DNA of 60,978 bases, filler included, from Sluysia triapertura (Eukaryota), in the NCBI GenBank assembly GCA_046118255.1. It is 5 parts of 5 records of this genome, joined end to end, with 100 filler letters (N's around TTAATTAATTAA, not from the genome) between each part and the next. Parts side by side here need not be neighbours in the genome. Positions count along the whole stretch, not along the records: positions 50,166 to 60,978 come from JBJNIA010193106.1; 4 more parts are not named here. The stretch is one strand, 5' to 3'. Both the position numbers and the translations under genes were made by a program. Position 1 is the first letter of the stretch; each line of letters starts with the position of its first letter. A model generated the notes under the pieces. The model was not told where the DNA came from. It saw nothing but the letters and a program-made list of their open reading frames with translations, and made no database searches. Shown here piece after piece: positions 1 to 60,978 of this stretch.

Positions 1-72
<72 letters not shown>
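1..72. repeat. (TAT)n microsatellite
   Basis: Perfect TAT repeat at the contig start. Similar tracts occur at about 5918-5975, 10925-10997, 20170-20221, 36190-36246, 36830-36886 and 48668-48746. Confidence 0.95.
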
Positions 73-73
<1 letters not shown>

Positions 74-74
74 T

Positions 75-700
75 TGCCTATCAAAATTGTATTCAACATC
101 GCTTTGACATATTTGTTCGTAATCCTGGGAACCCACATTTTATTACCACTTCTAAAACCGAGGTAATTATTTTATACTCTATAATTATTTCCAAATCATT
201 ATTATTTCTTCTATTGTTAAAATTATTAACTCTGTCATTTAAACTATTTTCTCTAAACTCATGATTATTTCTATAATAACTTATTCCTCCGTAATTAGAA
301 TTATTATCATATTCGATTTCAAAATTGGGTTTCTAATATAGGTAATTCAATTTTCTTAAAATTCTTAATTTATAATTATCTTCAATATCACTTATATAAC
401 TTATATTATATCGATCTTCGACTCGAGATTTTTTGATTCCTCTTAATTTTTTAACAATATCTTTGAAGTGTAAATTATCAATTAAACTTACATAGGCCTT
501 TAATTTTGGGCGTAAACCTTTTTTAATTTATCAACTAAGACATTTTCTTCTTGTCATCAGGAATATTAAACTATCATATAACTTAAGTTATAATTCATTC
601 AAATCGTAAAAACCCATCAATTTATAACATAAATATATCCTTTTAATCAAATAACTTTTTAAACTTATCAATAATTACTCAACATCAAATGAAAGCTTAT
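75..700 (-). pseudogene. Degenerate gag-like remnant of an LTR retrotransposon
   Basis: The minus strand gives stop-interrupted peptides including KGLRPKLKAYV (gag-like GL.P.I/L motif) followed by an N/R/Y-rich region. Boundaries are approximate. Confidence 0.35.
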
Positions 701-1266
701 CTTATGAAAAATAAACATAACTTATTAAGTACCTATTGGGAAATGAAAAATATTAACTCAAAAAGCTTATACAACTTAGACGTAATTTATTCACATATTC
801 AATGTGACTTAAATTTATCAATAATTTATTATAAATACATTTTAATATATTTATCAGAATATAATTTAGCTTAGCAAATTTAATACTTAAGCTCACTTGA
901 GGCGTTGAAAATATATCTTAATTTAGGAAATTTTATATATGTTAAATTACAACTTAACTTAAAGAATGCAATTTATGTTGTCCCAATTCGGACGCCAATT
1001 TTTTCTTAGTTTTATTTATTCTTAAGCTACAGCAGAATAATTTTTGAGCAAGGATCGTTTACAGCAAACAATTTTCGGCATACAGTGAGAGTTTCCGTAA
1101 CTATAAATGACGACTTCTGACGTGTAGTTAACTTTTATTTTTACAGTTATTTAATGTTAAAACTTCCAATCTACCACTATTCAACAAAAACAAAAATTTT
1201 TTACAAAAGAAAAACTTTGTTGCTCTACTAATTTTAAAAGACAACCAGAAATAGAATAAAATATAT

Positions 1267-1431
1267 TGTTAGACTTCATAAAATGGGCTGATCAGGAATA
1301 GAACCCAGTACCTTCTCGATTCACAGCTGTGCAGTTCGATGCTCTGACGACTGAGCTGTCAGCCCCGTCTAACAATTTTATTTTATTATAGTCAATTATA
1401 CTATCATTATTCTATGGCCGGTACCCCAACA
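1267..1431 (-). mobile_element. tRNA-containing solo LTR (Helenus-like TRIM)
   Basis: Element strand reads TGTTGGGGTA...AGCTCAGTCGTCAGAGC (A box)...GGTTCTATTCC (B box)...CCATTTTATGAAGTCTAACA. It is flanked by a 4-bp duplication ATAT (1263-1266 and 1432-1435). Confidence 0.75.
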
Positions 1432-1824
1432 ATATTATGATTTTAAAATTAAAGAATTTATGGACTTTTAATTTTTTATAACTTGATATTTTGAAAATGG
1501 ATTTTAGCCCTTATTAAATCGGGATTTAAAATTTATGAAATATGTTTTAAGTGTAATTTAAGATTTGTACTCAATGAGTGAAATCGACCTTATAGTAAAA
1601 TAACTTATCGAGAAATTAAAATAATGCATAATTGATTTGATGTGGTTTCTTGAAAGAATCAACCTACAATCATAAAAGTTAATAAATGAAATAAATTAGT
1701 TCGCATCTGATCCGAAATTTACTTAATTAAGGGTTCATTCCCAGGATTTGGATGATCAAAAATAAAACTAGACAAAAATATGGAGGCGCTATTATTTTAT
1801 TAAAGCTATTGAAGACCTAAACTG

Positions 1825-1964
1825 TGTTGGGATAAAAGGCCTAAAGTGCCATTTGGTAAAATTGACTATAATAAAATTGACTATAGCTCAGTGGTAGAGT
1901 ATCGACTACGTAGACAGAGGTCTCGGGTTCGATTCCTGGTCAGTCCATTTTATGAAATCTAACA
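1825..1964 (+). mobile_element. tRNA-containing solo LTR (Helenus-like TRIM)
   Basis: TGTTGGGATA...TAGCTCAGTGGTAGAG (A box)...GGGTTCGATTCC (B box)...CCATTTTATGAAATCTAACA, with a perfect 4-bp TSD ACTG (1821-1824 and 1965-1968). Confidence 0.8.
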
Positions 1965-2718
1965 ACTGTAAATAACAACTCTTACGTATAACTTAGTCGA
2001 AATCTAAATTTAATGTGAGTTTGATAAAAGTCGTTAGACTGTTTATGTCTCATATATTCTAGGTTAAATTTGTACATGATTTTATGATCCTGCGTTAAAA
2101 ATGATCTGAAAAGTATAAATTTATCAGGGTATTTAAACCAGTGTTAAAAATAATTAAATGGTAACTGATTTTAAGTATTTATAACTACGCAAGTTTATTT
2201 CTCATTTAAACGAGAATTAAAATGGGCGCTGAAGTTTGAGTTTTGGGGTAGTGGCAGACAAAATAATTCTTTCAAAAAAACTCAATTAATATTTTTACAC
2301 ACTTATTTCAAGGATAACAAAAAATAATAATGTGTTTTATAATTTAATATAAATTCATTAATACTGAATATTTTAATAATAGTTTACTAGCCTTTTTAAA
2401 CAGGCGAAAAGATTAATTAACAAAATTTAAGTTAATTTTACAGCACCTTAAACGTACTCAAAAATTTAAGGAAAATAAACTAACCTAATCTGAAATAAAT
2501 CAATTATATAAATTGTTGATAATGCAGACTTCAATAATATTGTAGTTATCGAAACAGTAATAATATTTTGTAAAAAAATTTTGCCGAAATATAATCCAGC
2601 AAATGAATTATATTGAATGATTTTTATCAATTAAAAATGTTAATTTGAATTTATATTTATGATAATAAGTTATTTGTAACGTTTTAATTATGTTTAATTC
2701 AATTAATCGTTAATTGAA

Positions 2719-3738
2719 TTAATTTATAAAAGTTATAACTTTTATTACATTTTTAATAAGCTTTGATTTATTTTCACTGTAAAGGAAGTAAAAAATTTCA
2801 GTACACAACTCATTACCATACACAAAAATTTTAGAATTTGATTTCATGTTTTGTTTATTTTCAATGTATTCCCGAACATGTTTTGTCTTCGAATCTTCAA
2901 CGATACTAAAATTATAAAAATGATAAATTTTATCAGTAATAATGATAATGAAATCAAGGTTGTCAAAAAAATTAATTACTTTCAAATAATATTCATGAAT
3001 AAAATAATGAACGAAGACCATTTTCATAGTTGCTTGTCTTGTTGATTCCAGAATATTATTACCTTTTGATTTCCTTTGAAGATCATTTTGCCATTTAACA
3101 AGAAAATCTATTAGCGTGCTTGTAATAAAAGTGTTATCCTGTTTACTAAAATTTACGTTTCGACAACTATTTAATTCTTTATTTAATTTCTCTGGATATG
3201 ACATAGAGCAAGAGACTAAAATTTCAAGTGGAACTGTTGTCATGTACATAAATATACTGAATGATCTTACGTACTCTTTATGGTTGAACAGCGTTCTTGC
3301 ATAACGATGATTACTATTTAATTTTACTTTCGTGTCTTCAGCAAGTAAATATGCTAATTTTACTAACGTCAAAGCTAACTCGACATTATCATATAGTGGA
3401 TAAACTTGAACTAATTGTAAACCTGAAGTATTATATATTCGATCTCTGTAACGACAAATAGAATTACAACTATTGCTTAAACTTAACATTTGCATGAGTA
3501 TAGATGATGAATACGTACACTTCCAAGTTCCATCATTCACTACACTAACATGTTCATCTATAAATTTAACAGGTTCCTTGATTTTAAAGCCAGGAAATTC
3601 AGATATTTGGACGATTGATGTTGAAATGTAAACGAAAACGTATTTTGTTTGCGTCCCCATAAAAACATAATTATAAAATGATTTAATAAATTCAGGTTCA
3701 TCGAGGATTCGTAACTCATAATGCAATTCTTTTTTCAA
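2719..3738 (-). CDS. 339-aa intronless ORF of unknown function, probably the 3' part of a frameshifted cargo gene
   Basis: Long stop-free frame in very AT-rich DNA, with no family recognised. Collinear with the upstream fragments 3751-3948 and 3891-4274. Confidence 0.55.
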   Translation of the reverse strand: MKKELHYELRILDEPEFIKSFYNYVFMGTQTKYVFVYISTSIVQISEFPGFKIKEPVKFIDEHVSVVNDGTWKCTYSSSILMQMLSLSNSCNSICRYRDRIYNTSGLQLVQVYPLYDNVELALTLVKLAYLLAEDTKVKLNSNHRYARTLFNHKEYVRSFSIFMYMTTVPLEILVSCSMSYPEKLNKELNSCRNVNFSKQDNTFITSTLIDFLVKWQNDLQRKSKGNNILESTRQATMKMVFVHYFIHEYYLKVINFFDNLDFIIIITDKIYHFYNFSIVEDSKTKHVREYIENKQNMKSNSKIFVYGNELCTEIFYFLYSENKSKLIKNVIKVITFIN

Positions 3739-3750
3739 TTTTTCTTGGTT

Positions 3751-4274
3751 TCAATGAAAATTGATTAGTTTTACTAAAGAAGCAATACGATTTCGTACTA
3801 ATTGTTCTTGATTGGCCGTTCTATCGTTAATCGTTGGTTGTGATAGCATCTTGTTACTCAATTGATGATACTTTGTTTCCGAGTTGGATTTCATATAAAA
3901 TGAATCAATAGGTAATTCTCGGATATTGTAAAAAAATTGGACATGCACTTTATATTATTGATGATAGAAATAAGTCTAAGATAATTTGTTCTACATATAA
4001 TTATTTTGTCGTGACGAAGAACCAAAATCAATTTAATATCTTGCATCACTGCCTTTTGAAGACTAACATTTTTTACCATGTAACAAAAATCAAACACATC
4101 TTTTACCTCATGATATTCTGGTAGCTCCGATAAAATGTGAATTATATTATATGAAATAGAATACATAAATGTTGGTCCCTGTTTAGTCCCAACAATTAAT
4201 TTATATCCAATAATATTTTGATAATCATCTACTATTTCCACTCGTTTGGTAATAATTTTCGCAAAACACTTCAC
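3751..4274 (-). pseudogene. Frameshifted 5' fragments of the copy A cargo gene
   Basis: Overlapping ORFs of 127 aa and 65 aa abut the 339-aa ORF on the same strand. Confidence 0.5.
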
Positions 4275-5914
4275 ATTTAATTTTATTCAACTACACTATT
4301 TCAGTATGACAATTCTTAAATTACTCCAGTGATTTACCTTCTTTTATTAATAATTTTGTTTTTTGCTATTACCTGAACTTTTGCAATTTTTAAAATTTTT
4401 TGTTCTCCAATTTCGTCTCCATCACTCAAGTTGACGATGACAAAGTTTATACAATTTCACTGGTTGTTCAACTAGGACAAGTAAAAATGTTGTGCACAAC
4501 AGAATCGTTTGATAACCAACTATCAGTAATGACAGTGTGTGATATACAAAGATTAATGATGTGATTACTGATAGTGGTAAATACTAAAATTCACTATTAT
4601 TGACATTGATTGTGATAATGAAATGATAATTAAAAATAGTGAATTATTCACTAAAAATGTGAAATATAAAAATGTATAAAAATTTGTGAGAAAATAAATG
4701 TTAAATAAATAAAACATAAATCCTCTTTGTTTCTATATACATGATCTTTCTGTTATTTCTTTTATTTCTTACATATATTTTGAATCTTAATATCTATAGA
4801 AATCTTAAAGGCTAAATATTTAAAGGAATGTTTAGATAGAGTTGTTTTTAGGTGATATTGGAGACTGTGTATAGTAGGGCTATGAGTTTGAAATGTTTTG
4901 GATTAGATTGGAGTGTTACGAAATAATGAACAAAGTGTTTTAAGTGAAATTTAATATGTATTGATGGTATGAATTGGACATATTTTGAGAAGTTGTGGTA
5001 AGGTTTTATTAAAAGTAAAGGAGACAAAATATGAAAAGGTTTAGATGTAAAAGTCGTTGAAATGTTATGGAATGTAGTTTTCCATGGGAAATGTTAAATT
5101 AATTATTTTTAATGTTTCTATTCATTTTTGAAGTGATGTTTGATGGTTTCAGATGATGGGTATTTTTTGGATGATATAGAACTTTATGTCCGAAATGTTT
5201 GAAAGTGAAAAAATGTGAAATATTGTGAAATGTGGTTTTGTTCAAAGGAAAAAAAATAAAATTTGTTAAAAGTTATAGGTTGGCTACCACAATGAATTCA
5301 AAGGTTTATTAATATCTTTACTTTGTTTTTAACCTTTCTAAAAATGGCTAATTGATGGAAATGATCAAATGAGTTACACAAAATTTTTATTGGATACAAT
5401 TAAAGATGGGAAGTACATAGAAATACTATTTGTAATTTACTAAATTAAAGCTATTAAGTCTTTAATTAAATTTGTGTTTGATTTTGTAAATATTTTATCA
5501 GCCTATTTAAAATGGTGTTTTGAAATTTATTAGGTGAATTTAAGTCAATTTTAACCCTTTGAAAACTTACAGCTAAAAACCCAATGTATGTACTATTTTA
5601 ACAAAATTTCGAAATTTGAATATCACTATTAAATTCGAATTGGACTTGAAATTCGATAATAAAATTGTCGAATGGTTAAATTCTTAATAAAATTCGGTAC
5701 TACTGCAGAAAAAGTGCGGTAAAATTTACAATTTGATTGATTAAACTTTTTATACAGTGAAATAATCGTAATAAATTAGACAGCGATTATTTGTGAACAC
5801 ATTTTACATGCTAAAAATACATTGAGCTAACTTATGATTGTAATTATAATCACTGTACTATTTATAGTGCATTACTTGGCACTGAGCCAAATAACACATC
5901 TTCATTTTCAATGG

Positions 5915-5976
<62 letters not shown>

Positions 5977-6231
5977 GCATTATTATAATTTGTGCATTAT
6001 TATCCGGACCTAAATGTCAACCTAGACAGTCATAAAGAAACATTATACCTTTTCTATTGAACAATTCAATCATTTTCTTGCGCCAGCATTGTTTTAGATG
6101 TTTCATCCTTTATTAAAAGTACCATTTTAAGCTAATATGTAAAACTTAGTTTAATAAAGATTTGAAAATGAACTAAATCCATTTATTTAAAAGATCAAGT
6201 AACAAAATAGGTATTTTTGTATGTGTACGTT

Positions 6232-6366
6232 TTACATTATTATGCAAACTTCACTACCACCAGCTTCCTCATTGTCTTTTCTAGTTATAGTTATCATAGC
6301 TAGATTTGAATCGCCAGATTTCATCGAATTACGATGATCGTAGTACCTTTTACTAGTTATTGCAGC
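6232..6366 (-). CDS. Terminal exon of an unidentified protein ending in a CaaX motif (...GGSEVCIIM*)
   Basis: Acceptor TTTGTCTCATTCAG, then 44 codons AAITSKRYYDHRNSMKSGDSNLAMITITRKDNEEAGGSEVCIIM and TAA. Confidence 0.65.
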   Translation of the reverse strand, partial: AAITSKRYYDHRNSMKSGDSNLAMITITRKDNEEAGGSEVCIIM

Positions 6367-6785
6367 CTGAATGAGACAAAATTATTTTACATTACAATGC
6401 AATTTTTGACTTTCGATGTAATAAGCATACTTTTATAGGGTGATTCTCCGGATCTAACCTTTCTAAAAGTGGTCTTATCACATCAATAAAAAATGTAAAA
6501 GATTAAATGGAACATTTATATTTTTAAAAGAAAAAATGTGATATTTTATTAAAAATTGCTCAAATTTCTATCATTGCTTTTTAAACAAAGTTTACATAAT
6601 TCAATTTCACTGCAAATACTAGCTTTTGGTTATTAAAAAACGTCAGAAATCTAGAACCTTATTTCGTTTGTGAAGTCTTTATTGATTCCATTTTAAAAAG
6701 TATATTGTTCGAATACATGCGTCTTATGTTGCTAAACAATTATTGAACCGGATTTAGATATCCTGATTATAATTCTAAAGAAAGA

Positions 6786-7060
6786 CAATCAATCCTGAGT
6801 TCCACAAGCAAACACTCTCTCACACAAATTATCAAAACCTTTTTGAGAATTAGACAGGCAATAACAACTTTATCAAACTTTATTATGTACAAAACAACTA
6901 TTATTTTCTTCTACTCTATTTGATCTATATTTACTTAAATTACTTGTCGCATTAAAATAACAATCAATAATATTGTTAACATACATAAAAATAATGAATT
7001 TAATTTTACTTTTTAGAATTTAATTGATTCTAATGAAAAATGTTTAAGGTTCTTGCTCAC
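6786..7060. repeat. Interspersed C/A-rich repeat, also at 33212-33555
   Basis: Shares TCTCTCACACAAAT, CAATAACAACTTT, CATTAAAATAACAATCAA and TGTTAACATACATAAAAATAATGAATTTAATTT with the contig 3 copy. Confidence 0.75.
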
Positions 7061-7993
7061 AAGTAAACCACTCTACAAACATTCCAAACTCACTTCTAGA
7101 TTCTACATTTTTATAGCAATCATCTCATATTCAGTTCATTACCTTTTCATAATTAAGAATTAATTAAAATTTGACTTTGCTCAATATTAAGGCTTTCTTT
7201 GCATGAACTCAGTAAACCATGCCTTCATCGAAAAGTCTTTTAAAACAAATATCAATAACAATGATTTTATTTTTCAAATATTTTAAAGATTTTAAATACT
7301 CCATAATATTTCTCGAAGGTCTTAGATACTTATCAAGGTTTCAAGAATACTTAAAGATTAATAAAATCTCAGATGATCTCAAGGTTCAAAGTTCAAAGTT
7401 GCATCAATACATTTAGATATTCTCCAAATCCATCGCAAACCTCCACAATATCTCAACACCCTATACAGGTCTTTGGAACTCAAAGGTATTCTTCAACTCT
7501 CAGCACAACTGTAATTGTTTCCATCTTCATCATTTGGTATTAATTTATAAAAAGAAATTGAAGGTATTTTGACAAATTTCACCAATTATATTTCTGCTTC
7601 TTCAGCAAAAGTATCTTTAAGTTGTTTAAATGTTCCTTGTCTTCTTTTATTAAATTCACTTTTTAAGAATTTCCATATCTGGAAATGTGGCAGCCAATAA
7701 ATATTGATTAGATCTATCCAATCATATTTGAGAAAAGTTTCATTAAAAAATTAACGATTAGTAGGATACATTCCCATTAAATTTATATAACTCTATTCTT
7801 ATTATGCTTATAATATGCAAATTATAATCTCTGTACTAACAGGCATATTTAATTTAAAATAATAAATTAATAAAAAATAAAAAAAGCAAAATAATTTTTT
7901 ATGAAATTTTAATAAACTATTTGTATTTTTCAATTTGTATTAAAGCACATTAAAATTTAATAAAAAATAAGCCTATAGTATAAAATATATAAC

Positions 7994-8122
7994 CTTTCCA
8001 ATTATATTGGCCATAATTTTAAATTTATTGCTAGAAGTGAAGGCCAATGATGCAACTGATTTATAGAATGGATCAAATTCTTGTTCACTAGAAGGTTTAC
8101 TTGCCCATTCAATACACAGTTG
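7994..8122 (-). CDS. Internal exon (QLCIEWASKPSSEQEFDPFYKSVASLAFTSSNKFKIMANIIGK), probably of the CaaX gene
   Basis: 129 nt, stop-free, TTTATGTAG acceptor and GTTATA donor. Phase 0/0 is compatible with exon 6232-6366. Confidence 0.6.
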
Positions 8123-10824
8123 CTACATAAAATATATTAAACATAAAAATATTGATTTTTTATGTGTAAATTTCAAAATTCATTTTTTCCTAATAAAAAA
8201 TTGATTTATATTTATCAATTGATTATCATTTGTGTACAAAAACGTAAAATTAATCTTGATGCCAGAAAGAAAAATATTTTAAAAATTTTTGACTAAATAA
8301 TGAATTCTTTCTAATTTTTGTAAATATATTAGTCGACTAAAAAACAAATAAATTTATAAATATAATGTATATTATTTAACATTGGGTATAATTTTATAAT
8401 ATAATTAAAAATAAAGCATTAAATGAAACATTTTTGTTTACTCTACCTATTTTATACTACAAAACCGAAATCCCAAAACTCTCATAATGTTTATCTTCAA
8501 ATAAATAAAACAGTCCACTCATTAATACATATTCCTCATCATCATCAAGTATCTCAGTAGTCACATTTCATAATCTTTCGAAAATATCAAGATCTTAGAA
8601 ATTATTTTTCCATCACAAATTTCTCAGTTTAGTACGTAACATTTACAAAAAGAACAAAAATATTCATCAATTTGTTCGCTACATTGACCTTACATCTTTC
8701 AGTGATTGGCAAAAGTTTAGCAATATTAAGAGTCATAATGAAAAATATAAAATGATTTAATATGCTAAGTAACCAAAGAGTTTGCAGCATTTCCAGCGTT
8801 ATGACATATGTAATTATTCTTACGTATTCTGAAACTGTATATTACTTAAAAGTAAAGATTGTATTAAGTTTAAATGGTATCAAAATTAATGAAAATATCT
8901 GACAAAATGATATTAAAGTTTATAAAGAAAAGAAGTGTAAAACTCATCAAAGTTTAATTTTAATTTTAAGCAAAACAAGAAAGAAGCTGCACTTTATTCT
9001 ACAATATGGGTTGTTTACAAGATTATTATTATTATTATTATTATTAATTAATTAATTAATTAATTAAATGTGTAAAAATCAAAGATCAAATGTATGACAA
9101 TTTAACAATATTTGATTTTTCACCGGATCTATCGAATAAACATCACGATTGATGGACAATTCACTTCAACCCGCTAATTTGACTCATTCTCAATCGCCAA
9201 AATCATTATTAAAAATCTCTATATATGAAAAATATACTCATGAATACAAAAGAAAATTGTAAATATAATTTTATGCAAAGACTGTAATGAATTTCCGCAT
9301 ATTAAGATCGATGTTGAACATAATAAGAATTCTACTAAGATAAAGTATAGAGCTAGAAAAATGTCAGACAGTCAAGTTTATTGTCGGTTATATGTATCTT
9401 CGCAGAAAAGTGTTTGTACACATAAGAACTTTTTATATCATTTTATATAGAGTAACAAAGTTTACTATTATTAATTTGTGGGGGCCCAAAACATCACCTA
9501 TGATTTCATTCCATCAAAAAATATGTCAATAATGATGGTAAATGGTTAAATTATGAAATTTTACGTTGAAGTCAAAGCAACGAGATGTAAGATGTACTGA
9601 ATGTTTCATAAATTAGTAAAAGTTTTACAGGTATAGTAAGTGTTATGTAATAGTATATGTTGAATATGCTTTAATGCATATAAAATCATAGTAATGTTTT
9701 TGGCCGCCGCATAATCAAAGATTTATTTTTGTTTATGGATCATTTTGAATTTAGGATAAAAACAATAAAATTTGCAAATGTTTCTTACAAACTTATTAAT
9801 TTTACATTTTGAAAGATTGATTTAAACCGACCTTAAGTTCAAATATTCTGAAAAAATATAGTTACAGAATTTTGAGATAACTTATTTTAGAAATTATTAA
9901 CTAAAGACAACCTTAGTCTCAACATTGTATTGCAATTAATTATATTAATTACACTGAACGCTCTCCATGGTGATATGACTGAACTAAATTGTCTAAATTC
10001 TAATTTCATTGATAATTTAACACCAAGTTTATTAATAAAAAAATGTCAAAAATTAGATCATAACATATTACCACAGAATGGTACCAATATATCATACAAA
10101 ATTGGGACTGGCATACAACACAAAATCTTTAGATTATCTTAGTATTTTTATTTTTTTAAATTTTTAGTTCATTAATTTTTGCTTAATTTTAAAAGATTAA
10201 TTACAGTATATAAATGATCAGATCTAATTTTCATTATAACTAATCAAATTCATAAATAAAATATTTTAAGTTTTATTTTTAGAAATATTTATGAATAAAT
10301 ATTAAAATAAGACATGTTTGATCTATACGAAGAATATTTAAATAATTTAAATAATAATAATAATTATTATTATTATAATCGAATAAGCACCTAGGAAAAT
10401 TAACTGTGTTGTTAAACAAATAAATCATAAAAATTTACATTTCATAAGAAAACATAGGAATCTTATTAACAATTGATGAATACATTTGGCTTAATTAAAG
10501 TACAATTAAAACAGGATAAATTACTAAAGACGTCAGTTTATAAAGAGAATCCTCAGTACAATTTGTGTTTAAGGGTACTTAGCGTAAGGTGAGCTCTCGT
10601 TTTGGCGTAAATAAAGTATAAAAACAATCGCAAATACTGAATATTATAATAATACTTAATTTTTAATTTGAGTATAAACTTGGTATAATATACTTCTTTT
10701 CATAAAAATAACTTTTGATACAATGTGTCATATGTCTATTTCAACATTATTAACCCTTTCAGCCCCGAATTTTTTTTCCTTAAGATATATGGTGATTTAT
10801 TGTCTTTATAGATGATGATTTAGG

Positions 10825-10924
10825 NNNNNNNNNNNNNNNNNNNNNNNNNNNNNNNNNNNNNNNNNNNNTTAATTAATTAANNNNNNNNNNNNNNNNNNNN
10901 NNNNNNNNNNNNNNNNNNNNNNNN
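10825..10924. other. Artificial contig linker
   Basis: N44-TTAATTAATTAA-N44, which places stops in all six frames. Confidence 0.95.
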
Positions 10925-10997
<73 letters not shown>

Positions 10998-11329
10998 GAT
11001 TGAATCATATCTAGTGCGTTTTAAAAGTTTGTACGCATCTATAATACATTTCATTTTGTGTACTGTTATGTTTATCTGTACGATTTTTAAATGAGCGAAT
11101 AATAATTTTATTTTTTATTTTCATTTCCATAAATGCAGTAATAGAGCTGTCTTGGTCACCTTTCAAAAGCATGCATTAATGAACATATGTCATTCGCTAT
11201 TTCTTTGGAGAGGTGAAAGTTTCATTTTTACTGGAAATAAATTAAATTAAATTATTTGAAATTAGTACTTGAGTTATACATAATGTTATGATATTTTCAA
11301 AAATAAATTAAAAATTTTACTAATTTCAG

Positions 11330-11527
11330 AACGGCTTGAATGCATTGCATATTGCTAGTAAAGAGGGATTAGTAGATTTAGTGCGCGTATTACTTGAGCG
11401 TGGAGCAGATGTAAATACTGCTACAAATAAAGGTAATACAGCTTTACATATTGCAAGTTTGGCTGGGAAAGCTGATGTTGTTAATGTATTGATAGAAGCC
11501 GGTGCTAAAGTTAATGTTCAATCTCAG
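11330..11527 (+). CDS. ANK: Ankyrin exon (two ANK repeats of the membrane-binding domain)
   Basis: TTTCAG acceptor, [13 protein letters not shown]...[13 protein letters not shown]...VNVQSQ, GT donor. The 198-nt exon matches canonical ankyrin repeats 2-3. Confidence 0.92.
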
Positions 11528-11665
11528 GTTTTACAATTATGAAATTGTTTTATTAAACTGTTTCTTAAATTAATTTGATTTAAAACTTAACTCTGTTTAT
11601 TGTCATTACTAATCTTCAAAATATTTTACAAATCGAAATGTGCTTTTTTATTACAAAAAACCAAT

Positions 11666-11774
11666 TGTTAAAGTGGAATGACCAGGATTGGAACCAGGGA
11701 GATTTTGCTACGCAGCCAGTTGCTTTCTTTCTCTGAGCTATGAGCATCGTCTTAATACTTTCAATACCCCAACA
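11666..11774 (-). mobile_element. Diverged tRNA-containing solo LTR (Helenus-like)
   Basis: Element strand TGTTGGGGTA...TAGCTCAG...GGTTCCAATCCTGGTCA...TTAACA. The TSD is not preserved. Confidence 0.6.
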
Positions 11775-14140
11775 TATTTTTTGAAATCTTGGATAAAATA
11801 CAATTTAAATACAATTACTTATTCTCACTGAAATCTTTAATTTATTAATAAAACACAAAATTAACTGAATAAAGTTAATATTTTATCAAATTACGACAAA
11901 TAGAATGATTAAGGGTTGTGATGCAACCAAACAATTTAATTAGAAAGTGACTAGTATTGTTTAATTAATAACTATTGAGGAACCTATTTTATATATCAGT
12001 GCAAAATCATCCACACCATATTAATCTCCATATTTCCATTACTTAATACTTCAAGATGATTATGTATTCTGAATCGTGCTATACTGAAGGAAGAGTTTCA
12101 GAAGCCTTAAGTTAATAGGTCATTTGATTACAAAATTATGAATTAGGAATAAGTAAATTAGTTACGTTATAGAAACAACACGTTAGAAATTGACGGATGT
12201 TATTTTGATTAAGTATATTTTAGAGTACGTCATTTTAGCATTTTACTTAGATGTCAAATTTGGTAATTTCGTGTCGGGTGTAATTTAAAGGAACATCAAT
12301 CCATAAAAATATTTTTCGCAAAATTTTCATTATGAAATATATTATACATAGTTGAATTTTAAGTAAAAGCAAATTATTTCATTTAATTTTCGAGTTAAGC
12401 CTTTTTATTTTCATTTCATTTTTGTAATAAATTTTTACGGAATTATTACATTAAAATTGTGATCGATGATTTATTGTTTTTAAAATTTCTGTGGTGATTG
12501 TTTATTACTTATGAAATTATTGAAAATTTTATAATTTTATCTTTATCAAACGATAATCGTTTAACGAAATTTATGAAACTCTTAATAAAATGAAATGAAT
12601 AATCTATAAATTTGAATTTTATTTCATAATGAAATTAATAACTAGTCTAAAATATTAATAATAATAAATGAAATGACTATCGAATTTTATCTATATAATA
12701 GTGACTATAAGGAATTAATGACTAATGTATGTAATAAGTAATATCAGTGACCTACTGTAAAATATTAATGTCTGAAAATAAAATAACCAAATATATTAGT
12801 GTCTGAAATTAAAAAAATTGGCTTTTTAAGTAAAAGTAAAATATAGGGTGAAATTAATTATAAAAAGATTATTATAGAACTTATGGAATTAAATTATTGA
12901 CCGGAAGTTAGTACCAGCAGAAAACACAAGTCAAAAGGAAATTTCTTATAAACGCATATTTTAAGAAGTTTAAATCTGCTCACGGTTGATATGCTTAAAA
13001 TACAGTTAACAAAACATCTGGAAATATACAAAAACGTTTGATTTCTGTAGAAAAAATTAACATTAAAGAGAAATATTCCAGTAATACCTTGACTGAATTT
13101 ACTATATAACTGTTAAAAAATGTTTTTATACAATAATTGCGTAACGATTTTATATAGTAACAAATTTTGTTTAAGTATCTGAGAAATCAACATAAATCAT
13201 TATTATTTTACTTGTAGCTCGTTTAAATTTAGTAATTTTAAGGTAGAATGATTAGGTTTAATGTATTAAAATTGTACTTAATGATTAAAGCATCGTGATG
13301 GAACTTAAAGTGTTCAAGAAATAAGATTAAAAATAACTTAATTATTCTAGTTAAATAACTTAATAAATTCTTATTGTTTAACCTCTTAAAAGTTTTGTTT
13401 AGTACTTTTATGAATTTATATTTATGCAGTTTAACTTTTTTATTCATGTATTTTAAATAAAAATTTTGGGTTTATAAATTTGTCATAAGCACTTTTGCAA
13501 CACCTCAATAAAAATCAGTATCGAATTTCGTTTCAAAAACTTTATTAAATTATACAACATTCAGATAAATTAGATGCAGTATATCTTTCAAAGGATTCGA
13601 TTCAATTAATTTATCATGATAAATTTTTAAAATCTTTTAAACCTTCTGCTTAAGTTTATCATTTTTGTAATAATATTTATATAATAATAGTTCTCTTCAC
13701 TTAAATTTGTTTCTAAATAATTGCAACGTTGTCACAGCGCTAATTTATCTGGACCCAACTGAATAACTTCATTATATCATTTTTGATAAATTAAACTTTT
13801 TAACAAATATAATATCGTAATTGAGAAATAAAAATAAATTTATTATAAAATACTTTATTTAAAAAATTAATAAAAATATAAATTTCTTTTAAATATACTA
13901 AAAGAAATCTGTTTATAAAATATTAAACTACGTATTTAGTTTTCAATAAAATAACTTCATAAAAATAAAATAATAATAAAAAATAATAAATATAAATAAA
14001 TATAAGTTTATTGAGAATTAATAAACAAAATTTAGATTTTGTTTAAATTTAATATTTAAAATAAATTAGTTTAATTTAATATATGATTAATAAAGATTAA
14101 TTTTTTGAAACCAATTTTATTATAAAATGTTTTGTTTTAG

Positions 14141-14239
14141 AATGGCTTTACACCTCTTTACATGGCATCTCAAGAAAATCATGTCGAAGTAGTTAAATTA
14201 TTGTTATTAAATTCGGCCAGTCAGACACTTGCTACAGAT
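14141..14239 (+). CDS. ANK: Ankyrin exon (next ANK repeat)
   Basis: TTTTAG acceptor, [39 protein letters not shown] donor. 99 nt, in frame with 11330-11527. Confidence 0.92.
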
Positions 14240-16681
14240 GTTAGTATTTGAATAATTATTTAATGATTATTGTTTAATAATGTTTTTATTACAAAATTTG
14301 TAAAGCCAAACTTTTGGCTAACTTTAGAAATCAATTGTAATTTATAAATATTTTGTTTATTGTTATTGCAATTTATGAAATAAAAAGATATAAAATATTA
14401 CTAATTTGATAATTTCAAATTAATCTTAATAATCTTAAAATAAAATTGTAAAGAAAAATGAATCTGAAATCTTAGTAATCTCAAAAGTAAACAAAACTTA
14501 ATTAGCAAGTGAAAAGTAGTGTGGCTCAAGCTGCAACTTCAAAAAATCGAAAACGTCTGATCATTAAAAAGGAATTGATATTAATAATACAAACTAACAA
14601 ATAATTTCAAAATAAACGAATATGAATGTATATATGAATTATATGATTAAACAAATTTAGTAGAATATTAATTCTACCACAACCATTGCGGTCGAAAATG
14701 ACCGCATTCAGAATTTCAATGATCCTAGTGATAAATAGTGATCCTAGTGGTCACATGGTATACTATAGTGATTAAAAGGAAAAGTTTGTATTATTATCTA
14801 TAATAGCGAAGAAATGAAAATTTAACATTGAACTACTGTATTTAATCTCTAATATTTAAGCTATCTTACTGCTGTATCAGAACTATTTGCTTAGTGTTTT
14901 GATTGATATTGTCAGCACAATAATAAGATCTTAAGATCAATAATACTTTATTCTAAAATTTATTCGTTAAATTTTGAACATGGCCCATTTATTATTATTT
15001 CATTAATTGTAATTATACTACTATTTCCTTAGTGTTATAATAAACCTTAATGCAGTAATTTTAAAATTCATTCTTGTCGCGGCACACATGTAATAAGAAA
15101 ATTTGGCGGTACACTAGTAAAGCAATAAGATAAATTTAAAAGAATTATATAAGCCGTCATATGCACTCTTCAATCTGTCGAATAGTTGACGGAACAATAT
15201 AGAGTATTATAAGCTCGTAGCTGAAGCTTTAATGGTCATGCATTGAACACTTTTGACGTCGCTTATGTATGGGTAATAGTGGCCACATACTAAAGTGCTG
15301 TGGTATAGTGGTTGAGAATCGCTGTCTTAATATTTTGCTTGATTAATTTACTTTATGAGTATAGAGACATAGGATTTTAATCAAAGTTAACTATTAAATT
15401 TCGTATATATAAGTTGAAAACTAATCTTTACTAGGTTAAATATAAGCTAGTTAGTTTGATTCAACTTATATAAGCGAATATTCGCAAAACATAACTCAGT
15501 ACAAAATATAAGTTTCACATTGAATTTTATAAAGTTGAATATCTTTCGTAAAGGAAAGTAATATGACAAATAAAATGTAAACTATATTTTTACAATTCAA
15601 ACGAATAAGATATTTTTATTGCAAACTTAAAGTAATTTATTACAGTTTTAATAGAATATTATTTTTAAATTAAATATGCTGTTTTATTTAAGAAAATTTA
15701 ATATGAAATTGTAGTGTTAATCTATATTACTTATATTGAAATTTATTAAATATAAAATTAAAAATGAGCGCTTTTCAAAAGGTGTGACACGATAAAGGAA
15801 AATTTTTTTAAAAATTTTGGTATTATAAAGTCGAGATAATTAATATTGTGACAAAATTTGCTAGTATTTCTTGCATTAATGAAATAATTTAATTGTTTTT
15901 AATTTTAATTTTAAAATTTAATTTATGAATATAATTTTTTCTTTCACTTGTTGATATAATTTTTAAGATAAAACTTTACCATGTTTCACAAAATTACCTA
16001 CTTTACTAAAGGGGAAACATTATATTGTAAAATTGTTCAGCTTTAAAATACTACAGTTAATTCTTAAATGTCACTTAAATTGGTTTATTATTAGTTTCTG
16101 AATCGTCAAACTTCTGATGGTTAAGATGAAAGTACAAATCTCGATTGTTAATTTTAAATTCTCAACTTAATGTTAAAATCGTACAAAACGTACAAAATAA
16201 ATTTCAATAAGATTTTATAGTTTAGGAGATCTCATTTAAAGAGAAGTAAAATTTTAATTATGAACTATTAAAATTAAATTTAGATGTTATATTTATTAAA
16301 TGCATTAATATTTTATTAAAGTTTTATCAAATCAGCAATAACAGCAGGATTTTAGCCAAATAGAACTAAATATCAAATTCCATATATTGATATCTTTAAA
16401 ATTTATCAAGCGAAATCAAGATTCAAATATCAAATATAAATTACTTTGACAGCTTCCCGAGCATAATGTAAAATATTGATCAGTAATAAGAAAATATCAA
16501 ATATTGATTATCAAATAGATGCCTAATATTGGTTACTTTAAAAGTTTTTAAAGTAGATTCATAATCAAACATTATCTGTTTTGATGGCTTTCCAAGTAGA
16601 ATAGTATTATGTATTAAGCAGAACACAAAACTATGACCAATAAATTTTTCTAATGTATGACCAATTTCTTTCTACAGTTAA

Positions 16682-16752
16682 CACATTATGAGCGGGTATT
16701 CTTAAGTACAGTCCATAAAACGGGTAATAATACCCGCCCCGCTCATAATGTG
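16682..16752. mobile_element. 71-bp TTAA-flanked MITE (piggyBac-type)
   Basis: TTAA-CACATTATGAGCGGG...CCCGCTCATAATGTG-TTAA, a perfect 15-bp TIR. Confidence 0.7.
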
Positions 16753-19249
16753 TTAATAATATTGTCAACTTAAACAGCTTATTATATGATACTGACTTAA
16801 TATTTTACCTTTCTGTTTTTTTTGTTGGAAGGTTACACATCTCGCCTACTTAATGAAATCATTGTAAACTCTAAAAAAGATTTAAAACTTTCAAACATTA
16901 ATTTTTCTAAAAATGGAATGACTAGAAATTTGCACTATTATGAACTAAGAGTTCTCATGTGGAACAACTATGTCATCGTAAACAGCATGACAGTACAAAA
17001 TTGGTTCATAAATGAGCCACGCAGTTACCCAGAATCAAAGAACTAAATGTTACCGTTGAGTCTGCCTAAGAATTATCGTTGATGATTGAAGCAAACAAAA
17101 TATTATAAACAAACAACTTGTGGCTCGCGAACTGTGAGGCGCCTATCAGAGTTATTTTATATTTCATAATATTTTAACAGTTATTTCTTAATATCTATAG
17201 CATCTCCTTTTTCTACTGAAATTTCTTTTTTACCTTCTGCTGAATAACACGTATTGGCAGTACACCTTTCTTTTCTTTACCTGTTAAGTCAATGATAATG
17301 AAAAGTTTAAGGTATTCTTCTCTAACTTTCTAAAGCCATAAGTATAAAAATTTAAACCTTAGTTTAAGTAAAAGATAATTTTTGTGTATAACTTATCCTA
17401 TCTTTAAAATTATCCTTTAACAATATTTATTCTTTAATATTTACATTTATCTTACGTTTGGGCTGAACACTAAAAGTTCATACAAATATAATTTTCTATC
17501 CTTTGCACACATTTATAACTTAAATTAAATTGTTTTCCTTTAATGACTTGATATTTTAGATTTAAGGCATGATATACAAAGATTTATTTAACAAATTTAT
17601 TTATTTAATTAATGTAAAGTAAACAAAATGAAATATATCCATTTTCAAAAGAAATTCTAAATATAGATGCCTTATGATAAAATATTCATTTTAATAAATT
17701 CGATATTATATTTTATTATAGCACTATGTAAATTGAACTTTATACTTAGTAATTGTATAATTATACAAAATTATAAATTGTATACAAAACATAATTTATA
17801 ATTTAAGTATCGATTAAATGTATTTTAGATTGTGTTTAATAATATCACTGTTTCATTATTTATTTGGAAATTGTCCACCTTATAATAATATCAGTAAGTA
17901 TTTTAATGGCTTTAAAATAACAATTTATAATTTAAATTAAAATAAAAATTAAATATAAATAGATAAATAATATAAAAATAGAATATAGAAGAAACCTTAT
18001 TAGTTACTAATATAAATAAATATAGCTAAAGTAGCTATTCAATTTTGGGTATGTATGCAATTAAAAATATTTATTTATTGTAAAAAGTAAATATTTAAAT
18101 TAAATTAAGTAATGAATTCTTGACATTGCAACAATAGATTTAAATACTATATATATGCAAATATTGTTATGGATATGTACTGTTATCAAACACATTGTGT
18201 TTTATTAGGTATTTGAATAAGTTCTGTTTAAAATTGTTAGACACTAAGTTTTGATGTTTTGTAAATTTTACAAATTTTTATTTTTGTGGCAATAATTTTA
18301 TAGAGATGTTTAAAGTTTAAATATTGTAGAATTATTTAATATTAAAACTAAGGATTGCTGTAAGGGTATTGTGATTTTTCGTTATAAATTTATCACCGAA
18401 TTGTTTTTTATCACAAAATTATTTACGTGATTATTATTATTTTAAATTACTATTATTATTATTCCCTAATTTTTTTTAGATTAAACCCATCGATATGTTT
18501 CTATTATTTACCTAGGTATCACAAAAAATTATTTGCTAATGGAGGTTAAATATCCACCCTAAGCTAATTTAATAGTTCAGTATTTATATAAATTTTTTCT
18601 TTGCTCGATTACAATTTAAGTTATATACACTCAGTGCATATTATCAAAAATTATAATAATTTATTACCGTTTAGTAAACATGATTCTTCCTAAAACTCAA
18701 TAATTTATTACATGAAGGTAAAATGATATAAATTAATTCAATAAAAGCTTCTGGCTCAAGTACGTAATATTTTTTAAATTCAATTATATTTTACTACCGC
18801 AAACTTAAACACTGTTTGATTTATTAGAGATTTTATTTCCGATGAAATTTCGGCTTAATGAAATAATAGTTTATAATATTTCAAATATTTATTAGGGTTT
18901 ACTATATTTACTATCTTTATGGTATGTAACAAAATAACTTAAACAAGTAAGGTATATTAATAAATTTGGGATTGCAATTTTTGTATGCATACAATTCCGC
19001 ATTAACAAAATAATAAAATAAGATGGTATAATTGTACATATACGTATAAGATTAGTATTTAACCTCTACTAAATTATTTTAATTTAAGATTACAAGATCA
19101 TATTAAAAGATACTGTTTAAAAAATTTTATGTTCATATTAAGTGGAATTTACTATTATCAAATTAAAGGATGATAAAAACTTACTAAAGTACGACTAACA
19201 ATTAGACTGTTCAAGTTAGAATGAATCAAAATATTAAGTTCCATTTTAA

Positions 19250-19929
19250 GTCCAAATGGAAGTAAAATAATATTTGAAAATTAACAAAACCGATGGTAAA
19301 GACGTGAAGACGGTGGATTAATTACCAAAATCTTGGAAAAAATTAAGCCAATAACACTAGTTCGATCGTTGTTAAAAGTTTTGTGAAATGTAGAAAGTAA
19401 TGTCTCGGACTCTATCGAACCTGAGATATGTAACATTTCAAAATTATGTGATCTAATGAAAAACTTAAATGGCTTTGAAAATGTTGATGACCGAAATATT
19501 GAGAATGGATGGAATTTGATTCATCTGATCCAGGATTCCAGATACAGAGTGACACGGATATTATTTCAGATCTAATTTCAAATCCAAATGAAATTGAGAC
19601 AAAAAGTGAGGTAGAAGATATTACCAATCGTATTAGTCACAATACGGCACTGACTTCTGTCGATACTTTAATAGAATACGTCGATCAATATAACATCAAC
19701 CATAACGATATAATATATTTAAGAAAAGCTCGAGATGATATTAAAAAGTTATTGAGAAATTCACTTAAACAAACCAAAATTACCGATTTTTTAATAAAGC
19801 AGTGAATTTATTTTCATTGTTTTTGTATTATACCAGTATTTATTATTATTATTTTGCTGATTATCCGTGTTTTTCGATTATCCGTGCCGACCCTCGCCAT
19901 AATTTGTCCGAATAATCGGGAGTTTACTG
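19250..19929 (+). mobile_element. pogo/Tigger transposon 3' remnant
   Basis: ORF 19509-19805 ends LKQTKITDF, a typical Tigger C-terminus. It is followed by a TIR-like end GATTATCCG...CGAATAATCGGGAGTTTACTG. The left boundary is approximate. Confidence 0.7.
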
Positions 19930-20170
19930 CTTTATAATTAATTACATATACGAAATTTAAACAAATTTGAAATTATTGATGATGTTATAATTTTAATTAT
20001 ATAGTTACTCATGCTATACTTATTAATTATTAAAATTTATCATATTTTATTTAAAATATTTAATTTACATATAAATAAACATTAATTTATATATTTAGAT
20101 ATATGATAATGACATTACTTGATTATCATTATTATTATTTTGATTATTATTTTTACTATTATTATTATTA

Positions 20171-20225
<55 letters not shown>

Positions 20226-20908
20226 GTAATTATTTATTACTTCAAGTAGTTTATAAGAACAACGGCAGAACATTCTTTTGCATAACAACTTTCATATTAC
20301 GCGAAGCATCTATCAGAAAATTGATAGAAAGTGCACTCAGTTATGCATGCAACATCGTACCATTTTTAGTGGTATTGGTTGGCTTTTTAGTGAATTTAAT
20401 ATCGTGATTGTTTTGAATAATAATGTTATTCATTTTTAATTTAAAGTTTGTTTATGATTTACTTGATGCAGTTTTACCACAGAATGTGTGATTTTGTTGA
20501 TTCAGAAAATTGTGTTGTGTACATTTTCGACAAAATGAAAATTAATTATACATTACCTAGTGTAGAATATTGAAACATTTATTGTTGTTGGTTTTTTGTT
20601 ACATTAACCCGTAAATTAAATTTGATCTCAATTTGATCTCAATTTGTTTGCCTGACCTTAAGTTGGATTTAGACCTAACTAGAATTCTTAAATTAATAAT
20701 TATGAAAATCTATAAATGTAACAATAAAAATATAAGTAAAATAGCAGGAAATTCAAAAGTACAATTATCACAGACTCTTGTAAAGGATGTAGGTAAAATC
20801 AAGTCATGATTTTCTTGTAAAAAAATTAACATTTGGGTGTCAATTCTTTTGTACTCCCTCTATAGTGACTAACCTAACTCATACAGAATAATGTAATTAA
20901 TTGTCTTA

Positions 20909-21545
20909 CCGTATTTCCCCGAAAATTTTCACTCCAAAGTATGACACTAGGGCTTATTTTTGAGAGGTGAGTCCTATTTTCATTTATCGAAAAACAAAGT
21001 TACAAAGTAAAGAATTATGAAATTTCTAAACATACAAAAAACATGAAAACCCATCTACATTTACTAATGAATAACACGTTTTATGTTTAAAAACCACTAA
21101 CTATGAATCATTCAAAAATGACCATATCGTCATCTTCTGGAAGTCACTGAATTCCAAAGTTTTTGCAGAGTTTTATTTAACGGAATTTCATTATTTTAAG
21201 TCATTCTCGTGGATATTGTGTGGCAATAGAGAAATGCTTTGATAATTGCTAATAAAATCTTATTTAGAGGATTGTCTGAAATCTTGTTATAGCTACTCAC
21301 AGTCAGAAAGTGAACCAGAATGCTTTGACAATGAAAGTATCTCAGAATGTATTGTATTTTAAAGCTAATTGTGCTTTAATTACAGAAGTATATGCTAAAT
21401 AATATATTGAACGCTGTGTCAAGTCATCTCTTGACTTTTATCAGGTATCATAATGGACTATCAACCAGGGCTTATTTTGGGGGTAGGTCTTAAATTAAAA
21501 TCATCTTGAAACATCACGCTAGGTCTTATCTTCGGGGAAAGACGG
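20909..21545. mobile_element. Tc1/mariner-superfamily (pogo-like) MITE
   Basis: TA-CCGTATTTCCCCGAA...TTCGGGGAAAGACGG-TA terminal inverted repeats with a TA TSD. Confidence 0.8.
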
Positions 21546-22365
21546 TATTACTGCGATATCTTTGTTACACGTAGGATTATTTTATAACCACAGTTTGTTT
21601 TAGGCTGGACACTAAAGGTTAGGTTTGGTTATAACCCCATTTCGTGCTCATAAATTATTCAGTACTTTTTTTATAATGTTTTATTATTTTATTAATGAAA
21701 AGATTTTATTAATCGTTGCTTATGGCAACTTCTCAATTGAATCTTTAGTTTAGTGAAATTCTGCATAAAGGAAAAACGAAAAAATCAATTCCGAAAAGTT
21801 TATTATTCAAAATTCTACAGATTATAACTAACATCAAAAAATACAAGATCAATATGATATACCATAAAATATACAATATGATCAACAATTAAAATACGAT
21901 ATAAATAAAAATAAAGAAGGCTTAACCCCTTGAGTGGAAATGACAGGCCTCACTCACCGTATATTTTATTGGTCTTATTTATATTCTAGTTAGATTTACG
22001 ATGTAAAGTGGCTTTACATTTACCAAAGGTATCACACACTGCAAGATTATTAGTTATGAATAATTTTTATAAAAAAGAAACAATATTTTATTATTATTAT
22101 GGTTAAATATTTAAATATTTTGTCACGTTTTTCTGCGTTTTTCTATTATATCGAGAATTTGGTTTGTTTCATCTTAATTTCATTGCGATTTGAAGTTTTT
22201 ATTTTTCAATTTTTATTTAATATTATCATTACTTTATAATCTTGTAGTATTACAAATGAAATAGTTTTTACTTTTATGTAAATATAGTGAATAAAAACAA
22301 AAGCATTTAAGTATTATTTTATGATAATTCAATGCATAAAAATGCACACATTTAATTGTCTGCAT

Positions 22366-22457
22366 CAGGGGTCTTCAACTTGGGTTCCGCGGAACCCTAG
22401 GGTTCCCTGGAACGTTGACAGGGGTTCCGCAACTGATTAAGTCAAAACACATATAAC
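22366..22457. mobile_element. hAT-type transposon end, truncated by the contig end
   Basis: CAGGGGTCTTCAAC terminus with subterminal GGGTTCCGCGGAACCC palindrome and GGGTTCC repeats. Confidence 0.6.
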
Positions 22458-22557
22458 NNNNNNNNNNNNNNNNNNNNNNNNNNNNNNNNNNNNNNNNNNN
22501 NTTAATTAATTAANNNNNNNNNNNNNNNNNNNNNNNNNNNNNNNNNNNNNNNNNNNN
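22458..22557. other. Artificial contig linker
   Basis: N44-TTAATTAATTAA-N44. Confidence 0.95.
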
Positions 22558-23404
22558 TAATAATAATAACCTTAGTGTTATAATAAATATTAATCGAAAA
22601 ATGCATGAATTTCTTGTTTCAGACTTTATACAAGATCTTTCTTTGATTTTCTTAATATTTCTCAACATATCTAATTGTAGAAGCGAAAGGAACTTGCAGA
22701 CTTATGGATTTGTAGTGTTGACGCTTTTTGATATAAATATTTAGTATTTTTTTGTGGTTTTAAGTAACTTGAATAACTAAACCAAATGTTTTAAGTGAAA
22801 TGATGTTTTGGCTGAAAATGTATTAAGGTGTAAATGTTTACTATGTTTTTTGAATGCTACTTAGTGTTTTTGAGTAATGGTAATGTTCGAATATTAAGGT
22901 TTAATGGTACCAGATATGGATTTATGGTGTTTAATTTGCTTTGGAGATATTTGTTGATTAATTTCGAGTGTGAATGTAATTGACTTGTTTGAGATAAAGG
23001 AATGCAAAATAAAATATTTGAATGAATTTTTTAATGTACTTTAATGGTTTAAGACGTTATTGTGATTTGGGTGTTATGAGGTGTCGAATAAATATTCTCA
23101 ATGGATCGCTTAATGTAAATTGATGTATTCTTTGTTATGAAATTGTAGGTTTGAAATATTTTGAAAAGTGAAAGTTTATTTTGATGAGTATGAAGAGAAA
23201 TAAGATATAAAAACAAGATATATAAGATATATAAGATATATAAGATATATAAAATCATATAAAGGATATGATTTTAGTTATGTTTACTTCATTTTAAGTA
23301 GATTTAAAAAAGTGTATTGTATATTTTGAAAATTTATGAGATGTTAATATATTTTAAGTAGAATTTTTGTGAAATTTATTAAGGTTAGTGAGTTGACCAC
23401 CACA
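22558..23404 (+). mobile_element. Giant LTR-like unit, copy B (3' part only)
   Basis: ATGCATGAA...ACAAGATCTTTC...ACATAT block, then a G/T-rich tract, then terminus GTTGACCACCACA (23392-23404). Confidence 0.6.
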
Positions 23405-24110
23405 ATTTGCACGTACCTCAACTCTTTAAACAGTTAGAAGGAAAATATAATAAATGATTTTATGTTGATTTTTCGTCTGCTAAACTGGGCCTAACTTATA
23501 ATAAAACTGACTAACTTTACTATATAGTTGAAACCGTTGAATATTATTATCGCAAAGAGTAAAAGTCTCTGGTAAGTTAAAGAAATTCGAAGTTTTTGCA
23601 AAATCTCTTGTGTTTAGAGTGAAAAATATTTTTTAAAATAATTGTGTGATTTTGTGTGAATTTGATTCATTATTTATATTAAATTTAAAATGTGAATTTA
23701 GAGTTTTAATGCTTTTTAACGTCGAATACAGATTTAGAACATTATTATGTTTATATAAAGATGAAAATTTAAAAATATTATCTTTTTATATCATAATAGA
23801 ATTTTATTCAAATTATAGTGTCCGAGTGGTACTACTTCATTCCCTTTCATTAAATTACGATATCGAAATTCAACAAGTTTGTTATTATGGATAATATGAC
23901 CTATTAATTCTCTTTCCATTTCATTCATTACCATTTTAAAGTCGTTATAACATAAACTATTAATTAAATATTTACAAGATACACGAAAACTAATATTTAT
24001 TAGATTGTAAAATATAAATTTTGTAATTATAATTAAATTATTGTTAAGCTTTAATGTTTTCAGCGCTGCATCTCTCAGTGTGCCATCGAGTCTCGCACTG
24101 GAATCACATC

Positions 24111-25985
24111 TTAAAAAAATATAAGGTAAAAATAGTACTTAGGATAAATAAAACAAAACTTTACTATCTGATTGTTCTGTAAAGGCTTTGTCTTTGTCGG
24201 TCTTCCTTTTGTAGTACCTGTGTTGGTTTTTAAGATTATCAGTAACATATTAATGTTAGACACGTTTACAGATATACTCGTAGGATCTAAGTTATTGTTA
24301 CTGGAAGTTTGCCAAGTATCTGATAATGACTCGTTATTTTGAGAGTGAACATTTGATGAGTCTGAAATGTTACTTGCAAGGTTTGCTATCTCTGTTAAGG
24401 CATTTAAACTAGTAGTAGGTTCGATTAATGAATTTTGATTATGTTGATAAGGTCCATAACGGTGACTCAAAAGGACTGGGAATCTTTCTTCATTTGTTAA
24501 CAAACTCTCACTAATGTGCATTATTTTTTTAAGATAAATGAATCACGCGTAATTCTCATGACTTGACACATTGTTGATGAATAACATAAAATATGATCAA
24601 CCTTAGCATTCTTCAAACTTTCTCTAGTTTGTGAAAGAGCAGTATCTGGTTTTAACACATTATTAAAAGGTTCTTGTAATACATCATTTTTAACTTGTAA
24701 TCCTTTTAATTTCATATTTAATTGAGCTAATGCATCTTTTAATTCAGAAATTTCATCGTTGTTTTTAGAATCACACGAATAATTTGATTTGGTACAGTAA
24801 AAAAACGTGATTAGTAGGGTTGAAGTTGAAATTTTCGTCTTCTACTAATTGAGTTATTAACTTGGTCACGATAGTTTCTCATAAATTGTACGAATAAGTC
24901 CTAGCATGAACACCTTTGATTGTCATAAGAGACTCTAATATAGAATTGATATAATAACTACACATTGAATCTAAAGTGCGATTAATACAATGGAACAATT
25001 GATTAGGGTTATCAGATTCTGTAATCGCTTTTATAACATCTTTAGTGTATTCGATTTCATATGATTTAATATCATGTGACACGTAGACATTTGGTAATAT
25101 ATCATTATGAACTTTGACCAATCCACACAAAACGGATTCTGCCTCAAGTACTTTCTGTAATATAATCTAAACCAGGATCACGATTCACATATTTTGGGTT
25201 TGTAATAATGTTGACAAAACGAATGCAACAGAAACATAAATTTAAGTTCTCTTTCGAGATTTGACTAAGCTTTTGAATTATTCTAAGAATCGGTTCAAAC
25301 TGACCACGAATTTTCAAACTACTTGCTTCAAATAAGGCTTGTAATACATATCGATGACTACTTTTGCTATAACCATAAAGAACCATCAAAATCTCTATCA
25401 TTGTTGCAAGATCATTCAAGTTACTAGTGCCTGAAAATGTAAATGCGACATGGGTTAAAGAAGTCTCAATTTTAATCATGATAAATAAACCATAGCCAAA
25501 ATTACCAAATGCCCTCAAATCTACCAATTTCCGGAAGATTAGGCTTATCATGAATAGCAGCGATTAATTTTACTATCAAAGAAAAACCGTGATTAATTTC
25601 ATTATCAAATAATTTAATTACACTTATTGTAGAATTCTGAATAATTATTCGTACATCTTTCAAATCAGCGTTCACCTCTTCATTCTCGCATTCCTATCTT
25701 AAAACTTTGACTTATTCAGTAACTCGTTTACTTTGAGCAATCGCTTTATTATTTTGAATCATTTCTATCCTAATAGCTCGCCTTGGTCTACGTAAATTAT
25801 CTCGACTTAGTACAGAAATATTTACATGTCCCATAAATAATTCAAATAGTTTATTTATTTCATTATCGGTTAACTTATCGTAATCGGTAACTTCGTAAGG
25901 CCTTTAATCCTTTTTCTCTTCGACCTTTTATAGATAGGGACGGTTTCTTTTCAATAACTTTACTTTTTTCGTCTTTGAAATGCAT
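24111..25985 (-). pseudogene. Fragmented intronless cargo gene of unknown family (about 600 codons)
   Basis: A chain of same-strand ORFs (25144-25551, 24879-25130, 24521-24715, 24111-24521) plus coding-like sequence up to about 25985, broken by stops and frameshifts. Confidence 0.55.
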
Positions 25986-26029
25986 TAATTTCACTTCTTT
26001 TTCATTAAATTGATTTTTAACTAACTCAG

Positions 26030-26088
26030 ATCATCCAATCAGGGCTTCAGAATAGACAAATCAGTAATATTGGTCCTGATTGGATGAT
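26030..26088. promoter_or_regulatory. Inverted CCAAT-box pair / hairpin
   Basis: Perfect 14-bp inverted repeat ATCATCCAATCAGG / CCTGATTGGATGAT. Confidence 0.65.
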
Positions 26089-27374
26089 AGTTGTACAAGT
26101 TAGTTTGATATACAAAAATGTGATTGCTGATGATTGACCATCATCAGTGTTGAAACATTAATGAAAATTGTAATGAGTAGTGTCAACACTGGTGGTGGTA
26201 GTAACAAGTTTTTACTGATTATAAAATCTGTACAATAATTAACTTAATAATTGATAATAATAATAAAAATAATAATATTGTTATTATTATTATTATTAAA
26301 AAGAAAATCAAAGATAATGCATAAACTTCTTTGAAAATAATATAACAAGATCTTTTCTTTTTTTTATATACTCCTTACATATAAAAAGTAAAAATAAAAT
26401 ATAAAAATTGACAAAACTGAGTGAAACAGCAACGATTACAGGGTGTACTATGCTCGAATTATCGTTGTTATTTCAATATATAAAATTGAATTCTTCAAAA
26501 CTGTATACAATTTTCTTTAATTTTCTTTAAAATGAATAAAAAATGTACTTTGGAATAAGCCTCTGAGCAATAATTGTTTTGGATGAATTGGTAAGTATAA
26601 TTAACCTATGAAGATATAATAATTGATTTGAGTCTTGAAATAAAATAAAGAATGTTAGAATAGGTTCTTCGATATTGATTGAAGTTCATATTTGAAAACA
26701 AAATTTATGTATTGAAATATCATGGGTAAAAGGCTTATTGAGAAGGTTGTAATTTAATGAATCTAAAAGAACAATTACAATACAACTATTGGTATATTAA
26801 AGATGTTATTATGCTATGTTTTGTGTAATTAAATTGTTTGATGTTTTTGGTGTTGTTGTACTGTGTTGACGATGATTATGCATAGATGAATAGTGCATTT
26901 ACCATGTTGTAATTGATTCAAAAATGTAAAGTAAATATTTTATGCGTTTGAGTAGATTTATTGGTGTTATAAAATGGTATTAAATATAATTGTGGTTTAT
27001 GTGTTTGTGGTTGTGATTTGGTTTAAGCAAATAAGCTATTGAATAAATGTTATTAAATATTAGGTATTAGTTGTTAAAGTGTAGTGTAAAATAAAGGGTT
27101 CGAAAGTATTGAATGGATTGTTTTTACTGTGTGTTGGATTATTGTGAATGTCGAGTAATGTTTCTGGTGGATTAGTTGATGTAAATTGTTAATGTTGATT
27201 ATAATTGTGGTTTAAATGTTGTGGAATTGAATATATGGTTGTTAGGTATGATGACAGCGAAAGGAAGAAAAAAAGGTATTAGTTTGTAATAAAATTTAGT
27301 GTTTATCAAGGTTGGCCACTACATTGTAAATTACATGATGTAATTAAAATCCTGTACGATACATTAGAATATAC

Positions 27375-27708
27375 CAGGGGTGGCTAACTGCGCCTCTTTG
27401 AAGGATTATTTGTGGCTCTCCATAAATGTATCCGAGTTTCCTTTTCAATTTTGTGTTATATTTTAAAAAATTATTATCATTCCGTTTGTGTTTCAAAATG
27501 TCTTTTAAATTACTGGCAACAAATATGAACGACTAATTGCAACGTTGCAACAAATTTTACATCATTCCAAGTTAAGAATGATATGAATCATCGAAAAAAA
27601 TTTTTAATACCTTTTTTACATATTTTTTTAAACGTATTTAATTGCGGCTCGCGAAAAAGTTCAAATTTTTGAAAATGACTTGGACTATAAGGAACTTTGC
27701 CAGCCGTG
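27375..27708. mobile_element. hAT-family MITE
   Basis: CAGGGGTGGCTAA...TTTGCCAGCCGTG termini with a perfect 8-bp TSD GAATATAC (27367-27374 and 27709-27716). Confidence 0.85.
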
Positions 27709-28520
27709 GAATATACTAAAAACTTTAGTGATGAATGAAGTAGCTGTTTTCTGAAGGTGCAAGAATAGATACTATTGATTTTTGGAGAAATCAAATGAGT
27801 TTGTATCAATGCACGTAATTGCTGCAATTTCTTTTGGACAAATAATAGAAAGGCAGCACCATTTATAATTCATAAATATTATGGTTCTGATTTTCTACAA
27901 GATCGTGTTTTATATGTCCTTTGATTGATGATAATGAAAGCAAATGTATTATTTGGAATTCTCGTCGGGTTCATATAGAAAAATAGAAACGTGAAAAAAT
28001 TCAATTGTATCAGTTGGTTTTAGTTTGAGTCATGATATTTATGGGAAAAAATTCCGTGATACTTCGTTCATTTCAAAACAAGAAGTCCAATTAAATAATG
28101 ATTCTAATCTTGATGACAATTGTGAGATCTGAAATTAAAAATAATAATATAAAATAACAATAATGAAATATTAATATAATAAAAATAATAAAAAATTCGC
28201 TTGCTCATTTAAATTAGGTATTTTTTGGTGATGTTATTTGGCAATATCCGTTATATAAGGAGGTATTTTTCACTAAAAAAGGATCTAATTTGTTTATAAA
28301 TCTTGAATATTATCTTGTAGTATTTGAATTTGGAATTATTGAAATACAAAAAAGTGTTTCTTTGGAATGTAGGACTATGATTATTGAGGCCGTTGAATAC
28401 TATTTAATTTGGATATTGAATTTTTAACATTAAACAATAATAGGTAAGTACAATATCGTAAAAAATCAATTGTAATTTTGAAATTAACAAAATAAATTTT
28501 TTCAAGTGTTTTAGTATTTT

Positions 28521-28670
28521 TATTGTAATTCATTGTAATCCATTGTAATTCATTGTAATCCATTGTAATTCATTGTAATCCATTGTAATTCATTGTAATT
28601 CATTGTAATTCATTGTAATTCATTGTAATCCATTGTAATTCATTGTAATCCATTGTAATCCATTGTAATT
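28521..28670. repeat. 10-bp minisatellite (CATTGTAATY) x15
   Basis: Direct tandem repeat with no spacers. Confidence 0.95.
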
Positions 28671-29863
28671 CCTAATAAGACTGGAAAAAAATTCAAAATT
28701 TTATTCACACTTCCGTCTCTAACATCAGAATCACAATTTTACAAATAAAGACTGTTTTTATTAAGGTTTTAAAGCCATTTGATAATAGTTAAATAGTGAG
28801 ACATTTTACGAGAATTAAAAATAAAAGTTTTATAAAGTTTATATTAGACTAAAACTGTAGCCATGGAACAGGGTTAAATTATCCCAAATGAGGTAAACTT
28901 GAAATTTTTGAGATAATAAAATTACTAAAATCATGTTAGGAGAGTGGAGATAACAGCTTCCAGATCATAGGACTAAAGTTTACAAATAATTTTAAAGTGA
29001 GTTAGAATCATAAATTAATAGTAAAGATAGACCAAATTTAAAATTCGTAAGTGCATTTTTAAAACAAAATAATAATCAAAGTAATATTAATAAGTTTATC
29101 ATACTTATTAAGAATTTAGTGAGCTGGTTATTAGTGTCATTTGGACGATTATCGAAAAATGGAAACATCACTTACACTTAACACATTTTGAGGACTGATG
29201 AGAGAAATCTATGTTTTTTGTAATTTCATAAAATATCGAACAATAAATTAGAATTACAAGTGAATAAAGTATGAAGATGTGAAAATTCCGAATGTATAAA
29301 AATATATTTAATATTAGTATATTAGTATATGAGTATAAAATGTGAAAGTGGCAGTACTCTAAGAAAATAGTTAATGAAAAGCGTGAAGATATTGAATAAA
29401 TTTTTAAAATAGAAGACTTAAATCAAGGAAAAAATATATCACAGAAAAATTAATAGAATTTAATTTAAGAAGTGATGATATAGCTTAAGAATGTGATAAA
29501 ACAGGAACACAAATACAGAAAAATGGAAGAACCAAATAAAACAATAGAAATAATTCATTCACTTTTCATCCTCTAGCAAAAAATATGTAATGAAGGACAA
29601 AAAAAATTATTTGATGATAAAATCAGTTACAAAAGGAAAGCCTCGGTATCAAATTTTCTGATATCGAATATATCTTGAATGTAATTTTTATCAAATTGAC
29701 TTTCACAATTATTTAGTATCGTAAAGATATTTTGACTATTGTTAATTTTGTATTTGATTTCAGTGATTAAGTTTTTGAAAGTTGAAATTAATTTTTATCT
29801 AACAAAGTTGTCACTTACAAATTTCGATATTTCGTTAAAATGTTTGATATCTCATATTTTTAG

Positions 29864-30280
29864 ATATACGATAATGCTGGTATGGAAGTAATGCATTTCG
29901 AGCGGCCGCTTAGATGCAATGCCCAATGTATACCTTTTTGTTGCTGTCCACTTGAAATCAAGGCTTTTGCACCACCAGGTCACTATATTGGACGAGCGGT
30001 TCAACGTTGTTCATGCGCAGGGCCTCGATTTGAAATACGCGACAGTAACGATAAACCACAATTACGAGTAGCAGGATCTTGCTGTACTTTTGCTAAATGT
30101 TGTAATGTTCATTTTCGAGTTTATCCTATGGATAGTAGTATACAAATCGGAGTTATTACTAAACAATGGAGTGGCTTTGTTAAAGAAACTTTGACTGATG
30201 CTGACAATTTTGGAGTATCATTTCCAATGGATTTGGAAGTGAGAATGAAAGCGTTGTGTCTTGCTCTTTGTATTTTAATA
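29864..30280 (+). CDS. PLSCR: Phospholipid scramblase, penultimate exon
   Basis: TTTTAG acceptor, IYDNAGMEVMHFERPLRC...IGVITKQWSGFVKETLTDADNFGVSFPMDLEVRMKALCLALCILI, GTTAGT donor. The DADNFG.SFP.DL motif is diagnostic of scramblases. Confidence 0.93.
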
Positions 30281-31400
30281 GTTAGTCATTGATTGTTATA
30301 GCTTATTTAATTAATAATAATATTTTATATTGTAGATATTTCTAAATGTTTGGTTTTAGTTTTTCGATATTAAAATTAATTATGAAGGTACAAAAATTTT
30401 TATTTTATACATTAATTTTCTAAGTATCTAAATCTGGAGCAGCAAGCTTAATTATTCACTTGCTCAAAGTATTCAGTAGATATGGAAATTATAGCTTATA
30501 GTGAGAAGTTTCAAACTAATTTATCACAAAATGGAACATTCTGATTGATAATTCACTATTTTTATTAACATATCTACTTCAGGCAAATTTGTTGCAATAA
30601 GAAATTTGTAAATTTATTATAAATAAAGTTAAGAAGTTTTTCTTGGACTGTCAAATTTAATTGCTTAGATAGCCGGTGATTAATCCTGATTTATAAATTG
30701 ACAACTTGATAATGACTGGCCTGAAAGCAAAATCCTTATCCTAACTGTGTCAGTTTGTTTAGATAAATTTAAGAATAAAATGTCTGCGAAACAATATGAA
30801 GCAGACTGTATAAAGTAATTTAAAAACAAAGAAAGACTTCATAAATAATTTGTGATGTAGTACGTATTGCAGAAAAGTATTGTTATTATTTATTATTATT
30901 TTTCATTTGTCGTTCGTTAAGTTAGAAAATTTAAATGACTTTAGATAGAAATCTTTGTAATGTAGTTAGTCTTGTCTAATAATGTAGATTTTTAAAACCT
31001 GATGTTAGTAAATTTTAAAGAAAATTCATATTATATTTAACAAATTTTTATATTTAACAAAATTTTATTGACTATCCGAGAAAATTGGAAATAGATTAAT
31101 GAATAATTATTTTTAATAAACTTGTTCCGAAATTATAATGCATAAAATATTGGAAATAAATGAGCTGTCTTGGCTGACGTCCACCTTTTGTATTTCAATA
31201 TAGGTGTGCTCAGTAAGATCTTATTTTCGAATAGAAAAAAATATGTTCCTTAAATTTTCTACGTGAGCTGACATTATTATAAACAAAATAAGGTAAGTAA
31301 CCGTACATAATCATGAATTATGCTTAAATTTTTCACTTTTGAATTACGAGCATTAATGTATGTATAACAATATAATACCAAAATTATTAATTTTTTTCAG

Positions 31401-31430
31401 GATTTTATGTTCTTCGAAGAAAAGTCATAA
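31401..31430 (+). CDS. PLSCR: Phospholipid scramblase, terminal exon (DFMFFEEKS*)
   Basis: TTTTTCAG acceptor. Completes the conserved LIDFMFFE C-terminal motif. Confidence 0.9.
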   Translation, partial: DFMFFEEKS

Positions 31431-33211
31431 TTAATATTGAATTAATCAGGAAAGAGGTTTTCACTTTTTTCAATTATAACTTGTTTTGTTTATACTAACA
31501 TTTTGGTGCCAATGATAAACACAGTAAAGAGCATAACATATATATTATAAATACATTTTTATTAATTTCAAAGTAGTTTTATTCGTTTAAATTCGAAATA
31601 AACTATTGGTATCAAGGTAGTAGTATGAAATATATTCTTGCGATATTTTTATTTATATTTAATATATTTTATATCTAATTTTATAAAATTGTCAAAGAAA
31701 ACAATTATTCCATCAAATATATAAAAGATTTTGAAATATAATGAAAATAATTAATTTAAACATTTAATCAAAATTTAATTCTGTATTATTCCTTTATACA
31801 TTATTTTTATTTGTAGTGTTATTCGAAATATATTGTTGTTTATTTATAAATTTATTTATATCTACTGAAGAAATTAAGAATTGACAATAACTAATGAAAA
31901 TTCACTTTAATATTCATGGCAATTTAATTTTCAAAGAAAGAGAGGTTCTAATTTTGTGTTTACTTTTTCATTCACAATTTATTCAAACAATTAAAACAAT
32001 ACACACAGATTATTTTTGTAATAAAAATTAATTTTTCCTAATTTTCTTTTTAGTAATTAAATTTTTAATGTTACTTATTTCGTTTTATTACTTTTATTGT
32101 TAATACTATGATTACGTTTTTCTTTATAATATGAGTGATTTTCCTTATGTGAATCTCTGTGGATGTTAGTGACGAACTTGTCTCTGATGGCAGAGATGGA
32201 AATAATAATAATTCAAAGGTTCAGTTCACAATGTACACAAAATTTAAACTCACTTAAAGCACCCTAAAATTATTTGTCTTTAAAATCACTTTAAACGTAT
32301 TTATTTTACAAAAAAAAGAAAATTCCTTACAAAAAATAGAAAAGAAGTTTCTGGAATGTTTTAAAACATTCTAGAAATCTACTATCTTATGATTGGCTGT
32401 GGATTTATATAAATTCCCATTTCTAAACTTAAAGAAATTTTATTCGTAGTAGTCATTTGGTCAATTGCTTTGTTAGACCACTTTTAAAATTCAAAGTTTC
32501 TAGTCAATCCAATCGACGTTTTAGCAATTCAATCAAGTTTTACTTATCGTTCCAGTTTTTTCATGCAAGGGTAAAATATTGTAATGCAAGGGAATTTTGA
32601 TTTTAATAATCAGAATTTGAAAATACATTTAAAATCTAAATCTTATTATTTTGTTGCAAGGACCCCGATATACTGAAAGGAAATTTTCAACTCAAAATTT
32701 AAAGAGAATTGATTAAAGATCTCACTACGATTTTAATCATAAATTAATGTTCAATTTTTTGTTTTTTTAGTTTTAAGTAATTTTAATTATCGTATTTAAT
32801 ACCCTCATTGTTTGTTACATTTTTTATTGTGTCAAGAGATAAAATTATATAAGACCCTCTTAGCATTTACTAAGTTATAGATTTATTAATCGTGTTTTTT
32901 CGAATAAATATAGTAAGATTATTAACTTTAAGTTACAGGAACACCAACTATGAGTTGTAAAACGTTTACTGAACCGGTTTTATTTTGCCGTAGGTTTAGA
33001 TTTAAGAAAAACGTAACTGTAACTGAAAATGGTATAATATTAAAATTATCCAAATTAAAATAAAATCAGTTATTTATGTTATTTTAATAAAATAATAAAT
33101 AAATAAATAAAAATTAAAAACTTTACTCTATGCATGGATTTTCATATCTATCATCATTGTCATTGTTGTTGTCTTGTTATTGTGTTGTAAAAATTTTGAC
33201 TCTCTTATCAT

Positions 33212-33555
33212 CCAATCAATTCACAATCTCACAACCAAACATTCTCTCACACAAATGATCCAACTTCTTTGAGAATCAGACCGACAATAACAACTTTGAC
33301 AAGTTCATGGTACGATCTGTCAAACTTTATTAGGCACAAAACATAGAAATCTGATTTATTATCAACCATCATATCCTTTTACTTTACTCAATCTATTTTT
33401 ACTTAAATCACTTCTCACATTAAAATAACAATCAACAGTACTGTTAACATACATAAAAATAATGAATTTAATTTCACGTTCTATTATTTAATTAATTTTC
33501 TATTTTTCACACCCAATTTTCTAATGAAAAATGTTTTAAGCTTCTTATTCTCAAA
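33212..33555. repeat. Interspersed C/A-rich repeat, same family as 6786-7060
   Basis: Multiple long shared words with 6786-7060. Confidence 0.75.
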
Positions 33556-33655
33556 NNNNNNNNNNNNNNNNNNNNNNNNNNNNNNNNNNNNNNNNNNNNT
33601 TAATTAATTAANNNNNNNNNNNNNNNNNNNNNNNNNNNNNNNNNNNNNNNNNNNN
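33556..33655. other. Artificial contig linker
   Basis: N44-TTAATTAATTAA-N44. Confidence 0.95.
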
Positions 33656-34219
33656 TAATATATTGTGTTAGGTACTTTTTGTTAAATTTGTTACTAATTG
33701 TTAATTCGGGCATTAAGCCCTTTTCGTTAATGTCTAAATTTATTAATAGTCAATTTTTAAACTTTCTTAAAAAGAAAAAAAATAAAATTTTTAATAATAA
33801 TTTAAACAATAAAATATTTCCCACAGCTCTTCAATAATTTTTTCATAATACTTGTTTCAATTAATTATACTCGAAATTAAATAATTAATGGTTATGCAGT
33901 TTTGTTTTATATTAAATAGATTATCACGATTGAATGCTATTTTAAACTGAATTCGTCTATGTGTAATAGTGGGTGCGTTGAATGTGCTTGATGTGTGTAT
34001 TGTGGTTATGATCTTATCGTTTAGGAGTTTAAGTTTACCGTTGTTATTTTTGTTACACGTACTGTTACAACGGCTTTGATCTACATAACTATAATTATGA
34101 CAAAATCGGTGCTTAAGGCACTCGAAAATTTCTTTAATAAGAACAATATTTGAATAAGAATAACATGAAAAAATTGTATTATACGCACATAAAAAAGATT
34201 GATAAAGATTGTTGACACA

Positions 34220-35026
34220 TCAAAAAATTGAACAAGTATAATAGTAAAAACTTACATTCACTATCAACCGCAAGACTAAGTTTCTACTCTTTCCGACATT
34301 TTGAACAGCAAAATTTATCTCACCAGGCTCAAACATGATAAAAACTTCATACCAAAGATATACAACAACGTAGGTAGAACAGATTTTAAAATTATTTAAA
34401 ATTTCAGGTCGATCTAAACAATTATAATTATGCATTGTACCTAAACTTCCAACCTTAAGGTGAGCCTCAATTTGGAATTCGCAAGGGAATCTTGCATATA
34501 CATGACAAAGCATAAAAATAAGAGAATCATCTCAAAAATCTAGTTTGACGTGAAAATACATCATACGAGTAAATTTTTCATGGCAGTAATGCATCATACT
34601 CTCAACATACACGACATAAACAAACATACTTCGGTGAGGATCATATGTAAATTTCAAAATAAAAATCAAAAAATAAAAAATCGAGCAAAATTTTAAAATT
34701 CTTAAACCTTCGAACTCGCTCTTGGTACTAAGCAAACGATATTCCCGTCTAAGTCGGTTATTGGTGGGAAAATGGATTACAAAACTAAAATAAATAATGT
34801 TACACCTTCTATGAACTTTAAAAACTATGTAACGTGAGCTTTTCTTTAGAATAGGGATACCATCGCTCAGTACCAAGTGCTGAAGTAACTTCAATTCAAT
34901 CCAAAATTGTATAGCAATATTAAAATGCGATAATTTCAATATGGTATGAATAAAAGTTGCTATCCGGATGTGACCTGTAGCATTTTCGGCTGATACTGCA
35001 ACGATTTCTAAAGTCTCTTTAGTCAT
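34220..35026 (-). pseudogene. Intronless frame of about 268 codons with one internal stop, unknown product
   Basis: ORFs 34532-35026 and 34220-34513 are in the same frame, separated by a single TGA. Confidence 0.45.
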
Positions 35027-36179
35027 CCTATGTTTATCGTAGTTTCAAATATCTTAGACAATATTTGTCAATTTCTAAATCGGACACCTGCTTTTTTTAA
35101 TTTTAGTTTGTCTTTATATACACATTATTGTACGTATAATTACTATTTTATTACTTTTTTGCAGAAATTATTATTATTTTATTATCATAAAAGTTGTTAA
35201 TTAAAGAAACAAGAATGAAATTGACAATAATTATAGAGTACAATAATTAAAACTGTACTTGTTAATTATTTGCATTTGTATGTGTGATACTTCAATGAAA
35301 TGTTTCAATAAAAATAGAAAAGAGAAAAACTTCATTAAAATTTTAACTTCCCAAAGTTTAATATTCCATTTGTTAATTAATTTAATTATAATGATTTAAT
35401 TATAGATAACGAATTACAATGGTGAAACACGTTGACATATATAACGTAATATAATCAATTTTAATTAATTTTATTCTTGATAAAATTAAATTTTTATGTG
35501 TTATCATACTTCGTAAAAATATCTACACTAATTAATGCTCACTAAGAAATCATTTTATAAATTATTATTGAAATTAACATTTGACGTACTATTAATAAGT
35601 TATCCATTATATCAAAAGTTATTATTGGAGATAAGTTTTATACTTTATCAAATTTATATTCAATTTAAATTAATGTATTTCGTAACAAAACATTGTTATA
35701 ATCATTATGTTAAATTTTACTAAAGTGTAACAACTCTGAATAATTGCTGGGTAACAATATGATAAATATTCGACGGAAATTATTGTTGATTATTAAAATT
35801 GGCCGGCACAAAACCGACTCTAAGGAATAATCATGCGCTGTCGATTTCATTGCAATTATCTAAACACTATAGAAACAATCACATTTTTGATATAACACAA
35901 CGAAAATGATATGAAGTTGTGTTGTAAGAAGAATATTTCAATACATTACTAATTAAATCTTGTATTCTTTTAGCAACTAAACTTTGTTTTTGATTAATTA
36001 ATTTTATTGTATTTGTCACTCTATTGTTAATTGGATAATAACATTTATATATACTGTGTCACCCTGGAATTGAGTAATATATTAATTTTTTAATTACAAA
36101 ATTGATTTATTTTAATTATAATTGATTATTGTATAACATATAGTAATAGTAATAATAATAATTCAATAAATAAAAATAA

Positions 36180-36247
<68 letters not shown>

Positions 36248-36829
36248 TTTAAATGAAATATAACACAAATAATATGTATATGTTAACATTTACGATATTA
36301 TATAGTATATATTGTTTATATGATAGTAGCGCTAATAAGGATAGAAAATAGTACGATAGTATTTATGTAATAGTATAATAGTTACGCATATCGTAGAATA
36401 AAATTGGCTTTAAATCAAAATTAAGCATAGAAAAAAAAGGATTATGGAAAAATCATTATAGAAAACATATAAATAAACTATTGGCTTTAATTTGGTCGCA
36501 GTAGAAACTACTATATAATGAAACTCTTTTTACACCATAACATAAAACTGAAAATATTAGAATGTTCTAGGACAAGTAAAAGATAGATCTTTAATAATAA
36601 TAGTAATAATGTATTTTATGGTTTTAAGGGCATTATGAATGTTTTTCTGTAAAATTTAAGATACAAGAACATTTTGAAGATTTCAAGGTAAATATAGTCG
36701 AATTCTGAATGAAATAAAGTTTGATTTTAAGCAAGTGATAAATTTGAGACCATTTAAAATATTGGCAAGAGCACCTAATGATTTAAATGTATTAGTGAAT
36801 GTTTTAAATATATTATTAAAATTCATAAA

Positions 36830-36888
<59 letters not shown>

Positions 36889-37244
36889 ATTTTCTTTACA
36901 GATTATAATTTAATTACATATTAATGTCTTGTTATAATTTGCATTCGAAGCAAATTTCATTTCGTCATAATAAATCAATAATTTAAGTAAATGTAATTCC
37001 ATCATTACTTTTTTAATATCAAGTTTTGTCTATTTAAATAAAAGTTTCACGATCCGGCTTTTCTTCAGCAACACTCTTTAAACTTTAATAAATATGAAAT
37101 TAATTAAATTATAGTTTAATTAATTATAAATTTAAGTAGTTATGTTTTGCTAATTTTTAGTAATTCAATTAGAATGATGTTCTTAATTGAAAAGATAAAA
37201 TTACGATAAAAATAACCATTTTTTAGCAAAAATTTTGAGTATAT

Positions 37245-39000
37245 TGTAGTGGTCAACTTTTATAAATTAAGATTAAAATAAATCTCACTAAAAAAATAAC
37301 AGCTATACTCTGTAACCATAAACATTACACATTTAATCTCACAAAACAATAATTCACAATCATAATACCTCACCAACTTATATCCAACAACAAATCAATC
37401 TATATCTCAAACATCTCCAACTCAATAAACTATTACATCCAGCCCAAACAATTTATAACATTCACTCACCAAACAAGCCATAATCACAACATAAACCTCA
37501 TAAATCACAAACACAACAACACTCAAATAATGCTAATAAACATTTCAGAAACATAGATCATCTCACCTAAAACTATAATCAACAACAACGGTCTAAACCC
37601 ACTTCACACAACCATACTCATCATCCTCAATCATTTGTAACAACATTATAATATATAAATTTATGTCGCAATCATCACTTAAAATCAAATTAACTTCAAC
37701 CTTTTTAACAAGCATTTTAAACTTAAACCTTTTAATAAACATTTCAAATCTAATGTATAGACCTTGTTTTCAATTTACAAAATTTCAATTAATTTCAACA
37801 AATTATCTTTAACACTTTCCATTTCACTTAACCATAACCATTACACAATTTTCAAAGACATCTTAAATAACTTTAAAGAAATTCGTTATAACACTGTGAA
37901 GCAGCAACCACAAACGATACACCATGTATACCTTATCACTATTGCTCCTTCACAGTTTGTCAGTTGGTTTTGTACCTTTTTCTTCACTTTTAGTTTATAT
38001 GTAAGAAAATCATAAGATAAAGAATAGAAAGATCATGTTATCGACAGATTAAAGACTTTTATGCATATTTATTAGTTTTATAATTATTATAATTCTTTTT
38101 ATTATTATTATTATAATCATCATTATCAGTAGTATTTTTATCATTATCATTGTCATTGTTAGTATCATTTTATCATTGTAACAAATTAAAATTTTGGTCA
38201 CCGCCACCATCAGTAGTGACACTTCATTCACTACTGATGATGGTTAATTAACTAGATTAATACATTAACAAAAAAGGTGACATACATCGCCCAATCAGAT
38301 TATTTCTACTCTAACATTGTAACAGCGAATCTGATTGGGCAGACGAGACAAAATCAAATTAGAAGCAGACAATCACAATTATTTTGGCAACAAAAATTTT
38401 CAATATTAACATTGGAGCTAAAAATAGTACAAGATTATTCGTTTGTATATGAATTTCAATTAGCAAGATTTTGGTAGCTTTTTCATAATTAATTTTTACT
38501 GATGCAAGTTTATCAGCAGATTAGTGGCGAACTTAAAAGACAATTTGTTAGATTTTTACATTTAGCATCAATGATGAAACCATCTAATTCATTACAATGT
38601 ATATTATCTAAATCACCAGGCTATCATACCCCATAGTCTTTTGTTTTTAGATTTGGATTGTAAAATTTGGTAATTGATATTTTAAAAAATTCTGTTAAAA
38701 GTAAAATGATATTACGTGATTTTTATGCTTTTAAAGATATTATAATATTATGTTAATTAAAGATTTACGGATCCAAGTTTTATAAAACATGTTTTTAAAG
38801 TTACTTATAATGTTACACTAATTAAAGACATTTTGTATAATTTACTAGAACTAAATGTGTGAAATAATCTTTTAAAGGGTGTGATAGATACTAATAATAT
38901 TGTTTTAATTAAAGATATTTTACATAATTTGTTAGATCTAAGTGTACTAAAGAACGTTATGAAAGATTTTAAAAATATTTGCATTCTTTTGCTAAACAAA
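37245..39000 (-). mobile_element. Giant LTR-like unit, copy D
   Basis: On the plus strand: TGTAGTGGTCAAC (37245), C/A-rich tract, TTTATATGTAAG (37994), AAAGATCATGT (38028), TTATGCAT, CCAAT hairpin at 38289-38340, then decayed coding-like sequence. The far end is uncertain. Confidence 0.65.
38289..38340. promoter_or_regulatory. Inverted CCAAT-box pair / hairpin
   Basis: Perfect 13-bp inverted repeat GCCCAATCAGATT / AATCTGATTGGGC. Confidence 0.65.
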
Positions 39001-39667
39001 CATATTTTAGACTTAAGTGCGACAACCCTATTAGATATCCACAGGATATGAATAACTATCTAGTGAAAACATGCTGCTTTAACCAAAAATATGTAATTGT
39101 GACATTTTCGAAATTTTACGTTTATGAGCTACAGGTTTAATTATAATTTTAATACTTGTTTCTTTCTTATTTGAATACTCAACATCACGAACTGCGACTT
39201 ACGTTTTCTAAAGTTTTTAACGACCTTAAGTCGAATAGTAATAATTTTATTTCAAGACCTTAAGTTCTTTTCATTTCGAAGTGACTTAAGTGTCATCCTC
39301 ACTTAAATTAAAAGTTTTAATAAAATTAAAGCACTAGATTAAGGATAAAGGAGGGTTGTATTATAGTTAAAATGGGTCCCCGTTCGTAGGACATTAAAAA
39401 AATAAAGCAATGTGCTTAAACGGTTATTAAATGTGCATCCTCAAGAAACTTAACAGAAAATAAAACATTACGTATTACCTGATCAGTATTCATTTTTCAA
39501 ATAAGTTTTAGGTAGTTTTTTAATTATCAGGTCTTAGATCAGTTCAAACTAATTTAAAACTATGATAACTTCAAAAAAACATTTAAAAAATTTGGGAAGA
39601 TTCCCCTGGACCAAGTGACTTTATACTCAACCATAAACATATTTAAAATAAATCGATAATTTCTAAC

Positions 39668-39876
39668 CGGTAGTGGTCCTAGATCAAAAAGGAGGTCGTC
39701 ACGACTAGAAGAACGATTTATATGATTAGGTGCTGGTGTTGGTGAAATAGCACTTTTAGTTCGACAGTGCTTAATACGAGGATCTTCCCATGTAGTAGTT
39801 TTGTCGTTATGATTGATAAAAAACCGTCTACCTATTTGTGTCACAGCCATTTGCCAGCCTGGTGGTAATTCTTCTT
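39668..39876 (-). CDS. NEDD4: NEDD4-family E3 ligase exon (WW domain and start of the next WW)
   Basis: TAATCAG acceptor, [33 protein letters not shown]...DLGPLP, GTTAGA donor. Confidence 0.88.
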
Positions 39877-42186
39877 CTGATTAAATACGAACAATTAATT
39901 TGCTATTATGATTTATTATTTCGATTTTAATATCATAATACTTTAGCATAATTACTTTATTGAAATATACAATTTTAGATTTAGAAGATTGAATTTATTT
40001 TTAATTTATTTGTAATAATTTGTAAACATAATAAACTATCTAGATTTGCAGAATCTTTGAAGGTTAAAAAGATTTTAGAGCACAATGTGGGATTATTCAT
40101 GTGTCAGCTTTGACAACAAATTGACATCAATTAAAATTTTATAAAATATCCGAAGACAGGCAGAAATTCTAATAAAGATAGGCATCATGGTTCGAAACAG
40201 TTCAATGTGATATTAATTTCACTTTTAATAACTTAAATTTACCGATTCAAATTTAGTGTTACCTTTATTATATATAAAATTTTAAGGATAAGGAATTAGT
40301 TAATACTATGGGAGAAAATCAGATAACGTTCATTCATTATATGTTATGATGTAATTGCGTAAATCTGCAAATCTACATTTGTGATTAATAGTGCCGTAAC
40401 CAGATCTGCCATATACTATAAATTATCATTTTGTACAAGGTTGTAGTAATAAGATCCTACTAGATAAATGGTTGTTTCGTTTAGAAGAGTAGGACATTTC
40501 ACAAGCTGATTGCTTATGGAATAAGCCCTTTTTATATTTTAATAAGAATTTCAAATTTTATTATATTGTTTGCCTCGAATGGAAGCAAATGATGCGTTGT
40601 TTTTAATTTTCAAAATTATATGTTTAAAGTTAAAAAAGAACTAATGAACTTTAAGTTCAATAATTATAAATGTTTAAGATGCCTTAAGCATCAGAGTTTC
40701 ATAAAATAGCACATCTTAAAAACAGTCGTACATTTAAAAACTTTAAGCCGAACAAGATAAATAATCACCCTAAGTGCGATACAGCCGAGTTTACTTTTAT
40801 CCTAACAAGCGATTTGCATAAAAAATTCGAGAGTATCTTTTAAAGTTTCAAAGGTAATTATAAGATTTAAATATTTATAAAATTTATAAAATATTTATAA
40901 AATTTTTGATGTTTAAAAGATGTTCGAGTCACATTATAATAAAATAGAGATTCTGGATTGTTCCGAAATCATTAAAGAAAAAAATCACAATTTATGTTAG
41001 AAAGTAATATGCGTGAAGTTTCTTCCGTTACCAATGTAAGATTAATTTGAGGCTGTAAAATGTTCAATGATGGATGATTAGAACTTAAAGACAAGATAGA
41101 CTTAGTCATCCAAGTATTACAGATATAGGTATCATAAAAACCTCCGCTGAAACAACTCCAGTTCACAGTGTTTGAACAAAATCAAGTGAGTTTCAAATAC
41201 TTCTATAAACGTATTTCTGAATTTAAAATCGCTAAGACTAATAAATGTCGCGAGAAAATGCAATGTAATTTGGAAAATAAAAGAAAATAAAAATTACAGA
41301 TTTGCAAATATCCTAATGATATGACCCTTTCAAAAGGATTGCTATTAGTGACGCAAAGTGTATGTATTATTATACCAAAAAGTCACGATTTGTATTTGAT
41401 GAAATTTTGAAAATTTAGTTCGCTTCAATTGATTCATTTTGATATTCAGTTAATCAACTCTGACCTTGACTGTTATCAGAAAAATGGATGAAAATGATTG
41501 AATTAGTCAATAGTAATAAAATTTTACTTCAGAAAAGCAATGCCAAAACTCAAAAATAAAACAATTGTTATATCCCAGATCAAATTTACAATCTAGATCC
41601 TGCTCATCAGATAATATTACCTGTTTCGGTCAAAGATTTCTTTTTTAAAGAACAGGATCTTCATATTCGACCTCTCTAAACATCTGTTTTCATTCCCAGT
41701 ATTTATTGGTAGATTCTTTCTTATTTGTCACTCCAGACTTTCTAGAAATTGATCTAATAAGAAAAAATAACAAGAACTTTCAGATTCATAACAACTTTTT
41801 CTAATATCTTTCTCAGAATTTCTTTGTAATATGGATTCTTTATCACATTCTGCAAAATATTATATCTTTTCCAAAATTTCTAAATTAGATTTCAAGACTT
41901 CCTCTTTTAAAAATTTACTTATGCCGGATTCTACTAATACATTTCCTTTGACCTAAGCATGAGTATAAGGAGCTCATGATATCTGAAAGATTTCAAAAAC
42001 TGCTTAACTGACTCTTAGTGTTACATTTAAACATTCTTTACAAATAATAAATTATTTAAATACAATTTTATATTCATCAAAGCGATATAAATAACATACT
42101 TAGGCCTAATAGGAAGATTTTATCGTTTTTAAAGTCAAAAACAAAATAATTATAAATATCGATTTGCTTAAACAATATAATCTAAC

Positions 42187-42544
42187 GATTATCGGCTGCT
42201 TCAAGAACAGGTGTACTTGATACCGCAAGGTTAGCAACATTACCTGCCGTGGCAGGTTGAGATGGTGCTGTATTTGGTACTCTTATATTTACTGGTTGTG
42301 CAGACGTAGATGGGGTTGTAGGATTATTGTCAGTTTGTACCGATGCACCATTTACAGCACTTGCTACTGGAACAGATAAGTGTCTGTTTCTCTCTGGAGT
42401 TGAACTTCCAGCTTCATTTGCCACTGTATCCTCGTGACTTATTTGCCGTCGCCTTAAATACATTGTGGCAGCATCTATTTCATTGGTTTGAGGTAACAAA
42501 TTCGAGGGTAGAATGTTTCTCTGAATATTACTTATTTCTGGAGT
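42187..42544 (-). CDS. NEDD4: NEDD4-family E3 ligase exon (inter-WW linker)
   Basis: TTTTTTAG acceptor, TPEISNIQ...YLRRRQISHED...EAADN-C, GTTAGA donor. The RRQIS motif matches NEDD4, and the phase-1 end fits exon 39668-39876. Confidence 0.8.
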
Positions 42545-42578
42545 CTAAAAAAATTTTGACTTGAAAAAATACTGCAAA

Positions 42579-42722
42579 NNNNNNNNNNNNNNNNNNNNNN
42601 NNNNNNNNNNNNNNNNNNNNNNNNNNNNNNNNNNNNNNNNNNNNNNNNNNNNNNNNNNNNNNNNNNNNNNNNNNNNNNNNNNNNNNNNNNNNNNNNNNNN
42701 NNNNNNNNNNNNNNNNNNNNNN
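42579..42722. other. Scaffold gap
   Basis: Run of 144 N. Confidence 0.95.
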
Positions 42723-44099
42723 AGTATGTATATCTTGCCAGCGAACAAGAGTCAAAAGAATTTTAACTATCTAAAAAATTTTTACTCATTTTTATAACTG
42801 AACAAATGAAAAATCTTCCAAAAATTAAAATAAACCGCAAAACTGAAAACAATTGAGCTTTAAAAAATCGAAGAAATCCAAATACAATTAATGTTTTTTA
42901 ATTTTTAATAGTTCAAATGCGAAAACATGGTTGTGATATTTTTTATTTGTTTTAAATGTCACAAGCTGCATAATCGTTCAAAAAAATTATATTTTTGGAA
43001 GAATACTGAAAATTATTAAAGATATTAAATTATTCACAAAAATATGTCAAGAATTATAGGAAAAAGTATGCATCAAGTTTGTAATATGATTTTAAATAAT
43101 TTTTCAAATGCTTTTAAATTTAATTTAGCTTTAAATGCTAAACGTAAATTAATTTTAGACAATTATTTGATTATTTTATTATTGTAACAAATAAAGACGT
43201 AATTCAAAATCGATTGAATGTTAAAATGTATTAAACGATTTAATAATGAAAAAAGAATTAGAATGATAATCATAGGAATTGATAAAATAAATTCAATTGT
43301 TTTATAGATTTATGAATATAAATCTTCTAGAACTTGTAATTATAATAAGTTAAATTATTTTAAATCAAAAATAAAAGCAAAGAATACTTAGAGTGTTCTG
43401 AAAATTTTGTAAAACCATATTCCAAATAGATGAGTATTTAAAATTTAATAAATATTATGCAAACAAGGTTTCCTTTACTTAGTACGCCGATTTTAGAAAA
43501 AAGCATAGTTAAGAATACTGATAGAAAACTAAAACCAACACAAGACTAATAAGAAAAAATGCCATCAATTACCCGTTCTATGGTCCTAATTATCTTGATT
43601 TAATTTGAATATTATGAATATTTTATGAATTTGCTAGTTGAATTAAACATGAAATTTTGTAAATAGTAAAAACAAAGATATTGTCAAGACAGGTCCAAAA
43701 TACTGTTATAATGTGATAAACTATTAAATAGAGTTTATTGTGATAAACGATTATTGATAGAGGTCGAGGTCAAAACCATTTTAATGTAAATTACCGTGGA
43801 GCTGCAATTTATGAAATATTAATGCTTCGACAATATTTTATGCAATTACTTGACTTATTTACTTTTATAATGATTCTAAGTGCGACTTTCATTTAATATA
43901 CAAAAAATTGTTTAAACATTCTTATTTTGCGAATAAAAACAATACTTTACATAAAACTGATGAATATTTTTTCTATACAAGTATAAAAATAAGATTTTTG
44001 TTGCTTCCAGATTTCGAGATATTCCCCAAAAACGGGGTCTTCAAAAACTTTGTGTAAAAATGTAGAAAAAGAATTTATAATAATCAAAGCCATTTGAGT

Positions 44100-45330
44100 A
44101 ATCATGTTTTTTTTCATAGTGAATCTACAATATCGACTTGAACATGACTAGATTTAGGACATCCTTTGGTGTTTCTTACTTAAATAAATTAAGGAGTATC
44201 GTGAAAGCACCGTATTCCAGAGGTTTTATATTTTCATCATGTAATCGCTCCGTTAATGTTTCGCTGTTCTCGTCTTCATCACTGTTGTATCGTCGCAGAT
44301 GGTCCCAAAATTGCATTCTTTAAAATATCCTGATCGACCGGACATTCTTTGTTCTGATGTTTTCCATTATCATCAATTACAACTTCCAGAGCATGTTGAA
44401 ACAGTTTCGTATTACAGATTGAGTTATTTCATCACAGGCCATTTTTGAATAAGATGTTGCAACTAATAAGGCATTCTTTTTATCACTTCATATATTTGAC
44501 CTATAGGATTTTTGTAGTAGAGAATTGTTCTAATTATTAAAATTATTTTTGAATGCTTTGATTATTCCCTGATCATACGCATAAAATAGCGTTTTTAGAA
44601 AGACTATGTTGACGTTTAAATGTGGCATTGTCTATCGACAGAGCTCTTTTTTCTTTTCTCTCTACTTTTCCCTCATTTTTTCAATTAAATGAGATAACCA
44701 ATTTTCAAAAGTATTTTTTATCATCCAAGATTTGTATGAAGCGTCATATTCGATACCGATAGCTTTCAGATCTATTCCTCTTAATAGTTTTGGTGACTTC
44801 AACTGTCATATTATGAGTGGATTATATTTTCACCTAGGTAACTACAACATAAAAAAGTACCTTTCTGATTTTATGTCCGCCAGATGATTCGTTTTTTCAG
44901 CAAAACTTTTACTCGAGTGACTTATAAAAATCTGCTGTTTCATCGCAATTGAAAATATTTTCTTCGCCACATTCCTCAATTAAATTGATAATTGTTGATA
45001 GAAAGTTTTCTACGCTTTCTTTATCTGATGATCGCCTGGAAGGATTTTGAATTTGATGTCAAATTGTTTTTTGGAATCTGTGAAGCCATTTATATGAAAC
45101 GGTAAAGTCCGTATTTAATGCTTATATGCGATTTTACGTGCAATAAGCTTCAAAGTTGGCCCATTGATTGGATCTGTGATAAAGAAAAGATTGGTGAACA
45201 TCTACATTGAATTGGTATTGCATTGTCTTGCTTGATGTGATTTCCTTTTTTTCAATTTCAAACGGCGTAGACTTCCTTTAGAAACAAGATATTTTTCACA
45301 AATATATGCATTCTTATAGATACCAGCTTT
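44100..45330 (-). mobile_element. Decayed pogo/Tigger (CENP-B-like DDE) transposase
   Basis: Minus-strand peptides PINGPTLKLIA, SYKWLHRF, ENIFNCDETA, SWMIKNTFENWL and DQGIIKAFK, broken by stops and frameshifts. Confidence 0.85.
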
Positions 45331-48300
45331 ACATATTCTGATCTTTTGATCTTTGCCATAACTCTTCTAAAAAAGTGTAAAGTAAATTGAAAAATTGAGA
45401 ATGAACTTTATCTCACACAAAATGGTTTTTCGTGAATACTTTTTGAAATTTTTTTAAGAAATTAGCTTAATAGAACACAATTTTAAAAACTAGGAAATCT
45501 TTATTAATTTTTTTCAAATGTAAATAATATTTCTCCAAATGGAGTTTAGTCGTAGGGATAACTATGAAGTTGTGGAAAAATTTCCCCAAAGTTAGGTCTT
45601 CTTCCCGTTTACTTTCTCCAATGGGCTTCGTATTGTATTAATAAAAATAATGACATTCAAAATCCAATTCAGTGAATAAAATAGATGTAAAATTTGTTGA
45701 AGAAATTTAATGAATAGAATTTTATGTGGTGATTGTCAGAAAACTTCATTAGATAATAAAAAAGATGAGAATTTTGTGTCAGAAATATTAAAAATAAATA
45801 ATACATAAAACTTCAAAATGAAAAGAGATTTAAAAATCAATAGAAAACAGAAATTTAACCATACAGGCAGAACTATAATGAATTATTAGATTAATAATTA
45901 AAAGAGTTCTAATAAAATTCAAATTCCAAGATATCAGTGTTAAAATCTATTACCAAGTAATACAAACATGTCTTATTCCAAAAGAATTTACTTGATATAT
46001 TCTATTGCAATTGTGAAGTTTAAAAAGTATGTAAAATGTACAAAAGTTCATTTGTAAAATTTTGCACAGACATTTTAAATAGCCTGTTAAAATCACATTA
46101 AAATCAATTTAGTTAATACTTCAAGGTTTAAATCTTTAAATAACTAAAATCTTCATTCCTTCTTATTCTACATAAGACTATAAATATCTTTATTGATTTG
46201 ATAAAAATATTAATTATTGTAATTAGTTCTGTTTACAATATTAAACACTAACATTATTCGCACAGTTTCAGCACTCATTTTAAATAGAGGTTTAAAATCT
46301 ATTATAAAATTAAATTAATATAGTTTTGTTGATTGTTTATTTGAGTTGAATTTCTTAGTGATATATGCAATTAGTAAAAATAAAAGCTATTGTTTATTAA
46401 CATTAGAAAGTTTTTTAATTACCACAAGCCAACACTGTCGTTGACCTCCATATTTCTTCATAAACGTAACTTACAGTTTTATTCTGAAAAATCCTGTGGA
46501 TAAGCCATTCTATAAGCTTTAGATCAGAGGCGAACTCATTTAATCTTGTTTTCATTTATGATAATAGGTTTCTCTTGATTTACTAAAATAGCATTAAATC
46601 TATGATTCTAAAAGATTTAAATTGCTAGAAGGTAAGTTAGATTTTAAATGTGTTAAAATATTATAAATAGATTTAGGAGTACATATGTTATAAAAATACT
46701 TAATTTTATATGAGAATTGACTAAATTAATTTATAAATTCGTTATTAATTATTTAGATAATTAAAACATTTTGATGATACAAATTCAAAATTTTAACAAA
46801 TTAAAATCCTCTTTAACTCCAGGTTGGTTAAAGAACTAGAGAAATGTATTCCCCAATTTGCGGAATGTGATAAAGGTGAAAATGTCAACACAAGAAAGGG
46901 TCCATAGGTCAAGAAGAATACAGGTTGAAGTAATTCAAGCCTATACATGTAGAAGGAGCATGTGGTGAAAAGGTCTGATGATTATTTCTAAAACAATGAC
47001 AAATTCAAGATTTGAAATTAATTCATTAATGTTTCTTAGGTTAGATAAATAAGTATTATTGTAAATTACTACGTAACTTTGCGAACAAAAATTTTAATGC
47101 TTTTGAGGCTAAAATCGACAGTAACATCTAATGGATGTTTAATGTTGGGATTTATCATATTATTATTACAATTAAATTCATTTTCAAGTTCAGTATTTAA
47201 TATTATTTTGACAGTATAGTTTAAGCGATACATACTTGTATGTTGCTTTCATTACACATGATCATTTTATTGAAAACTTGTGTCTCTTAAACATGCAAAG
47301 AAAATTTTAAGGTTTCTTTCAATACTTTTATGATAATAACTAAGAAGACGCCAAAATTTTAACTTTTTTATATTAAAATAATAAAGACAATTCGTAATTA
47401 GAGTATCCAGAAATTTACAAAAACAAATATATAAAAATTAATTAATGTGTAATAAGTATTAGTTCCTTCTAAAATCAAATAGTGCACTTCGATTATACTT
47501 TGTATGATTATTCAACGAATTTATCATTGAATCATGTTCGTTGCACTTAAACTATTACACTGTGCTGTTTCGATTTTTGACATTTTGTAACGATCGTTCA
47601 ATGTTATCTTCAAGTGTTTCACATAAATACGTGAGAAAACTTTTCACTTTCTCAATGTAAGTCATTATTCTTGAATGAATAGAATTTTAACAAGTTCATT
47701 TGTTTGTTCAAATAGTTTTTTAAAAGTTTTTTAATAGTTTTTTAATAGTTTTTTAAATAGTTTATTATAAACTATGCACTTTATCACTATTAAAAACTGT
47801 ATTTACAATCCACATCAGATTGTGTAATTCTTGAAATAGTCTCTTCATTAAATTTAAACTGTTCACTTTAAAATATCCGATGCTTATTAAAATCGTAATA
47901 ATCTTTACGTTGATCCTATCTTATAGTAATAAAGAAAACTGTTTGTCTTTTAGTAGGGACATCTTACAATGATCTGCATTACGTAAAACTCGTGTTAAGG
48001 CTTGTATTGAGAACAGCATTGATTCTACGTCGATTCACTAATACCTGCTGAGGAAATACCTAATAAAAATAGTCACCGGATGTTATAACCAGATAGGTGT
48101 ATCTAACAGTGCTATTTTTCCTTATCCTTAACGAGTTTCATATTTATTTATTTTGTTAAAAATTCAAGATCATTTTCGAAATTATGTAATTTTATTTTAT
48201 AATTTTTTTATCATAAATTAATTAAACAAAGTTGTTCATTAAAAAATTCAGTTTTGTTCACATTTAACGCAATTAAACACTAATTTTTATTTTGGAGTTA

Positions 48301-48667
48301 TTGATTCTAAAGCTTTATTTTTTAAGTCATTTAAGTTCCATTCAATTTTTGTTTTTCTTGAAATTTTTCAAAGCTTTCTTTTGATCGAAGTATATTCTCA
48401 TTCTACAGCAATCTGAGCTGTAGTCATTAAATACGCATTACTTATTTGTACATGTTAGTATTCATTTTGTTTTGCCGTTCTTTCGACGTTTCTGTTTGAT
48501 ACGTTATCACTTTTGCTTGTTAACTAAGTGTGACGAGTTTCCATATATTTTCGGCTTGTTTTTTCAAGGCGCTTTTTGCTGTTTATTCAAACAATTTTCA
48601 AGCATCTAGGAATATTTTGCTGTGGTTTATTTACTAGACTTTTAATAGTACTTAGTAAAAATTCCAA

Positions 48668-48747
<80 letters not shown>

Positions 48748-49698
48748 GAATTATAATTAGAATAATAATAAAATTATAATATTGTTTGATACCTCACCAT
48801 TAGTCAATTTATAAAGCTGATATCACATCATTAGCCAAATATTTCACTATTTAACAAGCTAACTTTGTCATCATTTTTCACAATTTCAATTCACAGAAAA
48901 TAACAAATTATTTATAATTTTTAATGCTCAATTTCTGATGCATGATATTGTAGGACAAGAAATTGTTAATGCTTTATTTATGAACAAGTTTATTCTAATT
49001 TGATGATTAATTGATGAACAAAGATAAATAATTTTACTTGCTTATTATTTTCCTTATAATATAAATGATTATTATACGAATTACTTTTTAACAAATTCGG
49101 GAATCAATTGTTTAAGACGATTTTACTCCAATTTATTATCTTCAATTTTGTTTTGCATTAGTCTATTTTATATTGAGTTTGTTTTGTCAATGAGGCTTAA
49201 AATTGTACGAAATATCCTAAATAATTTTTAAGCAACATTAATGGTTGTCTAAATTTACCTTTCATTAAAATAATTAATATTATTATTAAGATTTAAGGCC
49301 TTAATAATTAACAAAATTAATCACATTTCTGTTTTGTGAGGAAAAGCTATTTAAATAAAACCCTCGCAGTAATTATCATTATTAATATTAATACTATAAT
49401 TAAAGTTAATTATATGTTAATTTAATTATATTTTGATTTTAAAATTCAAACAAGGCTTGTGCAAAATAAATTTGAATCAATTTCTAATTGTTCGTCCGGA
49501 TAATGATTAATATTCAATACTGAATTAATTCGTAATTCAAAAAATAATTCAGAAATAATAAAATTTATGTACAGCTATAATCAAACTGACATTCAGTAAT
49601 AATCAAAATTAATTCTATCTCGCAACTGTGTTTGGTAATTATTATTCATTTTCTGGATAGTCACATAAATATTTCAAATCAGTATCAAAACATTTAAG

Positions 49699-50065
49699 TG
49701 TAGTGGCAACACTCATAACTTTAAATTAATCAAAATTTCATATTCAATATCCACAAATTAAATTTCACTAAAATCCAATTTTAAAATAATCACACTTTTT
49801 ACTATCCAACTTCACCAACACAAACATCATAAAATAACATTCGATATTTACAACACCTCATCAATTCACATATATCAACAATTTAACTAACATTTTAACC
49901 ATCCATAGCATAACAAACTTTGACATTTAACCTCGAATAATTCACAACATTCATTCACCAGATATTTCAACAAACAAATCACAATCACAATATAAACTTC
50001 ACAAATCATAAATATAATAGCATTATCAAACAACGCTAACAAATACCTCAGAAACATAGATCATT
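49699..50065 (-). mobile_element. Giant LTR-like unit, copy E (terminus only)
   Basis: TGTAGTGGCAAC then a C/A-rich tract. Shares TCAGAAACATAGATCAT with copy D. Cut by the contig end. Confidence 0.6.
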
Positions 50066-50165
50066 NNNNNNNNNNNNNNNNNNNNNNNNNNNNNNNNNNN
50101 NNNNNNNNNTTAATTAATTAANNNNNNNNNNNNNNNNNNNNNNNNNNNNNNNNNNNNNNNNNNNN
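50066..50165. other. Artificial contig linker
   Basis: N44-TTAATTAATTAA-N44. Confidence 0.95.
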
Positions 50166-50726
50166 CTGTGAAGAAGTCTTACCTATCGCCTCTTTCTTCT
50201 CTCACTACTCAACCATTCTTAGTAACACTCCATTCTTGTAAAACTCTTTCTTGGCCCTCGGCGCGGTTCATCACAGTACAAGTATCCAGCCAATTACCGT
50301 TTCCAGCATGCAGTGGTATCCAGTATCCAGTTATAGTGACATCATTTTGACATGAGTCTGAAATCCTATTTTTATGAAAACCATTATTTTGTATACAGCC
50401 TTCGGGCAAAGGTTTTCGATGTTATAAATAATATAGTTTTCGTATTATTATTATTATTATTATTAATGCCAATGCACATGAAAGAAGTTTTCTTTGATGT
50501 CGGTTGTGTGGAGGCACTTTGTCACTCTGTGCCGAATATTGTCAGATCGTTGGTTGAGGAACCTCCTCCATGATCATCCTGAGTTGCCTTCCAGGTCATT
50601 ATGGATGGATGGTACCTACAACAATGCCATATTAAAAGAAAATGATGCAAGTTGCCTCTTACTTGTATTAGGTACCAGATTCATTTCTGTGCCTCATCCT
50701 TGTGAATAATGATTAATACGACTACG

Positions 50727-51410
50727 ATGTTCGGTGATAATGATGAAAAGCAAAAAGATGATGAAAATATTGATGAACCTGAAGAATATGACGAAAATGA
50801 TAATGACCAAGTTGTTGATGAAGATCCAGCTGCTCGTTAAGAAGATGTTTGTGAGGATGAATTAGAAGAAGGTGATTGTAAAGATGAAAATCCAGTTTAT
50901 GAAGAACATAAAGATGATACTGATGAGGAAGATAATAAGAATAATACCCATCATGCTGTTGATACCTCACCTCAGAGGGAACAGCATATTGGTAATGCAG
51001 CTGCTTGTGATGTTTCTGATGAAGACGAAGATGATAATGACAATGATGGTCCAGATGTAGAAGATGACGCCATAGAAGAAGAAGATGATAATGATGATAC
51101 GGATGATGACCCTGATCCTGCTGCTGCAACTTCAACACAAAGAGAAGAACAATATTGCATAAGTCATATTGGTGGCGATAGAGATTTCGCTGTTCGTGGT
51201 TACCAGACAGTAGTTGTTCCTGTTCCAGTTGTTCCTGTTTGGAATGAAGATGGTACTGTTGATGATGCACCTAGTCCTACCCGTGTTGTTGCATTTTTGG
51301 AACCCGAAGATGGATCTTCAACTGTTAGAGACAAGGGCCGATTGTTAGTATAAAAATGGACTGAAGATAGATCGGCTGTTCGAATACTCTATTCCAGGTC
51401 TTGTTCTTGA
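50727..51410 (+). pseudogene. Asp/Glu-rich reading frame with two internal stops
   Basis: MFGDNDEKQKDDENIDEPEEYDEND... runs 228 codons in one frame, with TAA at 50838 and 51351. Confidence 0.55.
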
Positions 51411-52149
51411 CCCAAAAAGATCCTTTCCTGCTGCTACTGCTAACGTTATTTTATTATTACTCTGCTTGATCTGATCTTTTTTCTCTGTATGTCTGAGCTG
51501 TAAATGTGTGTGTGATGTATTTTCTTTCATCTAGTCCAAATATTTTAATCATTTTTATCCTCTTTATTGTTGTTGTAGTTGTCGTGCCCTCTCTTTTATC
51601 CCACGTTTCAAAAGTACACTTAGGGTTTGGTTCTAGTAATAAGGACCTTCACTAGTCTTCGTTGCCCAGATATCGTTCTTGTTACTTCCTTGTGCGACCC
51701 ATACTATATGAACCCCATCCTTTTCAAGTTCCATTCTTGGATACCTCTCGTGCTGCCCTACGATTCGTGCAGTAATCTGCATCAAATCTCATTTTTATTT
51801 ACTTGTCATTGATCCTCTGCGTCGCAAAAACAATCAAGCTACCAATGCGATATGGAAAGGGCTTTCACAGCGCATCTATTTCCTTCTTGACATTAAGGGC
51901 ATTACATTTCTCGCAAAGTCACATTTCCCTTTAAACTACAGAGTAATTCCTATGACTGTGGAGTCATGATTTGTGGGCATTTGGAGGCCTTAGCTTTACG
52001 CCGCTTCCTTATGGACATAGATCCACGAGTCCTTCGCTGCTTCTTGAGGCCGGAACCTAATTTCTCTAAAGAGTCAATCAAATCTAGTCCTCAGGATTTC
52101 CAATCAACGTCCTGACATGTTAATCAAAAGACTGGGCTTGTCCCACAAA

Positions 52150-55100
52150 ACAAAAATATGGATGCTGCAACAGTCCAATATATCGCCCCACCTAAGACGG
52201 ATTATCAACCTCCGCCAAAAGCAATCAACCCTCAATGAACTAACATTAAGCTTACATTCACCCAAGATGTTAAACATATGAGTACAGCTGCCCCTAGGTC
52301 AGCGCCAACATCGAACAAACTCGTGATCCCTAAATGGACGGATATTAAAGTCACAGGACCTCAGACTGCTAAGCCCAATCCCTAGGTTAATCAGGAATAC
52401 CAAGGCGACAACTTCAGAACCTAAGCCATCCTAAGACTGCGACTGTTAAAATATGGAATCCTAAAGTCTCTGGACCTAGGAACAACAATGAATGTAAAGT
52501 TCTTTTCCAAAAAGTGACTGGAAGAAAAAACCATTAGGTACAATAATCTTCAAATCACAATTGCCCCTATTACTAACCCTCCTGTCTAGTGATGAAGTGT
52601 ATTCTGAGACTCCTGTGGCAATTCCGACCGTCACTGAGGTAGCCATCCTTAACCCTAATGATAATCAGAATGCTACAACCTCAACCTGTGAGTACCTTTC
52701 CAATCCCTTCTAACAGCATACCTCCTGTGATGCCCACTGGCAACGATCCAACAACTTCTATCTCTGAACTCCCTCCTATCGCTACCATTGTTGATCCTAT
52801 TAATATTCAGCATCAAACAATTTCTCCTGCACCGACTGAGACCTATGAAATTATTAGTCTTCACAATGAATCTATCTCCACGACTCCTCACAGTGTCCCT
52901 GTAGAATCCTCTGTTACTTCAGCTTTCGAAAATGGTATTGATCTTGATGAATGTACCACCTGTATTTCATCAACTTCTTGCAATAAGTTGCATGATAATG
53001 CTCAAATAATTATCTCTCCTAAGGAATACATTAAATTCTTGACTGCACTATGAAAGGTCTTACTATTAAGAACCGCTCTGATTTCAAGGAAGTCCATACA
53101 CCAGTTCACCACCACCTTGAGTAATCTAAAATGCATATGCGGAGAAATCAAGACATAGGATGAGTTTATCATGACCCACATTGAACACACTAATCTTATT
53201 AATAGTAACATTCGTGGTGCTGTTAAAAAAGTCACCGTCCTACCCCTTATACCACAAGGAGATACGCAGATCCTGTGCACGGCCTCATCTCCTACCACTT
53301 TTAGGTGTACTTCCTGCGGGATCACTCCAAAACTTAATCCTAATGATTGCAATAGCCTTAAGCGTCACCAACTTAAGAAGCAAAATTTTAAAGGAACTCA
53401 AGTCATTGTTAAGTGCTCCTGCTCCCTTCTTTTCGATAGTCTGGTTTCTCTTTCCAATCATATGGTAACACATACTGCAGACAATAAATTGACTCTTACT
53501 CCAACTACTAAGGACCTCGATTACATCCACTGGTCAGATTGACTATCCCTGGGCGCGATCATGACTTTCTTTGATGCATTCTTTCTGACCCTAACTCAGT
53601 AGTAATTGATTCCAACACTACTTCGCAATGTTCAACAATGAACAAGCATTTCTCAATAATTTTCTCCTACCGAAATGCTCAAGTTGGTAACATTTCTACT
53701 GGATTTTGATTCTTCTTATTTTCAATAGAGATTCTAAATTCTGTGTATCATTGACCCATTACACTCTTCTCCACGTCACGTGTCCCTTTTATGTGACTTT
53801 CTTTAAAATGTTATGATCGCAAACACTACACTACCAGTGTATCCAGCTAAACAAGATTTTGTATACAAAGTCATTCCCTATCTAACTCAAATTGGTCCAA
53901 CTGATGGCGGTCCCTTCATTTGTGACATTGCCTTGAACTAATGTTTTCCCAACCTGATATCGATGCTACAAGGGAAATACTTTATAATATTGTTGCTCAC
54001 TCTATTAAACTTCCACCTGACACGAAAGCTAAACACTCACATCCTTCTCTTAAGTACCTTTGTAATAAAATTAATAAGGATGACCTTTTTGTCGATGAAG
54101 TCTTTTTGGAATTCTGTGTTTTAATACATAGATTGTTTCCACACAAATTTTCCAACATCCTGTTTCAGTTTAAAAAATCTCACACTGAACCAAACGAGGA
54201 AATAAAAAATGACCTGGATAAAGCCTTCCAGCATCTAAGGCATCCCAATTAATAACTGGTACTGCCTGTCCTCCAGTTACACATTCAGCTATTGAAATTT
54301 GCGATTACTACTGTTCTGGTACTGTTCCTCCTTTTGACCCATCACAACTTGTATATTGCCTTGGTATACTAATTATCCAATCACTGAACAAGAAATCTTG
54401 GCTACTTTGAAATTCTGTAAAAATTCCTCGCCCAGCACAAACAAATATTAAAAATGTTGATCCATCAGGTAAATTATTTCTATCCAAAAAATGCTGCGGT
54501 CCTGGATGAACTTTACCACCTTTCTTATAAAAAAAACCTAATAAATTTCACCTTGCACTTGAGGTCTCATATTGGCGGTCTATTGCTATACTTGATTCCA
54601 CATATCTCATTTTTACTAAGATAATTAATGACCGTCTTCTCTCCTGAATACATGCTGGCAACCTTATCAGTGCTCATCAGGCTGCGTCTTCCATTTCACT
54701 TGCGCAATCTAAATATTAATACGCACGACAATCCAAAAACCTTCCCCAATCTGTAGGATATGACGAAAAAATAAACCATCTATTCAAGGATTGAAAAACT
54801 TTCTTTTAAACAATTAGTTCTTTTATGCACACAAAAATCACGGCGGTTTAAGCCTGATATCTTCTTACGATGACGGTATGTGCCAGAATATAATTTGCGC
54901 CTTCGAACAAACCTTGCCTTGCATGAAATTCTTCGCGTCTCCAATGAGGGATTAAATAAAGTCGAAAACATTTCTGATGCTCTATCTTGACTGAATGGTG
55001 GTAAGTCCGATAAGCGTACACGACTTCTGACATGGTGGACCAAAATTCGACAATCTATCTTCAATTTGCACCGAAAATACCGAATTTCTGCTAGCTTTTT

Positions 55101-56458
55101 TACTGTGAGGACAAAATAAAATTAAATACCAAATGCGACATCCTTGGTGAAAATAAAGTCAAATTAAATAGGTTTCATAAAGAGAAAGTAGGTAAATATC
55201 TGCATGGATTGATTAACATTTCCAATAGCAACATTTGGAAATCCCACAAAATCCAAGGTCTCTTTGACGAATGCTTCATGAGAAGTCTTCTATTTGGTCG
55301 CCCGTTTTCTTTACACTTAAACAACCAGGGTTGGATTTTTATGATTAAGATTCAGATGAGTATTCTTAAGCTTAATTTCTCTACAAAAAACATTCGACGG
55401 CATCATCCCATTACATGTCGTTGGTGTGGCTTTGAAAGGAAAACAATTTCCCATGTATTATGTATTTGCCCTCGAACTATCATTGGCCGTACAGTCAGAC
55501 ATAATAAGATTCTAGAATGTTTACATAGCAAACTTAAACAAATGGGCTTCTCAGTCAAAATGGATACCCAAACCCTCTTATTGGTGAATATCGAAGACCT
55601 GATACAAAAGCGCAAGGTACCAATTCCTTCCAACTTTTTCTCATTGACGTAAAGTCGCTGATTGATGATTATGAAAAATTTAAGGCGGCCCGAACTTTCA
55701 GTATTACGAAATATTCCGACTACAACTTAAATGTCAAGTTTCCCTTGACACGTTTGTCGTTGGAGCACTTGGTTCTCTGGATCCTGAAAATGATATCCTT
55801 CTAAAAAACTAGGCTTCCGTATGGCCGATATAACTGGTCTAGCACGCCACTTTATCAAATTTTCCATTGAATCCTCCTTTAATATCCACAAGGACCATTC
55901 CCTCTAATATCTCACATAACTAATATTGTTGTCATATGTGACTTAATCTTGGTATTTTAATGAGTTCATTTATCCTCTATCTTTGGGGCTTTTAATCTTC
56001 AATCTTTAATCAATATATCATACGACAACTGATATTCTCTTTCATATTTTTATTTTCATTTCCTTCTTATTCTTTTCATTTTGCATTCAATGGTTTTTTA
56101 TTTTTATTTATCTATTTTTTCCCTTATTTATTTTCCTATATTTTCATTTCTTTATTTCACCCACTTAATTGTGTGTCTGTGATTTATCATTGGTGTGATT
56201 GTGATTTAATATCTTTCTTTGTTATTTCTTACTTATCAATGGTATGCTTGGGGCCCCATAGTTCAACAACAATTACTAACATGTTCCTTATCACAAGCAG
56301 CACAAGTGGCAGCAGCAGCACGAATATCAATTTCTTAAATGGACAATCAGTATCAGCCTTGTTACATTAACTACTTTTTATATAAGTATGATCCATTTAT
56401 TTATATTTATTGTACCATATTATTTGATTATGTAAAATAAAAGTTTTCAATTCAATTC
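52150..56458 (+). mobile_element. Decayed RLE-type non-LTR retrotransposon (NeSL/R2-like, with Ulp1-like protease)
   Basis: C2H2-type fingers at 53130-53480. Protease-like WILI...IIDPL...QIGPTD(G)GPFI at 53700-53940. RT segment WRSIAILDSTYLIFTKIINDRL at about 54570. CCHC CRWCG...TISHVLCIC...RHNKI, then RRPD...IDVK and FVVGALGS at 55415-55780. 3' UTR with AATAAA (56436) and a (TTCAA)n tail. The RT core appears deleted and the 5' end is uncertain. Confidence 0.85.
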
Positions 56459-56523
56459 ATCGAAATGCGCAGCGAGAGGTTCCGGGTTCGATCCCCGGCC
56501 AGTCCATTTTATGAAATCTAACA
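56459..56523 (+). mobile_element. 3' half of a tRNA-containing solo LTR (Helenus-like)
   Basis: ATCGAA...GGGTTCGATCCCCGGCCAGTCCATTTTATGAAATCTAACA, matching the 3' part of 1825-1964. Confidence 0.8.
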
Positions 56524-56950
56524 CTAAAATTTCTTATATAATGTCCACATTTACCACAGTTATCACAAATTATTTATCCATCTATATTAGTTTGCGTCAT
56601 GTTATTGTTTTCATTGGGCTTTTACTTCTATTTCTATAACTTTTTATTATTGATATTAGAAATAGGTGACCATCTTGGTGCTAGTCTTTGTTCTTAATTA
56701 GATGCACCATAGTTGCTTATTATACTATTCTGGAGCCCTTTGATCCTATTATTATTTCCTTTAAAATCATTCGCATTATAATTGTTTGGATTACCCTATA
56801 ACTATTTGAATTACCTCTACGCGGGTCGTTAAATCTGTTATAGTTATTATTTCTGTTATCATAATTAGTAAGATTGTTATATTTATCGTAATTCGACGGA
56901 TTATTAAATTTATTAGTATATTTGGATAAATAATTGTTATATATTTTGCC
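56524..56950 (-). pseudogene. gag remnant with zinc knuckle
   Basis: An N/Y/R-rich stretch followed by ICDNCGKCGHYIRNF (CX2CX4HX4 knuckle with the last Cys lost). Confidence 0.6.
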
Positions 56951-57299
56951 AATAGAGAAATTTATTACAAATTCAAAAAATCCGTTTCATATTAATTCCA
57001 AAACTTTATACGTAAATTTATTTTCACTAAATATTAACAACAAAAATTTTAATTCAAATTGTTTATCAAGTTTATATTTCATTCTAAGCTGAGAATATGC
57101 TGCCGTTACATCAGTTATAAAGAATTTAAAATAAAAATTAAACAAATAATTTAGTTTTATCGCATAAAAACTAAGTTTTACCTTAATATAATCGTTGACA
57201 GCAAGGCAGTTTTCCAAGTCGAATTTATATGAACTCGTCAAGGAGCCAGAATTTTGTTTGTTATAGATCTCGAACCTGTTGTATTTTGTCATTGCATTA

Positions 57300-58107
57300 T
57301 CATCATTGACATTAAACCTAATGAACATTTGATCGGCTCCATAAGAAATACATAGGTATAATAATGGTTCATGTCTGGTGAATGATAATATTGTTGACTT
57401 CTGCATTTACCAGACTTACTCGATTGAGTCCTGAGAATTCCAGATCCAGCATTTGAGATGTCTTTAGATTATGTGTACTAGCGATATCGGCCGCTACAAC
57501 GATCATATAAAAACTCAACTCATATGTTAGCATGTCACTCTTCATTATCGCATATGTGGCAAAATAAATTTTATGTCATCTTGAACAAAATTGCTTTTTC
57601 CAAACTTGAATTTAAACTTGAGGTATTGAGGATGTTTTTGTATACATCAGGATCTAGAATCAGTTTTAGCACTTCTTTACCGAAAACTTTAAATATTGAT
57701 TGGTAGTATATTGTTGTTAAACGATACACAATGTTTAGCTTTTCAAAATTCAGTTCCACTAATTCATCATTAAACTTTTGTGTAATTTTCCGTTGCATTT
57801 CGATTTTCTGTTCACCACTTAACGAATCAACTTTATTGATAACAACTTTCATTTTGACATTTTTACCAACCTCACACGTGTGAGTAACTAATAAGCCCAA
57901 TCCACTTACTGGTTCTGCAAATTCACCCAATACCTCGATATTGCCAACAATTGCTCAAAATGCTTCAAATAAATCGCCATTATAAATCATTGTGTCAGTC
58001 ACATGAAATTGTCCAGGAAAATCCCAAATGCGAAGCTCAATAAACGAGCAGCCCGAGACATTGGTTTTCCTTATTCTATTCATATTTTCCAGAAACGACC
58101 CTCATTG
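57300..58107 (-). pseudogene. RRAGC: Intronless, divergent RagC/RagD (Gtr2) GTPase copy
   Basis: FLENMNRI...SFIELRIWDFPGQ...VVINKVDSLSGEQKIEMQRKI...LTTIYYQSIF...NSSLEKAILF, then after a frameshift KIYFAT...DMLTYEL. Collinear with RagC/D. In-frame TGA at 57955-57957 and no G1/P-loop. Confidence 0.88.
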
Positions 58108-58179
58108 AAAAATTTTTAGCTTTTAATTTTGTGAACTTTTTGCTATTTTTGCTGAAAAATCCTTTTCCCACTGCTATTG

Positions 58180-58234
58180 GCTGTCCAATCAAAAGAATAA
58201 AATGAAGCAATATCAGTAATCTTAATTGGACAGC
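58180..58234. promoter_or_regulatory. Inverted CCAAT-box pair / hairpin
   Basis: Perfect 10-bp inverted repeat GCTGTCCAAT / ATTGGACAGC. Confidence 0.6.
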
Positions 58235-58792
58235 ATATACAATATACAGGAGAAATGATAGTATGTGTGCACTGAATTGCCATCAGTCAACATTTAATAG
58301 AGTAACATTAATTGATTACATGATGACAGATTGAGTTATATGATGTAATATATTGATTAGGTAGACACACTACCACTATCAATGGTGATGATAACTGCAT
58401 GTATGAATTGATGTTACAATTGTTAGTGGTAGCTGCAACGTTAATAATTTGGTACACAAAATAATGAAAATAAAATAATAAATCCTTTCAAATTAAACAA
58501 AATCATTCTTTATTAATAAAAAGAAACTTCTCGACATAGTTAATTTTTATTTTCTCATCATATAAATCTCAAGTGTCGAAAGGCTGCAAGCTTATGATGT
58601 CTTGAGGTGTAAATTTGACAGGTTGAGATGTGATTGTGATTTTAAAGCTATTAATGATGTGTAAAAAATGTTTTAATTGAGTATAAAAATGTGGATAGTT
58701 TCGACAAGAGGTAAGGTTTTGATGATGTAAAAATGTGAGTTAAAATATCTCGAGAGAATTTTATGTACTTTATTAGTTTTGGCCACTACAGG

Positions 58793-58803
58793 TGGTAGCA
58801 AGA
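58793..58803 (+). promoter_or_regulatory. Putative primer-binding site for initiator tRNA-Met
   Basis: TGGTAGCAAG begins 2 nt after the ...CA end. The complement of the animal tRNA-iMet 3' end is TGGTAGCAGAG. Confidence 0.55.
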
Positions 58804-59734
58804 TTAAATATCAGTAATAAATCTTGTTAATAATGATGATAAATATTGTTCTCGGCCTAAAGATTCATGTTTTATTAAATTTTGATTACATATAATTTAT
58901 ATTCAATCTCATTTTAATGATTTTTCTCGTTTATAATGCTTTTAATTTTGAAATAGTTTTGATATTACATTATTCTGCCCAATCTTTAATTTAATTTAAT
59001 TTTAATCGAAAATAATGTTATTAATTTTTAATTATATACTCGTTTTATTCAATCTAAATTTAATATAATATAAAATTTAATGTTATATTGTCTTTATAGA
59101 ATCTCATTTAAAAATGATTTTTTACTGTATTTCATTTTAAACCTAGTTACTATTTGTTATTAACGTTTGAATTTATATTAACTCTATTAAATCTCATTTT
59201 AAATTGATATAAAACATTATAATCTTAATGAGAATGATTTTAATTTTATTTTAAATAAATTTAAATTAAATGGATTTTAGATTTGATTTGAAAACCTAAA
59301 AATGTAAAATGAAAAATTGAATAAAATATTACAAAACGTATTTAAATTTGAGATAATATAAAATTAACACCAATTTACACCAAAATATTAAAAATTGAAA
59401 TAATTTAAGGAAAAACAGAAAATCATAGTTTTTGTATATTGTTTGATTCGTATAATACAATTTTTATCTGACTATTATTATCATATGCAAGTTTTACTAT
59501 AAAATTTACCAACTATTAACCATTATTATTGAATTATTGACTATTATACAGTATTACTGAATGTAATATAATTTCTACTATAATGTGATTTTTACTACTG
59601 ACTATTAATGATTACTATTTGTATTATAATTAACTTTAATGACAATTGAATAATTATTATAAACCAAAAAATATATAAATAGACGGTAGAAAAATGTACG
59701 TCACACAATATTGTAAAATCTCACTTCTGATTAT

Positions 59735-59865
59735 TTGTGATTAATTAATTGCTTGTCATTGTTCGAAATTAATTATTTGCTGATTATTTTGCCGATCGTT
59801 CGAGATTAATTAATTACTGATCTTTGTTCCAAATTAATTAAATATTGACTATTGTTCGAGTTTAT
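59735..59865 (+). repeat. Degenerate short tandem repeats (GTTCGARATTAATTA core) in the putative retroelement leader
   Basis: About four copies of the core at roughly 25-35 bp spacing. Confidence 0.55.
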
Positions 59866-60923
59866 ACAATTTGTGACTAACGTATTGAATTAAGGTAAAT
59901 ATTTAGTTAAATTTTTTTTGGATTAATATTGATAATTTAAATTTTCATTGGTTCAAATTGTTAACTATAACTGTAATATTCATTTGTATAAATTAATTAC
60001 ACCGTCTAAATAAAGTTTTACTGACTCTCTGTTCATATTTAATTAAAGGGGAATTGAAGATAGAGCTCATAAATTAAAATAAAACGATATAAAAATTTAA
60101 ATGAAAATTAAAGATTTGGTAAAGTGAATAAAGTAAAGCAAATATTTGATAAGGTAAAATTGTAAGACTAACACACAAAAACTTAAAAAGACAAAGACAA
60201 TTTATAGAAGATAGGTATTTTCATCTCAAACACAGATAAAGTAAAGCCATTATATTGATATAAGGTATAGAAATTACCTTAAAAATAAATAAAGCATAGA
60301 CAACTATTTGTAAAGCGGAAATATCATCCGATATAAAGAGTTTACTTAAATGCATCAAACTCTTAAGACACATAATACATAAGAGATTGGTACTATATAT
60401 AAAATTAAATATAAAATTAGGTTATATTATAAAATAGTAAAAAAACAATACAATTTCAGAGTATTTTTTAAAGAAAAAAGTAAAAGCGGTCATTGTACGT
60501 TTAGTGTTAAACTCAGAAATGAACGACAAAAGAGAAACATTGATTTATGTGTATTAAATATTATCATGTTGATACAGTATTTCTATTTAGACAAGCTCTC
60601 AATGTGATAATAAAGAAAATGTAATGATCTTTAAAATGTTGTCATATTTGAAATATATCGTCTTCTATTTAATAAATCATATTTGGTTTCAAATTAGAAA
60701 TAAAATAAGTGAAATATCAGAAGGATTTTTTTTATTAATAATTGTATTTTATTTTTATTATTTTGTATCAAATTTCTTTTCTTTCAATTGTTTTTGATTT
60801 AGGAAATTTTATATTTATTTTGTCGCTTTTCGGTGATAAATTAATCTTTGGATTCAAAATTAAAATAAAGAAATAAAATTAATGTGTTATTATTTATATT
60901 TATTGCTATTAAATATAAAAAAT

Positions 60924-60928
<5 letters not shown>

Positions 60929-60978
<50 letters not shown>
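60929..60978. repeat. (TA)n/(TG)n microsatellite
   Basis: Dinucleotide run at the window end. Confidence 0.9.

Follow-up and report, generated by a model that had tools for sequence, protein, structure and literature searches.

In the Rag GTPases the replacement of Asn by His in the guanine-binding motif is a family-defining trait, and Leu207 of Gtr2 is required for dimerization (PMC5618229). Capture of host genes by LTR retrotransposons is already known, and template switching is described as a route by which such elements take up partial mRNAs (PMC5408686). Also known already are planarian Burro elements with apoptosis and ubiquitin domains: these giant Gypsy-like LTR retrotransposons carry host-like domains of the MATH, BIR, BCL2, ankyrin and SUMO-like types, and the review that treats them mentions env homology and, in one planarian, decaying fragments (PMC6431247). 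Planarian elements of this kind are reported as abundant and PIWI-controlled (PMC11410931, PMC8532177). Additional ORFs running antisense to the element are described in the plant Gypsy elements Retand, Grande and RIRE2 (PMC11963269). In the literature that we searched no Rag GTPase was found as retrotransposon cargo. The locus described here, from Sluysia triapertura, is in our judgement probably a decayed copy of a multi-copy, planarian-type LTR element in which a truncated host RagC/D mRNA was captured in antisense and has since been carried as a weakly constrained passenger.

The window, by which we mean the whole stretch of 60,978 nucleotides analysed (five parts of five records of assembly GCA_046118255.1, joined with filler), is AT-rich, with 21–40% GC per 2-kb bin, and contains intron-split host genes (that of a scramblase, at 29.9 kb, and one with a WW-domain exon, at 39.6 kb). 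Repetitive sequence in it includes a pair of repeats (6786–7029 and 33213–33497) that are 71% alike and a tandem array of about 15 units of 10 bases at 28520–28670. The RagC fragment sits in the last contig (50166–60978), to the right of a decayed non-LTR element of R2/NeSL type (50700–55720, plus strand) that is recognizable by remnants of a zinc finger and of a restriction-like endonuclease. For the endonuclease region the match to R2 proteins has E = 0.002; the segments scanned over 50700–55720 gave no reverse transcriptase domain. A motif near 51.9 kb in the same element resembles that of a SUMO protease. An Rfam search of 50166–60978 returned nothing. tRNA-like SINE copies with a common tail are present at 56456–56523, 1251–1318 and 1890–1965, with very high contig depth in the one public sequencing run that was found (run X1), although neither ARAGORN nor Rfam calls them. 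Another high-copy repeat, with a summed depth of 6,000–18,000, lies just to the left of the RagC unit at 56000–56680.

The RagC/D-derived fragment itself (57462–58095, minus strand) corresponds to approximately residues 92–305 of human RagC and consists of the G domain without β1, the P-loop and α1, followed by the first half of the roadblock domain. An earlier note, made from the sequence of the window, had recognized an intronless RagC/D homologue here, and this was borne out: the Pfam family Gtr1_RagA (PF04670) scores 59.3 bits, where the cut-off is 22, over 57571–57954 (minus strand), and residues 92–270 of human RagC align to the fragment gap-free with E = 1e-32. No intron-sized gap interrupts the 211 codons; intron loss is nevertheless inferred, as no RagC host gene of S. 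triapertura was found. Identity to 146 homologues is 35–42%. In frameshift-aware alignments against four homologues the match begins at the FLE segment (58095) and in three of them it ends between 57462 and 57432, so that homology stops near 57460 and the extension of the homologue to 57300 in the earlier note had to be abandoned. The frame is broken by one in-frame stop (57955–57957) and by one frameshift near 57575, and because of these the window copy is a pseudogene. On the sense strand no run of seven or more A residues follows the fragment (56600–57460), although an old tail may have decayed.

The claim that the homologue starts at the FLE segment and is missing G1 also stood, since a scan for the P-loop (G1, Arg-Arg-Ser-Gly-Lys-Ser) in the 200 bases upstream gave no significant match (P = 0.09), with a score of 23 against 17.8 ± 2.9 in the null and a possible maximum of 138. 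A hidden P-loop at an SGK-like triplet near 58165 was likewise tested and rejected. The G motifs that had been listed as retained were upheld in part. WDFPGQ, which fits the WDxPG of G3/switch II, is present, as is a G5-like LTTIY; NKVD is also there, but it is not a Rag motif, as the fragment has Asn at the position in G4 where Rags carry His. Similarly, the roadblock sequence holds for the first half, which aligns, but not for the last ~75–85 residues, which went undetected in both pairwise and HMM tests (P = 0.65); the HMM test also disposed of a likeness to the late roadblock strands that had been spotted by eye near 57350. The fragment does retain the residue that corresponds to Leu207 of Gtr2, together with the following helix. 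Single-sequence AlphaFold models of this piece and of a second cargo piece discussed below (in unit E3) reached pLDDT values of only 37 and 38, respectively, and were set aside.

Beyond the 5' end of the fragment lies an inverted CCAAT-box hairpin (58176–58234) whose arms, 58180–58189 and 58225–58234, pair perfectly over 10 bp (z = −3.1), in agreement with the hairpin placed next to the cargo in the earlier note. It includes a short ATTGG/CCAAT palindrome (58176–58189) and is likely to be a bidirectional promoter. The first ATG and the CCAAT at 58180 are indeed 75 bases apart, the spacing that had been noted for the start of the gene, but in the window copy this ATG opens just nine codons. On the other side of the hairpin is an R/U5-like part (58235–58790, plus strand) with AATAAA sites, a G-skewed tail and a terminal motif ending in CA (58777–58790), as well as a weak copy of a block common to four other units in the window. 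Two bases past the CA end comes a PBS-like 8-mer (58793–58800, plus strand) identical to the first eight letters of the tRNA-Met primer binding site as printed in PMC3587641, after which the match diverges; the chance of such a match is 1.8e-4, a figure covering six termini and four offsets for this one tRNA, and the site occurs at this terminus and is absent from the other five. On the non-cargo strand one thus reads the hairpin first, then AATAAA, the G-rich tail and CA. To the left, the multi-copy unit continues over 56935–57461 (plus strand), a putatively U3-like part with no recognizable Rag homology and with a candidate TG start at 56935. Because the end of the terminal motif is followed by the 8/8 match to the tRNA-Met site, this arrangement probably represents a 5' LTR that measures ~1.9 kb from a candidate start at 56935 and has the RagC piece, in antisense orientation, within its U3, a placement on which the earlier note was silent. 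Just inside the PBS-like site, at 58850–59300, a unit of ~140–146 bases is present three times in diverged form, with a summed depth of 15,000–60,000 in run X1; this may be a tandem repeat in the interior of an abundant element. No match to gag, pol or env was obtained in 122 segments scanned, with only 2.2 kb following the PBS-like site; no second LTR was found for any unit, the contigs of ~11 kb ending before a partner could appear; and no convincing target-site duplication was seen at six units. Because gag/pol, paired LTRs and a target-site duplication were not found, membership of the Burro/Gypsy elements is unproven.

The 14-letter terminal motif ending in CA occurs eight times in the window at three or fewer mismatches, against 1.0 expected, and six of these occurrences end G-skewed tracts, which defines six units (E1–E6, E6 being the RagC carrier). 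An inverted CCAAT hairpin is found in three of the four testable units (z = −3.1, −5.0 and −5.5), E1 having none; hairpins of the E6 form are also present at 26030–26086 and 38287–38343. Five units have a weakly conserved AT-rich block in common. There is no significant overall alignment of E6 to the other five, and the units are therefore at best distant families whose kinship rests on short motifs. Unit E1 (2719–5291, plus strand) has a single CCAAT box at 3810, flanked by minus-strand ORFs of 343 codons (2719–3750) and 131 codons (3891–4286), and its terminal motif ends at 5291; neither ORF has a Pfam match, and the ESM Atlas leads for the longer one all score below 0.9. Unit E2 (22558–23404, plus strand), with a G-skewed tail and terminal motif, is cut by a contig gap. 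Unit E3 (26030–27323, plus strand) runs from a CCAAT hairpin to the terminal motif and has a cargo ORF piece (25147–25563, minus strand) in the same slot as RagC relative to hairpin and terminus. Over 25147–25900 (minus strand) stops and changes of frame interrupt sequence resembling the GBD/FH3 region of Diaphanous/FHOD formins. ESM similarity of the piece to formin GBD/FH3 is 0.96, with 205 features in common, whereas its match to Pfam Drf_FH3 (E = 0.006) falls below the cut-off, a PDB search was negative, and PDB and Pfam gave no confirmation of a GBD in the reading frame upstream of the FH3-like piece. We regard a Diaphanous/FHOD formin GBD/FH3 origin as likely, which would make this a second fragment from a small-GTPase pathway in the slot. 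Unit E4 is inverted (37245–38345, minus strand), with its terminal motif at 37245 and hairpin at 38287–38343, and has no long ORF near the hairpin. Unit E5 (49699–50065, minus strand), also inverted and cut by a contig gap, is 69% alike to E4 over 213 bases. The idea that E5 and E6 are two ends of one inverted-repeat element was dropped, there being no similarity beyond the motif and no target-site duplication. The earlier note had placed the RagC piece in the same position as other cargos; among the other units that have sequence in this slot (E1, E3 and E4), a host origin is indicated for E3 and not for E1, whose 343-codon ORF is without a match, or for E4. Elsewhere in the window, three adjoining stop-free stretches of 103–170 codons (33857–35044, minus strand), with no Pfam match at cut-off, are possibly another element cargo.

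Copies of the unit were assessed in run X1, which contains 34% of the sampled words; no RNA dataset was among the runs listed. To the 550-base RagC core 124 contigs map, 70 of them at less than 95% identity (12 at 99% or more, 42 at 95–99%, 36 at 90–95% and 34 under 90%), the single contigs listed there having a depth of 15–23 and one variant being common to up to 17 contigs. Summed depth, counting contigs matched at 80% or more, is 286–768 in every bin of 56912–58735. The flank is represented by one identical 367-base contig of depth 19 that ends at 56978, to the right of which the summed depth is 324–459. A contig 88% alike spans 58027–58218 and so links the start of the ORF to the hairpin in another copy. 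Summed contig depth is not copy number, and the multi-copy claim relies on the count of distinct diverged contigs, which would correspond roughly to some tens of copies. The capture into a multi-copy element proposed in the earlier note is therefore sustained by these contigs, and the single copy with a poly(A) tail that was named there as the contrary case was not what we found: there are many copies, and no A-run of at least seven. That the fragment is not a lone processed pseudogene but the product of capture and amplification is well supported.

The donor was likely a flatworm, because Macrostomum RagC is the best match among 50% representatives and because the flatworm state is found at five of seven diagnostic columns (the state of other animals at one). 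The tree places the copy with the flatworms at a split that has 100/98 support, but its branch, of 10 changes per column, is too long to trust. No triclad RagC was labelled as such among the 120 matches listed in each of two alignment searches, which returned host Rags; a word-index protein search with the fragment drew 313 candidates, none of them a relative at E ≤ 0.001, and a metagenome locus search yielded 306 pattern matches with none confirmed.

Variation among the copies was used to distinguish selection from drift. There are 64 variant sites, of which 40 are listed; these 40 include one in the stop, which was excluded, leaving 39 for classification. At the listed sites the near-fixed differences comprise four synonymous and six non-synonymous changes (2.9 synonymous expected), and variants common to several copies are synonymous at 6/29 sites, against 6.8 expected neutrally, and non-synonymous at 23. 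The resulting dN/dS among copies has point estimates of 0.96–1.17, and values of 0.4 or below are rejected (P < 0.01). At the 29 non-synonymous variant sites the other copies are nearer to host RagC in 20 cases and the window copy in two, with seven ties, and therefore erosion continued inside the family. Conservation was scored at 82 columns that are kept by 80% or more of flatworm Rags and likewise by 80% or more of the Rags of other animals; of these the window copy retains 43, compared with 74–82 in the 146 homologues. Of the 39 changed columns, 33 need one base. The spectrum of the changes is varied (G>A 9, A>G 7, T>A 6, C>T 5), and A>G hyperediting on its own was therefore rejected as the explanation for substitutions that look conservative and create few stops. 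The earlier note had pointed to many conservative substitutions with few disruptions. As regards substitutions the excess is marginal (P 0.02–0.13 over four models of neutral simulation), but the scarcity of disruptions is real for indels, of which there are three relative to host orthologues when 12–18 are expected (P ≤ 0.003), an expectation taken from two in-genome ratios (from the X1 contigs and from two repeat pairs) and assuming an inferred divergence of ~0.3 per site. For stops the deficit is borderline (one against 2–6 expected, P 0.016–0.40); at 57955–57957, 57% of the depth is without the stop, and none of the 39 classified variants is a stop. The indel shortage hints at past constraint on an open frame. 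A further result, that no indel reaches a 10% share among copies (P = 0.005), was set aside because at high depth that threshold hides single-contig indels, and gaps of this kind are visible in the contig tables. Over 57576–58125, 15 of the 29 variants common to copies are G/A on the cargo strand and two are C/T (P = 0.013), whereas the bias over all 64 sites has P 0.06–0.07; in seven of eight informative cases the other copies are nearer to host RagC at the sites concerned. RNA editing, reverse-transcriptase wobble or a transcription-linked bias could account for the G/A excess.

In the reading that we favour, template switching during reverse transcription would have put a partial flatworm RagC/D mRNA, without its P-loop part, into U3, where the captured piece would adjoin an inverted CCAAT promoter able to fire both ways, and the unit would then have been copied many times along with the LTR. 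The frame may have stayed open for longer than neutral decay predicts, perhaps by way of a translated antisense transcript, and yet residues for nucleotide binding and for the Rag fold would have been lost stepwise at a neutral rate inside the family, a combination that makes a weakly constrained passenger likely. The passenger model explains the indel deficit incompletely, and this deficit, with that of stops, speaks for a functional element gene, in which a P-loop-less RagC would dimerize with RagA/B through the retained β7–α8 surface and shift TORC1 in stem cells, acting as a mimic or dominant negative that favours the element, with the fast amino-acid change reflecting a new role or conflict with the host. 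Retention of the Leu207 equivalent, the ATG 75 bases from the CCAAT box, the absence of the stop from more than half of the depth and the second likely signalling cargo, the formin-like piece of E3, all fit this proposal. It is contradicted by a dN/dS of about 1 with a marginal conservative excess, by the change of nearly half of the conserved columns, mostly by one base and with a mixed spectrum, and by the undetectable second half of the roadblock fold; loss of β1 also takes a central strand out of the G domain. We consider the functional gene unlikely, and the substitutions lend no support to the selected, nucleotide-insensitive Rag mimic suggested in the earlier note. That a working mimic existed in an ancestor is improbable to the same degree, as it would need to fold without the P-loop strand and with half of its dimerization domain.

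Equally unlikely, in our estimate, is that an ordinary LINE-made RagC retrocopy inserted fortuitously into an LTR or another repeat and multiplied with it, never having had a role, so that the likeness of slots would be partly coincidence. The neutral pattern of variants and the R2-type non-LTR element 1.5 kb away agree with this, and 5' truncation is typical of LINE retrocopies, but no A-run of seven or more follows the fragment, indels are too few, and ORFs occur in the same slot of E1 and E3. Orientation of the element is a separate question, because the motif starts with TG on the cargo strand and the G/A excess among the common variants is what editing of a cargo-sense RNA would give. On this basis the element might be read in the direction of the cargo, with the TGTAGTGG-like motif as the 5' start of the terminal repeat, the hairpin as promoter and RagC as the sense ORF of a non-autonomous element. 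As the PBS-like site, AATAAA and the G-rich tail are all on the opposite strand and the strand bias over 64 sites is not significant, we hold this to be very unlikely. Finally, it is extremely improbable that the locus is single and that what look like copies come from alleles, from somatic mosaicism or from other organisms represented in run X1. Only one run is involved and depth does not equal copy number, but 70 of 124 contigs are below 95% identity, individual variants recur in as many as 17 contigs, and the flank is a single identical contig.

The ladder of diverged copies documents the decay of a captured gene, and a recurring antisense slot inside LTR-like units, with two different host signalling fragments, would make it testable whether such elements meddle in host pathways. 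The significance is limited because, on present evidence, carriage as a passenger is more probable for the RagC piece than manipulation of TOR. It is a quite unlikely, more far-reaching proposal that a bidirectional CCAAT hairpin serves planarian LTR families for the antisense expression, from U3, of host signalling fragments that are interchangeable, with the P-loop-less RagC of one family tuning TORC1 and the formin GBD/FH3 piece of another possibly intercepting Rho–formin signalling. Were this long shot correct, the retrotransposons would possess an accessory-gene toolkit in the style of complex retroviruses, with a P-loop-less RagC binding RagA/B in stem cells.

Compared with RagC/RagD (Gtr2) proteins, the fragment is similar in its PF04670 score above the cut-off, its WDFPGQ and G5-like LTTIY, its first roadblock half and its 35–42% identity, and differs in being without a P-loop, in having Asn for the His of G4, in keeping 43/82 conserved columns, in its broken frame and undetectable second roadblock half, and in its many copies. 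With Burro elements, compared by description only, the locus has in common a likely flatworm host, LTR-like ends, a host-like regulatory domain as cargo and decayed fragments, but Burro cargos are described as sense-strand polyprotein domains or accessory ORFs, whereas here the cargo is a GTPase fragment that is likely antisense inside the LTR. The Retand, Grande and RIRE2 elements provide the parallel of an extra ORF that is antisense to the element and adjoins an LTR; as described, those ORFs are situated between pol and the 3' LTR, show family-wide conservation (TRP28) and are of unknown origin (PMC11963269), and unlike them the RagC piece is a recognizable host gene in neutral drift. LTR retrocopies of the maize Bs1 type (PMC5408686) are similar in that a partial, intronless host mRNA is carried in an LTR element and re-amplified, and the present locus differs from these in its animal host, its Rag GTPase cargo and the likely U3 position of that cargo.
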